DNA of 64,000 nt from a virus (Duplodnaviria > Caudoviricetes). This document shows positions 1 to 64,000 of this stretch, piece by piece (the stretch's first letter is position 1; every line of letters begins with the position of its first letter). The stretch lies in the IMG/VR virus record IMGVR_UViG_3300010163_000003, positions 128,001-192,000 of that record; one strand, written 5' to 3'. The notes beneath the pieces are model-generated. The model had not been told where the DNA came from, ran no database searches, and was given only the letters and a program-made list of their open reading frames with translations. A program made the position numbers and the translations under genes.

Positions 1-671
1 AAGCCAGACATAGTTGATATAGTAATAGATTGAAGAACTACAGTAAAGATTCCATAAGTAACATTGATTAATTCATTTGTTATAGGAAGAAAAGGTGTAC
101 ATTTAAATTCCGCAAATAACTGGCGCAATCCATCAACATAATAGTATCCTTCCGGCCCTACGACTTTAAATCCATTTATAGAATCATGCCCATGGAATAC
201 CAAATCAATAATAATATTTCTTCTATGATATCCAGATTTAGATTTCTGAGTATTCTCTTGACGTAATGTACTTATTTTTTGAGTAATAGATTCTGATTGA
301 ACCATAATAAATTCTGGTGGAATCATAAACCATACGTCACCAATACGCAGATTATACATATCGTAAAAAGCTCTATGTGGATATATAATATTATCATAGT
401 AGTCGAGAGGCTGTACGCGCCTCTCGACTTTTACTCGTGTCAATTTGTCAAGCATTCTAGTTCCAGTTTCCATGTCGGCTATATTCAAAACTTTTGGTTC
501 ATTATAAACCATGTTTTTAATTGGCTTTTCTTTCTTCCCTTCTACAGTAGGCGTATCAGATGATTTTACTGTAGAATAATCATTGGATAAAGGAGGCGTT
601 ACATAATTATCTGAAACCATTGTATAATCGTCAGATAATGAGTGTGTATATATAGGCTCTTTAATTGCCAT
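1..671 (-). CDS. Large baseplate/tail-hub-type virion protein, N-terminal part (runs off the left edge; not in the ORF track)
   Basis: ATG at 671-669 after a GGAGGG RBS. Manual translation is open to position 1 (MAIKEPIYTHSLSDDY...LRIGDVWFMIPPEFIMV...GLRQLFAEFKCTPFLPITNELIN...). Position directly after the tape-measure locus suggests hub/baseplate. Confidence 0.6.
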   Translation of the reverse strand, partial: MAIKEPIYTHSLSDDYTMVSDNYVTPPLSNDYSTVKSSDTPTVEGKKEKPIKNMVYNEPKVLNIADMETGTRMLDKLTRVKVERRVQPLDYYDNIIYPHRAFYDMYNLRIGDVWFMIPPEFIMVQSESITQKISTLRQENTQKSKSGYHRRNIIIDLVFHGHDSINGFKVVGPEGYYYVDGLRQLFAEFKCTPFLPITNELINVTYGIFTVVLQSITISTMSG

Positions 672-686
672 ATTATCCCTCCGTTA

Positions 687-3600
687 TTATTGAGCTAATT
701 CTGCAAATTTGTTTGCTAACCAATTATCATTTACTCCACTATTGTCAATATAAGAATACATAGAAGTTGAGCCACCGCCAGCTTTATTTATTATAGCTCC
801 ATTATTTTGCGCATTAATATCCATTTGGGTTTTTGCTCTAATATTAAAAGACAATCCACTGTGTGTATCTTGATATATTACATTTCTACTTTTAGGCGTT
901 GAAGGAACTTGTTTACCATTAATGTTGGGTTGATTATATAAACCAGATTCTTGGGGCTGTAATGGAGTCTTGTCTTGATCTTTATGCATAACGTTAGTTA
1001 ACAATCCCAATGCAACTAAAGAACCAGCAGCCATACCTACATGTTTTTTTGATATATCTAAATCAGATAAAGTATCATCAAAAAACTGTGACAAAGTCCT
1101 TCTTTTTAATGGATTGTTTGCATTGTTATTATTTAATATTTTAATAATTTCTCTATCACTTAAAACTTTGTTTTTATTTAAATATGATATAATGCTGTCT
1201 GTTTGTGCCTTTAAGCTTTCAACTCTATGACTAATAGACTCTGACATACCAGAAAGAGATAATGCATCTGAAGCTTTAAATACATGTCCACTAGCTTTAT
1301 ATTCTTCTAATTTTTTAAGAGTAGTCTCCACAGAGAATTTAATCTTATCGCTAGGTTTTTTACCAAGCATTTTCGATGCTTCTTCTAAAACATAATCATA
1401 ATCTTTTGAATTAAGATTACTAAATTTAGTCCCCATAAATGATCCAAAGCCTACACGCATTTCATCAAAAGACCCATTAAAATTAAATAAAGAAGCTGCA
1501 TCGTCTGATTTGACAAGCATACTAAATATTTTATCTTGAGCTTGTTTTATAGAGTTTAAACGCTCATTTTCCATAATGTCTATCAAAGAACCTGGGGTTC
1601 CTTTAGGACCCAAGTCTGTATATTTATGTGAAAGCATTTCTTTTAATGTATCAAGCTGTTCAGTTGGAGCATTAGGTTTAGCCTGAATTTTCTTTATATA
1701 TTGCTCTAAAATATCATATTGACCTTGAAGTCTTTTTGCCTCACTAGGTATATCATAAACGTTTTTGCGGAGTTTTTCAATACTTTCGTAATAATTTTGA
1801 AAATCGAAGTTACCAAGAGCGTTGACTTTATTATAATGATGTTGCATATTAGCACTAGAGTCAACGTTTAACACTTCTTGTTCAATGGTTTGTTTAAATA
1901 TTTCATTAAGAGTGCCTAAAGATTTAATTGCGTCTTTATCGTTGAAATTAATTTTTCGTCCATTATTTGCTATATTTTTATTGACACTGCGTAATAATTC
2001 TACTGCTGGATCTAAGCCACGTTGTCCAGCATCTATCATATATTGCGCACGCCAAGATTCATACGCATTACCAAGTTTTTTAGTTTCATCAAACGTAGTT
2101 ATTATTGCACTTAATGCCTTATTTGGATCAGTATCTGTAATACCTAATATTTGTTGAAGTACGCTTGTCATTGGAGCTGAGCTACCTGCTTCTCCATAAA
2201 ACTGGCCAAGATTAGATATTCTACCATATTTGTTCTTAGATATGCCAGTAGCTCTTAATATTGATTTTTCAAATGTTCCTGTAAATTCTGGAGTATTAGT
2301 ATTTTTATTTATTTTTGCCGTTCTTATCTTGGATGTACCATTACTTTCATAAAGTATAGCGTCATCAAGCATGCCAGTTAATTTAACCTCTGCCGCATCT
2401 TTTTGTATATTAACTCTAAGCTCTGGATCAATATGAAGATTACCTATATAATAAGGAGAAGAGCCTTTAGAAGAATCATGGGTTATTTGTTTAAAGAATT
2501 TTTCTTCAAAAGTAGCATTAGGACTATGCAAGTCTATTACTTCGCCTTTTAATTGTACGCCTTTATCGTTAATATTTACTCTATTAAATTTCCCATTTCC
2601 AGTATAAGCATAGTAATTAATTTCTGCGTTATTTTTACCTAATTGTCCAGTATATGTGTATAATGTATTGACATCAAATGGATCTCTTAATGCATTTACT
2701 TTTGTCATTAAATATTCTGCCATGTCAGTATCAATAGCGCTGACAAGTTTCTTTACATCTTTAGGGTTTAATGATTTAAGGTTGTTTATCATATCTTCTA
2801 ACCCAAAAAGATCTCTACGCTTCATTACTGTATTCCATACTTCAGTTAATTCTGGAACTTCAATTTTAGCTTTGTTCATTAAATGAAAAGAACGAAGATA
2901 TTCTAACAAAGCGGTATCGTCTTGAGTAAATACTTTACCATTAAGAGTAACTGTTTCTATTACGCCTTGTAAGTTAGATTGTTTAAGAATCCTTAAAGCA
3001 TCATCTATTTGATTTAATGTTACGCCAGGCCCTATATGAGGAATTCCATTTTTACTAAATCCATTGACTTTCCTTAAGGAATCGCCCATTATAAAGTTAT
3101 CGACATAAGTTTCTATTTCATTGTCATTTATTTTTAATACTTTAGAGCCAATGGAATCAACCATTCCAATCATATGTAATCTTTGAGCTTGGACATCATT
3201 AGTCTCTAAAAACCCATAAGCATGTTCACTAAAGCGTCTAATTTTTGATAAATCTAAACTATCTCTAGCATGTTTTGGGTCAACGGCTGTTTGTTCTGTT
3301 ACACTAAACAAACCACCATCTCCACTAAGCATGTTTGAAAAACTAATTAATGACTCATTCATAAGTTTAGTTTGTTCGCCAGTTAAATTCTTTAAGCTCA
3401 TAGTTTGATAGAATGTTTCTTTAATGCGATACATAGGAGTTGAAACATGCCCAATTAAATTTTTTCTTAACCTTGCTACAGTCGCAGATACTAATTGAGC
3501 TTCATTCAATAATGTGTTACCTACAGAAGACTTAAAGAATGAATCTACCTCATTAGAATGTAAAGCTGCTTCAAAAATGCCAGAAAATTTTTTATCTTTT

Positions 3601-6600
3601 TGGTTACTTAATATATCTTCAACTTTATATGTGCCACCATTAAGATGTATACGATTATCACTTGACTGGCTTGCTAAATTATTAAGATATTCTTTTATAG
3701 AATTTTGATATTCTTTACTATCAATAATCTCTAATAATTTAGATTTTTGTTTGTTAACTGCGCTTGGATCGTTAAACAAAAACGGATTGCCTTCTTTAAT
3801 TGCTTCACTTAATAAGATTGGAGCTTCTCTAGTGATAAATCTTTCATATCTAGTTTTTTGTAAATTAAATAACTTAGAATTAGATTTTAATATACTGGCG
3901 CCATCAGCGATTGTACTTACAAATACTTTATCTCCATCAAAATCTAAGTGAGTTAAGTATGACAATATAGGATTGGATACGTTTACTTGATTCCCTGATA
4001 GATGTTCTCCTAAAGCAAGTCTAACAATTGGCTGACTACGAAATGACGGGAAACGTAAAAACTCAGCAAAAATACCTACTTCACTAAAGAATTGTTGAGC
4101 TATGCCACTTTGTTTAAAAAGTTTAAGATTACTTCCAAGTAAGCCTTCAGCATTTTTAAACTGTCCTTCAAGAATTTCATCATACTGTTTTAATGCTTTC
4201 TCTGCGCTATCTATACTATCTTGCATTGCTGCTCGTATTTGTTTATATGCATCTCTATCTTTAACACTGGCATTTACTTTTTCTATTCCTTCTAGGACAT
4301 GTATTTGTTCTCGTGATTTGTCTAATGTTCTTTGAGCTTTCTTTTTACCTTCTTGAATTACTCCCATATAGTTATCAAGAGTACTTATTAAATTACCTTG
4401 GCCTTTAATTTCTAATTTATCTATAGTTTGATAATATGTTTTACTATCAACTTTAGCCATTTTCTTAATCGCACTATCAATATCTTTATCAGTACCTGAT
4501 TCAAGAAGAGTATGTATATCTTCTAACGTTTTATTGTTTAATCCTGCAATTCTATTAGACTGGAAACTAATTGACTTAAGATGATCTGGAGGTTTTGTGT
4601 TATCATTAAATGCTTGAATTAAATCATTATATGATTTTTGGAATCTACTACTTTGAACAAGATCACTCATGCCTTCAATAGTATATTTTCCATCTTTCAT
4701 ATGTTTCTCGTAATCATTGATTATATCTGCTGCTACAATACTAAAATCGTATCCTTGACGCTCTAAAGCTTGTTGACTTACTTGAACGACAAGACCGTTA
4801 TATTCTACTCCATTAATAGTTGTTCTAGCAAGTTTTTTTAAAGAGTCACTAACGTTATCTGGCAATATTAATTTTGCAGCATTACTAGAATTAGTAAGAA
4901 CTTCTTTACTAGAAGCCTTTATTGCGGCATCAAAATCATTCTTCGCTTGAGTTAATTCCTCAATAATGCTCATATCATATGGATTATCACGAAGTTGAGC
5001 ATATAATCCTTTTTGCGTACTAGTTCCACGTAATTTTTCATATGCTTTTCTAACGTTGCTATTTTTAGCAATTTGTTCTTCTAATAACGGAGAGAATTCA
5101 CTTTGTCCTAAATACTCAGAAGAATTAGGCATTACAAAACTCTGAAAAGCTTTATAAATATCAGTATCTTTTTTCATAAAATCTGTTTGTCTGTAAAGTT
5201 CTTTAACCATGGTGCTATATATCTTGCCGATTCTTTCATTCATTACTTCTCGTATTATTTTTGGATCATCATTTCCAATAGTGTTACCAAGAGAATTAAC
5301 CAAAAATTTACCAGGATTTTTTCTTAATTCATCAATTTCTTTTAATCTTTGATTTACAATACCTATGCTTTTTTGAAACAAAAACTTTTCGTTTTCTTGA
5401 ATAGTGGTAACTCCGTGTATTGGAATAAGTAATCCTTCTAATTCTGTGCCATTTACTTTTGGCTTAATAACATGAACATCTGGATTATTGTCTAAAGCAA
5501 CAAATATGTTAAAGCTATCATTATTTAGATCTACACCTTGTTCTCTAGCTTTTTTAAGTAAGAATTCGCTTGGTTTACCATCTATAAAAAACATTGTGTT
5601 ATCTAGGTCTTTTACCCTATCATAACCAGTGCGCATTCTTTCCCCATTGCCTTCAACTATTTCATCTAAAGTTAAAGTAAGTATATTAGACTTTTTTATA
5701 TCTTCTAATGTATATTTGCCTTCTAAGAATTCTTTAGAATATTTTGTTCCAACAATGCCACGTCTTAATTCTTGATGTGGATTATTTTGACGAGCACGTT
5801 CATAGTTTAAATCCATCGCATAGTCGTTGAGTTCTTTACCAAGATATTTAAGTTCTTTTAAAGATTTTGTTTCACCATGAGTACGCCCATACTCTAATGC
5901 TTCTTTTTTTAGTAATTGCATGTACTCTACATCTTTTGGATCTATTCCATGAACAGTATCATTATAACCAAATGGGTCTTTAAATAGTCCACGGAAAATT
6001 ATGCCTTGCTCAGCACGTTTATCCATAACAAAATATTTGCCCATATGATCATTCATAATTTGTCTACGGAAAGTAAACCAGTCTGACATAGTTGCTTCTA
6101 GATCATCAAGTTCATTTATAATAGATTGACTAATCGAATTTCCATTTTTAGTTGCATCTTCTCTAAGCAAATCTTTAAGCTTAAGATCAAATGACGATGG
6201 ATCAGGCATTTCTGCCATTGTTACATAAAGACGTTTATTGTCAGCAGAAGCTTGAAAAGATATATTTGGCGTTTTACCATTAATAGGGTCAAATTGGTGC
6301 GTATCTTTAGCTGCTTGATTCATTAAATCAACTAAATGATCTACTTGTCCAGCTTTAGAATATCTATCAGTTGCCAAATCAAATATTGCTTGTGCATGCA
6401 TTATTCCGCCATGTTTGCTGAAATTAGGATTGCCAACAAATATAGCGCCATCAAACATTTCGCCAAATAATGTAGAAAGTAATGTATTTGCTTGTTGCTT
6501 ATTATAAACATTGCTACCCTGGTTTATAATTGAATAAATATCTTCTGGTCTGATTGAGTGTACAGTGGCTTTTTCAAGACCATTTATTGTTATCTTTTGA

Positions 6601-9600
6601 TCAACAATATCTCCTACATAAGTTTCTAGTCTAGTTTTCCCTATTCCATTATCTATGCCAGACAATAATTGATCTACATTTTCCTGAGTTAATATAGATT
6701 TAGGTTTATTAAAGAATATACGAGAACCATCATTTCTAAATCCAATAACAGTATTTGTATCTATATCTTTACCAACTAGATTATTTAATAATTCAGTGGT
6801 TCTTTGTATATCTGCTTTGCTCCAGTTTAATTCAAGCTTAACTGCATCTGGTTTTGTGAAGAAATCAAATTGTTGTATAAATGGATTAGCAAACATTTTA
6901 TCTTCATAAAGAGAATTATAATGAGCTTGAAACACTTTTATTAATTCCCTTGTTTGCTTAGAATCTACACTAACTCCAGTTTGAGATAATTTTTTAGCTA
7001 ATGAATCTATTGCTGCATTATCAGACAGTATGTCATTGTACTTAATTTGCAAGTCAGCATCATTAATAAATTTGAATCTAGCCATAAATTCATGTTCATC
7101 TAATGTTATTTTGCCATTAGTACTAGCTTCGAGACTGTCTTTAATTCCTTTCTCTAAATGAGTCATAGCGTTATTTCCAAAAGATATAGCGCTATAACCT
7201 TTTTCAGTGAGACCTTTAGCCATATTAGGGGCATTAACGTTATTTGATAACTGTGATAATACACTAGATACTTGATTTATGTCATATGTAACAGGATTTC
7301 CTTGCTGTACATATAACGGACGCATTATATTGTATAAGCCAGAATGTGTCTGAAAATCACCAAACATACGTGAATAATATATACCACGCTCTAAGGCGCT
7401 TTCAGAACCTATAGGATTAAGTCCAGAAGTTTTATTAACATTTACAACTCGTGATACCGCATCTACAGCAAAATCACTAATCATAGAATCTTTACGAATT
7501 CTATCATCATGTATAAGGTCATTAATAATATTGAGAAAATTTTTAGAATCTCCAGTATCAAAGAAGTCTTCATAACCAGCATTTTTAAAATTAATTCTTA
7601 ATTGATCAGCCCAAGATACACCATTTGCTTGCCAGTCTTCACTTAATACAGTACCAATCAGCATACGCCTATGGAAAAACTCATGAAATTCTTGACTGTT
7701 CAATATTTCACGGTAAGAATATAATGAATTAACATCTCCAAGCCCTACATGTTCTGCAAATGTTTTAACAATAAGTTGTGCAGGATTTAGCTCAGCAGAA
7801 ATAGCATTAGGATTTTTAAATGAACCTAGGGTTAACTGTTCAAATATATCACGTAGTCCTTTATGATAACTATATCCAAAAGCATTCATTATACTATTAG
7901 GATTAAGATGTACGTTACGGCTTACTCCACTAATAGAATTATCTGAAGCTAATCCTCCAAGGTAGTCAGTAAGAATTCTACGCATTCTACGGCTACCTTC
8001 TCCATAATTACCATCTAAGGCTAATTCTTCTGCATTAGCAAGTCCCTTACGAAATATGGACAATACGGCAGTAGAACCATCACCTTCACTAACTTGGAGA
8101 ATTCCGTTTTTGTCAAGATAAGTATCCAATGAACGGGCATGTAAGTACTTAGGATAGTTATCTCCTTGATTAATGAAACGTAAAGATTCAACAGATGCAA
8201 GCCCAGAATTGTTTGAACGTATATCAAATTCTCTAACCCTTGGTAGTTCTACTACGGTAGCGTATTTACTAATATCACTATCCATTACATTCTTATAAGA
8301 AGATGTAATATTTTTAAATTCATCGTCTGTAAGATTATCTATAAAAGAAGCAAGTTTATGAGAATCACCTGTCTTGGTAAGAAGCATATATCCACTTTTA
8401 CCTTCGTGTTTAGCAACATTAAGATTTGAATAAGGAGTAATGATTAATGCTTGTAGTCCTTTTCCTTTTTTAGAATTTAAACTATATTTTTTACTGTCAA
8501 GAAGTATATCATTAAGTAATTTTGTTTTAGCAGCTATATCTTCACTAGTGCCATAATTCATTCCTAAAGCTTCTAGCAATGAACGTTCAAAAGTTTCATA
8601 TTGTAAGTCGGTAGCGGCAGACGTAATATATCTATATGGAGTATAATTATCAAATACTTCTTTTATTGCATCATTTACTTTTTTGGCTTGTGTAGGATTT
8701 GAATTTAAATTATTGAAAAAGTCTCTTAGGCTACTATCTTTATATTTAAGAAATGGAGCATCAATATCATAGTTATCATGACCTATACTATGCAATATAC
8801 GTTTTTGTACATCTTCATCGGACATGCTCGATGTTATAGAATCAGCAAGTATACTTCCCGGAGTATTTTTCAGCTTCCATATTTCAGTAGCTATCTCTGT
8901 AGATAAACCAAAAGTATAAGAACTTTTTTGTTTAGCATTAAGAGGAAGAAGAGAATCTAGTGTTTTGATATATTTACTAGCATCTTTAATAATTCCTCTA
9001 TCTTGTAAATTATTTAATCCATTGATAATTGTATTGTTGTCTTTAGCTTCATCTAAGAAATTTTTTATTCCTTGTTCTATTGTCTTTTCGCTATGATCGT
9101 TTATTCTTTTGAAAGCCCCATTGTCAGAAATAATGTCAAAATCATAAAGGTCTGAATATGAGAAACGCCCTCTATCTTTAAAATATTCAAAAGCTCCACT
9201 ATTATCAAGTTCAATATTCTCGCTCTCTAATACTTTAGCTAAAGCTTTGCGTATTTTAGAAAATAAGACTGTCTGTTCTCTATTGAGTTCTGGAGAATTT
9301 ATACCAGATAAAGGTTGTGATGGATCATAAGGGGAGTTCTTAAAATAATCATTAACTGCTTTAAATATTACATCATGCACAGGAGATTCATTATCTAAAA
9401 TTCTCTTATAGGACAAAAAAGCCTGCATTTCATATGGAGTGTTAATTAATCCATTTTTGAGAGCATTACTTGATCTTCTTGAAGTACCAAAAGTTTGTTC
9501 AATAAAACTTTTTAAATCTCTATATCTTGCATCATAATCAGTAAGAGGATTTATAGAAGCAAGATGATTATTATAAGCTTCATTGAACTTCCTTATCTCT

Positions 9601-11453
9601 GCTAATTTTTGATAGCCATTAGCACCAATTTGTCTTTTAAGAGTATTATCATATTCCATGCGAACTTCTGATGGATCAAAAAGTCTTGCAATTTCTCTTC
9701 TACCAGAATCCAGAGAATCATTTTCTCTAATAGTTTGAATGAAATTTTGAGTTAATGAACTTTCGTCATATATGTCTGCTCCATTAATAATACGGTGCAA
9801 TCTTTCAAATACCTCTTCTTGAGTATCCCCAACAAGATACATTACATCTGCATCTGCACCCTGAGCATAATTCCGTAAAGCAATAGAATATCTTGTTACG
9901 TTCTGGCCATCTATATTTTGAGTAAACGTTTTAGTTTGAGAAGTGTCAACTTTCCAAAAATTATTCTTAATCGAATAAGAGTTAGTTCCAAAGTCATCTC
10001 CAGCTTGTACAACAAATTCTTTAGCTTCTTCTTTCTGTAAAGCTCCTGAGCGAAGATAGAATACTGTATTATCTAAATCTCCATAAGTTAATTGTTTAGT
10101 ATAAGGCTCTTTCTTTAAGGCTTCCAGCGCGTTACTATTATTAGAAAATAGAATAACGTCATTGTCAATCAATAACCCTTGGTTATTGATATCACTTATA
10201 GCAATATGAGCTTGGTGTTCTTGGAGTCCTAATGCTTCAAGCCTTTCGTTTATAGATACACCAACTCGTTTACCATATAATAATTCATTTAATTCTAATG
10301 GACTTAAATGTTGAGCTTCTGCAACAGCACGAACAATATGAATGTTATCTAATATTTTACTTTGAGCAATTTTAAGCTTCTTGATTAATATCTCTTTTTC
10401 TTGAAGAGTTTTGGATGATTGTTTTACGTATGCTATTAACCTATTAACATCGAATTCACTATTCGCTGCGTTTAAAAAATTAGTGTCGGTAGGATTGTCT
10501 ACAATTTTGTCAATAACAAGTGAAATAAAATCATCAGCAGCATTAGAGAATCCATTTTTCGAGTCTAATATTGCATTACTTGCTTGTTCAAAATTACGCC
10601 AACCGCTGAGAGCTTCAGCATAATTTATATTTGTTGGCTTACCCTTTTTTACTACTTTGTATTTATGTTTTTGTCCAAATAAATCAACTTCAACATCAGT
10701 AAAAACATCAGTATAATTACCAGCATAAACAGCAGCACGCTCCATAGAAATTCTTTCAGATTCGCTTAAGCTATCCCAGCCATATTTCCTAAATTTCTCT
10801 AGCGTATCCATCATAAATTTCTTTTGTGGAGCACTTGTCATAGGAACAACAAATGATTGTCCTCTGGGGTCTGGAACGCTGTGTAATTTTCTATCGTATC
10901 TTCTTAAATTAACGCCTAACTCTGTAATAGTTGAAGTACCATCGGCAATATCGCCTAATGTTTCTGTATCGAATCCCCATAAAGAAATATTCTTATATAA
11001 GCCATTATCTCCTTTATCTATAACAGCTTTGGCAAATGCTTGCCATCTATCATGAGCACCCAATACTTGATCTACAGACTTCTGATTAATATAAGTAGCC
11101 ATTTTTAAATAGTCTGTAGGGTCAAATGATGAAGTATTAAAATTTACTCCAGTATTAAGAATAGCTTGTGGAGTTTGATCAAGAAGTTCTCTTTGCAAAT
11201 TCCAAGCTTGATTCCTATAATTAGAACGTAATATTTTTCTAGCAGTTTCTTCAGTATCAGCTTGACCTGAATTTATCAAATTACTAATTTCATTTAATAC
11301 ATTTTGATCTGTTGTACTAGATGATTTTCTAATAGCGTAAGTTTCTGGATCTAATCTGCTTCCATCATATTCTACAGTAAATTTATTTGCATTATTATAT
11401 TGTGACCAAACATCTGGTAATCTATAATGAAATGCATATATTTCATCTCTCAT
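687..11453 (-). CDS. Giant virion protein (3588 aa): N-terminal DEDDh 3'-5' exonuclease, single-chain two-barrel (DPBB) RNA polymerase and C-terminal hydrophobic segment; putative virion RNAP at the tape-measure locus
   Basis: Exonuclease motifs FDTET (D162/E164), NSEFD (D335) and HIAISD (H416/D421). RNAP motifs YED (E1517/D1518), K1620-x7-K1628, RFP (R2467), LDFDGD (D2504-D2508) and AVDPK (2723-2727). Hydrophobic VGMAAGSLVALGLLTNVM near the C-terminus. Confidence 0.8.
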   Translation of the reverse strand: MRDEIYAFHYRLPDVWSQYNNANKFTVEYDGSRLDPETYAIRKSSSTTDQNVLNEISNLINSGQADTEETARKILRSNYRNQAWNLQRELLDQTPQAILNTGVNFNTSSFDPTDYLKMATYINQKSVDQVLGAHDRWQAFAKAVIDKGDNGLYKNISLWGFDTETLGDIADGTSTITELGVNLRRYDRKLHSVPDPRGQSFVVPMTSAPQKKFMMDTLEKFRKYGWDSLSESERISMERAAVYAGNYTDVFTDVEVDLFGQKHKYKVVKKGKPTNINYAEALSGWRNFEQASNAILDSKNGFSNAADDFISLVIDKIVDNPTDTNFLNAANSEFDVNRLIAYVKQSSKTLQEKEILIKKLKIAQSKILDNIHIVRAVAEAQHLSPLELNELLYGKRVGVSINERLEALGLQEHQAHIAISDINNQGLLIDNDVILFSNNSNALEALKKEPYTKQLTYGDLDNTVFYLRSGALQKEEAKEFVVQAGDDFGTNSYSIKNNFWKVDTSQTKTFTQNIDGQNVTRYSIALRNYAQGADADVMYLVGDTQEEVFERLHRIINGADIYDESSLTQNFIQTIRENDSLDSGRREIARLFDPSEVRMEYDNTLKRQIGANGYQKLAEIRKFNEAYNNHLASINPLTDYDARYRDLKSFIEQTFGTSRRSSNALKNGLINTPYEMQAFLSYKRILDNESPVHDVIFKAVNDYFKNSPYDPSQPLSGINSPELNREQTVLFSKIRKALAKVLESENIELDNSGAFEYFKDRGRFSYSDLYDFDIISDNGAFKRINDHSEKTIEQGIKNFLDEAKDNNTIINGLNNLQDRGIIKDASKYIKTLDSLLPLNAKQKSSYTFGLSTEIATEIWKLKNTPGSILADSITSSMSDEDVQKRILHSIGHDNYDIDAPFLKYKDSSLRDFFNNLNSNPTQAKKVNDAIKEVFDNYTPYRYITSAATDLQYETFERSLLEALGMNYGTSEDIAAKTKLLNDILLDSKKYSLNSKKGKGLQALIITPYSNLNVAKHEGKSGYMLLTKTGDSHKLASFIDNLTDDEFKNITSSYKNVMDSDISKYATVVELPRVREFDIRSNNSGLASVESLRFINQGDNYPKYLHARSLDTYLDKNGILQVSEGDGSTAVLSIFRKGLANAEELALDGNYGEGSRRMRRILTDYLGGLASDNSISGVSRNVHLNPNSIMNAFGYSYHKGLRDIFEQLTLGSFKNPNAISAELNPAQLIVKTFAEHVGLGDVNSLYSYREILNSQEFHEFFHRRMLIGTVLSEDWQANGVSWADQLRINFKNAGYEDFFDTGDSKNFLNIINDLIHDDRIRKDSMISDFAVDAVSRVVNVNKTSGLNPIGSESALERGIYYSRMFGDFQTHSGLYNIMRPLYVQQGNPVTYDINQVSSVLSQLSNNVNAPNMAKGLTEKGYSAISFGNNAMTHLEKGIKDSLEASTNGKITLDEHEFMARFKFINDADLQIKYNDILSDNAAIDSLAKKLSQTGVSVDSKQTRELIKVFQAHYNSLYEDKMFANPFIQQFDFFTKPDAVKLELNWSKADIQRTTELLNNLVGKDIDTNTVIGFRNDGSRIFFNKPKSILTQENVDQLLSGIDNGIGKTRLETYVGDIVDQKITINGLEKATVHSIRPEDIYSIINQGSNVYNKQQANTLLSTLFGEMFDGAIFVGNPNFSKHGGIMHAQAIFDLATDRYSKAGQVDHLVDLMNQAAKDTHQFDPINGKTPNISFQASADNKRLYVTMAEMPDPSSFDLKLKDLLREDATKNGNSISQSIINELDDLEATMSDWFTFRRQIMNDHMGKYFVMDKRAEQGIIFRGLFKDPFGYNDTVHGIDPKDVEYMQLLKKEALEYGRTHGETKSLKELKYLGKELNDYAMDLNYERARQNNPHQELRRGIVGTKYSKEFLEGKYTLEDIKKSNILTLTLDEIVEGNGERMRTGYDRVKDLDNTMFFIDGKPSEFLLKKAREQGVDLNNDSFNIFVALDNNPDVHVIKPKVNGTELEGLLIPIHGVTTIQENEKFLFQKSIGIVNQRLKEIDELRKNPGKFLVNSLGNTIGNDDPKIIREVMNERIGKIYSTMVKELYRQTDFMKKDTDIYKAFQSFVMPNSSEYLGQSEFSPLLEEQIAKNSNVRKAYEKLRGTSTQKGLYAQLRDNPYDMSIIEELTQAKNDFDAAIKASSKEVLTNSSNAAKLILPDNVSDSLKKLARTTINGVEYNGLVVQVSQQALERQGYDFSIVAADIINDYEKHMKDGKYTIEGMSDLVQSSRFQKSYNDLIQAFNDNTKPPDHLKSISFQSNRIAGLNNKTLEDIHTLLESGTDKDIDSAIKKMAKVDSKTYYQTIDKLEIKGQGNLISTLDNYMGVIQEGKKKAQRTLDKSREQIHVLEGIEKVNASVKDRDAYKQIRAAMQDSIDSAEKALKQYDEILEGQFKNAEGLLGSNLKLFKQSGIAQQFFSEVGIFAEFLRFPSFRSQPIVRLALGEHLSGNQVNVSNPILSYLTHLDFDGDKVFVSTIADGASILKSNSKLFNLQKTRYERFITREAPILLSEAIKEGNPFLFNDPSAVNKQKSKLLEIIDSKEYQNSIKEYLNNLASQSSDNRIHLNGGTYKVEDILSNQKDKKFSGIFEAALHSNEVDSFFKSSVGNTLLNEAQLVSATVARLRKNLIGHVSTPMYRIKETFYQTMSLKNLTGEQTKLMNESLISFSNMLSGDGGLFSVTEQTAVDPKHARDSLDLSKIRRFSEHAYGFLETNDVQAQRLHMIGMVDSIGSKVLKINDNEIETYVDNFIMGDSLRKVNGFSKNGIPHIGPGVTLNQIDDALRILKQSNLQGVIETVTLNGKVFTQDDTALLEYLRSFHLMNKAKIEVPELTEVWNTVMKRRDLFGLEDMINNLKSLNPKDVKKLVSAIDTDMAEYLMTKVNALRDPFDVNTLYTYTGQLGKNNAEINYYAYTGNGKFNRVNINDKGVQLKGEVIDLHSPNATFEEKFFKQITHDSSKGSSPYYIGNLHIDPELRVNIQKDAAEVKLTGMLDDAILYESNGTSKIRTAKINKNTNTPEFTGTFEKSILRATGISKNKYGRISNLGQFYGEAGSSAPMTSVLQQILGITDTDPNKALSAIITTFDETKKLGNAYESWRAQYMIDAGQRGLDPAVELLRSVNKNIANNGRKINFNDKDAIKSLGTLNEIFKQTIEQEVLNVDSSANMQHHYNKVNALGNFDFQNYYESIEKLRKNVYDIPSEAKRLQGQYDILEQYIKKIQAKPNAPTEQLDTLKEMLSHKYTDLGPKGTPGSLIDIMENERLNSIKQAQDKIFSMLVKSDDAASLFNFNGSFDEMRVGFGSFMGTKFSNLNSKDYDYVLEEASKMLGKKPSDKIKFSVETTLKKLEEYKASGHVFKASDALSLSGMSESISHRVESLKAQTDSIISYLNKNKVLSDREIIKILNNNNANNPLKRRTLSQFFDDTLSDLDISKKHVGMAAGSLVALGLLTNVMHKDQDKTPLQPQESGLYNQPNINGKQVPSTPKSRNVIYQDTHSGLSFNIRAKTQMDINAQNNGAIINKAGGGSTSMYSYIDNSGVNDNWLANKFAELAQ

Positions 11454-11462
11454 TTATATCAC

Positions 11463-14400
11463 CTATATATTCATATTTCCTATACGTGATTCTACATCAG
11501 ATCTTCCATCTTTGTATACTTCCATTTTAGTTTGTGTATCATTTAAAGCGCTTGTATAAGATATTTGAACATCATCATATCCGTTTTCACCAAGAATATG
11601 TTTAAGCCTTGTACGTATTTGAGCAGCATTTGTATGTTTATCTATTTTAGGAATAGGAATATTAGTCATATTAGCTTTATTTTTATTATCTTGCCATATA
11701 TCAAATTCACCGGGGTCTAATTTTTCTTTATGGACAAGTTTAACTTTAACATCATCTAAATTAGTATTTTCATCCCAACCTACCCAATTTGCATTAGGTA
11801 AGGCATGCTGAGTAAAATATTCTTGTAAACTAGGTTTTACATCTGGCTTCATTCCCCAAGTCGATTGTAATGCTCGTCTCATATAGCTTGGAGCAACACG
11901 AAGTATTTTATCTTTTTCTTCTTCTGGAGCATTCATGAAATGCTTAAAATATTGTCTATCCTTTTTAGGTAATGCAGACATAATATCTACCATTGATTTT
12001 CCTGGCTCATATCCATACATGGTTTTATCGGCTGCATTTTTATATTGAATAGCTTTCATAGCATTTAATGGAACCTTGACAGTTTTTCTATCACTTTGTA
12101 TTTCTTTGATTTCTTGATTTACTGCTTTAATGATTCCTTCTCTTCCCATATTTGGTTTCATATATTTTGGTTTACCATATTGAAAATCGAATTTATCACT
12201 ATGTTTAAAATCCATTTTAACTTGCCGCTTATATGCTTCAAGCTCTTGCTTTCTTATTTTATTATAAGCACCATGTGATTCTGTGCTATTCATATATTGG
12301 CGAACATCGAAATGATCTTCCGCCATAGACTTGTCTGCATATTGATTAAATAAACGCATGTTTTTTACATACTTTAAAGTATCAACGTATTCGTTTACTT
12401 TTTCTTGTTGTACTCTTCTGTTTGGTCTCCAATCTCTTTCTTTAGTAGAACCAGCAGAAAAAGCAATCTGGCCTATTGTTGGGATAGCTCCTCCAACAAA
12501 TCCTCCCATTATTGCACCAAAATTATTTCTACCAAATAATCTACCTATAAATGTACCAGTAACTATGCCAAGTAATCCGTTTGCAATTGGTTTATCAACC
12601 ATGTTAGGCATAAATAAGTCTCTAATTGGATGATCCCAGCTTTGAAAGTCTTTCCCATATACTTCTCTATCTCTATATTGTTCATATGGAGAACGTACTT
12701 GATAAATTTTGCTACCTATAAATGGGATATTTCCAATAATACTATGGGCAGTTGTTTCCATTGCAGAACCAAATGCGATTTCTCCTTTGCTATATCTCGC
12801 ATGAATACCAGCAGGAGAATCATCGTTTTCATTTTCTTTAGCATGACCTTTATTAAGCAATATTTGATTTACATTTCTTCCTCCAGAAATAACAACAGAA
12901 CGTATAGAGTCAGTAGAATCGCCAGAAAACTTATTAGCAGAATCTGCATCGTATTGGATAGTAATTCTTCCACCTTTATGTATATGCTTTTTAATTTCAT
13001 CGTAAGCCGCTTCACGTTTCGTTGGCCCCTTTTCTAATTCTTTACGGATATTATGAATTATTTTTTCAGCGCCTTTACGTCGTTTGCGCGGATATTCTTT
13101 TTTGTTAACTAAGTCACTAGATTCTGTTACAGTAATACCAGCAAACTTAATAGCATGCTGCGCACCATATTCTTTAGTGACAATAGTATTGTTGTCTAAT
13201 ATTTTGTCTACAGTTACAACTTCACTAACAAGATTCGATGTTTTAAATTTATAAGGATATACACGAAGAGGTTCTTTCTGCTGAGTTATTCTTTTGCGAA
13301 TTTGTTGAACTTCTTTTTTTTCTTCATCAGTTAATTGTTCACGAGATAACTTAGCAGTAGCTTGTTTAAACTCATCAGAATAGGGTGCTACATCCGCTAG
13401 AATGCGATATTGATCAAGAGGACTATATAAGTCACCTCTACCTATTACGCCTTTTTCTATGCCCTTTCTGATGTCAGCACGAGCGTCATTAAGATTCTTT
13501 AAAGTATCGCGAAGTAATTTATCGTCATATTTAAACCCAACAGTATATGAGTCCGTAGGATTTTCTTTGTCTACATAATGAATATATCCTTTAGACTCTG
13601 TATTGCCAGTTGCCCATAAATAATAATTTACTTGACGCTTATGATAGTCTAATGGTCTGCCACTTTTTCGGAGTTCTTTAAGCTTCTTTGCAGACGTTGT
13701 TTTAATATCAACTATACCAACACCAGTGGGTGAACTCATGTCATATACAGCAGCGTCAAAATATCCAAGTATGCCATTACGTTCATCTTTTATTTCGCCT
13801 TCCGTTTTAAAAGCTATACCTTGTTCTTTCCAAGCAGCTTCTATTTGTCTATGCAGTTTAGTTCCTTTATTAAGAGTATCTTCTTGGAATTGAGTATTAA
13901 CAAAATCTTGATGCAACAAATGACGTATAATATGTTCTTTATCGTACCCAATAGATGAAGATCCTGTACGCATATCTAAAACATTATTAATGCCATACAT
14001 GCGTTCATACCCTTCTCCAGGCAAACGTTCTTCGCCATTAGCGATTTTAGTATATGGATCTCCATGTTTAAAATCTGTAAAATAGTTACTACCAGGCATC
14101 CAATCTGGCATTGTGTTTCTTATTGGATTAATATATTCAGTTGTAGTATTGCGTTTAGGCATAAAACGACGAGATATTTCTGACAGGCTTCCACCGAGAC
14201 CGCCCATGTTTTCATCCCAAAAAGAACGACGAGCGCTATATGCCCAACCAGAATCTTCTATAGTTCGAGCATCGACATTATGTTTACCAGTAATAAGAGA
14301 TTGTGTTATAAACCCTTTTAAACCTGCTACATCTGCTAACCAGTTTAGTTCTTCTTTACTATTATACATAAAAGCATTGTCTATTGCTTTAGAATCATTG

Positions 14401-17400
14401 CCAACAGGTATATCAGGATTTAAATTAGGAGTTAATTCTACTCTGTCTTTAGCACCAATAATTTTTTTAATACTATATTCTTTTAAGTCTTTATTTACTT
14501 CCCACAAGTTCATATCATTTGGTATATCAACTACACTTAATTTACCAGAAGGAGTAGAATATATCTCATATGGTGGAACAGAATCGTCATGACCAGATAT
14601 GCTATAGCCATATGGACTAGGTAGCGTGTCAGGCGTATAAGGTTTAGGTTTATAAGATTGAGCTTTTGGAAATGCAGAATAAAGAGCATCTGTAACAGAA
14701 TTTGAAGGCATTTTTTGAATAATGTCTCTAACGTCAAATGTAACACCATTAGAATTAGTAGTTTTGTATTTAACAATTTTTTGAGCTTGATAAATAGAAG
14801 CATCCATCGCTTGAGTATAAGCTGCTTGATTTGCTGTTAATTCTTTTTGCAATTCTACAAAACTATTAATATTTTCTTGTGCTTGAGCCATAAATTTTTT
14901 ACGATTTAATTCAAGTTTTCCTGTTGTAAGTATAGGATTGGGTTGCTCGTCTGCTGGATTAACATTTATTTGACCTTGATACTCCATATGCATCATTTGA
15001 GGAGGAGAAATAATAGTTCCTATAGTAGATGCAAATATAGGTCCTATAAACGGAATATCATTGCCAATTGGAGCAGTTTTAAGATATGGTCTATCCTGAA
15101 GATGTTTATAATCATAATGATGTTTGTCGAAAATAAAATAGTTTAATGGAGCCAATGGATTAAAGATATTCGGATACCAAGTATGATTATAATATTCTTT
15201 ACGAGAACCCCACTTAGTATCACTAAAATCAACATCAGCTTCAATACGACGATATAAGTTTGGTCTCCAGTATTCTATTTTCCCTCCAGTAAACGGAGTA
15301 TTACCTGCTCCCCACCAGCGTCCTTTACGGATAGGATCAAAGCCATTTTCAATATACTCTTTACGTTCTTCTTTGGTTTGTCCTAAACCCATTTGATGTA
15401 TCAATGGTAATTCCGTTATTTGTTCAGTGCCAGGAATCATGTCTTGCATAAATTTCACAAGTTTAGTAGCTCCAGTAATATCCATCATGTTATGAGCTTG
15501 AATATCTAATGGCTTTACAACTTTTCGCATTAAAAACTTTGTTATATTGTCTTGTTTGCCAGTATTAGTTTCATCATCCTTTCTAAAAAATGGTTCACTA
15601 AGATAGTTAATCATATCAGGAACCTGTGTAAGCATATATATCGGTAATGCACGTTTAGCTATTAAATTTCCAGCATAAGACCCTACGCTATGTTTTGCTT
15701 GAGTACTAAATCCGAAAAGATATACACTGTTAGCTAACTGATTATTTAATGCATCAAATAATCCCCAAGTTCTAGTAGTCCGCTCTGTAAAATATTTGCC
15801 AGCCATGCCATTTCTGTCGAATCCAGAACCAAATTGTCCAACAAATTTTATTAAATTTTCAAAAGCATCGACAGGTCTTTTGTCCATTAGATCTGTTACT
15901 ACAGTTCCGAGCTTATACCCTTCTTTAGTAACATTAAAAGTATGCGGGGTATACTTTATATTGTTTTTAATATATTCACCAAATCCATTGCCAAGAACGT
16001 CACTATGATCATATTTTTGAGCAGCTTGCAACATCTCATTAACCGAGTCATATTCAAATCCATTCACTCTAATTTTTCTTGTCATTCTATCTATAAACCT
16101 ATCAGTAGTTTCATCTATTGCAGTTGCGCTATCAAAACTTCTGGTAATATCTTTCGCTTCTGTTTGCCATTCTTCAAATCCCATGTCTAATACTTTTGCT
16201 GTTCTGTATCTAAGTTTTTCTGAAGCTGTTAATTTTCTACCAAGACGTTTTTCGTAATCCGTTATGCTTTCTTTGATAGGTTCTCCATATGACAATCCAG
16301 CCATTTCTCTCATAGCATTAATTTGATGAGTGCCATATCCATAACGAGTCATGTTAGTGGTGTCATACAAATGAAGGTTTTCCGCTATTTTCATTAACCT
16401 TCCATCAGTAGTAGTAGTGTAAGCAGAACCATTAATGACAGCTACAGATTTATTTGCATATTCATCTCCAAGATTTTCTGCTAACCATTCTCCTATTGTA
16501 TATCTACCACCACGTTCAGTAAGAAATGGACTAATTTGCTCGCTACTTAACAAGCCAGCAAAAGGCTCTTTGTATCCGAGCTTATTCAAACCAAGATAAT
16601 TAAATCCACTTTTTAAAGGATTAAATTTAACAACAGGTAATCCAAAATCTTCAGCAAGAGAATTAATAAATCCATATAAATCTTGTTTGGGCATACGATA
16701 ATCTATAAACTTACCAACTTCATCTATGCGAATATCTGAATCTAAGGTTAAATTTTTCCATGCTCCTCTAGAATACATTGTTTGAACATGACCAAATTCA
16801 TCTGTATATTTATGATTAAGATTACCCATAAAATTATTAATGCTATCTAGGAAAGAATGTCCCATTTGGTCTTTCGCTTTGTCTAAATCAATAACAGCAT
16901 TACTTTTTACTTGTAATCTTTTAATGCCATTAGAGTCAATTACTTCTTCTAAAATATCTCCAAGAACCAATTGGCGATATCCTGTTGTACGCAATTGTTC
17001 TCTTGCTTTTTCAGCGGTTAAACTTCTTAATTCCAAAAATTCTTCCATCATTTTTTGAGTATATATAGAAGCTTGATCTGGATGATATTCGGTAGCAGTA
17101 AATTCAACTTCTTGTAGGCGTTGCATAAATTTCTTAAGGTCAGTATCAAAATAAGAATATCTTCTTTCTGTAGAACGAGAAAGTCCGTCTTCTATTATAC
17201 TATGCATAACTTTTAAATCGTCTTCAGTATCTTGTAATATACGCTTCATGCGATTAAAGTGAGACATAGAAGAAGAACCAGTCAAGTCTGATATATCTTG
17301 AAATAAATCAAAAGCAACACTACTTGAACGCTTATGAAATAAGCTATGTTCTGGAATATTCCAACTACGACCAGATTTTGCAAGAGCTGAAGAATCTATA

Positions 17401-17684
17401 TGTTCAGAATTAGCCCACTTTTTTATGCTAGACATAACAACGCTAGCTTTATCTAACCCTTGTTCAGAAATAACATCGCCAAGTTCTAGCATAGGTTTAA
17501 TTATTCCCTTTAAAAGGCCAGATTTATATGTACCGTAACCAGCTATAGCAATTAAACCCATTTTTACGGCATTCAGTAATACACTGGCATCGTTCACGTT
17601 TTGTGGGTCATTAACGGTCGCATTATCTTTATCGTTATAATTCCCTGTTAGCGTTCTTTGCTGCAATCTGTTGTCTGATGGCAT
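11463..17684 (-). CDS. Large tape-measure/ejection-type virion protein (2073 aa) with PD-(D/E)XK nuclease, SNase-like domain and membrane segments
   Basis: Follows the tail chaperone pair. GTKLH...GYFD...IVDIKT...QVNYY nuclease motifs at aa about 1274-1355; VDKILDNNT...VNQILLNKGHA SNase-like fold; Gly-zipper GLLGIVTGTFIG...GAIMGGFVGGAI; N-terminal hydrophobic MGLIAIAGYG. Confidence 0.7.
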   Translation of the reverse strand: MPSDNRLQQRTLTGNYNDKDNATVNDPQNVNDASVLLNAVKMGLIAIAGYGTYKSGLLKGIIKPMLELGDVISEQGLDKASVVMSSIKKWANSEHIDSSALAKSGRSWNIPEHSLFHKRSSSVAFDLFQDISDLTGSSSMSHFNRMKRILQDTEDDLKVMHSIIEDGLSRSTERRYSYFDTDLKKFMQRLQEVEFTATEYHPDQASIYTQKMMEEFLELRSLTAEKAREQLRTTGYRQLVLGDILEEVIDSNGIKRLQVKSNAVIDLDKAKDQMGHSFLDSINNFMGNLNHKYTDEFGHVQTMYSRGAWKNLTLDSDIRIDEVGKFIDYRMPKQDLYGFINSLAEDFGLPVVKFNPLKSGFNYLGLNKLGYKEPFAGLLSSEQISPFLTERGGRYTIGEWLAENLGDEYANKSVAVINGSAYTTTTDGRLMKIAENLHLYDTTNMTRYGYGTHQINAMREMAGLSYGEPIKESITDYEKRLGRKLTASEKLRYRTAKVLDMGFEEWQTEAKDITRSFDSATAIDETTDRFIDRMTRKIRVNGFEYDSVNEMLQAAQKYDHSDVLGNGFGEYIKNNIKYTPHTFNVTKEGYKLGTVVTDLMDKRPVDAFENLIKFVGQFGSGFDRNGMAGKYFTERTTRTWGLFDALNNQLANSVYLFGFSTQAKHSVGSYAGNLIAKRALPIYMLTQVPDMINYLSEPFFRKDDETNTGKQDNITKFLMRKVVKPLDIQAHNMMDITGATKLVKFMQDMIPGTEQITELPLIHQMGLGQTKEERKEYIENGFDPIRKGRWWGAGNTPFTGGKIEYWRPNLYRRIEADVDFSDTKWGSRKEYYNHTWYPNIFNPLAPLNYFIFDKHHYDYKHLQDRPYLKTAPIGNDIPFIGPIFASTIGTIISPPQMMHMEYQGQINVNPADEQPNPILTTGKLELNRKKFMAQAQENINSFVELQKELTANQAAYTQAMDASIYQAQKIVKYKTTNSNGVTFDVRDIIQKMPSNSVTDALYSAFPKAQSYKPKPYTPDTLPSPYGYSISGHDDSVPPYEIYSTPSGKLSVVDIPNDMNLWEVNKDLKEYSIKKIIGAKDRVELTPNLNPDIPVGNDSKAIDNAFMYNSKEELNWLADVAGLKGFITQSLITGKHNVDARTIEDSGWAYSARRSFWDENMGGLGGSLSEISRRFMPKRNTTTEYINPIRNTMPDWMPGSNYFTDFKHGDPYTKIANGEERLPGEGYERMYGINNVLDMRTGSSSIGYDKEHIIRHLLHQDFVNTQFQEDTLNKGTKLHRQIEAAWKEQGIAFKTEGEIKDERNGILGYFDAAVYDMSSPTGVGIVDIKTTSAKKLKELRKSGRPLDYHKRQVNYYLWATGNTESKGYIHYVDKENPTDSYTVGFKYDDKLLRDTLKNLNDARADIRKGIEKGVIGRGDLYSPLDQYRILADVAPYSDEFKQATAKLSREQLTDEEKKEVQQIRKRITQQKEPLRVYPYKFKTSNLVSEVVTVDKILDNNTIVTKEYGAQHAIKFAGITVTESSDLVNKKEYPRKRRKGAEKIIHNIRKELEKGPTKREAAYDEIKKHIHKGGRITIQYDADSANKFSGDSTDSIRSVVISGGRNVNQILLNKGHAKENENDDSPAGIHARYSKGEIAFGSAMETTAHSIIGNIPFIGSKIYQVRSPYEQYRDREVYGKDFQSWDHPIRDLFMPNMVDKPIANGLLGIVTGTFIGRLFGRNNFGAIMGGFVGGAIPTIGQIAFSAGSTKERDWRPNRRVQQEKVNEYVDTLKYVKNMRLFNQYADKSMAEDHFDVRQYMNSTESHGAYNKIRKQELEAYKRQVKMDFKHSDKFDFQYGKPKYMKPNMGREGIIKAVNQEIKEIQSDRKTVKVPLNAMKAIQYKNAADKTMYGYEPGKSMVDIMSALPKKDRQYFKHFMNAPEEEKDKILRVAPSYMRRALQSTWGMKPDVKPSLQEYFTQHALPNANWVGWDENTNLDDVKVKLVHKEKLDPGEFDIWQDNKNKANMTNIPIPKIDKHTNAAQIRTRLKHILGENGYDDVQISYTSALNDTQTKMEVYKDGRSDVESRIGNMNI

Positions 17685-18369
17685 CTAATACCTCCTCATC
17701 ATTCCAATGAACTCCGCCAATCAATGGGAAGTCAACTAATGTACGATGGTTCAAATCTTGTAAATTGTCTGCGAAGTAAAACATTGGGTCAATGCCATTC
17801 TTGATAAGTTCTTGTATATACTCTTCATTTTCAATATCAATTTTAGAAACGGCTTCATTAAACTCTTCGCTCTTGTCTTCAACATGCCAATCGAATCCTT
17901 TAAGCGCAGCTACCTTTTCTGCTCTTACAACTATTTGCATTAGTTTGGTCCATGTCCATGTTTCCATTTCTTCGTAAGTATATTCGGGGATAAATGCCTT
18001 TATTAAATCCATGCATTGAGTATCAAGATTGTCATATGCTTTAAATTTGCGATATTCATCTAAAATATCATTTATATCTATAAACCCAGAATATTTTTCT
18101 ATATGTTGAGCGACATATTCATTTAGTCCTGCAAAACCACAATAACAAAAATCATATTCTTCTGGGAAGACACAAGCTGTATTACATATTGCATCTTCTA
18201 TATCCATTCTATCTGAATTTTCAGCTAATATATATCTATACTCTTTTCTAGTAAGAGTTCTAAAAATAAAGTCGGTATCGCAAAAGCGGACATAAATAAT
18301 TTTATGTCCGCCATACAAGTCCTTATAATAATGTAACAGGGCAATATCGACGGCTTTTTCTTGCTTCAT
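17635..18369 (-). CDS. Tail assembly chaperone (paralogue 2)
   Basis: Immediately upstream of the giant tail proteins. FIFRTLTRKEY...ICNTACVFPEEYDF...EKYSGF is paralogous to the adjacent 191-aa gene. Confidence 0.6.
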   Translation of the reverse strand: MKQEKAVDIALLHYYKDLYGGHKIIYVRFCDTDFIFRTLTRKEYRYILAENSDRMDIEDAICNTACVFPEEYDFCYCGFAGLNEYVAQHIEKYSGFIDINDILDEYRKFKAYDNLDTQCMDLIKAFIPEYTYEEMETWTWTKLMQIVVRAEKVAALKGFDWHVEDKSEEFNEAVSKIDIENEEYIQELIKNGIDPMFYFADNLQDLNHRTLVDFPLIGGVHWNDEEVLDAIRQQIAAKNANREL

Positions 18370-18372
18370 TAT

Positions 18373-18948
18373 TTAAAGTACCTCGATTCCATATTGCTTA
18401 GTAAACCCTGAGTTTTCCATAATAATTTGCGCTAAGGTACTAGGGTAGCCACTATCTTCTGCTGCCATAGTTTTAAAGTTATAGTTTCTAGGCCATAATA
18501 CACAAGTATGGCATATAATTTCTTCTCTGTATAATGCATCTATATTTTGAATACTAACTAATTGTTTATATTCAAAACGATTCATTGTACGGAAAACAAA
18601 ATGTTTTTCAAGTACTTGAGTGTGGAATATCTTTTCATTAGAGAATTGTTTTTTCCACAGCTCAACTTGACTGGCACCAGGACCACCTTCAAAAATAGGA
18701 TCGTCATCAATTAAATCATAATCCTCTTCTGGTTCTCCAGAATATTGAAGACTGATATCATTATAATTACTATCTGGACGATACTGAATAGTAGCTTCTC
18801 CATATTCATCATTTGCCATTTCTTGTTTCATGGCTGCATATATATCTTCACCTGTGACAGATTCAGAATCTCTTGCCGCAATTTTCTTTTGTACATTAAG
18901 TTTTTGATTAGCTGCACTCATTAAATCATTGAGTCTATCTTGTTCCAT
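18373..18948 (-). CDS. Tail assembly chaperone (paralogue 1)
   Basis: AGGAG RBS; acidic N-terminus; FVFRTMNRFEY...ICHTCVLWPRNYNF...MENSGF; synteny with the tape-measure locus. Confidence 0.6.
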   Translation of the reverse strand: MEQDRLNDLMSAANQKLNVQKKIAARDSESVTGEDIYAAMKQEMANDEYGEATIQYRPDSNYNDISLQYSGEPEEDYDLIDDDPIFEGGPGASQVELWKKQFSNEKIFHTQVLEKHFVFRTMNRFEYKQLVSIQNIDALYREEIICHTCVLWPRNYNFKTMAAEDSGYPSTLAQIIMENSGFTKQYGIEVL

Positions 18949-18958
18949 AGTAATCTCC

Positions 18959-19330
18959 TTACATTAAAGTGTGTGTTTCATCGTCATATAAATTATTTAA
19001 TCTTTGTTCAATATTTTCTAATCTTATTCTTTGTTCTTCAATTAATTCTGGATCTGCATTAGAAGAACGTAATTTTTCGAGTTTATGCTCTCTATATGTT
19101 TTTTCTTTTTCAACATGCTCTATCTTTGCCATTACTAAGTAAAAACCTGAATATATACTAGCAAATGTAAATGCTGAAATAATAAGCTGTGGCATCGAGC
19201 TATAATCACAAGAACGGTGCATTTCAATCATTGCATATACAGTAATAATAAAGACAAAGAAAAATGCTACAAGACCTATTAGTTTAGACATTGCCATAAA
19301 CCTAAGTTTAAATTCTTCTTTTGTTTCCAT
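18959..19330 (-). CDS. Putative holin (two transmembrane helices, charged C-terminus)
   Basis: Hydrophobic stretches LIGLVAFFFVFIITVYAM and LIISAFTFASIYSGFYLVM; charged tail; directly downstream of the amidase. Confidence 0.5.
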   Translation of the reverse strand: METKEEFKLRFMAMSKLIGLVAFFFVFIITVYAMIEMHRSCDYSSMPQLIISAFTFASIYSGFYLVMAKIEHVEKEKTYREHKLEKLRSSNADPELIEEQRIRLENIEQRLNNLYDDETHTLM

Positions 19331-19339
19331 TGTATCACC

Positions 19340-20953
19340 TTAGTTATAATCAGAATTATTTCTCCAAGCTTCTATTACTGGCACGCCAGTTTTTGATAAT
19401 ATTTGATTTTCATCTGAAGATGTTGGAATAGATGCATCTTTAGAATAATACTTATAATCTGAAGCCGCAAGACCGTTATATTCTTCATATTTATCTTCGT
19501 CTGTAGCTTCGTCAGATTCAATTACATCCCTAGCGATAAATTCATATACTTCTGATATTGGATTACCAGATGTATCTACTTCAACACTAACACTTCTCAT
19601 AAATACATCTTTAATAGTTTTAGTTATACTAGAATTTCCAAATACTATTTTAATGTCTTTGTGATTTAATCTAGCTACTTTACTTGCATTGGTATTAAAA
19701 TATGAATCATAGTGAGCATTAAATTCAGGATCTTCTTCAATTTTTATCTCATCTATAGGAGCTTCTTCTTCAATAACATCATTGGCGTTTTCATTAGCCT
19801 TTTCAACTATTTTATCCAATAAGTCTTGATTCGTGATTCCATCTTCAGTAAGCCCATTATCTTTTTGAAATTTTTTAACAATGTTTTCAACAGCTTGATC
19901 GTATAATCCATCTTTATGATCAGATGAAATAGGATATCCTGCCTTATCTAAATATTTTATAATATCTTCGATAGGAGTGTTAGTCATGTTTGGTCGTTTT
20001 TGAGATTCTGAACCAGAGGCACCGTTTTTATCAGTAAGAGGATGTTTTTGAGATTCTGAACCTGAAGTACCATGCGAATCATCAAGACCAAGGTCAGGTC
20101 TAACATAAGGCGGCTCTTCTGGTTTAGCTGGAGGATATGGAGCAGATTCAGTCCCAGAAGTTCCATTAGCATCAGTAAGAGGTTTTTTGGGAATCTCAGG
20201 ATGTTTTTGAGATTCTGAACCCGAAGTACCGTTAGCATCAGTTAATTTTGCTAATGCATTTTTAGAGCCAGAAGAAGGTTCGGCAGAATCATATTTATAT
20301 TCTTTTTTATTGTTTGAGCTTTTAACTGGAGTTGGATTAATTACCGTCTCATTAGTGGGTGGAGGAGTTGGATTTTCAGTAGTATCATTATATTTTAATC
20401 CAAATCCTTCAGCAATTCCTCCAACAACAGCCTTTACTACTTTATCTTTTTGAGAACGATAAAGATCCATGTCATCAATATCGTCAATAAAACAAGTTTC
20501 TAATAGTGCATGACTAATCCCGTATTTCTTTTTGACGGTGTTCATTACTAAAAGACCGTCTCTACGCTGTACGCCACGATTTGTGAAACCAAGATCAGAC
20601 ATACGTTTACAAATGGCATTTCCTAAACTAGTATCATTTTCTGTGCTATGCATAAGTACTTCTGTACCAGTAGTTTTACCATCACCACTTGAATCATTTG
20701 CAGATGCGTTGAAATGTATTTCAAACACATAATCTATATTATCAAGAGGCAAAGAACCGCCGTTTTTGAGAACTTTATAAGCATCATTATTTTGGTCGTA
20801 CAAAATTGGATTAATATCTTGAACTTTTTTGAGTTCTTCTTGTACCATAAGAGCAAGCTCTCTCGTAAGCACTGCTTCTTTTTCTCCACTACCTATAGCA
20901 CCAGGATCATACGGAGTACCTCCATGCCCAGAAAGAATAAGAACATTTTTCAT
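19340..20953 (-). CDS. N-acetylmuramoyl-L-alanine amidase (Amidase_3) with repeat linker, PG-binding domain and C-terminal tail-tube-like segment
   Basis: Zn/catalytic motifs SGHGG, KE, EIHFNA and LLETCFID; PG_binding_1-like DGLYDQAVENIVKKFQKDNGLTEDG. Start placed at MKNVLIL (20953) after an AGGGGG RBS, not at 21022. Confidence 0.85.
   Translation of the reverse strand: MKNVLILSGHGGTPYDPGAIGSGEKEAVLTRELALMVQEELKKVQDINPILYDQNNDAYKVLKNGGSLPLDNIDYVFEIHFNASANDSSGDGKTTGTEVLMHSTENDTSLGNAICKRMSDLGFTNRGVQRRDGLLVMNTVKKKYGISHALLETCFIDDIDDMDLYRSQKDKVVKAVVGGIAEGFGLKYNDTTENPTPPPTNETVINPTPVKSSNNKKEYKYDSAEPSSGSKNALAKLTDANGTSGSESQKHPEIPKKPLTDANGTSGTESAPYPPAKPEEPPYVRPDLGLDDSHGTSGSESQKHPLTDKNGASGSESQKRPNMTNTPIEDIIKYLDKAGYPISSDHKDGLYDQAVENIVKKFQKDNGLTEDGITNQDLLDKIVEKANENANDVIEEEAPIDEIKIEEDPEFNAHYDSYFNTNASKVARLNHKDIKIVFGNSSITKTIKDVFMRSVSVEVDTSGNPISEVYEFIARDVIESDEATDEDKYEEYNGLAASDYKYYSKDASIPTSSDENQILSKTGVPVIEAWRNNSDYN
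19990..20246 (-). repeat. Four imperfect coding repeats (LTDxNGTSGSESQKHP-like) in the amidase linker
   Basis: Visible in the translation. ggatgtttttgagattctgaacc is identical at 20040-20062 and 20199-20221. Confidence 0.85.
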
Positions 20954-20988
20954 TTTATTGCCCCCTACTAGAAAAACATTTATGTCAT

Positions 20989-21834
20989 TTATTGAGTATA
21001 AGAATAATCTGGGCAAATCCATCCGTCTATTTCAACTTCAGGGTCGTCATTAAATACATGAACCCAAGTATGACCATTTGAATCTACTGTAGACTCTTTT
21101 TGTGTAACAGTTGCAATATTAACAATAGAATATAATTTTTGAGTATTTTCTCCAGGTCCAGAATAAACAATAGTATTAACAGGAAGATTAAAAGTAGCAT
21201 TAGTATATAAATGCTTTAAATATAATGCATCTATAGCCTTTCTAGTTTCTGTTCCTAATTCTCCATATTCTGAGCTTAAATCTTTGTAGTATTTTGTCTT
21301 ATATTCATTTTGAAATCTCATTAGTAAATTTTTGAGATTGTACTCAGCTTCATTATTGGGAGTATATCCAATAGTATGTAACTTATTTCTATATGTATTT
21401 TCAAGATCTGTAAGAGATTGCGTATTATCTGATTTAGATTGAGCATTTGGTTTGGAGTTATTAACCCAATCGATGTTATCTTTTAATGCTTGTTGAGTTT
21501 CATTATATTGTTCATTTGATTCCGTTTGAGATGATTTAAATATATCTGAATTTCCAAATACGGTTTGTTGTTCTGGATTTTTAATTGGCATTTTAAAAGC
21601 ACCAGTTACAACCCTATTACCAACAGCAACATCATCCCATGTACGAGAAGCATATCCATAAATAGGCTTAAGTTGCTCTTGTACTGAATAATTAATATAC
21701 CCTATTTCTGTTTGCTCTTCATCATTAAAATATATCTTTGTATCTGTACTTGAATAATATTCCTCTATGAAGAAATTCGGTTGTCGTGGTTCTTCAGGTG
21801 GGATATATTTATATGTCATAGAAGCTTCAGACAT
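20989..21834 (-). CDS. Tail-tube-like (N-terminal half) baseplate protein with PG-binding-like and SH3-like C-terminal domains
   Basis: YYSSTDTKIYF...INYSVQEQLKPIYGYASRTWDDVAVGNRVVTGAF parallels the tube N-terminus. LMRFQ...YGELGTETRKAI is PG-binding-like; VYSGPG...WVHV...DGWI is SH3b-like. Confidence 0.6.
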   Translation of the reverse strand: MSEASMTYKYIPPEEPRQPNFFIEEYYSSTDTKIYFNDEEQTEIGYINYSVQEQLKPIYGYASRTWDDVAVGNRVVTGAFKMPIKNPEQQTVFGNSDIFKSSQTESNEQYNETQQALKDNIDWVNNSKPNAQSKSDNTQSLTDLENTYRNKLHTIGYTPNNEAEYNLKNLLMRFQNEYKTKYYKDLSSEYGELGTETRKAIDALYLKHLYTNATFNLPVNTIVYSGPGENTQKLYSIVNIATVTQKESTVDSNGHTWVHVFNDDPEVEIDGWICPDYSYTQ

Positions 21835-21846
21835 ATATACACCTTC

Positions 21847-23733
21847 TTATCTATAGTTAAAAGTATATTTATATACTTGTTTAAAATCAATGGGCCAAAT
21901 AATTATTTCTGCCTTAGATGCTTTATAATCTTTATTGCCATTATATGACGAACAATTTATTAAATCATAATAAAATGTGTCATGTTCTTTTCCTTTATCG
22001 TCTGGATCAATCCATCTTAATGGATTAAACTCTAAAATATCAGAAACGCTTTTGTTAATAACATTACTTTTATATCTTTTATCTTTTGTTTTACTATCAT
22101 AATACTCTATTATGATAGTAAATTTTATTGTTTTAAGATTATTTTTCTGATTTTCAAATATAATATTATACGGCTCCAATATTAAAGCTGCTGGCTCATT
22201 TTGTATGCCCATACTATTTGAAAAATCATTGTATGATAAAGCATATTCTCCAGGTAACATATTGAATGAAATCTTTAAATCTTCTTTTATATTTTTGTCT
22301 TTATTAGATGTAGCATTTCCTATAAATTCCCACGTATTCCTATCGACAAGACCTACTGCATCTATTTCTAATGCGTGTTCTTTTTTAAATTTATTTACAT
22401 ATTCTAATGTATCTTCTCCATATATCCCATCAACATTTATAGTATGTTCAGGGTATATATTGTTTAAAGCATTTTGTAATATGGTAACGTAGACATTTCT
22501 ATCCCCTAATCTTACGTCAGGAAAAGAATATTGAGTTTTCATTTCTGAACCACTAAATATATCTGGAACTCTTACATATCCACCATTAACTTCATAATAT
22601 TCATTTCCATCTTTATCTTTTAAAGTTTTTAAATCAGAATTAATATATGTACCATATTTAAGTACTTTTATTATTGGAGAAGATAGATTAGGATCTCTAT
22701 ATACTTTAGCCCCATTTCTATTTAATACAACTGACTTTTTATCTTTTCTATCTTTCATTAAAGACATATATGTTCTATAATCAACATTACCAGTTGGATA
22801 TAAGTTATGATCCTTTTGGTATGTCCTAACTGCATTAGACATTGCATCTGTATAAAATCCATCGAACGAATCATAATACCTTGAATCTTTTAATGCTTGT
22901 TGTAAGTCTAAAATATCAGAACCAGACATAGCTCTATTCAATGAAGAATCATAATAATATTCCCTTGATGGCATTAATCTATTTAATGGAGTATTATAAA
23001 GTTTTCCTGCATAATTATAATCTCTGTATTCGCTATTAACTCCATCTTCTGGAGAACTACCCCCATTCCATGGCCATGGAACACCATTGTTAAAATCTTT
23101 ATTTGTGTTAATAGGTGTTTTATTTACTTTATCTTTTATGGCGTTTTCTTTATTTAATATATCATTCCATGATACATTAGAATCTACAACATAAAACCTT
23201 TGTGAGATAGATTCTTTTTGAGTAGCAGAACCAGAATTCCCATTTGAACTAAATATATTAATAGCTTGAAATGTCTCAATGTCTCGCGCCACAAAACTAA
23301 ATGTATTTTCTGTAAACAAATCTTGTACTGAAATAGTTTGAGCTTCATCTGTAAAATCAATACCAAACATGTACATAACAACAGCGCTACCATATTCGTT
23401 AGCAGATACAATCATTATATCGAATAATGGCAATTCATCTGCTTTCAGGTCTTTCATATTTGCTAAATATGAAACTTCTGCTTGAACATCTCTAAGCCAA
23501 TGTTGATTTATCAATGTAAATATTATAGTACCAGCGAATATACGAGAACCTCTAGTAACACCATTTATATTTGTTCTGCCTATATTTATTACAGGCTTTT
23601 TGTTTCTATACATAGAATAACTAATAGTAGTTACTGAGCCTAATGTAATAGGTGTGCATCCTGGAAGCATCATAAAGGCAATAGTGTCAGTACCAGAATA
23701 TGATTGATAAAATTTAGATAGTATATTAGCCAA
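21847..23733 (-). CDS. Tail-tube-like baseplate/tube-initiator protein with two PG-binding domains and an SH3-like domain
   Basis: SYSGTD...ISYSMYRNKKPV...RGSRIFAGTIIF...DELPLFDI...ANEYG matches the tube protein; two PG_binding_1-like repeats. Probable TTG start at 23733 after AAGGAAGTG (ORF track start 23742). Confidence 0.7.
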   Translation of the reverse strand: MANILSKFYQSYSGTDTIAFMMLPGCTPITLGSVTTISYSMYRNKKPVINIGRTNINGVTRGSRIFAGTIIFTLINQHWLRDVQAEVSYLANMKDLKADELPLFDIMIVSANEYGSAVVMYMFGIDFTDEAQTISVQDLFTENTFSFVARDIETFQAINIFSSNGNSGSATQKESISQRFYVVDSNVSWNDILNKENAIKDKVNKTPINTNKDFNNGVPWPWNGGSSPEDGVNSEYRDYNYAGKLYNTPLNRLMPSREYYYDSSLNRAMSGSDILDLQQALKDSRYYDSFDGFYTDAMSNAVRTYQKDHNLYPTGNVDYRTYMSLMKDRKDKKSVVLNRNGAKVYRDPNLSSPIIKVLKYGTYINSDLKTLKDKDGNEYYEVNGGYVRVPDIFSGSEMKTQYSFPDVRLGDRNVYVTILQNALNNIYPEHTINVDGIYGEDTLEYVNKFKKEHALEIDAVGLVDRNTWEFIGNATSNKDKNIKEDLKISFNMLPGEYALSYNDFSNSMGIQNEPAALILEPYNIIFENQKNNLKTIKFTIIIEYYDSKTKDKRYKSNVINKSVSDILEFNPLRWIDPDDKGKEHDTFYYDLINCSSYNGNKDYKASKAEIIIWPIDFKQVYKYTFNYR

Positions 23734-23762
23734 TATAGTCACTTCCTTTACATCTATATTTG

Positions 23763-23791
23763 ATTATATCATATAATGAAACAAGAGCCAA
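23763..23791 (-). promoter_or_regulatory. Sigma-A/70-like promoter (TTGGCT-N17-TATAAT with extended -10 TG)
   Basis: Minus strand reads ttggct cttgtttcattatatga tataat; exact 17-nt spacer; TGnTATAAT; 30 nt upstream of the 631-aa gene start. Confidence 0.5.
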
Positions 23792-23814
23792 GGTTTTTTG
23801 CAACCTTGGCTCTT
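23783..23814 (-). terminator. Rho-independent terminator after the tail tube gene
   Basis: 13-bp perfect stem aagagccaaggtt/aaccttggctctt with a 6-nt loop, followed by T-rich gtttcatt on the minus strand, 15 nt after the stop codon. Confidence 0.75.
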
Positions 23815-23828
23815 TAAATATTTTACAA

Positions 23829-24734
23829 TTAGGTATTATTAGTGGTGCTAGCATCATAATCTGTTGGCATAACACCGCGAATATTGCCAGCTTTGTCACG
23901 AGTATACACTCCACGAACCAGTGGACTCATACGACGCGCAATCCATGTTACTTGACGCGCCATAACTACTGTGTCAATAGACGCACCAGAACTTTCATTT
24001 AATATATCTACGTCATAAATCTTCTGGAAAGCTGTATGGCCATATTCAGAAGCAAACGTAAGAGTAATATCAAATGGCGGGAGCGTATCAGCATATACGA
24101 TATTTTCGCCACGAATTGGAGCAAAACCAGCGGGAACATAAATTTCATCACCAGTATTAGCATCCCATTCAGAGACTAATCCATCACTAGCATAGCTAAG
24201 AGGACTATTATTAGACCCTTTAGCTGTTTGAGCACTAATTGCATTAGTAAACTCACCTGCGCCAGTAGAACCAAATGAAAATCCATAACCATCACGATCA
24301 TTATTGCTAATGTCGGCAAGAGAATCGTGAGCCTCTCCAGTATTGTTGCTCTTATAAGTGCCATTTTGTACAGCACTTACTGTCTCATTCCATTTGATAA
24401 TATCAAGTGCATTCCTGAAATCTTCGTTAAGCGCAAGCTTATTATTAGCAGCCGCAGTAAACATAGCAGATGGGGCTATTTCATTCCATACACGCTGTAA
24501 AGTAGCTACTAAAGAATCGTGGTCAAACACTGCAAATACCATAGAACCAGCGAGTCCGCGCTTGCCACGAGAGAAAGAACGAGCATCAGGAGAACCACAG
24601 GTGAATACTGGAGCTTTATCCCTTTGGATAGCCCACGAAATTTGCTGAAGCTCACCGATTACTTGGTTAGCAAAGGTGGCAACCAAGTCAGCGCCGGAAA
24701 AGCTTGTTAAAGTTTGAATGGTTGGGCTTGCCAT
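23829..24734 (-). CDS. Tail tube protein
   Basis: Directly after the sheath; AGGAGG RBS; SFSGADLVATF...GELQQISWAIQRDKAPV...RGKRGLAGSMVF...DTLPPFDITLTFASEYG...WIAR; followed by a terminator, as expected for a high-copy protein. Confidence 0.8.
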   Translation of the reverse strand: MASPTIQTLTSFSGADLVATFANQVIGELQQISWAIQRDKAPVFTCGSPDARSFSRGKRGLAGSMVFAVFDHDSLVATLQRVWNEIAPSAMFTAAANNKLALNEDFRNALDIIKWNETVSAVQNGTYKSNNTGEAHDSLADISNNDRDGYGFSFGSTGAGEFTNAISAQTAKGSNNSPLSYASDGLVSEWDANTGDEIYVPAGFAPIRGENIVYADTLPPFDITLTFASEYGHTAFQKIYDVDILNESSGASIDTVVMARQVTWIARRMSPLVRGVYTRDKAGNIRGVMPTDYDASTTNNT

Positions 24735-24762
24735 TATTAATTCCTCCTTATCAACCTATCCC

Positions 24763-24786
24763 CCAGAGCAGACTATGCTGCTCTGG
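24763..24786 (-). promoter_or_regulatory. Intercistronic stem-loop between sheath and tube genes
   Basis: 9-bp stem ccagagcag/ctgctctgg with a 6-nt loop; no U-tract on the coding strand. Confidence 0.5.
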
Positions 24787-24807
24787 AGTTTAGTTCGTTA
24801 TTTTTAA

Positions 24808-27567
24808 TTACGCCGCAGAACGAAGAGATACAACAGTTGTAATCTTCCTTAATTCCGTTGGGCATACCAGAGTAAGAGCAATTGTACATTCACCAATGAG
24901 AACTTGTTCAATGGTTGCATTAACTTCAAACTCGTAGTAATTGATTTCGCCTTGTTCCATTAAATGGCTAAGCCGCTTAGAAATTAAGGCAGACATTGCG
25001 TTACGCTGTTCAACAGTATTTGGTTCACCAATGAATGGATCACATACTTCACGCACTTGGTCAACAACGTCTGTAACAACCGCTACAGTAGTCATGCGAG
25101 CATAGTCACAATTTGGAGCACCACCAGTCATTGCATCTACGCAGTATGGCGTAGTAGAAGCAGAAGCAGTACCTTCGTTCTTTAAGCGGAAACATACCAT
25201 ACGCTGACCAATAAGCTCATCCATTTGCTTATTAGAGAACTTATATTTCATGCCACGAACAGCAGGAAGAGCCTTGTTCATTGGAGAAGACTGAGGCTTC
25301 AGAGAGGCACAGAGAGCAGCATACGCAAGAGCTGGGGAACCATAATAAGTACCTAAAACATCAGAACTCATTATTGGATCTGGACCAACTACAACAGAAG
25401 TATACCAGCCAATATCCATACTGTTGCCATCACTATCAGTAATTACATTACCTTCTTGATCGGTCATATAATTCAAGTTTGGCATGGATTTAAGATGGTC
25501 AACATACTTACTAATGCCCTCAAGAGTAGTATTACGATTTGGCTTAACATCGATAAACCCATGGGTCATCTTAGTGCGATATGTTAATACTGCACACAAG
25601 AGAGCAAGTTCGTGATGGAAATCACTATGATATTTCTGAGCCAAAGTACAAGTAGAATCTGCATAAATACCAGCAACATAGATATAATCTACATTATAGT
25701 TTTCGAGAATCTGGTATGCACCACGTTCTTCAAGAACTCCATCATCATTACGCTTGCCAGAAAGAGCCTGGTACATCAGGTTAAGGTTCGTAATGTTTAC
25801 GCCATCATCTCCGCCTTCATTAAGTACATACTCACCATTAGGAAGAGCATCAAGCATAATGTTTTCCTGAAGCTCATCAGCAAGTACAATCTCGAATACA
25901 TTGTTGAGTGTGTAATCGGCAAGAGCTTTCTGGAGATTACCTAATGTTGGACAATCTTTAGAAGTAAAGAAGAATGGTTTATCAGCATCTCCAACCTTCT
26001 TTGCTTCTGGCTTATGGAAAGTAACTACTTTGCATTCTTCGCCGCCGATAGTGGTGTCAGCAATAACAAATTTGCCAGTATTATATACAGAACCACCATT
26101 AATAGATTGAACTGTAAAAGTACTTTCACCAGAGATTGGAGCACCATTATAAGTATATTGAACGCTATACTTACAATTTGGACTAACTGTATTCTTAAAG
26201 ACAATAGCGCCAGTTACGATACCATCATGTTCCGTATATTGAATATCATATTCGCTTGGATCTACAGTAACAGGATCTGTTGGAGAAGTAGCTCCCTGTA
26301 TTCCCACATTCATAACGGTTACGCTAGTAACATCATCTTCAGATGGGCAAACAAGTTCAAAAGAAATTTGTTCTTTACTATCTACTGGATCAGTAGAAGA
26401 AATAACTTCTTCCATTTTCACTTCAACATATGGATAATATTCAACAATAACCCTTACGCCGGGAGTAGCGGTAACTTTAGTGCTAGTATCTTTAAACTTA
26501 ATAGTCATAGTGCTCTCGTCTAAATCATAATCGACACCTTTTTCAAGAAGCACATTGCACGAACCAGCCACTTCATTATAGCTATTATCGTAAGTCATCA
26601 TTGTTACTATAATATCTTGATCTTGCTTAGTTACAGGGAGAATGCCAGTCTCATCTAAGGCATTATTGCCTGTATCATAAGTAGTAGTATACAACCCAAC
26701 TTTTGCAGTTGAATCTGTAGTAGTAGGCATAACAAGATTAATGTCTACAAATCCAGCGGGGTCGGATACTTCTACACCAAGACAGTTATTAGCATCCTTA
26801 ACTTTAGTGTCTACTTCCGTACCATCTACTGTTACTTTTGTAACATAGTTTTGAATTGATGTAGCAGGATCGGACGCAGTATAACTAGACCCAGTGGACT
26901 TATTTACACGATCATAATACATTTGATCTTGAATAGGACTCTTCCATGCAGTATTATCTGTGAAATTATTGATTTCACCGTCTTTATCGTAAATCTTTTT
27001 ATAAGAATATACGATTTTAACGTCGGAATGCATAGGAATTTGGCCTTCATTAATCTTAATAGGACTGTTATATTCGCCAAAGAAAACATTGTTGATTATG
27101 TCCCCAGTATTTGCATTATAAAATTTTGGGTCACTAGCGAAGGGACGTCCTATTGGATAAATAGGAATAAGTGCATTGCCCTTAGTTACGCCAGATACTG
27201 GAGAGGACGTTAATTGCTCATATTCAACAGTTTCACCAGTTTGCATAGTAACAGTCGTATATGCACGAGAACCTGTAACACGCATGCAGCGAACATCTCT
27301 AAATCCATGTCTAAAGGCTTGTTTCGCAGCTTTAGTAATAGTACCAGCACTTGGATAACCATTGTCATCTACTTCGGAGCCAAAAATTTTGCTTACATTT
27401 TCTTCAGTGACATTGACAGGTTCTTTAACTGGACCATCAAATGCAGTGCCAAGGATCAATAAGCTTTTATTGTATCCAGCATCTGTATTAGCATCACTAT
27501 GCAGCCTGCCATCGCGAAATTCTACGAGATGTCCTGGCAGATTAGGATACATATTAGTAATAGCCAT
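24808..27567 (-). CDS. Contractile tail sheath protein (919 aa, with inserted beta-sandwich domains)
   Basis: MYPNLPG N-terminus; LLILGTAFDGPVKEPV; CMRVTG; C-terminal VREVCDPFIGEPN...LVCPTELRKITTVV typical of sheath proteins; AGGAGG RBS. Confidence 0.88.
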   Translation of the reverse strand: MAITNMYPNLPGHLVEFRDGRLHSDANTDAGYNKSLLILGTAFDGPVKEPVNVTEENVSKIFGSEVDDNGYPSAGTITKAAKQAFRHGFRDVRCMRVTGSRAYTTVTMQTGETVEYEQLTSSPVSGVTKGNALIPIYPIGRPFASDPKFYNANTGDIINNVFFGEYNSPIKINEGQIPMHSDVKIVYSYKKIYDKDGEINNFTDNTAWKSPIQDQMYYDRVNKSTGSSYTASDPATSIQNYVTKVTVDGTEVDTKVKDANNCLGVEVSDPAGFVDINLVMPTTTDSTAKVGLYTTTYDTGNNALDETGILPVTKQDQDIIVTMMTYDNSYNEVAGSCNVLLEKGVDYDLDESTMTIKFKDTSTKVTATPGVRVIVEYYPYVEVKMEEVISSTDPVDSKEQISFELVCPSEDDVTSVTVMNVGIQGATSPTDPVTVDPSEYDIQYTEHDGIVTGAIVFKNTVSPNCKYSVQYTYNGAPISGESTFTVQSINGGSVYNTGKFVIADTTIGGEECKVVTFHKPEAKKVGDADKPFFFTSKDCPTLGNLQKALADYTLNNVFEIVLADELQENIMLDALPNGEYVLNEGGDDGVNITNLNLMYQALSGKRNDDGVLEERGAYQILENYNVDYIYVAGIYADSTCTLAQKYHSDFHHELALLCAVLTYRTKMTHGFIDVKPNRNTTLEGISKYVDHLKSMPNLNYMTDQEGNVITDSDGNSMDIGWYTSVVVGPDPIMSSDVLGTYYGSPALAYAALCASLKPQSSPMNKALPAVRGMKYKFSNKQMDELIGQRMVCFRLKNEGTASASTTPYCVDAMTGGAPNCDYARMTTVAVVTDVVDQVREVCDPFIGEPNTVEQRNAMSALISKRLSHLMEQGEINYYEFEVNATIEQVLIGECTIALTLVCPTELRKITTVVSLRSAA

Positions 27568-27582
27568 TTGAATTTCCTCCTT

Positions 27583-28425
27583 TTAGCTTTTGTTAAAAGT
27601 TATACCATTATCTCCAGCAAAGAATTCTAAGTCTATTAACTCAGATCTGTTTTGCTCGATTAACGTTTTAACCTTTTGAGTATTGAGTTGATTTACGCCA
27701 ATCTCAGTATTAATCCTATTGATTACACTTTGTCGAATAGGCGTAATCGCTTCGAACCTTATATAATAATATATACAATGCATAAAAGCCGATTCGTCGT
27801 AATTTAAGGAACATTTTGGGTGAGTTTCTGACTCAAACCACAATTCACTAATTCCATGTTTCTTTAAATATCCAGTATATACAGTAAGTAAGTTTTCAAA
27901 ACGTTTCATTAAATCTCTAGACTCTTTTGAGTTTCTACCATATATATTAAATTCAACATTAGATGCAAACCATTGGCGATAAATCAAAAAAGCATCTCCA
28001 GTAGGATTTCCATTATCATCTAGTTCTTCAATAATATCAGTAAGCTTAGGCTTGTATCCACCAAGAGCCTCGTCTACTTCTCGAAGATTAGTTTCTATAG
28101 TAATTTGGGGAAGAATTACAACAGAACTATTTTCTCCTTTTTTAAGATCCATAGAAAATTCTCCCCAACCCTCTCCCCACGCTGCATTACATAATTTTTT
28201 AAGTATATCAGCTAATTGTTCAATGCTAGATATATTACCATCAGCCATTTGACGCAGTTTTGCTACATTATATTCTATACCAAGAGAAGATGATGTATCA
28301 TGAAAACGTTTATCTGTTACAGAGCTATATATTGCATGATTTAATTTAGATTTGTCAATAGTAACTTTTTCTTCTTTCTCTTCAGGTTTTATACCAAAAT
28401 ATGCATTGTATATTTCATCATTCAT
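27583..28425 (-). CDS. Tail completion/terminator-like protein
   Basis: Lies between neck and sheath genes; YRQWFASNVEFNIYGRNSKESRDLMKRFE. Start MNDEIY (28425) follows a GAAGGTG RBS (ORF track start 28458). Confidence 0.5.
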   Translation of the reverse strand: MNDEIYNAYFGIKPEEKEEKVTIDKSKLNHAIYSSVTDKRFHDTSSSLGIEYNVAKLRQMADGNISSIEQLADILKKLCNAAWGEGWGEFSMDLKKGENSSVVILPQITIETNLREVDEALGGYKPKLTDIIEELDDNGNPTGDAFLIYRQWFASNVEFNIYGRNSKESRDLMKRFENLLTVYTGYLKKHGISELWFESETHPKCSLNYDESAFMHCIYYYIRFEAITPIRQSVINRINTEIGVNQLNTQKVKTLIEQNRSELIDLEFFAGDNGITFNKS

Positions 28426-30010
28426 TATAGTCACCTTCAGTTCTTGTAACATCGACAACTGAACAAACAGTAACGGCTTTAACCATGTAGTTTGTCATTA
28501 AAGACAAATATACTGTTATATGTCCTTCTATATAATTGTGTTCCAATTTAATTTTATATGCAGTAATTATCTCTCGCGCACGTAAAACTTTAAGTAGATT
28601 ATCTAAATCTTTTTCAAGTATATTTTTGTTAATGATACGAATCATATCATGTCCGATATAATATTGGAATAATTGATTCATCATTGATATACAAATTTGA
28701 ATCATGCGCACATTACAGTATAATCTAAAATTTTCATTATTACATGGAGTAATTCCATCGTATACAACTGGAGTATTATATAACGGACTATGGCGGAATA
28801 CAACTATGCCTGAATCAGCCATATTACTTAAAATATCTTCTGAAAACTCATGATATATTGAAAGAGTTTTAGATATAGGAATATTTGTTGTGCCTTCAAG
28901 ATATAATGTATTTGCACATAATGCGGCATAAGCTAAATATCCATTATCTATTATAGTACCTTTATTATACATTAAGTCTCCGCCAACTACAGACACCATA
29001 AAAGAATAAGCAGCATTATTGCAAACAGATAAATTATACTTTATGCATGCTTGATACATTTTTGCTAAGTCATCAGCCTCTGATAAATGTCTACACCAGT
29101 ATTGATAATTAGAGTTAAATCCTAAAATTCCATTTGTAACCATGCCAAAGTTTAATTGTATAATACAAAAATCAATTAGCTGATTCATGAAGGAACGTTT
29201 ACGTCCAAAATTATCTTCTGTAAGATAATCTCTATCATGATGATAATATGTTTTATTATATTGGAAACTGTCTTCTCCCATATCTGGGTACATGTCGTCT
29301 AAAAATGCATCAACAGGAACTATAATATCTATAGAATGAGATTCTAGTATATTATAAGCAGAAGATAAGCATGAATATAATTCATTCTTACTATAATTAA
29401 GACCGCTATTTCCTCCTTCTAAATATACCATAGAAGGGTTAACGCCATAAAAAGCATATTGGGTTGGTGTTTCAGAAGCAACATTGTGATATGCATATAT
29501 AAAACTTTTACGATTTTTTGTATCTTTATTTATAGCTTCTACTAATAAATCCATGTATGGATAATCAGCATATTTGTATATAATATCATTGATATTTAAA
29601 TCTTCAGGGAATCTAAACATTAAGCTATCTTCATTGACAACTATTTTAATATCATTAAATATTTCATTTGCTTGAGATGATGTAAGGACTAATCCATCAA
29701 AAGTAACTTCTCCAAATAAATTATTTACACTTAGGGTGCATTTAGCATGTTCTCCAGTTACCTTTACAACATATACCTGATTAGCTTTACTGGTATATTT
29801 AATAGCATGAAAAGCACTAACAAGAGTTCCTTTCGTACCAAATTTACTATGAAAACCAACAGTAGACTTTATAAGTATTGGTTCATTTACAGGGCCATAC
29901 TCAGCAGAACCAAGCAAATAAATACGCTTGCCATGAGTATTGTCAGAAACAACAGTTTTTAACCACTGTTCTCTTTCTTTTATCATCTTGTCAATAACTG
30001 TGCTGGCCAT
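28418..30010 (-). CDS. Second, shorter tail sheath-like protein
   Basis: IYLLGSAEYGPVNEPI...VVKVTG and AYNILESHSIDII parallel the main sheath (LLILGTAFDGPVKEPV...CMRVTG; AYQILENYNVDYI); sheath-like C-terminal domain. Confidence 0.7.
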   Translation of the reverse strand: MASTVIDKMIKEREQWLKTVVSDNTHGKRIYLLGSAEYGPVNEPILIKSTVGFHSKFGTKGTLVSAFHAIKYTSKANQVYVVKVTGEHAKCTLSVNNLFGEVTFDGLVLTSSQANEIFNDIKIVVNEDSLMFRFPEDLNINDIIYKYADYPYMDLLVEAINKDTKNRKSFIYAYHNVASETPTQYAFYGVNPSMVYLEGGNSGLNYSKNELYSCLSSAYNILESHSIDIIVPVDAFLDDMYPDMGEDSFQYNKTYYHHDRDYLTEDNFGRKRSFMNQLIDFCIIQLNFGMVTNGILGFNSNYQYWCRHLSEADDLAKMYQACIKYNLSVCNNAAYSFMVSVVGGDLMYNKGTIIDNGYLAYAALCANTLYLEGTTNIPISKTLSIYHEFSEDILSNMADSGIVVFRHSPLYNTPVVYDGITPCNNENFRLYCNVRMIQICISMMNQLFQYYIGHDMIRIINKNILEKDLDNLLKVLRAREIITAYKIKLEHNYIEGHITVYLSLMTNYMVKAVTVCSVVDVTRTEGDYNE

Positions 30011-30579
30011 ATATATTTGCCACCTTTCAGTAACTCATTCAAGCCCTTATTGTTTAAATTCTTCAAAGCTTGTGAGTAAGATGCCATTAAGTCTGTCTTA
30101 TCGTTTATTACACATCCATTTAATTCATTGCGTCCATTATCTCCACGCATTTCCCATACATTGATTATTTCTAATACTTTTAATACGTCAACAGGATTGC
30201 CTTTTTTATCCCATGTTACTTTAAGAATTATATCTCGTTCCTTGGGATTATATTGTTGACGTATGTAATATATTTCATTTTTCTGATCTGTTGCACCTAA
30301 AGCTGTTTGTATTATGGAGCTTGTATCTGAATATGCACTGTTAGAGCTTTCTATCGCTTTTATTTTTTGAATGCTAGCAAAATAGCCAGTACCATGACAA
30401 ATAGGACAATTGGGGTCGCCCGTTTTATGTAAATCATTGAAGCAACGACATCTCACAAATTTGCAGTTATGGATAAACAATATATCTATTCCAAATTCAT
30501 TTGTAAGCAATTCAGATTGAAATCGCATATCAATGTCTACATTGCGCAATTCAGCGGATTGATTCGTGAATTTGTACAT
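29983..30579 (-). CDS. Neck/head-closure protein with Zn-finger-like insert
   Basis: CRC...CPICHGTGY cysteine cluster; lies after the adaptor and before the tail genes. Confidence 0.5.
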   Translation of the reverse strand: MYKFTNQSAELRNVDIDMRFQSELLTNEFGIDILFIHNCKFVRCRCFNDLHKTGDPNCPICHGTGYFASIQKIKAIESSNSAYSDTSSIIQTALGATDQKNEIYYIRQQYNPKERDIILKVTWDKKGNPVDVLKVLEIINVWEMRGDNGRNELNGCVINDKTDLMASYSQALKNLNNKGLNELLKGGKYIWPAQLLTR

Positions 30580-31454
30580 TAGAAGTTCGTGGTTCTAGCC
30601 CAATCATCATATTTGTAATTATCAATAGCTTTGACCCCATAAGCTACGATATTTACGCCACGAATTTTATCATCGGCTTCTTTCCATTTATCTTTCAAGT
30701 CATCAAGAAGATTATCAAGATATGGGAGCTTTACATCTTTTTTAATACGAATATCGCCTATTTCTTTTTCTTGAGAACCATAACGAAGAGATATGCCATA
30801 GTAACGATTCATTATCAAATTAATCTCTGTTTGATATCGAACCCAGTCTCTTGCAGCGTTGCTTGAGAAAGTATAGTTGCCATCTTGATCTATTTCATAA
30901 GTAACGTTTTCTACAGGGTCTTCTTGATTGGCTAATTCATCTATTAATTCTATCACACCCATACTGTTTCTGTATAGCATAGAATTAATATATTCATCTG
31001 TAAATCCCTCAATAAATTCGCCAATATCCTCCCATACTTTTTTAGCGCTAGATAGGAGAGGATTTAATTGACTTACAAATGTCCACTTAAATAACTCTTT
31101 TCCGATGCATATACATGCTTCATACTTATTGTTTGGCTTTAACCTTTTAACAGTACCATATTTTTTATATAGGGCGTTCGGTTTATCCGCACGCCCTGTA
31201 GATAACACTTCTAAATTAAGCCTTTTAGAAGCAACATTAGATACTATAGAAACTATATCTCCAGCCAATAATGGTGAATTAAATGCTATACGTCCTGTAT
31301 CACGAGAAGTAATATAGTCTTTATCTTCACCAAATGTTTGGAGTTTCCCATTTAAAAAAACAGAGATAGATTCATTAATAAAAGGTTTTTCAACAGAAAA
31401 TATCTGTTGACCATGAGAAGCAGTATATGTTTCATTAATCATATATTTTCTCAT
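30579..31454 (-). CDS. Head-tail adaptor/neck protein with N-terminal beta-sandwich
   Basis: ISVFLNGKLQ...DY...GRIAFNSPLLAGDIVSI small beta domain; C-terminal helical adaptor-like region with KEIGDIRIK; synteny. Confidence 0.5.
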   Translation of the reverse strand: MRKYMINETYTASHGQQIFSVEKPFINESISVFLNGKLQTFGEDKDYITSRDTGRIAFNSPLLAGDIVSIVSNVASKRLNLEVLSTGRADKPNALYKKYGTVKRLKPNNKYEACICIGKELFKWTFVSQLNPLLSSAKKVWEDIGEFIEGFTDEYINSMLYRNSMGVIELIDELANQEDPVENVTYEIDQDGNYTFSSNAARDWVRYQTEINLIMNRYYGISLRYGSQEKEIGDIRIKKDVKLPYLDNLLDDLKDKWKEADDKIRGVNIVAYGVKAIDNYKYDDWARTTNF

Positions 31455-31467
31455 GTATTATATCCTC

Positions 31468-32634
31468 TTAATCTATAGTTTTGGTATACTCAAGAATAAC
31501 TACTGTTGGCGCATTAACAAAATCAGAGAAAAAGTATATAGAATGAGAATGCATGTTTACATAAGAAGCAACGTATACTAAATTATTATTAATATCATCA
31601 GTTGATGTTGAGTTTATAGGAAGATACATGTTAATGTTAGCTGCATCATCTTTTACATTAACAAACCCATAAAGATTTATGACGTTTTTGATATTCAAAC
31701 TGGATATATCAATAAATGGCGACAATCCATTTGGCGTAACCGCTGGAGTGGTAGTTTCAAAGACTTTTCTATAGATTGGTTTCCCATCTATCCAAGTACC
31801 AATTTTAATCTCTTCTGTAGAATATGTTTCTCCATTAGAACTTATGTCAGAATTACCACCAGACTCTTCAGAACCAGCACTACCTGTGCCATCATCTACT
31901 TCAGAAGTAACGACATCTTTTAAAGCTTTAGTTATAGCAGTGTCTACAGCAGGAAGGACGCTGTTTTGCACATAAGATATCATTTTATTTTCTGTAATTA
32001 TTTTGTCAGTAGGAGTATCTTCATTGATAGTATCTACTTTATTAAGATGTAAACCAGTTGCATCAACAATAAGTCCATCTTCTCCATCTGCTATTTTAAG
32101 ATTTGCAGTTACATTATTGTTTGCGTCTGTAGTAAATGTGATTGAATTTGTATTACCAAACGTATGTACAGTAGAAAGATAATTTTTAAGAGATACAAAA
32201 TAATATTGTTCATTCCCATCGGCATTATCATTATCTGCTGTAAACAATAGACCAACGTCGCCAGTTTGTGTACCATCAGGAACACTAATTGCTGTATTAG
32301 TTAAATCGGCATCGGTAATAGTATGAGATTTAACAGCCCTAAAGAATTTGTCAGTAAGTACGCCAGAAGCACTAATTTTAGCCGTAACGTAATCAACAAG
32401 AGCTTTTGTACTAGGAGCTTCTGTAGTAGTTCCTGTCGCATTAGAAGCAATAGACTCAACTAAAGTAATGTTAGAGCCTGAATCAGTAGCATCAAAGAGT
32501 TTAGTTTCACCAAGATGTCCTTTGCCATTATTGAGAAGATAAAATGTTAATGCATCTTTAGTTGTTACAGCAGCATATTGCGCATCAGGATCAGGACTAG
32601 TAAAAAGCTTGAACTTAAATCTTTGATTTGCCAT
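31468..32634 (-). CDS. Fibre/spike protein with C-terminal YSTEE-IGTWIDGKPIYRK domain
   Basis: C-terminal ETYSTEEIKIGTWIDGKPIYRKVF...ILEYTK module common at the tips of Firmicutes phage fibres; Thr/Asp-rich shaft. Likely start MANQRF. Confidence 0.6.
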   Translation of the reverse strand: MANQRFKFKLFTSPDPDAQYAAVTTKDALTFYLLNNGKGHLGETKLFDATDSGSNITLVESIASNATGTTTEAPSTKALVDYVTAKISASGVLTDKFFRAVKSHTITDADLTNTAISVPDGTQTGDVGLLFTADNDNADGNEQYYFVSLKNYLSTVHTFGNTNSITFTTDANNNVTANLKIADGEDGLIVDATGLHLNKVDTINEDTPTDKIITENKMISYVQNSVLPAVDTAITKALKDVVTSEVDDGTGSAGSEESGGNSDISSNGETYSTEEIKIGTWIDGKPIYRKVFETTTPAVTPNGLSPFIDISSLNIKNVINLYGFVNVKDDAANINMYLPINSTSTDDINNNLVYVASYVNMHSHSIYFFSDFVNAPTVVILEYTKTID

Positions 32635-32652
32635 TATTACCACTTCCATATT

Positions 32653-34092
32653 TTAATTTATTGCATCAGCGCCCCACGGACTTCCAGTTGCAGAGCCATT
32701 GTAATAAATATGTTTTACATGACTAAATGCAGATTGTTCTATTGTTGAAACAGTATTTGGAATTGTTATACTTGTAAATCCTGTGCAATGATAAAATGCG
32801 CCATATGTTGCGTTATGACCTCCGCCAATACTTGTAATGTTGTCAGGTATTATTAAATCGCCTGTAAGACCACTACATTCGCCAAATGTCCCTTTCTGTA
32901 TACATGACATGTTTTTTGATATTTTTAAACTACCATTAAATCCAGTGCATCCATCAAATGCATATTCTCCTACTGATGTCACGGTGTCTGGAATAGTTAA
33001 ATCAGCAATCAAACTAGTACAATTTCTAAATGCCTCATTGTCAATAACAGTAATATGATTAGGAATTGTTAAGAATGGTCCTAATTTTGAACATCCATTA
33101 AATGTAGAATTAGGAATAGTTGTTATTGATTTAGGGATATTTGGCATTGATTCTAGTCTAGTACAACCTAAGAATACACCGATCCCCATATGTGTAACAC
33201 TGTCAGGTATAACAATATCTTTAATGCCAGTTTTTCTAAAAGCAAAATCTTCTATACTAGTTATTTTATCATGTAATATTATCTTTGTAATGCCAGAACA
33301 ATACATAAAAGCTGAATCTGTTATAGTAGTTATGCTTTCTGGGATAGTTAATGTGCCAGTAAAGCTACCATTAGAAAAGGATTGTTTACCTATATAAGTT
33401 ACTTTGTCTGGTATAATTAAAGGACCAGTAAGGTTAAGACCATCAAGAGCCTTATCCCCAATATATGTTACACCTTTAGGGATATGTAATTCGCCACTAA
33501 AGGAACGACAATTAGCAAATACATTATTATTTAACCTAGTTATGTTCTCTGGAATTGTTAAAGAACCTGTAAATCCAGTGCATAATCCAAATGCATTTTC
33601 GCCTATTTCTGTAACGCTATTCGGTATAATTAAATTACCCGTAAAGCCACTACAAAAATAAAATGCATTGCTTCCGATACTCGTTACGCTATCTGGAATA
33701 ACCAAATCTCCGGTGAGAGTTCTACATTTATAAAATGCATAATCTCCAATATGAGTAATAGTATTCGGGAATGTTACACCAGTAATATCTGTGCAACCAT
33801 AAAAAGCACCAGTACATGATGTCATTTTGGTAGAAGAATTAGGGTCTTCGTATTTAGCTATACCATCTGCTATTGCAAATACTTTATAGCGTTCTCCGTC
33901 AGAACCAGTGAAATAATCTGGAATATTTAAGACTCCATTTTCATCTTTAAATCTTAATATTTCGTCTCTATTTTCTTGTGTAATAATAAAATCGTTAGAT
34001 GGTAATTCAGGTTCTTCTTCGGCTTCAACAACGGAAGGCCATGACGAATTGTTAATGATTCTATTATAAATAACATCAGAAAAATTGGACAT
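32653..34092 (-). CDS. BspA-type leucine-rich repeat (LRR_5) surface/adhesin protein
   Basis: More than ten tandem IPDSVTSIGxxAFxxCxxxTG repeats. Confidence 0.88.
   Translation of the reverse strand: MSNFSDVIYNRIINNSSWPSVVEAEEEPELPSNDFIITQENRDEILRFKDENGVLNIPDYFTGSDGERYKVFAIADGIAKYEDPNSSTKMTSCTGAFYGCTDITGVTFPNTITHIGDYAFYKCRTLTGDLVIPDSVTSIGSNAFYFCSGFTGNLIIPNSVTEIGENAFGLCTGFTGSLTIPENITRLNNNVFANCRSFSGELHIPKGVTYIGDKALDGLNLTGPLIIPDKVTYIGKQSFSNGSFTGTLTIPESITTITDSAFMYCSGITKIILHDKITSIEDFAFRKTGIKDIVIPDSVTHMGIGVFLGCTRLESMPNIPKSITTIPNSTFNGCSKLGPFLTIPNHITVIDNEAFRNCTSLIADLTIPDTVTSVGEYAFDGCTGFNGSLKISKNMSCIQKGTFGECSGLTGDLIIPDNITSIGGGHNATYGAFYHCTGFTSITIPNTVSTIEQSAFSHVKHIYYNGSATGSPWGADAIN
33920..33991. repeat. 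72-bp direct repeat, copy 1 (LRR N-cap, FIITxxNRDEILRFKDENGxLNIP)
   Basis: 67/72 identical to 35265-35336 by manual alignment. Confidence 0.85.
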
Positions 34093-34132
34093 TTATACCC
34101 CTTCTTTATATGTCAATATATATTGAATGTCA

Positions 34133-34525
34133 TTATTGATGGTATTTCTCAATTTTATCTAAATTACTTTTAATATCTTCTTCATGCTCTGTAATTTTAT
34201 CTTCAACACGAAGAAGTCTTTTTTCTTGATCTTGAGTAGCTGCTTCAAGTTTGCTAAGCATGTTATCATGTTGTTCAAGCAATGTTTTAGCTTTTATCAT
34301 ACGCTCTTCATGATCTCCAATACGATCTTTTGCTGCATTAACATCTTTCCAAATACGATCATGAGAGCTTTTATTGTCTTCTCTATCTTTATTAATATTA
34401 TCGTATAAGTTAGAAACAGTATCGTTAAGTTTTATGATACTGGAATTAAGCTTAAGTATTGGTGTACCTACAGTAATAAAAAATCCAACAAGAGCAATAA
34501 TGCCTACTACAATTTCCCACGTCAT
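34133..34525 (-). CDS. Small membrane-anchored coiled-coil protein (holin/XhlA-like)
   Basis: One N-terminal TM (IVVGIIALVGFFITVGTPIL) followed by a heptad-rich charged region; AAGGAG RBS. Confidence 0.5.
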   Translation of the reverse strand: MTWEIVVGIIALVGFFITVGTPILKLNSSIIKLNDTVSNLYDNINKDREDNKSSHDRIWKDVNAAKDRIGDHEERMIKAKTLLEQHDNMLSKLEAATQDQEKRLLRVEDKITEHEEDIKSNLDKIEKYHQ

Positions 34526-34612
34526 AATTAAAACTCCTTTGCAACTGACGTATAATATATAATATACTTTGTAAAAGAGTGTTTATGTTATAAAATCAAA
34601 ATGTCAGATTAG

Positions 34613-35593
34613 TTAATTTATTGATAATGCTCCCCAGTTATTGTCACTTGTAGCTGAACCATGATAAACTATATGAGAAACATTTTTAAATGCATCTTTT
34701 CCTATCTCTATTACACTATCTGGTATAATTAAATCCGTAAGAGATGTACAATCACCGAAAGCATAGGGATATATTTTAGTGCAGCTATTAGGAATTGTAA
34801 TCTTCGTAAGAGAACCACAGCGACGAAATGCATTAGGACCTATATAAACTACATTTTTAGGAATATTAATGCTGGCCAAAGATGTACAACCGCTAAACGT
34901 TTCCTTTCCTATTATAGTAACATTGTCAGGGATAGTTACATTGGTAAGAGATGAACATGAGCAAAATGTACCAATACCAGTATTTGTTATATTTTGTGGC
35001 AATGTTACGCTTAAAAGATTGCTACAGCCCATAAATATATATGGAGATAAATTTAATATATTGTTAGGTAGAGTTACATTTATAAGATTCTTAGAAAATG
35101 AAAATGCATAAGCAGCAATAAATGAAATAATATTTGGCAATATTATTTCATTTATATTATTTAAATCGTTTATTAACGATATCATATTACCATTTATATC
35201 TTCATAGCCATATTCTATTCCTACTATTTTATATTTAACCCCATTCGTTCCAGTAAAAGTAGCAGGAATATTTAAGATTCCATTTTCATCTTTAAATCTT
35301 AATATTTCATCTCTATTGTCTCTTGTAATAATAAAAGGAGTGCCAGTTACAATATCTAAATCCTCACCATTAAGTTCTGCAATAACTTGGTCTACCATTT
35401 GTTGAATTTGCTCGTCAGTTAATATATCTTGTTCATTAATAATATTACCATTAAACGTTAAATCTCCTGTATCATTTACGGAAAGACCATTAAGTGTAGG
35501 AAGATTATCATGAGAATGCAAGAATTGTTTTAAATATTGAACCAACTTTTTATCGTTCAATATTAAAGCATATTTAAGATTATTTAAAGTCAC
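34613..35593 (-). CDS. BspA-type LRR protein with N-terminal virion-anchoring module
   Basis: LRR_5 repeats (LTNVTIPDNVTIIGKETFSGCTSL); N-terminal about 75 aa paralogous to the 492-aa gene. Confidence 0.85.
   Translation of the reverse strand: MTLNNLKYALILNDKKLVQYLKQFLHSHDNLPTLNGLSVNDTGDLTFNGNIINEQDILTDEQIQQMVDQVIAELNGEDLDIVTGTPFIITRDNRDEILRFKDENGILNIPATFTGTNGVKYKIVGIEYGYEDINGNMISLINDLNNINEIILPNIISFIAAYAFSFSKNLINVTLPNNILNLSPYIFMGCSNLLSVTLPQNITNTGIGTFCSCSSLTNVTIPDNVTIIGKETFSGCTSLASINIPKNVVYIGPNAFRRCGSLTKITIPNSCTKIYPYAFGDCTSLTDLIIPDSVIEIGKDAFKNVSHIVYHGSATSDNNWGALSIN
35265..35336. repeat. 72-bp direct repeat, copy 2
   Basis: 67/72 identical to 33920-33991. Confidence 0.85.
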
Positions 35594-35609
35594 AATATCA
35601 CTTCCTTAT

Positions 35610-37088
35610 TTATGGTACAGGAATTAAAATATTTTCTTTTACGCCTGGCTTACATGAAACAGATGCTCCAATGCTCCAATTTATGCGAGATGCTACGTCG
35701 CATATATCGATAGACATACCGCCGCAACGAGAATTACCATTTGCAAATCCACCATGTAATTCTGGCATAATACCATTAGCAAACCAACATCCATCACAGT
35801 CATAAGTATTTTCTGCGCCAGAAACTTTAGTTACAAATCTACCATATTCATTATTAAATGTTTCGCTAATATATCCATTGGATGTTCCGCTAATTGTTGA
35901 ATTAGGTATTTCAATATATCCAGTGCCATCTATATTGTATCCTGTTCCAGTAGAACCATCTTGAGTCCCATAAGTCATTTTTACTTTCATTTTATTATTT
36001 ACATAAATAGAGCCTACTATCCGACCCCATCTATTGCCCCAGAAGTGTTCTATACCAAATACTTTAACGCCAAAATTATTAGCATTATCTCCATAGAACA
36101 ATCCTTGAGAGTTCATCATGCCTGTTTGTTTAACATTAGATTGACTTCCGGTAGTGTTGCCTGTACCAAATGTAATTTGTGTATTGCTAGATTTACCTAT
36201 TAATACGCATAAATCATTTAACATTTGAATATCTGTTCTTGTTTCTATGTTCCACATATGTTTATTTTCTGGATTATTTAATTCGGCAGCAGTTATTTCT
36301 TGAATCATTGTAGTACTACATTTTGGGATAACTCCAGAAATACTTCTAAGCTTACCAGAAGTATCTATAAAACCATTATAGATAGGAACATAAGTATATT
36401 TCATTATGTTTCCATCTTCATCTGTATGGGCATAAGCTTTATATGAATTATCAACTTGTTTATCGCTTACATATACATATTCATATCCGTCAATAGTTTC
36501 GCGTTTAAACCATATTGTTGGAATGCCTACCATTGCGTTCCCTGGAAAATCTATATTGTCAATATCAGACGCAGTACCATCTTTTTTCTTTGTATAATCA
36601 TCCGGATCTAATTCATAAGCTACAGTACCATCGAAATTTAGCATGACAGGCTTAATTTTCATAAAGAAAGCGTCTTTCCAACTACCATACTCAAAAGAAT
36701 TTGTTTCATAATTCATATAAGCGGGAATAAATCCAGTACAATCATTTATATATTCTATACGTTTATCTGGATCTGATTCACCAATAGTTTTCTTATAGCC
36801 ATATATTATTGGTTCAGGCTCTACAGGTGTTGGATCTGGATTTGTAGGATCGGGACTTTCTTTATCAAGTTCTGCCATGACTTGGTCTACCATTTGCTTA
36901 ATTTCTTCATTGGTAATATTATTTTCTTCACTAACAAGATTACCATTGAATAAAAGTTTACTGGCATCATTGGCACTAAGCCCATTAAGAGTATCAAGAT
37001 TTTCATGTGTATGTAAAAAAGACTTAAGTCTATCAAGTAATTTCATGTTGTTAAGAATAAGAGCATATTTTAAATTATTCAAAGTCAT
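35610..37088 (-). CDS. Receptor-binding fibre protein with Mtd/FGE-type C-type-lectin-like C-terminal domain
   Basis: VKVFGIEHFWGNRW motif and C-terminal GG...G...NWSIGASVSCKP resemble CLec-fold tropism proteins; Pro-rich linker after the shared N-terminal anchor. Confidence 0.65.
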   Translation of the reverse strand: MTLNNLKYALILNNMKLLDRLKSFLHTHENLDTLNGLSANDASKLLFNGNLVSEENNITNEEIKQMVDQVMAELDKESPDPTNPDPTPVEPEPIIYGYKKTIGESDPDKRIEYINDCTGFIPAYMNYETNSFEYGSWKDAFFMKIKPVMLNFDGTVAYELDPDDYTKKKDGTASDIDNIDFPGNAMVGIPTIWFKRETIDGYEYVYVSDKQVDNSYKAYAHTDEDGNIMKYTYVPIYNGFIDTSGKLRSISGVIPKCSTTMIQEITAAELNNPENKHMWNIETRTDIQMLNDLCVLIGKSSNTQITFGTGNTTGSQSNVKQTGMMNSQGLFYGDNANNFGVKVFGIEHFWGNRWGRIVGSIYVNNKMKVKMTYGTQDGSTGTGYNIDGTGYIEIPNSTISGTSNGYISETFNNEYGRFVTKVSGAENTYDCDGCWFANGIMPELHGGFANGNSRCGGMSIDICDVASRINWSIGASVSCKPGVKENILIPVP

Positions 37089-37099
37089 AGGTCTTTCTC

Positions 37100-37645
37100 C
37101 TAACTATTCTTTATCCAACTGTATTTACTATTACCTTCTATATTAGCCCAAACTCCATCAATCATAATTTCAATATCTGCATTGTTAAGTTCTAATTGTA
37201 TTTCCTTGCCATTAAAAGTTAGCTTTGGAGAAGTATAATTAAATTTAGATAAAACATTGTATTGTGTCTGCGTAAGAAAATATGTACCATCTACAAATAA
37301 TTCTCCATCTGATGTAAGATTTAAAGCATTAACAGGACTATTTTTCAAAGGAGCCATTATGGGTTTTTTATTATATTGTAAAACTCCATTTTTATCAGTA
37401 AGTAAATTTAATAAATCTGGATCATTAATAGGGAATACAGGGTTCCCTCTAAAGCAAAGTTTATTATTAATTTCAGTAAAAAGATTAAGTAAATCAGGGT
37501 CGTTAATTGGAGAAACAGGTTTATCTTTATAATAGAGTTTATCGTTTGTATCAGTAAGAAGTTGTAATAATTCAAAATTATTATGATGATGAATAAGAAC
37601 TAAACTACCAGTACTATTTTGTTGCTGATCCGCCATTCTCATCAT
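37100..37645 (-). CDS. Fibre adaptor protein with internal repeats
   Basis: PINDPDLLNL repeated twice; LxxLTDxNxxLxYxxKP units. Confidence 0.5.
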   Translation of the reverse strand: MMRMADQQQNSTGSLVLIHHHNNFELLQLLTDTNDKLYYKDKPVSPINDPDLLNLFTEINNKLCFRGNPVFPINDPDLLNLLTDKNGVLQYNKKPIMAPLKNSPVNALNLTSDGELFVDGTYFLTQTQYNVLSKFNYTSPKLTFNGKEIQLELNNADIEIMIDGVWANIEGNSKYSWIKNS

Positions 37646-38882
37646 CTCCCTTCTTAATTCCAGTTATTTTATAAATGCAAACATTATGATAATAATCTAC
37701 AGTAAGTTTGTCTTTTACAATATGAATTTGAGAATTAGAAGTCATTGTTCCATAGCCATATTGCAAAATATAAAGCATGCCCATAGAATAAGCTTCATTA
37801 AGAGTATCTGGATCTATAACTGCCGTTTGAATACAGCCAGGCGTTCCTTTGTCTTGTTTATCTGGCTTATAATAATATTCTACAAGGATTAAGTTATAAT
37901 TGTCAATGCTATCTTTTAAGCTATACTTACCAGATTGTGAAATTTCTTCATTGTAAAGATTAACTTTCGCTAAACTAGCACCCTTTTCTATAGACTCAAT
38001 TTCTTTACCATAATCTTTGGCATATAATTTACCATCTTTAACTACAATAGCATTAAAAGGATCTGTAGACACCAATGCATTATTAAATATATTTTGACCA
38101 TTATAGCATAAAGCACCAGACGCATCTTCTGATAATTTATCTAATACGCTTTGATTGTTGTGCGCAATCATAGTTAATGCTTGTGCAAATTGATCAGTGG
38201 TAATATAATGACTTAGTTCTTGTTTTGTTATTCCAATATTATGATATGCATTATTATAATAAATGTAAGCTGTATATGTGCATCCCAATAAATTACTAGG
38301 ATCATCAGCAAGCAAATAAAGCATCTTTTCATCTTGATTAGATTCAGGAAGCGAAGTAACAAAGCAAAAATTGCGTACAGGAAGTTTGTCTATTTCTTGA
38401 TTTGTATAATCATTAGCAGACCGAAGCATTCCGTCCCAATTATCTTTGTCTATTTTAGTAACATGAATATCATGATCATTAATATGAGAAGAAGCATCTG
38501 TATTTTTGTTATATAAACCATCTGCTTCTAAAATTAATGCGTTATTAGCTTTTTTAGAAAGTTTAAAAGCTGGAGCGTACAATCCATCGTCTTTTTGTAT
38601 AATGGCATTATCTGCATCTTTGGAAATATAGGTTACTAATTGTTTGCCGTTATAAATAAGTTCATCATTTGCATCTATGCTTATATGGGAAAGTACATCA
38701 AGAATATTCTGTGTAACATGCATAGATGCATTATCTACGTGCATTCTTAAATCATTTGCGTAATCTTTCACATAAAGACCATCATCACTTGCTCTATGTA
38801 AGGCGTTATCTGAATCTTGAGAAAGCTTTAAAACAGACTGAAGTATATATATTAAATCTTCTTTCGTAAGAGCTTTACTCAT
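37614..38882 (-). CDS. Fibre shaft protein with SxDxxNAxxxxxDGLY repeats
   Basis: Repeats SQDSDNALHRASDDGLYV, SKDADNAIIQKDDGLYA, SKKANNALILEADGLYN and STDPFNAIVVKDGKLYA; HINDHDIHVT fibre motif. Confidence 0.6.
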   Translation of the reverse strand: MSKALTKEDLIYILQSVLKLSQDSDNALHRASDDGLYVKDYANDLRMHVDNASMHVTQNILDVLSHISIDANDELIYNGKQLVTYISKDADNAIIQKDDGLYAPAFKLSKKANNALILEADGLYNKNTDASSHINDHDIHVTKIDKDNWDGMLRSANDYTNQEIDKLPVRNFCFVTSLPESNQDEKMLYLLADDPSNLLGCTYTAYIYYNNAYHNIGITKQELSHYITTDQFAQALTMIAHNNQSVLDKLSEDASGALCYNGQNIFNNALVSTDPFNAIVVKDGKLYAKDYGKEIESIEKGASLAKVNLYNEEISQSGKYSLKDSIDNYNLILVEYYYKPDKQDKGTPGCIQTAVIDPDTLNEAYSMGMLYILQYGYGTMTSNSQIHIVKDKLTVDYYHNVCIYKITGIKKGDDENGGSATK

Positions 38883-38894
38883 GCTTGCGCCTCC

Positions 38895-39410
38895 TTACAT
38901 AATATTTGCTATAATCTCATCTAGTTCTTCTTTTGTATACGGTTCAAGCGTTTCTTGTGGCGATTGTGTTGATATTCCAGTTGTTAGGCCCACTTTTAAT
39001 TTAACTTCAATAATGCCACTAGAAATTTGTGTAGCAATTTCTCTAAACGTATTAATTGGTTGAATACTCATCAATTTCCCGGGAATCACTTCCGAAAGAT
39101 ATAATATAGAGCCATTTGGGAACTTATACTGAGGAGCATTTACAATACCTTTAACTACTAATATAAAATTATTGCTATCAACATATTCAGAAACAACTCC
39201 ACAAACTTCACTTTGCATTGTGTTTACAGCAAGTGCTCTAATAAATTTTTTAGACTGCAAATCATATGCAAGTACATCACCAGGAATGAAAAAATGATCG
39301 TTTTGAGTAATTTGTACAACAGTATTTTCTCTTAACATTGTACCAAGATAAGTTAAATCGATCAAGTGTTCATTTTCTGGATCTTTAAAAATGACTGAAT
39401 TATTTTTCAT
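38895..39410 (-). CDS. Virion protein, stand-alone copy of a domain shared with the 443-aa and 687-aa genes
   Basis: QNDHFFIPGDVLAY...VCGVVS...ILYLSEVIPGKL. Confidence 0.55.
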   Translation of the reverse strand: MKNNSVIFKDPENEHLIDLTYLGTMLRENTVVQITQNDHFFIPGDVLAYDLQSKKFIRALAVNTMQSEVCGVVSEYVDSNNFILVVKGIVNAPQYKFPNGSILYLSEVIPGKLMSIQPINTFREIATQISSGIIEVKLKVGLTTGISTQSPQETLEPYTKEELDEIIANIM

Positions 39411-39411
39411 A

Positions 39412-40743
39412 TTATATACCTATAATTGTGTCTATAACTTCTTGTAATTCAGAAGTATCATAATGTTCAAAGTTTTCTGGTAGTTCTTGCACATTTCCAT
39501 ATGGAGCCAATGGAGCACCAAATACGCCATCTAAAATATTAATAATTATACTTCGATCTGTGTAAATGGCAATTGGAATATAAGAAGTATTCTCTATATC
39601 TTTGTAATGAACCATTTTGCCAGCTTGTTTATCTGAAAGATACAATATCGTTGTATCTGTAAAAGGCGAACTAGGATATTCGAGCCGTCCTTCTGTCATT
39701 AGCGTAAAGATATTTTCGTTTCTTACGGAAGAAACTACACCTATTATATCTCTTGTGTTTTTAGTCGCTAATGGTTTAAAATATCCATCTTTAGAATTAT
39801 ATGCAACGACATCATTAATTTGAAACCCATGGTTTTCTTGCCTTACTTCATTACAAGATATAATTGTGTTTTCCTTAAGTTTTTCAATATAATCAACATT
39901 AAGCACTTCTTCTGGAAATATATTTGCATATATATTTGAGTTTAATCTATCTTTCCTAGATATCTTAGGGCGAGGGGTTTCAATATATGTAATTTTCGCA
40001 TATCCATTTCCAGCATGGCCAGTTTCTATTGCGCCAGATATAGATGGCATAGAAGCGTCCCCAGCAATAGTATTACCTTGTTCAATAAAATAAGCAATAT
40101 AAGAAGAACCACCAGCAGCGCTATCATTGTATCTTCCTGCGCCACCGCCATACCATCCTCCACCGCCTCCACATCCTTCGTCAGGTAAGTAATCACTACC
40201 ACCTTGCCCGAATATACCCTTAGAAGCAGCGTTTGTACTTAAAGAGTTGCCACCAGAAGTTTGAGTGCCGCCATAAGCTGTTTTATTTGTTGCATCTTTT
40301 CCTACAAGCCCACCACCAACTCCACCAAGATTATATCCAGCTCCACCGCCACCGCCTGCAACTAAACAAACCTGATTTTTATAATTAGATAATGACGAAA
40401 GAACTCCATTACGAAAAGCACAATGAGTTGCGCCACCGCCTTCTCCATATTTGTTCGAATATCCAGCATTAACTTTTCCTCCGCCATTAAATGTTACTAT
40501 AGATGTAGTATTGTGAGCTGTAATACCTCTTCCTTGTTGCCCTACTGCTATATATAAAGTTGTCACAGATGAAATATCTAATATACCTTCTGTATATCCG
40601 CCTTTAGCTCCTGCATGCCATTGAGAAAGACCACCTTGCGCTCCCCATAACTGTATTTTATATTTACCAGGATTAAGAGAAATAGATTGCACCTTTCCAG
40701 TATAAGAGAAATTTTGAACATCTCCTACTTTATCTAAAGCCAT
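39412..40743 (-). CDS. Glycine-rich domain fibre/receptor-binding protein
   Basis: FSYTGKVQ...PGKYKIQLWGAQGG...GGGATH...LVAGGGGG...GGGGGWYGG...GGSSYI (Gly_rich family) plus the shared C-terminal domain. Confidence 0.75.
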   Translation of the reverse strand: MALDKVGDVQNFSYTGKVQSISLNPGKYKIQLWGAQGGLSQWHAGAKGGYTEGILDISSVTTLYIAVGQQGRGITAHNTTSIVTFNGGGKVNAGYSNKYGEGGGATHCAFRNGVLSSLSNYKNQVCLVAGGGGGAGYNLGGVGGGLVGKDATNKTAYGGTQTSGGNSLSTNAASKGIFGQGGSDYLPDEGCGGGGGWYGGGAGRYNDSAAGGSSYIAYFIEQGNTIAGDASMPSISGAIETGHAGNGYAKITYIETPRPKISRKDRLNSNIYANIFPEEVLNVDYIEKLKENTIISCNEVRQENHGFQINDVVAYNSKDGYFKPLATKNTRDIIGVVSSVRNENIFTLMTEGRLEYPSSPFTDTTILYLSDKQAGKMVHYKDIENTSYIPIAIYTDRSIIINILDGVFGAPLAPYGNVQELPENFEHYDTSELQEVIDTIIGI

Positions 40744-40760
40744 ACAATCATCTCCTAATC

Positions 40761-41942
40761 TTATAACAATACTTCAAATTCAAATAAATTCTGTTTTTGT
40801 ACATTTTTATACATATTAGAATTTGTACGATACAAAGAATTAAATAAATACTTATACGACTTAATCGTAATACATCCATTGCCTCCATCGCCACCATTCA
40901 AAGACATATTTTGATATCCCGATAGTGTAAAATTTTTACCACCTGTAGCTGTAATTGTACCCTGTTTTAAAATTAGAGAAGAAAATATATTTACCGAACC
41001 ACCGCCAGATGCACCGCCAGAAGTTGTACATCCATATGTGCTAGTAGGACATGCAAACATTTTATTGCCACCATTAGATTGAATATTCCCATTGTTGTTT
41101 AGTATACGACAATAAATAATAAGTAATCCACCAGTACCACCAATATCAACACATGGCGTAATGCTAATACCAAATCTATAAATTTCATAATATGTATTTA
41201 TAGGATTACCTTGTCCTGACGTACAAAGTTGACCATATCCTGAACCATTACTAGAATGAACTATACCGTTAGTTCCTTTCCCTCCATTATCTGGATCATC
41301 TGCCGAATATGCAGGCCAACCTCCTCCTCCATCTGATTGGGATGCACCAGAGCCACTTCCTCCAGAAAATGATGTACCATATCCTCCTCTACCAACATAT
41401 ACTGTACTAGAATAATTACGACCTGAACCAGTTCCTCCACCGCCAGATTGTCTATTAATACCGTTAGCACCATTAACACCATTATACCAATGATCTCCAC
41501 TAGGTATATAGAAGGCATTTCCTCCAGTAGCGCCTTTAGCCGGTACATATTGCATTCCATCTACAATATCATCATATAAAAATATATCCTTTCCTTCAGA
41601 TATACATCCACGAGAAGTCATTGAAATGGTTCCATTATTAGTAAGACAATTTATATCATAAATAATAAGTCCTTTACATCTTTTTGGTGGCGTAAGAACA
41701 ATACCTAAAGCAATAGATATACAATTACCTAAGATTACTTGAGTATCACAATCGTCAATTTTACATAATGAAAATATAGAATTTACTTTTAACTGTGAAT
41801 CAAATATAAAGTTATTAGGTAACTTATATAAATTAAAACTTAATAAAACATTATTAATGTTAACAGATTCTGATTTTGACTCATTATACGTCATTAATGA
41901 GTATTGTGATGTAAGATAATCAAATATGTTTGTATATATCAT
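40761..41942 (-). CDS. Glycine-rich virion/fibre protein
   Basis: GTISMTSRG, GGGGTG, GTSFSGGSGSG, GGTGGLLIIY, GGASGGGSVNIF, GGDGGNG. Confidence 0.65.
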   Translation of the reverse strand: MIYTNIFDYLTSQYSLMTYNESKSESVNINNVLLSFNLYKLPNNFIFDSQLKVNSIFSLCKIDDCDTQVILGNCISIALGIVLTPPKRCKGLIIYDINCLTNNGTISMTSRGCISEGKDIFLYDDIVDGMQYVPAKGATGGNAFYIPSGDHWYNGVNGANGINRQSGGGGTGSGRNYSSTVYVGRGGYGTSFSGGSGSGASQSDGGGGWPAYSADDPDNGGKGTNGIVHSSNGSGYGQLCTSGQGNPINTYYEIYRFGISITPCVDIGGTGGLLIIYCRILNNNGNIQSNGGNKMFACPTSTYGCTTSGGASGGGSVNIFSSLILKQGTITATGGKNFTLSGYQNMSLNGGDGGNGCITIKSYKYLFNSLYRTNSNMYKNVQKQNLFEFEVLL

Positions 41943-41951
41943 AATGCCACC

Positions 41952-44015
41952 CTAAAATGCTTTAATAAACAAATTCATATTATTGCTAACATTATTATCT
42001 ATATAAAGTTGTTGAGTATTAACAAATCGTATAACGCCAGCGTTATCATCAAAAACAATATAAGCAGCCTTAAAGCCATCACTTATTGTATCAATTAATC
42101 TTTGAACAAGAGTTTTTTTATAGTTAACATTTTCAACTACCCTTATAAAGCCATCTGAACGCACATTGTAGTTATTAGCTGACACTTTAAAATCACCAAT
42201 ACTGGCTTCTTGATTATATTGAATACCGCGTTCAATAGCAATAATGATACCTGCATTCTCAACTGGATACCCAACAGTTTTTGATATATCAGGTTGCTCT
42301 TGAACTATCTTACCTGCATCTGTATCAGATATATATACAGGCATTCCTTGTATATAGCCATTAGTATCGGAAAACAAATTAGTAGCAAAAAAACCTGTCC
42401 ATTGATACTCAAACTGATTAGCATTAATTACTTTAGTTACCATGCCAACAATATTAGAATCGTAATCATCTAAAGCTTTTGCTTTTTGATATGCGTTTTG
42501 AGGATGATAATAAATAAAATCGCCTACAATAAAACCATGATTATTTTGTGTAACTATACGTATATTACGATAATCTCTTACATAAAACGTACCATCGCTA
42601 AGTTTTTGTAAGGCATTATCTGTTTGTGAAGATATCTTTGTTTGTTCTACATAATAACCATTAGTTTTCTTTTGAATAGCATTATAATTATCTGGAGATA
42701 TGACAAACTTTTCTACCAAATATCCATCATTTTGTTTCGTAATCGCATTATTAGCATTAGCAGAAATCCTAAATGCTTCAGAATATAACCCATCTGATTT
42801 AATAGAAAGACTATTTGTTGCATCTTTAGAAAGATTTACGCTTGCTACTGTTTCTGTACTAGTAGTTACATATGTTGATGTAAATTGAACATTTTGATAA
42901 AAAGTATACGCTTGAGAATAATTACAATATCCATATCGTACAGTTCCAGTAAATAAATTACCCCAACTATAATCATTAAGATCTATGTTTATTCTCATAG
43001 CTTCATCCAATGTTGTACTATTAAATCTAGAACAACATACTGATACTAAATTTTTGTTCTTTTTTACTTCAAATAAAATACCATTTGGAACAGAATTCCA
43101 TCCACCTTTTGAACCAAGACTTTTATAAGCGATTCTTTGAGAATTAGGATGTTGATAATTATACCAAATAGCAAGCATATTGCCACCAAGACCACCGCGA
43201 TCACATATAGCAGTAAACGTATGAGCATTTCCACTACCATCTATAATATGACCAATAACAATACCATTTGCATCATCATCACTATTTGTAGATTTAATAG
43301 TACAAATATGCGTATAACAATCATAAAAATCTTTTGTAATAAATCCATTAAAATAACTCGAATTTCTTGGTTGAACAAAACTTTGAAGATTATTATCCCA
43401 GTACCAAGAATTTTCTTCTGTAGGATAGTAATGGTCTGTCCAATTACCTCCTGTATGTGAGAATTTTAAGCCTTCATTAAATATAGCATCTAATGGTTCA
43501 CCCTTAAGTTCTTCTGACCATACAATTGTAGTAGAGTCTTTAGATTTAAATTTAGGAACATATAATCCAGTTGCTAAAACCTGTATAGCATTCGTATTTT
43601 CTTTTCCATCTTTAGGAGACCATATTTTAACGTCTGCCTTTAGGCTAGGGATATTTGAATCATAAGTTAAATCAACTGTATTGGTGTCTAAACATTTAAT
43701 TGATTGCAATTTCTTAATTGCGTCTTCTACGCTTTTTATTCTTTTCTCTAAATCATTTATAGCATTTAAATTATTTATAATCTGATTTTGAAGACTATTT
43801 TGAATATTATCGGTTTTGTCTTTTATTAATATAGATAGATCATAAATAGAATCCTCAAGCAAATTTAATGCTTCTTGTAAACCAGTAATAGCATAAATGG
43901 GATGTTGGTTTAATAAGTCTCTATTGATAAGTTCATCATGGTCGAAACTTTGAGAGATGTTACCATCTCCATTGCCAGAGATGGGACGATTATACCTAAC
44001 CAACCGTACTCCCAT
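41952..44015 (-). CDS. Multidomain fibre protein (coiled coil, lectin-like domain, shaft repeats, shared C-terminal domain)
   Basis: QHPIYAITGLQEAL fibre motif; coiled coil; SDDDANGIVIG lectin-like region; four ISxxxxNAxxxxxDG repeats; QNNHGFIVGDFIYY domain. Confidence 0.65.
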   Translation of the reverse strand: MGVRLVRYNRPISGNGDGNISQSFDHDELINRDLLNQHPIYAITGLQEALNLLEDSIYDLSILIKDKTDNIQNSLQNQIINNLNAINDLEKRIKSVEDAIKKLQSIKCLDTNTVDLTYDSNIPSLKADVKIWSPKDGKENTNAIQVLATGLYVPKFKSKDSTTIVWSEELKGEPLDAIFNEGLKFSHTGGNWTDHYYPTEENSWYWDNNLQSFVQPRNSSYFNGFITKDFYDCYTHICTIKSTNSDDDANGIVIGHIIDGSGNAHTFTAICDRGGLGGNMLAIWYNYQHPNSQRIAYKSLGSKGGWNSVPNGILFEVKKNKNLVSVCCSRFNSTTLDEAMRINIDLNDYSWGNLFTGTVRYGYCNYSQAYTFYQNVQFTSTYVTTSTETVASVNLSKDATNSLSIKSDGLYSEAFRISANANNAITKQNDGYLVEKFVISPDNYNAIQKKTNGYYVEQTKISSQTDNALQKLSDGTFYVRDYRNIRIVTQNNHGFIVGDFIYYHPQNAYQKAKALDDYDSNIVGMVTKVINANQFEYQWTGFFATNLFSDTNGYIQGMPVYISDTDAGKIVQEQPDISKTVGYPVENAGIIIAIERGIQYNQEASIGDFKVSANNYNVRSDGFIRVVENVNYKKTLVQRLIDTISDGFKAAYIVFDDNAGVIRFVNTQQLYIDNNVSNNMNLFIKAF

Positions 44016-44025
44016 AGTTTCACCT

Positions 44026-45360
44026 TCATTCTATTACTATTTTGAATCTATAAAGGTTAGCAGCTAAATATAATGTTTGTAATGTCTTGTCTGAAATACG
44101 TAAAGAGATATATCTTATACGTTCTGGCTCTAAATCTCGTATAATTATTTGCTTAGAATAAGTCAATGTTGTATTGTTGACTTCACCATCCATTTCAGCA
44201 ATCATGATTTCTTCTTCTCCACCATAATATTCTGAATATTGGACAATGCTTATTTTAAGTTGAGGAATAACATGATGTTCTTTATTTTTAATGTATATAG
44301 TAACATACTGACTGCCCCTAGTATATTGACCCAAATTATAAAGAGTATCTGGATCAAGCAACGTAGACTCATGATATACTTCTATATTATTTTCAAGGAT
44401 AAAAGCATCTCCACCATATGTTTCTCTTCCTAGATCGTATTCTTCTATGGTAGTATCATATTTATGTTTGTAAAATAAACGAAGTGTGGCATCTTTCATT
44501 GGCATTGGGAAATGAGTCGTATTTATCAAGCATGATGTATTAGAACGGCTAAATAAATGATAATATGCCAAATCATCTGTTCTTAAAACAACGCCATCTT
44601 TTGTATATATTTCAAACTCATAATCTCTTGATATATTGTCTATTGTAATATATCTACTGTTGTATATAGCCATAGATTTAACTACAAAATGAGAATTATC
44701 AATTTGTTCTTTCTTTTCAGTGCCATATATAAAGAAGCCTATGACATTAGAATCCGCAAACTTTACATTTCCTACTTCTATCCATGTAATACCATCTGTA
44801 CTAGCCCAAAAGACATATTTATACTTTTGTTTGGTAAACTTAATATATTTATAGAAAACATCTACAAATGGTTCTTCAGAAGGAGTTTCAGTAGTTGTTT
44901 CTCCAGAATCATTGTCGGTATCAGCCTCTCCACTATCTATTATAATGTCTTCTGGTTCATGTTCGTTCATAGACCATTGTACATAGTTACCATGAAACAT
45001 TTCTTTAATCATATTAGCTATATCAGTTTGATAAAGGTTAGAATTTTGAAGACCAGAAGGGCCAGTTGCAAGAAAACTTTGACATTCAGCATATTCTTTG
45101 TCATTAGAGATTATGATGACACCAGCGATGTCATCATAATCAAAAATGTCATGATCTATTTCTACTATACAAGAATATTCCTCTAATGTAGGTTCTGTTA
45201 TTGTATATGTAGTATATCGTCTATTATGAAGCATTTGTAAGCCATCTGAACCAAAGCGCAAATTATTAGCATCAGAAGGAGATAATGTCCATAATAATGA
45301 TTGATGCTGAAAATCATCATAATATAGAAGACCACTTGCACTTTTATTCAACCTAGCCAT
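44026..45360 (-). CDS. Virion protein with a putative concanavalin/lectin-like N-terminal beta-sandwich
   Basis: GLLYYDDF...WTLSP and YVFWASTDGITWIEVG beta-rich motifs; inside the structural operon. Confidence 0.45.
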   Translation of the reverse strand: MARLNKSASGLLYYDDFQHQSLLWTLSPSDANNLRFGSDGLQMLHNRRYTTYTITEPTLEEYSCIVEIDHDIFDYDDIAGVIIISNDKEYAECQSFLATGPSGLQNSNLYQTDIANMIKEMFHGNYVQWSMNEHEPEDIIIDSGEADTDNDSGETTTETPSEEPFVDVFYKYIKFTKQKYKYVFWASTDGITWIEVGNVKFADSNVIGFFIYGTEKKEQIDNSHFVVKSMAIYNSRYITIDNISRDYEFEIYTKDGVVLRTDDLAYYHLFSRSNTSCLINTTHFPMPMKDATLRLFYKHKYDTTIEEYDLGRETYGGDAFILENNIEVYHESTLLDPDTLYNLGQYTRGSQYVTIYIKNKEHHVIPQLKISIVQYSEYYGGEEEIMIAEMDGEVNNTTLTYSKQIIIRDLEPERIRYISLRISDKTLQTLYLAANLYRFKIVIE

Positions 45361-45371
45361 ACCATCACCTG

Positions 45372-46073
45372 TTACACTATTTCAATATATTTATCAAGTG
45401 GCACATTCTTTACTACTTTTATAGAATCTTTCCCAACAACATTAATAAGTTCTTTTGCTTTTATCATAGCAGATTTTAAAGAAGCATGTATTGAGTACAA
45501 GAACCATACATCATATTCGATACGAGCCATTTTATCATAATAAATATACGGAGCTTGTTTTGGGTTAGCGCCAGATGATGATGGAGCTTGATGTAAGTTA
45601 GCTTGCCCAACTTCTTTAGCGATTCCTGCATACATAAATAACATATCGTATTTAGGATTTGAAAGATTAGTTTCATTGCCAATAATATCAAGATTAGCTA
45701 AATCACGGGCAACTTTAGCCTGTTTTAAAGAAACTTGTTGCGCTGGAGTGGTGGCATACAAATCGTCACCAGGTTCAATAAAACAAATTTCTTCTGACAA
45801 CATATTTTTATTTTTTGCGCTAATAAGAGATTCATATTTAACGCACTTAGTATATATCTCGCTTTCTTCTATACTCAGCTCATATAAACGTTTAATTCCG
45901 TTTGCGACATCTTTTATAATATTTTGATATTTTGTTTTATTTGTATTATAAAATGCTGTTAAATCTTCCATGTCAGACTTGCTAACCCAAGTGACTTTAC
46001 TGGCATTAGTGACGCATTTGTTTATGTTACCATTAAAATAACGACAATAAATATGATATTGAGTTGCTGCCAT
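45372..46073 (-). CDS. Hypothetical virion protein (paralogue of 46084..47202)
   Basis: Shares NPKYDMLFMYAG and the C-terminal SLKSAMIKAKELINVVGKDSIKVVKNVPLD. Start MAATQY follows an AAGGTG RBS. Confidence 0.6.
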   Translation of the reverse strand: MAATQYHIYCRYFNGNINKCVTNASKVTWVSKSDMEDLTAFYNTNKTKYQNIIKDVANGIKRLYELSIEESEIYTKCVKYESLISAKNKNMLSEEICFIEPGDDLYATTPAQQVSLKQAKVARDLANLDIIGNETNLSNPKYDMLFMYAGIAKEVGQANLHQAPSSSGANPKQAPYIYYDKMARIEYDVWFLYSIHASLKSAMIKAKELINVVGKDSIKVVKNVPLDKYIEIV

Positions 46074-46083
46074 TTTAATCACC

Positions 46084-47202
46084 TTACTTTATCTTAATAT
46101 CTTGGTCTAAAGCTACAAGTTTAACTACACGAACATTTTCTAAGCCAATAGCATCAACAAGCAATTTAGCTTTTTCTAAAGCAGCAGCTAAAGAACCAAG
46201 AGTTGTATTAACTATCCAAGGACTGGCTTCAATGCGTTTATACACATCTTTAATGCAATATGGAGAATCACCGGAATCTTCATAGTGTCCAGGGATTTGT
46301 GCAGTCTCAATATCGTCTATAGAATAAGAAACGTTAGAATATATTATATCTTTATTTACGCAAATATTATGCAATTCTGTTGAATAAGAATTTACAGGAT
46401 AAAATTGAAGACCATCTCTGCTACTAGTCCATGGAGAACCAGTAACTTGATACCCTGTTTTAGATGCTACGTAATCTTTATCTTTAACGCCATCAATATA
46501 AATATTACCAGTATATACTGTAAAATATGAAGTTGCAGTTCCATATTCCAACATGTATCCAACAACTCCCCAATGGCAACTCTCATGGCTAGGAACTGTT
46601 CTTAAAGCTCTTTCTGTGCAATAACCTACTTGACTTGCGATACCTTTTGTTGCAAAATCATCCAATGTACGTTCTTCTTTAATTTTAAATATTGTAGATT
46701 GATTAATAAGATCCATCACTTCTGCGCTTGTATATTTCCCATTTGGTAGTGTCCACCGTTTCTTGAGATCAAAATACTTATTTATTTTAGAAGCCTTACA
46801 AACAACTATCCCGCCATCTTCAGGGGTGGCAGCACCTATAGTTACAAAATCTTTAGTATAGTCTCCATTTACGCCTATTTTGCTACGAATACCATACCAA
46901 TTACGCACTACATATCCAAGCTCTTCACCTTGATACTTAGGATGACTTAATTTTTTAGTTCCATCATATACAAAAAGCATATCGTGCTTAGGATTTGTAG
47001 CTTGATGAGCATAAGTAATCATCTGTTGCTGTTTGTCTATTTCTTCATACATTACATTATTATCACTAGAAAATATACGATGATCTGGATCAGTATAAAA
47101 TACGAATGTTGGCTCATAAGTATATGTATCGCTATTAGTTATAGGAATATCCATAGAAGTATTCATTAAACGATACAGTACTTGATATTTGGTCGTTGCC
47201 AT
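46084..47202 (-). CDS. Hypothetical virion protein (paralogue of 45372..46073 with a larger central insert)
   Basis: NPKHDMLFVYDG and SLAAALEKAKLLVDAIGLENVRVVKLVALD; AGGAGG RBS. Confidence 0.6.
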   Translation of the reverse strand: MATTKYQVLYRLMNTSMDIPITNSDTYTYEPTFVFYTDPDHRIFSSDNNVMYEEIDKQQQMITYAHQATNPKHDMLFVYDGTKKLSHPKYQGEELGYVVRNWYGIRSKIGVNGDYTKDFVTIGAATPEDGGIVVCKASKINKYFDLKKRWTLPNGKYTSAEVMDLINQSTIFKIKEERTLDDFATKGIASQVGYCTERALRTVPSHESCHWGVVGYMLEYGTATSYFTVYTGNIYIDGVKDKDYVASKTGYQVTGSPWTSSRDGLQFYPVNSYSTELHNICVNKDIIYSNVSYSIDDIETAQIPGHYEDSGDSPYCIKDVYKRIEASPWIVNTTLGSLAAALEKAKLLVDAIGLENVRVVKLVALDQDIKIK

Positions 47203-47214
47203 ATATCTTCCTCC

Positions 47215-50200
47215 TTATACTTGCTTAATGGTAAGGCGCTTACCTTTCCATTTATGTTCATGATGTAAATTCCAGTACTTGATAAGATGATTGTTAACTT
47301 CGCTAACGCCTATATTGTTTTTTAAAGCTGTTTCATAAGCTCTATGTCCTTCCATATGCAAATTAGCGAAAGCAACTAATTTTTTAGCAATTTCATCTAT
47401 TGGCTTGTTGCCAGCTCTTAATTTAGGATCAAAATCTATTTTTAAATCTTTGAAAGATTGATTCTCTATTCTTATATTGCCTATATAAAATTCATTGTCT
47501 TTATTGTCAATGGCTTTACGCTCTATGCGAAATATATTTGTATCTCCTGTAAACGGAATTTGATATGTTATACAATTATGACTTCCCGTATGAGTACCTA
47601 ACAGTCTACCATTTAAATAAATGTAAGTAGACCCAATCCAGTTAATTACTGAAAAAGATATAGCTGTTTTTTTATTATTGTTAATCATAATTTCTATATA
47701 AGCATCAGAAACATTAGTATATGCTGGATTGTTACGATAACATAATAATTTAGAATCGGTTATCATACTATCATTTTTATTGCTAACTGGATTATATTCT
47801 CTTAAGTCACTAGGGATATTGCATATACCAGTAGAAAAATCTGATTTCAATGCATCATACTCAAATGATATAATATACTGAGAATTGTTTATAATAGCAG
47901 CTTCTCCATACCATCTTATCAATCTTAATACACGGTATGCTTGCTCTAATTTTTCTAATGGGAAATAATCATGTATCCATTCATACATATAGTCAAGCAT
48001 CTTATTTACAGATTGTTGCATTGTCATAGTAGCGAAATCAAACATCTTGACTTCCCATATACGATAATAACGTAAAAACATTACATGTATTATACTTGTT
48101 TCTATGCCCCAATAGTTTTGCCATCTAACTGCCGAATCATCATATACTTTACCAAGATTTTCATAATCTATAAAAGGGAAATCAGGATTGTAAGTTTTAT
48201 GACTAGGAGAAGGATGTCTTATAGGGTATTTAGCAATCCATACATTTTCGCTTACTTCCCTTACAGGATTACGAGGACGTAATTGTTCTCTATCGAAAAT
48301 AAGCTCTTCAAAATTCTCATATTTAGTATCTATTTCAGGAAGAAGTAATTCATCAATACCAAACGTATCTCCTTCAAATGGATCTGGAGATTCATATACC
48401 CATGCCCATTTTCCTAAATCGCTTTTTGGCAGCATAACCTCTTTTTTAATAGCATCTAGTCTAGCTAAATCATTTGCGAGTTGCGATTCATACATGACCC
48501 TAGTTGGGAATATATGATATTCGTACCATGCTTCTAAATTTAATCTAGTTTGAAGAGTTACATTAGGCATTAGAAAAGCTTCTTTATTTATAACAACACC
48601 TTTAAATTGAGAATCATAAATACTAGTATTGGTATCTACATTACGCTCAACCCACTCTCCATAAGTATAATAACATAAATACGGCAATTTATCTACCCAA
48701 AAATCATCAAATATAGAAACCTGTAAAATTTTTTCATGTCCAAATGGAATAGTTTCTTCAATCATTAATTTATGATGAGATTTCGTCAATCCAATAAAAT
48801 TATTTTCTTGGATAAATGCTTGATAAGAAGACTTATTTGCTCCAATAGAATTATTTTCTTGAATGAATGCTTCATGATTTAATTTGTATATGCCCAATAA
48901 ATTATTATTTGATATAATTTTATGCTGTTCTTTAATTAATCCAATAATACCATTACCTACAATGGCATTACGCACTAAAGATTTAGTCAAAAATCCATTG
49001 TTGTAATCAATAAAGGCATTATATGGTTCTTTATCCAAATCAAATGATTCATTAAGCATGGCTGGCTTTTTAGATAATACACTTCCAATTAATTCACTGG
49101 ACAGTAATGATTGATGAGCTTTCTTGACACAAAATTCATCAATATAATCAATAAGTGCTTCTTTGCGTATTTTTGATACAGGAACAATAAATCCACCAAT
49201 ATCTTCCCATATTGGACCTTTATTAAAATGTTGCACAATAAGATGCTTAGCTATTTTAACACCAGTGTTCATGTTATTGACAAGAGACATGTCATGTTGA
49301 AGTTTGATACCACGAACGTCATGATTTTGAACATAAATATCGTGCGGCAAATGGATAACTTGATAGCTAGAATGTATAGATAAATTATGAAAATGATATG
49401 CATCTAATATATCTGGCATCATGATATGCAATGGTTTATATTTACCGCCATTAAGTTCATATAAATTTAAATTTAAATCATGTGGAATTTTATCACCACT
49501 AAATTCATGGGTGTTCAAATATAAATCATGGGGAATTTTGTTGCCATTAAGTTCATATAAATTTAAATTTAAATCATGTGCATCCTTGGTTATTCCTATT
49601 AATGAATCATCTAAAGTTACGCTTTTATAATAAGTTAATCCAATTTGTGTATCTTGCCAAAAACTTATATCTTTTTTATTTTTGTCTAATGTCCATTCTA
49701 ATATAGTAATCAAATCCATTGTTTTGGATACTATAGTTCCAACAAGTTTATCGCTAACAGTAAAATCCTTTTTATTTATATCGACATTAATTAAATTGAA
49801 ATCAAATAAATCAAGATATTTAGCATTTAAAGTTGGATATATAACACGTAAATCTATAATTTGCAAATTTTTAGAACTTACGCTAGGCATTATAGTTTTA
49901 ATATCTATAATACTTAACAACTTATTTGCATCAGAGCTTAAGAAAAATATATTGGGAGTTATTGTATCTTTTGGCTTTACATTTAAACTAACATATCCTA
50001 TGTCCACAGTTCCAGGACAAAGTTTTCGTATCATCATACTAAACTTATTATATTCTATCATAAGATGCTTTAAGATTTGATTTAAAAAGGCATTTGAATG
50101 ATCGAATATATCCCAATGCTTATTTTTCTTATCTAAAGGATATATCTGATAATAAGAAGTTGCACCTGTATTGTTAGTATTTTTACAAAGAAATATTCCC

Positions 50201-51774
50201 TGTGTTGTTCTTATCTCTTCAATTGACGTTTTAGTGTCAAAAATATTGTCATCTTTACTTACGTCTTTATTTTTAGCATAAAGTGATCGACATTGATTAG
50301 TTATTGTTTTGTAAATATTTTTATATAATTGTACATAAGGAAATTCTACTGGAATTTTATTTGTAACTGTCATGGAATACAAGCTAAACAAGTTACATAT
50401 ATTAATATTCTCATAATATCTCTCAATAGGATACTCAATTATATGTTTGCTAGGAAGAGATATACGATATAACTGATATACATTAGCTACATAATCTTTT
50501 TTTAACATAGGTAATTTACAGAACATATTGCAAATATTATCGCTAGAAATAATATTTATGAACATATTATCGTTAGCTATCATATCTTGATGTAAAAATT
50601 CCTGCATAGTATTTAAAGATACAGTTTTATCAGATTGAAATATCGAATGCATGTTATTAATATAGGTTATATACTTATTTTTTAAAGCATTAATATTTTC
50701 GTAAATATTAAGAAATAAAGTGCTATATATATTTGCAATAGTTATATTGTTGTATATTTTAAGATAATTTTCATTAGGAGTAACTATAACTTCGTCAAAT
50801 TTTGAAGATTTAGTATCGACACTACATAAATCATTTGAAAGAAAATAATATGCCTCATCATTATTTATGGCCTTAGCTATACAGTCTTTTATGTCAAAAG
50901 CTTCATCAACACGTAAAGCAGACATGTCTAAATCAGTGAAAGATTTTTTAAATATATATGGATATGCTAAAAAAATAGCATTAGTAACAAATATTCTATT
51001 GAACCTAAATGACATTAATTCATTTGTTGTATATGATAATTTATTATTGTTAACCCTAAAAGATAGTAATTCATGTGAAATTAAATAATGTAAGCGATCA
51101 TATCTACATGAAAATATGTCACTATATAAAAACATTTGGTCATCTCTAGCCAAAAACAAACTATTGAATAAAAAACCATTATCACTATTATCTTTAAATA
51201 ATGATTCTTCGTTTCTATCTATAAATAACTTATTATATTTACTTAAAAGTTGTTCTTTTGTTATAGTATCTATATGCCATTTTATATCGTATCTATATGT
51301 CATTATACCATCAAAATAGAATGATTCAAAATTTTTGTATGTACTAATTTCATGTTTATAATATTTACTGCAATTATTATCATTTATCCTATCTAAATAT
51401 AATTGCCAAATATCAATTAATATATGATGAGAAGATTTAAATATATCAATATATACATTATATGATATAGGTTTTTTATGTTTATTAATGTTATAAGAAT
51501 CATGTGCATTAATTTTTTTAACTTTATCTATATAAATATTGTTATCATGCTTTATTGTATCATATGATACCTTATCCACAAATAAATCATATATGTAAGC
51601 TCCTGCTGCCACCTTAGTGATAGCAACAGGAGCATTAAACATATCAAGGTCAAAGGGGGCAGTATTTCTTTGATAACTTAATGAATATCTTTTTATATTT
51701 TTTGAATCATATTGGAACATGTGTGTAATTTGAACATGATAATAATTTTGATATTCAAAAGACAATACTCCCAT
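47215..51774 (-). CDS. Large repetitive virion protein (1519 aa) with a 15-17-aa periodic N-terminal/central region and a globular C-terminus
   Basis: Long uninterrupted ORF with RBS; HDLNLNLYELNG and AFIQENN repeats; very AT-rich N-terminal two thirds. Confidence 0.6.
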   Translation of the reverse strand: MGVLSFEYQNYYHVQITHMFQYDSKNIKRYSLSYQRNTAPFDLDMFNAPVAITKVAAGAYIYDLFVDKVSYDTIKHDNNIYIDKVKKINAHDSYNINKHKKPISYNVYIDIFKSSHHILIDIWQLYLDRINDNNCSKYYKHEISTYKNFESFYFDGIMTYRYDIKWHIDTITKEQLLSKYNKLFIDRNEESLFKDNSDNGFLFNSLFLARDDQMFLYSDIFSCRYDRLHYLISHELLSFRVNNNKLSYTTNELMSFRFNRIFVTNAIFLAYPYIFKKSFTDLDMSALRVDEAFDIKDCIAKAINNDEAYYFLSNDLCSVDTKSSKFDEVIVTPNENYLKIYNNITIANIYSTLFLNIYENINALKNKYITYINNMHSIFQSDKTVSLNTMQEFLHQDMIANDNMFINIISSDNICNMFCKLPMLKKDYVANVYQLYRISLPSKHIIEYPIERYYENINICNLFSLYSMTVTNKIPVEFPYVQLYKNIYKTITNQCRSLYAKNKDVSKDDNIFDTKTSIEEIRTTQGIFLCKNTNNTGATSYYQIYPLDKKNKHWDIFDHSNAFLNQILKHLMIEYNKFSMMIRKLCPGTVDIGYVSLNVKPKDTITPNIFFLSSDANKLLSIIDIKTIMPSVSSKNLQIIDLRVIYPTLNAKYLDLFDFNLINVDINKKDFTVSDKLVGTIVSKTMDLITILEWTLDKNKKDISFWQDTQIGLTYYKSVTLDDSLIGITKDAHDLNLNLYELNGNKIPHDLYLNTHEFSGDKIPHDLNLNLYELNGGKYKPLHIMMPDILDAYHFHNLSIHSSYQVIHLPHDIYVQNHDVRGIKLQHDMSLVNNMNTGVKIAKHLIVQHFNKGPIWEDIGGFIVPVSKIRKEALIDYIDEFCVKKAHQSLLSSELIGSVLSKKPAMLNESFDLDKEPYNAFIDYNNGFLTKSLVRNAIVGNGIIGLIKEQHKIISNNNLLGIYKLNHEAFIQENNSIGANKSSYQAFIQENNFIGLTKSHHKLMIEETIPFGHEKILQVSIFDDFWVDKLPYLCYYTYGEWVERNVDTNTSIYDSQFKGVVINKEAFLMPNVTLQTRLNLEAWYEYHIFPTRVMYESQLANDLARLDAIKKEVMLPKSDLGKWAWVYESPDPFEGDTFGIDELLLPEIDTKYENFEELIFDREQLRPRNPVREVSENVWIAKYPIRHPSPSHKTYNPDFPFIDYENLGKVYDDSAVRWQNYWGIETSIIHVMFLRYYRIWEVKMFDFATMTMQQSVNKMLDYMYEWIHDYFPLEKLEQAYRVLRLIRWYGEAAIINNSQYIISFEYDALKSDFSTGICNIPSDLREYNPVSNKNDSMITDSKLLCYRNNPAYTNVSDAYIEIMINNNKKTAISFSVINWIGSTYIYLNGRLLGTHTGSHNCITYQIPFTGDTNIFRIERKAIDNKDNEFYIGNIRIENQSFKDLKIDFDPKLRAGNKPIDEIAKKLVAFANLHMEGHRAYETALKNNIGVSEVNNHLIKYWNLHHEHKWKGKRLTIKQV
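49447..49580. repeat. 38-bp perfect direct repeat at 96-bp spacing within 48-bp (16-aa) tandem units
   Basis: gccattaagttcatataaatttaaatttaaatcatgtg at 49447 and 49543. Confidence 0.85.
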
Positions 51775-51788
51775 ACTTTATACCTTCT

Positions 51789-53411
51789 TTACTTAGCTTC
51801 AAATAGACAATAACAATTGGTAGCAGCATCATCTTTAGAGCTACATGGGAATGTAAACTGAATCCTAGAGCCAAACCTAAATTTCCTTCTAGCAGGATCT
51901 ACACCAGCAGCATACATACGACTATAATACATATGAAATTCGTCAAATGCTTCTTCACGACTAGATGTTATGTCATACGTATCTTTTACAAAGATTGTAT
52001 TGGCACTTTCAGCAGTATTTAGCTCTCCAACAGACTCATATGGAATATCATTATTAGTAGAATCAGGTTCTAATTCAAACAATGAATTTTGAATAGTGCC
52101 ACTATTTACTAACATACCTGAATCAATATATAATGCTGGTATTGCCACTTTAGAAAGCATATAAGAACTATACATTCTAAATGTAATATATTCTACAATA
52201 GAAGACTGATCTGTTATTGAATTTGGTACGCCGCTATTGCTCTTGCTAAAATCGTATGGAGATTGTGTATCAATATATTTATTATCGGGTGTTTCAGTAT
52301 ATATTTTCATTTGCTTAACAAATTCATCAAGTACTTCTGTACGGCTTAAGTCACTACTTAATGTAGCGCATTTAAGCTCAATAGTTTTAGTTAAATCGCT
52401 ACCTTCAAGAGAAAATGTTGCAGTAAGTGTAATTCCGCCCATAGCAATTGTCCTGCCTATTAATGCATCACCTAAAAGCCAGCATGTTCCAACAGATTTA
52501 TACGTATCTAATAGTTTACATGCTTTGCTATAGTCAGGGGTAAATACGTCACCAGACCTAATATTTTTGGAAGTATTCGTTTCCAATGCTATACGTGATT
52601 CAACTCCGAAAGTGCTTACTTCTTTAGTGTAATCTCTAGTATAGAATTTATTGATATTCTTAATTTCACTTTGCATGTCATCTTTAATTTCCCATGTAAC
52701 TTGAACTGGTTTAGCCGAAATAGCTTTAATGTCTTCACCATATACTTCAGAAATTAAATTAAGAGGAGCATGTATTTGCATGTTTCCAAATTCTTTACTT
52801 GTGCCATATGTAGCTTTATTAAATCCAGCATTGACGGTACTAATGCCAGTACGACCATTAACTTTATAAATTCGACTCCACAAAGCTTCTGCATTAATTG
52901 GAGTTGCAAGATTAAGAACCTCTTCAGCAGTTGCACTTTTAATCGTAACATCTAATGTCTTTTTTACGTATTCATCGCCATAACTAGCATTAATTTCGAC
53001 TTTTCCAGACACATTTTCATCGCTAGTTCCAGATATACCGTATTTAGGTCTGCTTATAATCTTTCCCTCTGGATTTAAATAATCAGATAAAGGAGCTTGC
53101 CCTTCAAGATCGATAATTGTATATTTAAGCTTTACTTCTGCAATTTCTGGATAAGAATCAAGATTCGTATCAAAACCCTTATCAGGAAAAGCCATATCTT
53201 CTGTAAGTTCAGATATATTGTTCTTTTCGATTAGATTCTTTGAATTTTCACATGCTATACGACAAAGCTCAAATGCACTTTTTGCTCTTTTTTTAACAAG
53301 TACAGGAAAGTCTTTTTGACCATAAGACTTTCCAGAAGGAGAAACTATTCTTGCCCTTAATATACAGCCAGAATCTTTCTCTTTTTGTGTTACTAAGCCT
53401 ACAAAAGCCAT
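51789..53411 (-). CDS. Virion protein with Ig-like (atrophied bacterial Ig-type) repeats
   Basis: EGKIISRPKYG...VEINASYG..VKKTLDVTIK and ITLTATFSLEG..TKTIELK patterns; AGGAGG RBS. Confidence 0.5.
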   Translation of the reverse strand: MAFVGLVTQKEKDSGCILRARIVSPSGKSYGQKDFPVLVKKRAKSAFELCRIACENSKNLIEKNNISELTEDMAFPDKGFDTNLDSYPEIAEVKLKYTIIDLEGQAPLSDYLNPEGKIISRPKYGISGTSDENVSGKVEINASYGDEYVKKTLDVTIKSATAEEVLNLATPINAEALWSRIYKVNGRTGISTVNAGFNKATYGTSKEFGNMQIHAPLNLISEVYGEDIKAISAKPVQVTWEIKDDMQSEIKNINKFYTRDYTKEVSTFGVESRIALETNTSKNIRSGDVFTPDYSKACKLLDTYKSVGTCWLLGDALIGRTIAMGGITLTATFSLEGSDLTKTIELKCATLSSDLSRTEVLDEFVKQMKIYTETPDNKYIDTQSPYDFSKSNSGVPNSITDQSSIVEYITFRMYSSYMLSKVAIPALYIDSGMLVNSGTIQNSLFELEPDSTNNDIPYESVGELNTAESANTIFVKDTYDITSSREEAFDEFHMYYSRMYAAGVDPARRKFRFGSRIQFTFPCSSKDDAATNCYCLFEAK

Positions 53412-53429
53412 ATATAATCCTCCTTTTTC

Positions 53430-53458
53430 GCACCCTCCATCTGTTAAATGGAGGGTGC
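53430..53458 (-). promoter_or_regulatory. Intercistronic GC-rich stem-loop (possible terminator or mRNA stabiliser)
   Basis: 11-bp stem gcaccctccat/atggagggtgc with a 7-nt loop, between the 1199-aa stop and the RBS of the 540-aa gene; no U-tract on the minus strand. Confidence 0.55.
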
Positions 53459-53467
53459 ATTATTATA

Positions 53468-56400
53468 TTACGGCGTAGTCACGGGTTCAAATATTACATT
53501 CATTCTTTTGTTTCTATCAAGAGATACATCAATACCTTGCATAGTTACGCCTTCTCCTACTGTAATGTTAGACAATGTAGTAATTTCATCAATTTCAATA
53601 CCAGTATCAGAATCTACAATGGTAGCCTTTTTAAATGCGTATCCGCTATCTGCTAAAATACCAACATGAGCTGTAGAATCATATGGCAATATAGCGTTTA
53701 TATAAGTATTATGACCATCAACTTTATTCAACGAATACGTACCCTTACCGCCTTCTGTAGTAATACTGAACGTACAAGGATAACGCAATAATGCATTTTT
53801 AGATTCTGTAGTATTTGCTTTATTTAATGGAATACAGGCATATTGTAAAATAGAATAAGTAGGTACAGTAGCTTCAGAAGCAGGCATATCTGCTGTTGCA
53901 GGAATAACAGGTATCTGAGTATAGTCAATATCATACAAAATAAGGTATTTGTCTGGATGTGCTCCAACAAGTCTTATTGGCGTATCAGGATCTAATGGGG
54001 CGTTAAGTTCGCCAATAACGCTTACAAATGGCATATCTTCAATATTATATTCAAATGTTACACTATTATCATGCATAGAACCATCTTTGGCCTTTAAGCC
54101 GTCATTAATACATGCTTTAATTTTAGCGTTACGGCCTATTGATGGAATTTCAGTATCAGATATTCCATATGCGAATGTTTGATCTGATGGCCCATCTGTA
54201 ATAATATTAAATCCAGCAAGTCTTATATAACAAGCGTCTGTGCTGCTTGGATAGTCGCTTTCAGACTCTTCTTTGGACATTGGTGTAACAATTATTCCTT
54301 CTACTGGAGTTATAGTATCAAGAACTTCTTCGCCGTCTACTTCTATGAAACTACCTTGATATTCTTTAGTGTTCTTTACGGCAAGACGTAATGGAGTTTC
54401 ATCATCTGGACGTTTGTTTGTTTTTACATCATACCATACTGAGCCAGACTTCAGTTCCCAGTTTACAGTACAACCATTTGCCGTAACATTAAGTAACTTA
54501 TCTGGGCCAATGTCTTTAGTTACTGGCACAAAGTTAGCAGCAATAGTATCAAGTTGCTGACCAGCAATCTGAAGAATCTTATTTTCATCGGTATAAACAG
54601 GTTCACGCTCTTCTTTTTTTATAGCAAATCCATAAAGAGAGTTAGGCGAATCACTTAATGGGCTGTAAGGAGCTGTAATTGGGAAGTATACGAATGTTTC
54701 TTCATATTGTTCGTCATCTTTTTCAAAGTCTTTATTAATGACAAGTTCATCCATGGCATACAAAGAGTTACTATCTATTACAAGCAAATCGCTTAAAATA
54801 CCACGAGGACCATCATTACTGTGTGTTACTTTAATGCGGTCAGCATAATATTCTCCAGTATAACTAGATTTGCCATACATGACCTTGCTCATATACTCTT
54901 CTGTGGTAGCATACAGCATATGATGCTTCTGATAATATGCTTTAGACCGCGTGTGATACATAGAAATAGATGTTACACCATCAGAAGTATTTACACCATA
55001 ATCTTTTACTTTTTCAACATTAACAATGTTGCCAAATACATCACGCACAACGCCACTATTCAATACATATTTTTCTTTATAATATCCAAAAGTAACATAA
55101 ATAGTATATGTACTATCACAATATGCATATTTAGTGTCAATAGTAAGCTCTAATAAATCAGATTTTCCACTAGCAATAACGAAATTACGTTTAAATGCTG
55201 CCAAACAAGGGCTAATTGGCATTCCTTGTTCATTAACAATAACATAGCGTGGCCATTCTGTACGATCAAAATATGTTTTGTCGGACAACTGAATGTAATA
55301 CACTTGAGCAGTGCCAGTTTGAGCAGGAACACATGGAGAATGCCATGGGCATGATTTTTTAAACTGTTCTAACTTACTAGTATCATAATTATTATTTTTA
55401 AGCATATCCTCAGTAAGTTCATAATGAATAAGAGGATATGGACTTTCTTCCATAGTAAGAGTGGTATCACATGGTTCAGTACTGGAAGAAGTAAATAATG
55501 CAAAGTTACCGGCAGTATCATTTATGAAACCAGAATCATCTTTTTTGGGTCTTTCAAAAGAATCTATTCTGCCACAATAACACGCAGAAATTAAATGACG
55601 ATCACGCTCATAATCCATGGATGGGTTGCCCATAACGATTAACGAAAATCTATCATTATTAGTATTAATCCAATAACGAATCTTAGTATCTGCATTAAGT
55701 CCAACGGTTTCAAGAGGAACATATAGAGTACCATCATGAATGTTATTAGTAGCAATATCAGAATCGATTGTATCAACCATTACTTCTTCAAAGTCTTGAT
55801 ACCAAGAAAGTTTAGACCATGGAGAAATATGAGAATTAATCTTTATTACTTCACCATTAGAGTTATACACGTTTTCTTTAGGGCCAGTATGTTCATCATT
55901 TATATGGTCAAACATACGCATTAAAACGTAGTGGTTATTTAATAAAGTAGTCCTATCAAAAATAGTATCATCAGAAGAATGTTCGTAATTATAACGAATT
56001 ACTAACACGCCATCGGTACTAGCCTCAAATACGATTTCCTTATCAAAGTAAATTGTATTACCGTCTGTATGAAAAGAATCACTACTAATAGGAATATAGA
56101 TACCATCTAATGAAAGTTCAGGAATCAAACGATCCAATGGTTTATGGGCAACATTATAGCTACTACCTTGAGGTATTGTATAAATTGTAAGACTCTTTAC
56201 GCTTTCAAAAATCATCGTATATACATTAGCTTCACGCATAATTTCTACTCGTACAGAGTTTAATGCTGTATATTCTTTAGGTTCTATGCCTTCAGAATTT
56301 ATATAATTCAGTAATAAATTATATAAATCAGAATCATTTTGTTTAATCTTAGTTAAGTATGCTGAATTAATTTCAAAATTGGTCGAAGTACCACTTTGTG

Positions 56401-57067
56401 ATGGGACAGCACATCTTGTATCACCAAAGATATTATTAAACTTAGAAACATATTTATCGCATTCGTCATATGTCATATCTTTAGAACCAACAGAAGTATC
56501 ATCACAATGTTCTACCTTACAAATTTCATTTGTATAGATAGGTTCTTCTACTGCAACAGTTACTTCATATGGAGCTTGATACATTTCCTTAGTGATAAGC
56601 TTAGGAATAATACCTTTACGTTCGCAATCAAGAGGATATTGCTCTGGATCAGCCAAATAAGTAGGATGATAAATTTCTAAATACATTGTTAATGATGTTT
56701 TATTGGTATCATTATCTATAGTTAAATCATCTACATTATCTACTTCAATATCTTTAGGAGTAGTAGTAGTTTTTAATATAACAGTATCAGTAATCTTATT
56801 TACCTGATCTTCAATTTTCTTTACATACTCTTCAGTAGTAAGATTATCTAAGTCATAAGTATCTCCAGGAGCAGGATAAACAATGTCCCAGTTCTTATTG
56901 CGGATAACGGAAGGTTCACCAATAACTTTACCGTCAAGATCATATACTGCTTTTGTCTTAACACCAAGCGCTAATACTTTAGCAATTTCTTTTGGGAAAT
57001 CTCCAGACGAACACAAACCTTCATAATATCTAAAAATTCTGTATTCGCCGCTAACATTTGCAGCCAT
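53468..57067 (-). CDS. Large virion structural protein (1199 aa), beta-rich, with a C-terminal Ig/B-repeat-like domain
   Basis: Strong AAGGAGGT RBS; inside the head/fibre operon; C-terminal ILADSGYAFKK...MNVIFE resembles InlB-B-type repeats. Confidence 0.55.
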   Translation of the reverse strand: MAANVSGEYRIFRYYEGLCSSGDFPKEIAKVLALGVKTKAVYDLDGKVIGEPSVIRNKNWDIVYPAPGDTYDLDNLTTEEYVKKIEDQVNKITDTVILKTTTTPKDIEVDNVDDLTIDNDTNKTSLTMYLEIYHPTYLADPEQYPLDCERKGIIPKLITKEMYQAPYEVTVAVEEPIYTNEICKVEHCDDTSVGSKDMTYDECDKYVSKFNNIFGDTRCAVPSQSGTSTNFEINSAYLTKIKQNDSDLYNLLLNYINSEGIEPKEYTALNSVRVEIMREANVYTMIFESVKSLTIYTIPQGSSYNVAHKPLDRLIPELSLDGIYIPISSDSFHTDGNTIYFDKEIVFEASTDGVLVIRYNYEHSSDDTIFDRTTLLNNHYVLMRMFDHINDEHTGPKENVYNSNGEVIKINSHISPWSKLSWYQDFEEVMVDTIDSDIATNNIHDGTLYVPLETVGLNADTKIRYWINTNNDRFSLIVMGNPSMDYERDRHLISACYCGRIDSFERPKKDDSGFINDTAGNFALFTSSSTEPCDTTLTMEESPYPLIHYELTEDMLKNNNYDTSKLEQFKKSCPWHSPCVPAQTGTAQVYYIQLSDKTYFDRTEWPRYVIVNEQGMPISPCLAAFKRNFVIASGKSDLLELTIDTKYAYCDSTYTIYVTFGYYKEKYVLNSGVVRDVFGNIVNVEKVKDYGVNTSDGVTSISMYHTRSKAYYQKHHMLYATTEEYMSKVMYGKSSYTGEYYADRIKVTHSNDGPRGILSDLLVIDSNSLYAMDELVINKDFEKDDEQYEETFVYFPITAPYSPLSDSPNSLYGFAIKKEEREPVYTDENKILQIAGQQLDTIAANFVPVTKDIGPDKLLNVTANGCTVNWELKSGSVWYDVKTNKRPDDETPLRLAVKNTKEYQGSFIEVDGEEVLDTITPVEGIIVTPMSKEESESDYPSSTDACYIRLAGFNIITDGPSDQTFAYGISDTEIPSIGRNAKIKACINDGLKAKDGSMHDNSVTFEYNIEDMPFVSVIGELNAPLDPDTPIRLVGAHPDKYLILYDIDYTQIPVIPATADMPASEATVPTYSILQYACIPLNKANTTESKNALLRYPCTFSITTEGGKGTYSLNKVDGHNTYINAILPYDSTAHVGILADSGYAFKKATIVDSDTGIEIDEITTLSNITVGEGVTMQGIDVSLDRNKRMNVIFEPVTTP

Positions 57068-57100
57068 TATGTTACCTCCTTATAGATTTAATAGTACATT

Positions 57101-57610
57101 CTATTCTAGTAAAACGGTAGGCTGAAGTGGAACATCAGGATCATACCCGAGAAGAGGTAAATCTTCAATAGATGTTTCTTTCTTAGGTTCTCGTAGAAAT
57201 CTCATGCCAAACCATATCTTTTTAGAAGTTCCACTCATATTAATGAATTTTACTTTTATTTGAGATTGAGGAGGTAGCACATAAACATAAGTAGATGTTC
57301 CTATATACAAACCTTCTTTAACCTCAGTTGGGAACCATGTATCAAACCAAAGTTCATCATTAACCCATATATTATAATAATCATTTTCTCCATAGCCACT
57401 GCAAGTAACAACAAATGAAAGAAATTCTATTTCCTCATCTGGAGTTGTGTAGTCTAAATCGTATACGCCAGCAATACTAGGAACGTTCATCATAAGCATT
57501 TTATTCCATGGTTGAGTAAGGTAAGCAAAGTTTCTTATTCTATCAACATATTTAACTTTACGAACTGTATTTAAGTCACCATCAGCTACATATACAACAT
57601 GAAAGCCCAT
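57101..57610 (-). CDS. Hypothetical virion protein
   Basis: 169-aa ORF with GGAGGGTG RBS in the structural operon; beta-rich. Confidence 0.6.
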   Translation of the reverse strand: MGFHVVYVADGDLNTVRKVKYVDRIRNFAYLTQPWNKMLMMNVPSIAGVYDLDYTTPDEEIEFLSFVVTCSGYGENDYYNIWVNDELWFDTWFPTEVKEGLYIGTSTYVYVLPPQSQIKVKFINMSGTSKKIWFGMRFLREPKKETSIEDLPLLGYDPDVPLQPTVLLE

Positions 57611-57614
57611 TTAA

Positions 57615-58322
57615 TCACCCTCCGAGCCAAGCAGGATCTCCGGGTGGTATCTTTGACATAAACTTTACGCTGTTTGCAAATGAATTTTTATCTGTAACAA
57701 AAATAAAACAATATTCTTTTTCAGTAGAATCTTCATCTTCATTTTCAATAGTTCTATTTTCAATAGTTACTATAATATCGCCAGATTGTATCGCTGCAAT
57801 TGTATTTTGCTCAAAAGTACCAAAAGATGCTTTAATAAATCCAGCATCGCTATCATACAACCATTCATTTGCACTTCTATCATGATATTCTCTAAACGGT
57901 AGTAATTGATAAAATTGAGCGTTATTATACACACCATCAGCAAATAATCTTACTTTAAAATCATTAGAGAAGTTACCATCTTTATCAATAATTAATGCTA
58001 CCAACTCTTCTCTTGTTAACCATTTATTTGTTTCTAAATCTTTTAAGGAAATTTGCACATTGCCAGAAGTAGATCCAATCCATGAGTTAACAAGAAATTT
58101 GCGATAAATAGGAAGAACAAATTTAGCTTTTTCCAAAGCTTCATTGACTCTATCAATGCATTCATTAAATAGCGTTTTTACTCTTGTATCTGTATAAGCG
58201 TTCATTAAAAGTTTAAACTGTTCGACTGTGATAGTTTTTGTATCTTCAATATCTTCAATTATTAATAAGTCATCATCAGTGACTTCTATTGCTGTTTTAG
58301 TTTTCAGACTGGCTAATTTCAC
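57615..58322 (-). CDS. Hypothetical virion protein
   Basis: DDDLLIIEDIEDTKTITV N-terminal motif of the kind seen at fibre N-termini; GTG start after AGGAG (ORF track start 58340). Confidence 0.55.
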   Translation of the reverse strand: MKLASLKTKTAIEVTDDDLLIIEDIEDTKTITVEQFKLLMNAYTDTRVKTLFNECIDRVNEALEKAKFVLPIYRKFLVNSWIGSTSGNVQISLKDLETNKWLTREELVALIIDKDGNFSNDFKVRLFADGVYNNAQFYQLLPFREYHDRSANEWLYDSDAGFIKASFGTFEQNTIAAIQSGDIIVTIENRTIENEDEDSTEKEYCFIFVTDKNSFANSVKFMSKIPPGDPAWLGG

Positions 58323-59385
58323 CACTGCCACTCCTCTCAACTAGACTACCGCTATTCAATGTTTCAATATATTCTTTTTCTTCAACGTCATCCAAATTAA
58401 CTGGCTGAAAGATAATATAAGTTACATCAAAATAGGAATCATATACTATTGTCCATTTACCGTCTACAACTTCATGAGCATATTCTTCATGGTCTTCGTC
58501 AAACGATTCGCCATACATATAACTTTCGTCTAAGTTAATACGATTTTCATCAATTCTACCTTTTATTTTAATATATATCACGTTAATTTTCAACCCAATA
58601 TTTATAGAATCTTGAGCAGGAAAATATTCTAAAACTTCTATTGGGTCTTCTAAATTTTCAAGAAAATCATCAAGATATATAGCTTCTGGAGTATCTTCTT
58701 CAGCAACAACAGCATCTACTATTGGTTTAATAAAAATTTGATGAACATTACTCCAATCACCGTTTTCGCTTCTTATTCTAACATGATACATACCCTCATC
58801 TGCATCAAATTCTGGGATATGTTTCATAGTATCCTCTACTTTATTGCCAGGAATTATTTTATCATACAATAACAGCTCAAAAGTATTACTCTTTGATATT
58901 TGAAACTCATATGACTCAGAAGCTTGATTGCGCCATGTAAACTCAGGCACATGTTCGCTAATCGTCCCATATTTCGGAGACAAAATCTCTACAGGCGGAA
59001 AGCTTGCAATAGACTCTGTATAGAAACATGAAATGTGTTTCTTTATCATTTTATTACCAGTAATGTCTGTAATTCCATCATTAAGCATCAAAATATAACA
59101 CATGTTAGTGTTAAAAGGCTTATCAGGAGTATACGTAAGAACTCTATCTTTATAAGATATAGAGCCTTTAACGACATGATACTGGGAGTAATCTTTTAAG
59201 CTGTTAACGTTTCTAAATATTTTATTGTAATCCTCTAAAACTACAATATTCTTGGCAAATGAAGCAGGATTGATATCAGCGGTAAATTCAATGGTAACGC
59301 TTGCATTTACGTTAACATTATTAGCACGTTGACCAGGAGTTACATTCAAAACTCGTATACCTTGAGTTTCATTGTAATTATCCAT
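58297..59385 (-). CDS. Ig-like (SbsA/Big_5-type) and fibronectin-like domain head-associated protein
   Basis: VLNVTPGQRANNVNVNASVTIEFTADINPAS...LTYTPDKPF...YILMLNDGITDITGN; FTW...YEFQIS...YHVRIRS...WS. Confidence 0.75.
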   Translation of the reverse strand: MDNYNETQGIRVLNVTPGQRANNVNVNASVTIEFTADINPASFAKNIVVLEDYNKIFRNVNSLKDYSQYHVVKGSISYKDRVLTYTPDKPFNTNMCYILMLNDGITDITGNKMIKKHISCFYTESIASFPPVEILSPKYGTISEHVPEFTWRNQASESYEFQISKSNTFELLLYDKIIPGNKVEDTMKHIPEFDADEGMYHVRIRSENGDWSNVHQIFIKPIVDAVVAEEDTPEAIYLDDFLENLEDPIEVLEYFPAQDSINIGLKINVIYIKIKGRIDENRINLDESYMYGESFDEDHEEYAHEVVDGKWTIVYDSYFDVTYIIFQPVNLDDVEEKEYIETLNSGSLVERSGSGEISQSEN

Positions 59386-59403
59386 AATCAATCCTCTATT
59401 CTA

Positions 59404-59742
59404 TTATTCTTCAGTTTTGTTTTTTCTGCCACGACGCTTATTTTGCTGTACAGGTTCTTCTAATTTAGTTTCTACAATAGGTTCTTGTGCTTGCTCTTGT
59501 ACTGGTTCTTGTGTAACAGGCTCTTGATTAGAAACAGGAGCAATTGTTTTAAGTTTGCCAGTAGTCAAGTCAATAACATTATCAACATCAATCAGAAGGC
59601 CAATTTTAACAGCACGCAATATAGCAGGAGAAACCTCGCTGGCTGTGCCAACGGGGTTTCTCACTGTTAAGTGCAGTTTGGTCACAGGACAGAAAAAAGC
59701 ATAATTGTTACTTTTTCTAGGATTTAAACGAACTGTAAACAT
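59404..59742 (-). CDS. Small protein downstream of the major capsid protein
   Basis: AGGAGG RBS; folded-looking N-terminus, QEPV low-complexity repeats and a basic tail. Confidence 0.6.
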   Translation of the reverse strand: MFTVRLNPRKSNNYAFFCPVTKLHLTVRNPVGTASEVSPAILRAVKIGLLIDVDNVIDLTTGKLKTIAPVSNQEPVTQEPVQEQAQEPIVETKLEEPVQQNKRRGRKNKTEE

Positions 59743-59765
59743 TAGCTTTTCCTCCTGTTATAAGA

Positions 59766-60968
59766 TTACGGAGTGGTAGGAGCTTGCGGATTCTCTAAAT
59801 TAACTGTATATACACGTTCTGGCGTAGCATAGCACTTAGCCATAGATATATTCTTGGCAGAGCAAATAGCACGACCTTCATTGTATGTACCGAAGCCATA
59901 ACGTTCAATAACTTTAACGTTGTTCAGATCGCGGCTTGGATCACGGAATTCTTCGGTCTTAAGCTCATCCTTAACAATAAGTACGCCTACATTGTTAGCA
60001 TCTACGCAGAACATGTCAAATGTCTTACCAATCTTATCAATTGGGGCGAATGGAGACAAATTCACGTTAAAGCTAAATGGCAGACGACCCTGAATGCTTT
60101 CTGGGCCAAGCTTAAACTGTGCATTAGGCGTTTCACGCTTAACTTCACGGTCAAATGGAGCAGTTAAGCCACCAGTAAGGCCATTACGAGCAAAACAAGT
60201 CCACACAAGAGGATGCATGATTAAATCAGTTGGAGTATATTCGTTGTTATATACTGCAATGATTAAATCAAGTAAGTCATCAATAGAAAGGGTATCATTA
60301 AGATTACCATAGAAGTCAAGACCAGTAGTGCCAGCTTCAGGAATCTTAGCCCTCAAAGAGTTGTCAAATACAGTCCAACCATGGCGGAGCCATTCATCAA
60401 ACGCTTTTTGTTCTTTAAGGCGTGCCATTGCACGACCAGCTTCCGCAAGAAGAACAGAGATAAGGTCAAACTCCAAATCAGACTGAAGTTCATCAGTATA
60501 TTGAATACGAACGCCGCTCTTCCCTACATGGATGAGGGAGTTCTTGTGGAGTTGCCAATCAACGGTTTCTTCTGGAATTTCCTGACCTTCGGCAACGTCA
60601 TGCGCACGCATCACGCCGATGGACGGGAACATTACAGCCTGACCATTCTTAAGACGAATCTTCTTGAAGAACTTAGAAGCAAGATATACAGGATCAGCAG
60701 CTTGCCTCATAGTACCAATAATAACGCGAGGAATAAGCACCTTCGCGGAAGGAGAAGCAAGAAAGTCCTTAAAATTAAATCCGGGAACAACCTTACCATC
60801 TAAAACATCGCCAAATGCTTTAAATACCTTTTCATCATCTTCGGTAAGCTGATACTGATCTAATTCAGCGTCAGTAAGCATTTTACCATGAGCTAACTTA
60901 TCTTGAAGCTCTTTTTGCAGAGCGTCATTAGTTTGGTTCATTTGATCTAAAATATTAACCAAAGCCAT
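59766..60968 (-). CDS. Major capsid protein (HK97-fold)
   Basis: 400 aa; LIPRVI...VAEGQEIPE...KSGVRIQYTDEL...AGRAMARLKEQKAF...YTPTDLIMHPLVW...ERYGFG; higher GC and strong RBS; follows protease and decoration genes. Confidence 0.88.
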   Translation of the reverse strand: MALVNILDQMNQTNDALQKELQDKLAHGKMLTDAELDQYQLTEDDEKVFKAFGDVLDGKVVPGFNFKDFLASPSAKVLIPRVIIGTMRQAADPVYLASKFFKKIRLKNGQAVMFPSIGVMRAHDVAEGQEIPEETVDWQLHKNSLIHVGKSGVRIQYTDELQSDLEFDLISVLLAEAGRAMARLKEQKAFDEWLRHGWTVFDNSLRAKIPEAGTTGLDFYGNLNDTLSIDDLLDLIIAVYNNEYTPTDLIMHPLVWTCFARNGLTGGLTAPFDREVKRETPNAQFKLGPESIQGRLPFSFNVNLSPFAPIDKIGKTFDMFCVDANNVGVLIVKDELKTEEFRDPSRDLNNVKVIERYGFGTYNEGRAICSAKNISMAKCYATPERVYTVNLENPQAPTTP

Positions 60969-60998
60969 TTGTATATTCCTCCTATTGTATTAATATGG

Positions 60999-61036
60999 AG
61001 CTACCTGAAGAGGTAGCTATCTAGTTACCTCTTCAG
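60999..61036 (-). promoter_or_regulatory. Overlapping alternative stem-loops at the decoration/MCP junction
   Basis: agctacct/aggtagct (60999-61018) and ctgaagaggta/tacctcttcag (61005-61036) share sequence. Confidence 0.45.
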
Positions 61037-62269
61037 CAGAACGTACATTGCGCCTTGGACACCCTTAAAGTCAGCCCAAGAAGGAGTACCATAATGCTTC
61101 AGCTTGTAATCAGCAGTGATCTTTGCTTTATCGGCAAGATCAGCAGTTAATGTAATTGTAATAATGCCTTTTGCATAGTTAACAGTATAATTTGGCTTAT
61201 CACCAGTCATTGGAGCAAGTTCAGTGCCATTTACGTAAACTTTAGTAAGTTCAGAAATGTTACCAACCTTACCACCAGCAAAATCTACGCACTGAGCCAT
61301 AACAACTGTACCAGCGGCGATAGATGCGCCAGTTGCATTCTCAAAAATGGTCATACCTTTATACTCAGTATCGTTTTTGCCAAAACCATCATAGTTACCC
61401 GAACCGTCGTGGATGCCAATAATACCAGTAGGATTATTAATGAGCTGAGACTGATAATTCTGGTAAATAGTATTTCCTTCAGCGTAGCCAGGATCGAACG
61501 GATATCCCTCATCAGATGGCATATTAGAAACACCAGAACGGTTAATAAAAGCATCGTCTTCATATTTATATTGTTCTTCCCACAGCATCCACTTCAACCA
61601 GCCAGTAGGTTCAGCGTTAAGATCGGATGCCAATACTTGGCCAACTACATCTTTCCAATTGTTGCCGTCCCATTTAGCAAGACGACCAGATGGAGTAGCC
61701 ATCAGATAATCACCATTAGTAACACCATTACCGTCTTTATCGGCAATAACAGCACCCCAAGGCATACGATTACCAACAGTAATCTCTTGTTCTTCTTCAA
61801 GAAGAGCTTTAATATTGTCTGCTTCAGAAGTACCAAATGCTTGAGCCTTAAAGCCAGGAGCGTATGGAAGTTCTACATATTCCAGAGTAATGATAGAAGG
61901 CTGATTGCCGCCGAACCTATCAAGCTGGAACCAATCCTTAGTAAAATTATATGGAGCCATGCCAATTACGTTGTTATTGGTAGCAAGACCAGGAAGGGTA
62001 ATGGATGCAAGATACTTCTTAGATACATAATCCTTCACAGAAGCACCAACGCCTACTACACGACCCTTTGGGATAACAACTTCGTCCATCCCAGGACCGC
62101 CATATTGATAATTAAACAACACACCGTCTTTAAAGATAGCACTCATTTTCTTGTCAAGGAAAGTAGGATCAAGAATCCACTTTTCAGCAGGAGACATATG
62201 ACCAGAGCGCACCAGCGCGGTATGTGACCGAGAACCTTGTTGGTTTTCATAACCCCTAAACAAAGCCAT
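61025..62269 (-). CDS. Head decoration/cement-type major virion protein with an inserted Ig-like domain
   Basis: Lies between protease/scaffold and MCP; VVIPKGRVVG and GDYLMATPSGRLAKW cement-like motifs; VYVNG...YTVNYAKGIIT beta domain. Confidence 0.65.
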   Translation of the reverse strand: MALFRGYENQQGSRSHTALVRSGHMSPAEKWILDPTFLDKKMSAIFKDGVLFNYQYGGPGMDEVVIPKGRVVGVGASVKDYVSKKYLASITLPGLATNNNVIGMAPYNFTKDWFQLDRFGGNQPSIITLEYVELPYAPGFKAQAFGTSEADNIKALLEEEQEITVGNRMPWGAVIADKDGNGVTNGDYLMATPSGRLAKWDGNNWKDVVGQVLASDLNAEPTGWLKWMLWEEQYKYEDDAFINRSGVSNMPSDEGYPFDPGYAEGNTIYQNYQSQLINNPTGIIGIHDGSGNYDGFGKNDTEYKGMTIFENATGASIAAGTVVMAQCVDFAGGKVGNISELTKVYVNGTELAPMTGDKPNYTVNYAKGIITITLTADLADKAKITADYKLKHYGTPSWADFKGVQGAMYVLLKR

Positions 62270-62289
62270 TAGTTTTTCCTCCTCGTTTA

Positions 62290-63762
62290 TTATTTGTTGA
62301 AAAGCTTACTAACAATGTCTTTCGCAAAGTCATCGACGTTGCGCTTTGCGCCCTTGTTATCAGCAATTGTATTAGCTTCAGTCTCTTTATGACTGTTGCT
62401 ATCTTCATTATTAGCCAGTGTAGGATTTGGTACACTAACTGGTGTCCGAGGAGCTTGAACTTTCTTAGAATCTTCAAGTGCTTTGTTCAGTTCCTTCATA
62501 GACTGTGCCAAAAGCTCAGTCTTACGTTCAGCCATCTTGTCTTCTGCAAGTTTGCCTGAAGCATTTTCATTGGACACTATATTATCAATTACCATTTCTT
62601 TATTAGAAGTGGCAAGAGACAGACACATATCTTTCATACTAATTGCTTCTGCACGAGCGGTATCGCGTTCTTTTTCTGCATCAGCAACTTTTTGTTTCTC
62701 TGCTTCTAAATCTTTAGTTAAATCGGCAACTTTCTGATTAGAAGCGTCTAAATCTTTTTGAAGTTGATCTATTTTCTTCTGCAATTCAGCATCAGATGTT
62801 TCTTTAGCAGGTTGCTGTTGAGAATCATCTTCGGCTTGTGATGTAGGTTGTGTTTCTGAATCTTGAATAGAAGGAGTAGGTGATGTACTAACTCCACCAA
62901 GCAAACTATCAATCATGTCAGAGATGGTCTTTTTAATTTCTTCTGGGTTGGAAGCTTGAGTGTTTTGAGCACCAGTTTCTCCATTCATGTCTGAACCCTC
63001 CTTGTTATCTTTATTGTTTGTTACGACTGTAACCTTCATAATTTGAGCAAAATCATCTGCGGGATTATTTACCGTAGAAACTTCATGATATTCTATATCT
63101 TTAGCGCCCCAATAACATACTTGATCTTTATATGTTTCTCCACGCCAATGACCACAAAACTTCATTTTACCATCTTTAAGAATGGTTCTACCACATATAT
63201 TACATGTCACAGTGCCCATAGTACCACTAATGCTAACAGTACCATATCTACCATCCAAAAACTTAGCAAATGAATCTTGATCTGTAATTCTAGCCTTTAG
63301 GTGAATAGCGCTTCGTTCATCAGTAAGTTCTGAAGGGCCTTTCCATGCTTGTTGTATGCGCCCAAGCGGTTCGCCATCATAAGTATTATGATTCTTAAGT
63401 ACTGGCTTTTTAAATGGATTTACGAAAGACTCGCAATCTTTTTCCATGCTATCTTCATAGTATACACAGTAATTGTGATTAGGGCCAGAATGCGTAGCTT
63501 CCATTTCTACATCAAGAGCCTGAACAGAAGTTTTTCCAGATTTCATATCTGATAAAATTTGCAATGGATTAATATCATTACCTAAGCTATCCACAAACTT
63601 AGTTTCATGTACAAAATTAATCCTATTTTTATTCATAGCATCAACTATTGTGTTTACAGATGCTTTTGGGCCAATATCGCCATTAATATCAGCTATCGTG
63701 GCCATATTAAATGAAAATTCTTTACCATTTGCATCTTTTACTATGGTAAGTTCATCTGCCAT
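62290..63762 (-). CDS. Prohead protease fused to a coiled-coil scaffold domain
   Basis: PVLKNHN...PLGRI...DGRYGTVSISG...CNICG...CGH...YHEVSTVNNPAD protease pattern; long C-terminal coiled coil. Start MADEL follows AGGAGG (ORF track start 63783). Confidence 0.8.
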   Translation of the reverse strand: MADELTIVKDANGKEFSFNMATIADINGDIGPKASVNTIVDAMNKNRINFVHETKFVDSLGNDINPLQILSDMKSGKTSVQALDVEMEATHSGPNHNYCVYYEDSMEKDCESFVNPFKKPVLKNHNTYDGEPLGRIQQAWKGPSELTDERSAIHLKARITDQDSFAKFLDGRYGTVSISGTMGTVTCNICGRTILKDGKMKFCGHWRGETYKDQVCYWGAKDIEYHEVSTVNNPADDFAQIMKVTVVTNNKDNKEGSDMNGETGAQNTQASNPEEIKKTISDMIDSLLGGVSTSPTPSIQDSETQPTSQAEDDSQQQPAKETSDAELQKKIDQLQKDLDASNQKVADLTKDLEAEKQKVADAEKERDTARAEAISMKDMCLSLATSNKEMVIDNIVSNENASGKLAEDKMAERKTELLAQSMKELNKALEDSKKVQAPRTPVSVPNPTLANNEDSNSHKETEANTIADNKGAKRNVDDFAKDIVSKLFNK

Positions 63763-63763
63763 T

Positions 63764-64000
63764 CTATGGCCCTCCTTCCTCAATTTTGCTAAACTCAGTA
63801 AGATGTTTTATTATAGAATCTTTGTAGAAATTCATATGAACGTCAATAATATCAATTACACCTAATTCTGAGCTAGCATAAGTACTTATACCTATTAAAT
63901 CAGAATTTATTTTATTTAATAAATCAAGAAAAGTTTTATATTCAAAATCGTATAATTGTTGAGGTGCATTTTCTTTATTAAGAATATAAGCTATATTCTT
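63764..64000 (-). CDS. C-terminal end of an upstream head gene (possibly portal or head morphogenesis); partial
   Basis: Frame is open from the right edge (...NIAYILNKENAPQQLYDFEY...SKIEEGGP*) to the TAG at 63764-63766, abutting the protease start. Confidence 0.5.
   Translation of the reverse strand, partial: KNIAYILNKENAPQQLYDFEYKTFLDLLNKINSDLIGISTYASSELGVIDIIDVHMNFYKDSIIKHLTEFSKIEEGGP

Follow-up and report, generated by a model that had tools for sequence, protein, structure and literature searches.

A predicted DEDDh exonuclease and an RNA polymerase-like core on one tape-measure-slot giant protein of a jumbo myophage

The window analyzed here, 64,000 nucleotides of virus record IMGVR_UViG_3300010163_000003 (positions 128,001 to 192,000), contains a giant ORF, P0001, in which an earlier sequence-only reading had seen an intact DEDDh 3'-5' exonuclease fused to an RNA polymerase (RNAP). 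This locus raises the question of whether the nuclease is genuine and, if so, what it would do on such a chain. The genome is that of a 218-kb 0305phi8-36-like jumbo myophage in which P0001 occupies the tape-measure slot, a position that is absent from the sequence-only reading and that shapes the mechanism discussed below. From N to C terminus, P0001 is predicted to comprise a DEDDh exonuclease, two RNAP barrels (one beta-like, the other beta-prime-like), a hydrophobic helix and a conserved tail. Its relatives, about 24 representatives, are nearly all 3.1-3.6 k aa in length and carry the exonuclease domain at the same N-terminal position. The ORF and the elements of its exonuclease domain are as follows.

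687..11453 (-): giant ORF P0001, 3,588 aa, an uninterrupted reading frame
10119..10997 (-): predicted DnaQ-like DEDDh 3'-5' exonuclease domain, aa ~153-445, from motifs and predicted fold
10959..10979 (-): ExoI motif WGFDTET, aa 159-165 (D162, E164); D162, E164, T165 and G167 invariant in 20/20 sequences
10446..10472 (-): ExoII motif NAANSEFDV, aa 328-336 (N331, D335); N331 and D335 invariant in 20 sequences
10329..10358 (-): KILDNIHIVR, aa 366-375 (D369, R375), between ExoII and ExoIII; D369 and R375 invariant
10191..10211 (-): ExoIII(h) motif AHIAISD, aa 415-421 (H416-x4-D421); H416 and D421 invariant

All motifs quoted in the sequence-only reading were found at the residues given for them in the 3,588-aa translation, and the five DnaQ/RNase T catalytic residues that it listed (D162, E164, D335, H416 and D421) are invariant in the conservation alignment, which comprises 20 sequences of 21-27% identity to P0001 (about 25%). 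This alignment has only 14 invariant columns; those beyond the catalytic five include N331, D369, R375 and T177/E178, which we take to fit the DnaQ-family patterns hNxxFD, (v/i)Dxxx..R and ITE. Because the ExoI-III motifs are invariant at this level of identity, with few other invariant columns, they are more than chance occurrences. A conserved, family-specific insertion of ~110 aa (roughly aa 205-300) lies between ExoI and ExoII, within which R239 and G284 are invariant and W226 is nearly so. The sequence-only reading proposed a profile check against RNase_T/DnaQ. Searched against PDB sequences, the family profile matched six entries, all of them DEDD exonucleases (best E 0.0027), with the KILDNIHIVR element aligned to TREX1-homologue chains, whereas Pfam RNase_T (PF00929) remained below threshold (E 0.04-0.1, 13.5-14.9 bits against a cut-off of 24) in a weak match spanning only the ExoIII half, including AHIAISD. 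Taken alone, the sequence provides weak support for the exonuclease identity.

An AlphaFold (AF2) model of aa 130-450 (pLDDT 90, pTM 0.87) predicts an RNase H-like alpha/beta fold that is superposable on solved DEDDh members. VIA-align placed 170-199 of the 321 model residues, with Z scores of 12.9 for the DnaQ domain 8h18 (rmsd 3.0, 170/172 residues of 8h18), 12.8 for 3'hExo, 12.7 for ExoI and 11.5 for RNase T; TREX also falls within the Z 11-13 range, over full target domains. Foldseek assigned a probability of 1.0 to the match with DEDDh exonucleases. Across Foldseek, VIA-align and ESM Atlas the matches were almost exclusively DEDDh/RNase_T exonucleases: the ESM Atlas rows were all RNase_T clusters or annotated 3'-5' exonucleases, and the few unrelated Foldseek rows, of low probability and near the bottom of the list, were HSP70/BiP ATPase domains. 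An intact domain, as originally proposed, is upheld by its predicted fold together with its five invariant catalytic residues. Motifs and modeled fold identify it as a divergent DEDDh member, having the D-x-E, N-x3-D and H-x4-D motifs and the fold in common with the DnaQ/RNase T superfamily (RNase T, TREX1/2, ExoI, 3'hExo, Cas2-DnaQ and the DinG N-terminal domain) and differing from it in the large insertion, the sub-threshold Pfam score and the setting on a tail-module RNAP giant.

The RNAP region of P0001 (~aa 1,370-2,900) lies C-terminal to the exonuclease and contains two motif sets.

6570..6596 (-): putative beta-subunit-like K1620-x7-K1628 motif, DQKITINGLEKAT, from conservation in 16 sequences
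3930..4055 (-): putative beta-prime-like catalytic barrel, R2467-F-P ... D2504-F-D-G-D2508 (DFDGD = aa 2504-2508), from motif conservation and fold

In the 16 sequences K1620 is invariant and conservation reaches at least 90% at N1624, E1627 and K1628; the K-x7-K motif resembles the beta motif GDKxxGRHGNKG. Residues R2467, P2469, D2504, D2506, G2507 and D2508 are invariant in the family alignment, D-x-D-G-D being found in each of the 16 full-length relatives examined and again in 4 other loci, and we take the R-x-P ahead of DFDGD to resemble the beta-prime pattern. The predicted model of aa 2004-3004 is of only moderate quality (pLDDT 68). It aligned with Rpb1, Rpo147 and beta-prime at Z 9.2-9.9 over 220-260 residues, unrelated helical matches also occurring in the range of Z about 9.5. 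Every long non-helical row of a wide fold search was an RNAP largest subunit, as were 49 of the best 50 rows when this fold was examined a second time, which makes for a moderate match to the RNAP active-centre region. No known single-chain two-barrel RNAP was among these fold matches, and neither phmmer nor profile searches with the P0001 family found an RNAP chain among PDB sequences. These data support a single-chain, two-barrel-RNAP-like core, in which the putative beta-like barrel is marked by the K-x7-K motif. The asserted fusion stands, both parts being on one uninterrupted chain. A separate RdRP-family polymerase ORF is present elsewhere in the genome; its similarity to P0001 is only local and is confined to the DFDGD barrel.

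Exonuclease and DxDGD domains occur together in every full-length homologue, and the four loci retrieved via the RNAP region alone also carry the exonuclease (4/4), so that the co-occurrence raised in the sequence-only reading is found throughout. When distant subfamilies are compared, conservation is higher in the exonuclease than in the RNAP region (hhalign E 1e-10 vs 5e-4), which suggests that the exonuclease is under strong selection of its own. The cultured Bacillus phage KLEB27-3 encodes a protein of the same architecture, gp034, annotated as 'structural protein' (exonuclease match E 8.5e-17; hhalign 97%). This very distant relative keeps all five catalytic residues, the ExoIII H-x4-D, a DYDGD motif and the C-terminal tail. 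The sequence-only reading knew of no characterized DEDDh-RNAP fusion, and no paper describing one was found in the literature searched, where the pairing of these enzymes inside a tail-module giant is likewise without precedent. Two further elements lie at the C terminus.

984..1040 (-): hydrophobic Gly/Ala-rich helix, candidate membrane segment, about aa 3472-3490, VGMAAGSLVALGLLTNVMH, read from the translation
690..728 (-): conserved C-terminal tail DNWLANKFAELAQ, which ends all 16 complete relatives and 4 IMG/VR loci

By eye, an equivalent of the hydrophobic stretch can be recognized in P0002, P0003 and KLEB27-3 gp034.

The genes around P0001 are arranged in the order sheath, tube, two chaperone-like ORFs, gp145 homologue, P0001 and a homologue of the hub protein gp147 (E 2e-47 to 0305phi8-36 gp147). 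P0001 is assigned to the tape-measure slot because homologues of gp145 and gp147 flank it.

11463..17684 (-): upstream giant P0029, 2,073 aa, homologue of 0305phi8-36 virion protein gp145 (BLASTP E 3e-38)
~13455-13787 (-): putative PD-(D/E)xK / Cas4-like nuclease domain of P0029, aa ~1300-1410 (Pfam PDDEXK_1 E 0.015, Cas4 E 0.13)
17635..18948 (-): two tail-chaperone-like ORFs, 18373-18948 and 17635-18369, which match each other's PHROG families

P0029 also matches phrog_1706 (E 4e-14), possesses a Gly-rich hydrophobic segment of its own and has a counterpart of 63% identity in L003. The chaperone-like pair resembles the gp143/gp144 pair of 0305phi8-36, a phage for which a two-gene chaperonin has been described (PMC2147016). 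According to notes in the database records, 0305phi8-36 gp145 and gp146 are virion proteins identified by mass spectrometry. The putative tape measure protein gp146 occupies the same slot as P0001 and has a similar extreme C terminus (SWLEKQFGD, compared to NWLANKFAE in P0001 and NWLQQKFSD in KLEB27-3 gp034), but it shows no significant overall similarity to P0001 and has neither an exonuclease match nor a DxDxD motif, indicating that 0305phi8-36 can do without the module.

Thermus phage P23-45 has a long, non-contractile tail, whereas the phage encoding P0001 is a contractile-tailed jumbo phage. The gp96 of P23-45, a virion RNAP fused to the tape measure, is ejected into the cell before the DNA (PMC10770324). 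Like P0001, gp96 is a tape-measure-position giant with a DFDGD two-barrel RNAP and a membrane segment in the chain, the former putative and the latter a candidate in P0001 (Chaban et al. 2024, PMC10770324), and the pair of virion and non-virion polymerases in P23-45 is paralleled here by P0001 and the separate RdRP-family ORF. The two differ in that the gp96 RNAP is N-terminal (aa 327-1124) while that of P0001 follows the exonuclease; the word 'exonuclease' occurs 0 times in the gp96 paper (PMC10770324). No sequence similarity between P0001 and gp96 was detected by phmmer and profile searches. The virion RNAP of coliphage N4, at about 3,500 aa, is a giant carried in the virion, as P0001 probably is; it is ejected with the DNA and needs single-stranded hairpin promoters. 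Rather than having two barrels, the N4 polymerase is of the T7-like single-subunit type; it is packaged in a podovirus head and, to our knowledge, has no reported exonuclease domain. Crass-like phages are also podoviruses, and gp66 of crAss-like phage phi14:2 (PDB 6VR4) therefore lies outside a tape-measure slot. This virion-packaged protein and Neurospora QDE-1 are single-chain two-barrel polymerases. In vitro, gp66 transcribed ssDNA well, its own native dsDNA genome weakly and dsM13 DNA not at all, and a preference for single-stranded DNA has likewise been reported for QDE-1; the gp66 preprint does not contain the word 'exonuclease' (bioRxiv 10.1101/2020.03.07.982082). Neither gp66 nor QDE-1 gave a sequence match to P0001 or appeared among its fold matches, and membership of P0001 in the crAss-like gp66 family was rejected, there being no sequence or profile similarity to 6VR4.

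The presence of an exonuclease and an RNAP core in a tape-measure-slot protein suggests that the phage injects a nuclease-plus-polymerase machine. Taking identity and injection together, it is probable that P0001 bears a catalytically intact DEDDh exonuclease, as predicted, and enters the cell as an enzyme. By analogy to P23-45, P0001 would be carried in the tail and expelled ahead of the DNA. Were the chain to lie like a tape measure, with its C terminus at the tail tip, the exonuclease would be head-proximal and adjoin the leading DNA end. There, a two-metal DEDDh site could chew back the 3'-ended strand at the entering genome end, or at nicks, and this resection would expose single-stranded DNA as a template for the fused polymerase, a model suggested by the preference of the gp66 virion RNAP for single-stranded templates. 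One point against this model is that resection of the 3' end leaves the 5'-ended strand, so that transcription would run outward, towards the terminus. The 'terminal repeat' of the record is no more than an assembly overlap of 115 bp and thus does not mark the physical ends of the genome. Also counting against the arrangement, a folded 35-kDa exonuclease plus the RNAP core would not fit the lumen of the tail tube unless unfolded or housed elsewhere. Resection of the genome end is a tentative assignment, although it takes the largest single share of all roles and ranks first among the three functions suggested in the sequence-only reading, which also named transcript proofreading or trimming, ranked low here, and degradation of host defence oligonucleotides.

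A possible but less likely role is that of an injected attack or counter-defence nuclease, which would act with the PD-(D/E)xK domain of P0029 to degrade host DNA or RNA, or defence nucleic acids, after ejection and independently of the polymerase. Two nuclease domains of different superfamilies in adjacent tail-slot giants are consistent with this, as are the greater conservation of the exonuclease noted above and the DNA-degrading activity of its structural neighbours TREX1, the TREX1 homologue Plex9.1 and ExoI. However, that the exonuclease is strictly fused to an RNAP in all full-length members points to a joint task of the two enzymes. Further, 0305phi8-36 has the PD-(D/E)xK giant without the exonuclease, and no defence-related or host-takeover context was found. 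Cyclic signalling nucleotides would moreover be poor substrates, because a DEDDh exonuclease requires a free 3'-OH. Rather improbable is a role in end processing for circularization or recombination-dependent replication, in which both redundant ends would be resected 3'-5' and the complementary 5' strands would anneal. The exonuclease would lie beside the DNA end if P0001 is laid out like a tape measure, and 0305phi8-36 has a non-permuted genome bearing a terminal repeat of 6.5 kb (PMC3357382). Yet that phage has no exonuclease in the slot, the 115-bp assembly overlap of the present record does not mark the physical genome ends, and the obligatory polymerase fusion would be left unexplained.

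The physical linkage to an RNA polymerase, and close structural matches that include the RNA exonucleases RNase T, 3'hExo, PARN, ERI and Orn, would suit an enzyme that trims or proofreads the 3' ends of RNAs made by the fused polymerase, or that removes misincorporated or backtracked RNA. This RNA-directed role is less likely again, as the active centre of a two-barrel RNAP itself cleaves backtracked RNA, more than 1,200 residues of unrelated sequence separate the exonuclease from the first polymerase motif, and no precedent was found in the literature searched. It is very unlikely that the phage's DnaE-type DNA polymerase borrows the domain as an epsilon-like proofreader. The genome does encode a split DnaE, and apart from the P0001 domain no DnaQ-like or DEDDy-type exonuclease was detected in it. 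However, the domain is embedded in a late-made 3,588-aa tail-module protein that would enter with the DNA in few copies, 0305phi8-36 relies on DnaE as well but lacks this domain, and DnaE PHP domains can themselves proofread. A catalytically dead relic, serving only as a folded plug or docking module, would account for the sub-threshold Pfam RNase_T score and the large family-specific insertion and is similarly remote, since invariance of the five metal- and water-activating residues at about 25% identity, extending to KLEB27-3, is not expected without catalysis.

The giant protein of this virus is encoded by a 3,588-codon ORF that runs uninterrupted on the minus strand of the window (687-11453), and a sequence-only reading of its N-terminal region had described an intact DnaQ/RNase T-type (DEDDh) 3'-5' exonuclease fused to an RNA polymerase (RNAP). 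In the ORF translation, every motif quoted in that reading, which covered 10190-10980 (approximately residues 159-421), is present at the residue assigned to it. The features of the giant discussed here are as follows:

aa 159-165: ExoI, WGFDTET (D162, E164)
aa 328-336: ExoII, NAANSEFDV (N331, D335)
aa 366-375: KILDNIHIVR
aa 415-421: AHIAISD (H416-x4-D421)
aa 2504-2508: DFDGD
about aa 3472-3490: hydrophobic Gly/Ala helix near the C-terminus
window 690-728 (-): conserved C-terminal tail, DNWLANKFAELAQ, kept in every complete relative

Searched exhaustively with HMMER, a set of 1.84 billion representatives yielded 24 related proteins, 18 of them with E < 1e-10. Almost every one is 3.1-3.6 k aa in length and carries the exonuclease at the same N-terminal place. 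When 20 sequences sharing 21-27% identity with the query are aligned, just 14 columns show no variation (D162, E164, T165, G167, T177, E178, R239, G284, N331, D335, D369, R375, H416 and D421). All five DEDDh catalytic residues are among them, and several of the others fit the DnaQ-family patterns D-x-E-T-x-G, ITE, hNxxFD and (v/i)Dxxx..R. The DEDDh domain is intact, is under strong purifying selection and is always found in one chain with the polymerase core.

In single-sequence scans an RNase_T match was present, covering the ExoIII half, but it fell below the cut-off (E 0.04-0.1; 13.5-14.9 bits vs 24); this was the sole relevant Pfam row, and none was significant for the exonuclease region. 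Single-sequence searches with aa 100-520 gave no PHROG match and no PDB sequence match. The profile of the 20-sequence alignment matched exclusively DEDD exonucleases among PDB sequences (best E 0.0027), these being the TREX1 homologue Plex9.1, RNase T and the PolC exonuclease. An AlphaFold2 model of aa 130-450 (pLDDT 90, pTM 0.87) has the predicted RNase H-like/DEDDh fold, with DEDDh exonucleases as its neighbours. The leading Foldseek matches, with probability about 1.0, were RNase T, PARN, TREX1/2 and a DnaQ domain; some HSP70/BiP rows of low probability stood close to the end of the list. In the ESM Atlas nine of ten rows were RNase_T clusters and the tenth was annotated as a 3'-5' exonuclease. 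VIA-align placed the S. thermophilus DnaQ domain 8h18 (Z 12.9, rmsd 3.0, 170/172 residues) alongside 3'hExo (Z 12.8), the DinG exonuclease domain (Z 12.8), ExoI (Z 12.7), and RNase T and TREX1/2 (Z 11-11.5); with scores so evenly matched, the structure gives no indication of whether the substrate is DNA or RNA. Just 170-199 of the 321 modelled residues align with known folds, the remainder being a well-predicted insertion between ExoI and ExoII. The insertion is itself conserved (W226 is near-invariant, and R239 and G284 are invariant), which argues for a family-specific functional element. On its motifs and fold, the domain is a divergent, insertion-bearing member of the DEDDh superfamily that Pfam misses, and it would work as those enzymes do.

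In the polymerase region, D-x-D-G-D is present in 16/16 full-length relatives checked (DFDGD in 13, and DVDGD, DNDGD and DHDGD in one each). Ahead of it stands an R-x-P that never varies (R2467, P2469), an arrangement resembling the beta-prime pattern 'NRAPTLH...NADFDGD'. A K-x7-K (K1620...K1628) that is invariant or nearly so lies some 880 residues N-terminal to DFDGD. The model of aa 2004-3004 is moderate overall (pLDDT 68) and reaches 85-90 in the barrel proper, and its best Foldseek rows are RNAP largest subunits. Largest subunits also made up 49/50 second-look rows and all of the long non-helical rows of an exhaustive fold search, with matches to vaccinia Rpo147, Rpb1, archaeal RpoA', Pol I/III/IV/V, ASFV and beta-prime (Z 9.2-9.9, 220-260 residues aligned); crAss gp66 and QDE-1 were absent among the fold matches listed, and no claim is drawn from that absence. 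Profile and single-sequence searches of the RNAP region against PDB sequences yielded coiled-coil noise only and no polymerase, Pfam scans of 16 RNAP regions found no polymerase family, and PF00623 was not found in the genome. The crAss gp66 and P23-45 gp96 polymerases have likewise been reported to be invisible to sequence methods as polymerases (10.1101/2020.03.07.982082; PMC10770324). A two-barrel RNAP core in the giant is well supported, the K-x7-K motif marking a candidate beta-type barrel. The suggested co-occurrence of the two enzymatic domains in homologues was confirmed: 4/4 IMG/VR loci retrieved via the polymerase region alone carry the N-terminal exonuclease, and the same four share the C-terminal tail of the giant. 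In the language-model atlas, aa 440-1300, between the two domains, matched only weak unnamed viral clusters.

A tblastn search of 50,697 phage records with the exonuclease and RNAP regions gave no match, and a profile search was needed to detect a cultured relative. The exonuclease profile, built from the family alignment, finds gp034 of Bacillus phage vB_BauM_KLEB27-3 (OM634661.1, 35003-42307; 2,434 aa) with an E value of 8.5e-17. This protein, annotated as 'structural protein', occupies the same slot, ahead of the baseplate protein, and also contains RYPT...DYDGD and a C-terminal NWLQQKFSD. When the exonuclease family of the giant was aligned to it with hhalign, 246 columns were paired (probability 97%), and the catalytic motifs all lined up. 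Across these distantly related subfamilies, conservation is stronger in the exonuclease than in the polymerase region (hhalign E 1e-10 vs 5e-4). The cultured relative opens the exonuclease-polymerase pairing to direct test, and Pfam-only annotation of such giant 'structural proteins' misses enzymatic ejection proteins.

The 218,431-bp virus record to which the window belongs encodes a tail sheath sharing 36% identity with its counterpart in Bacillus phage 0305phi8-36, and the gene order is the same: two sheath genes, tube paralogues, two chaperone-like ORFs and then the giants. Upstream of the exonuclease-bearing giant, a 2,073-aa ORF (window 11463-17684, minus strand) is a homologue of the 0305phi8-36 virion protein gp145 (E 3e-38), and downstream, at G000:C1:122450-128671 of the whole record, another 2,073-aa ORF is homologous to gp147, the gp27-like hub (E 2e-47). 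Flanked by these two, the giant therefore sits exactly in the slot of gp146, the putative tape measure of 0305phi8-36 and a virion protein by mass spectrometry (PMC2147016). The flanking ORFs were considered as paralogues of each other and rejected, as beyond their exactly equal length they have only a Gly-rich hydrophobic segment in common. The gp145 homologue holds a predicted PD-(D/E)xK/Cas4-like nuclease domain at about nt 13455-13787 (GYFDA...VDIKT...QVNYY), supported by matches to phrog_1706 (E 4e-14) and Pfam PDDEXK_1 (E 0.015) and by a 63% identical counterpart in a related phage, so that the tail module would include a second nuclease. The two adjacent chaperone-like ORFs (window 17635-18948, minus strand) match each other's PHROG families (29362, 29368) and resemble the two-gene tail chaperonin gp143/gp144 of 0305phi8-36, and the start of the upstream 2,073-aa ORF overlaps the end of the second one by 50 nt. 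Endolysin-like cell-wall hydrolase or binding domains are carried by two further minus-strand ORFs of the tail module, one of 560 aa (19340-21022) that aligns with gp142 by position and size, and one of 631 aa (21847-23742) that is a gp141-like fusion to a tube-paralogue N-terminus.

Every complete family member ends in the motif (D/N)NWL(A/E/S)NKFAEL, and similar C-termini are seen in KLEB27-3 gp034 and in 0305phi8-36 gp146 (SWLEKQFGD). In the 0305phi8-36 lineage, this motif may mark the end by which tape measures dock to the hub. In gp146 itself no exonuclease profile match and no DxDxD motif were found, and it was rejected as a cryptic family member, its likeness being of the C-terminal motif only and not significant. 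Sharing only the extreme C-terminal motif fits the report of Hardies et al. that tape measures of this lineage are alignable over the last 60 residues only (PMC2147016).

By analogy with P23-45, and from its slot, we infer that the giant would travel in the tail and be expelled ahead of the DNA. Virion-carried RNA polymerases allow a phage to start infection independently of its host, and experimental evidence for tape-measure-fused two-barrel RNAPs comes from a single phage group (P23-45, 2024). P23-45 gp96 is the closest in kind to the whole giant, although there is no detectable sequence relationship and the domain order differs. With the family of the giant, this principle reaches 0305phi8-36-like jumbo myophages, where it is combined with a conserved, apparently active 3'-5' exonuclease; full-text literature searches found no paper in which an exonuclease is joined to an RNAP of the virion, tape-measure or two-barrel kind.

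Tape measures lie with their C-terminus at the tail tip. If the giant lies in the same way, its N-terminal exonuclease would be head-proximal, nearest the leading DNA end, where it could grip the first-entering 3' genome end and resect it, thereby supplying the fused RNAP with a single-stranded template, possibly in cooperation with the neighbouring PD-(D/E)xK giant. The crAss virion RNAP transcribes ssDNA or denatured DNA efficiently, its own native double-stranded genome weakly and double-stranded M13 DNA not at all, and QDE-1 is reported to favour single-stranded DNA (10.1101/2020.03.07.982082). Because of these preferences and the slot of the giant, 3'-end resection of the entering genome to give a single-stranded template is placed first among the possible roles, as a tentative choice; it predicts early transcripts directed outward at the first-entering end. 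The fuller proposal, in which head-proximal grip and resection make the exonuclease the initiation device of the injected polymerase, is more doubtful. If true, first transcription would dispense with both promoter melting and host factors, which would be a novel route into gene expression for a DNA virus, and preparation of the template by a nuclease would explain how ssDNA-preferring ejected single-chain polymerases (crAss gp66, QDE-1-like) start on a double-stranded genome.

Ranked second, and unlikely, is a host- or defence-directed nuclease that would act with the PD-(D/E)xK giant next to it. Genome-end processing for circularisation, in third place, is distinctly unlikely, and the transcript trimming or proofreading offered by the sequence-only reading comes fourth as an improbable role. 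The domain is the sole DnaQ-like exonuclease detectable in the genome; that it is a replicative proofreader appears highly improbable, and equally so that it is a dead relic.

The genome also encodes a 1,740-aa protein (G000:C1:203578-208800, plus strand; locus L008:579-5801) that matches the Pfam RdRP family PF05183 above the cut-off (E 1e-15, 57.9 bits) and carries DFDGD at aa 1018. Its counterpart in 0305phi8-36 is orf99, its similarity to the giant is confined to the catalytic barrel, and it is a candidate non-virion polymerase. Together the two proteins echo the virion and non-virion polymerase pair of P23-45 (PMC10770324). Elsewhere, DNA_pol3_alpha matches fall in two open frames ~2.5 kb apart (G000:C1:44054-47340, plus strand), a split consistent with a dnaE interrupted by a putative intron or intein. 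The 'direct terminal repeat' of the record is a 115-bp identical overlap inside an ORF (loci L010:1-115 and L011:19818-19932), and looks like the assembly overlap of a circular or permuted assembly rather than a physical terminal repeat.
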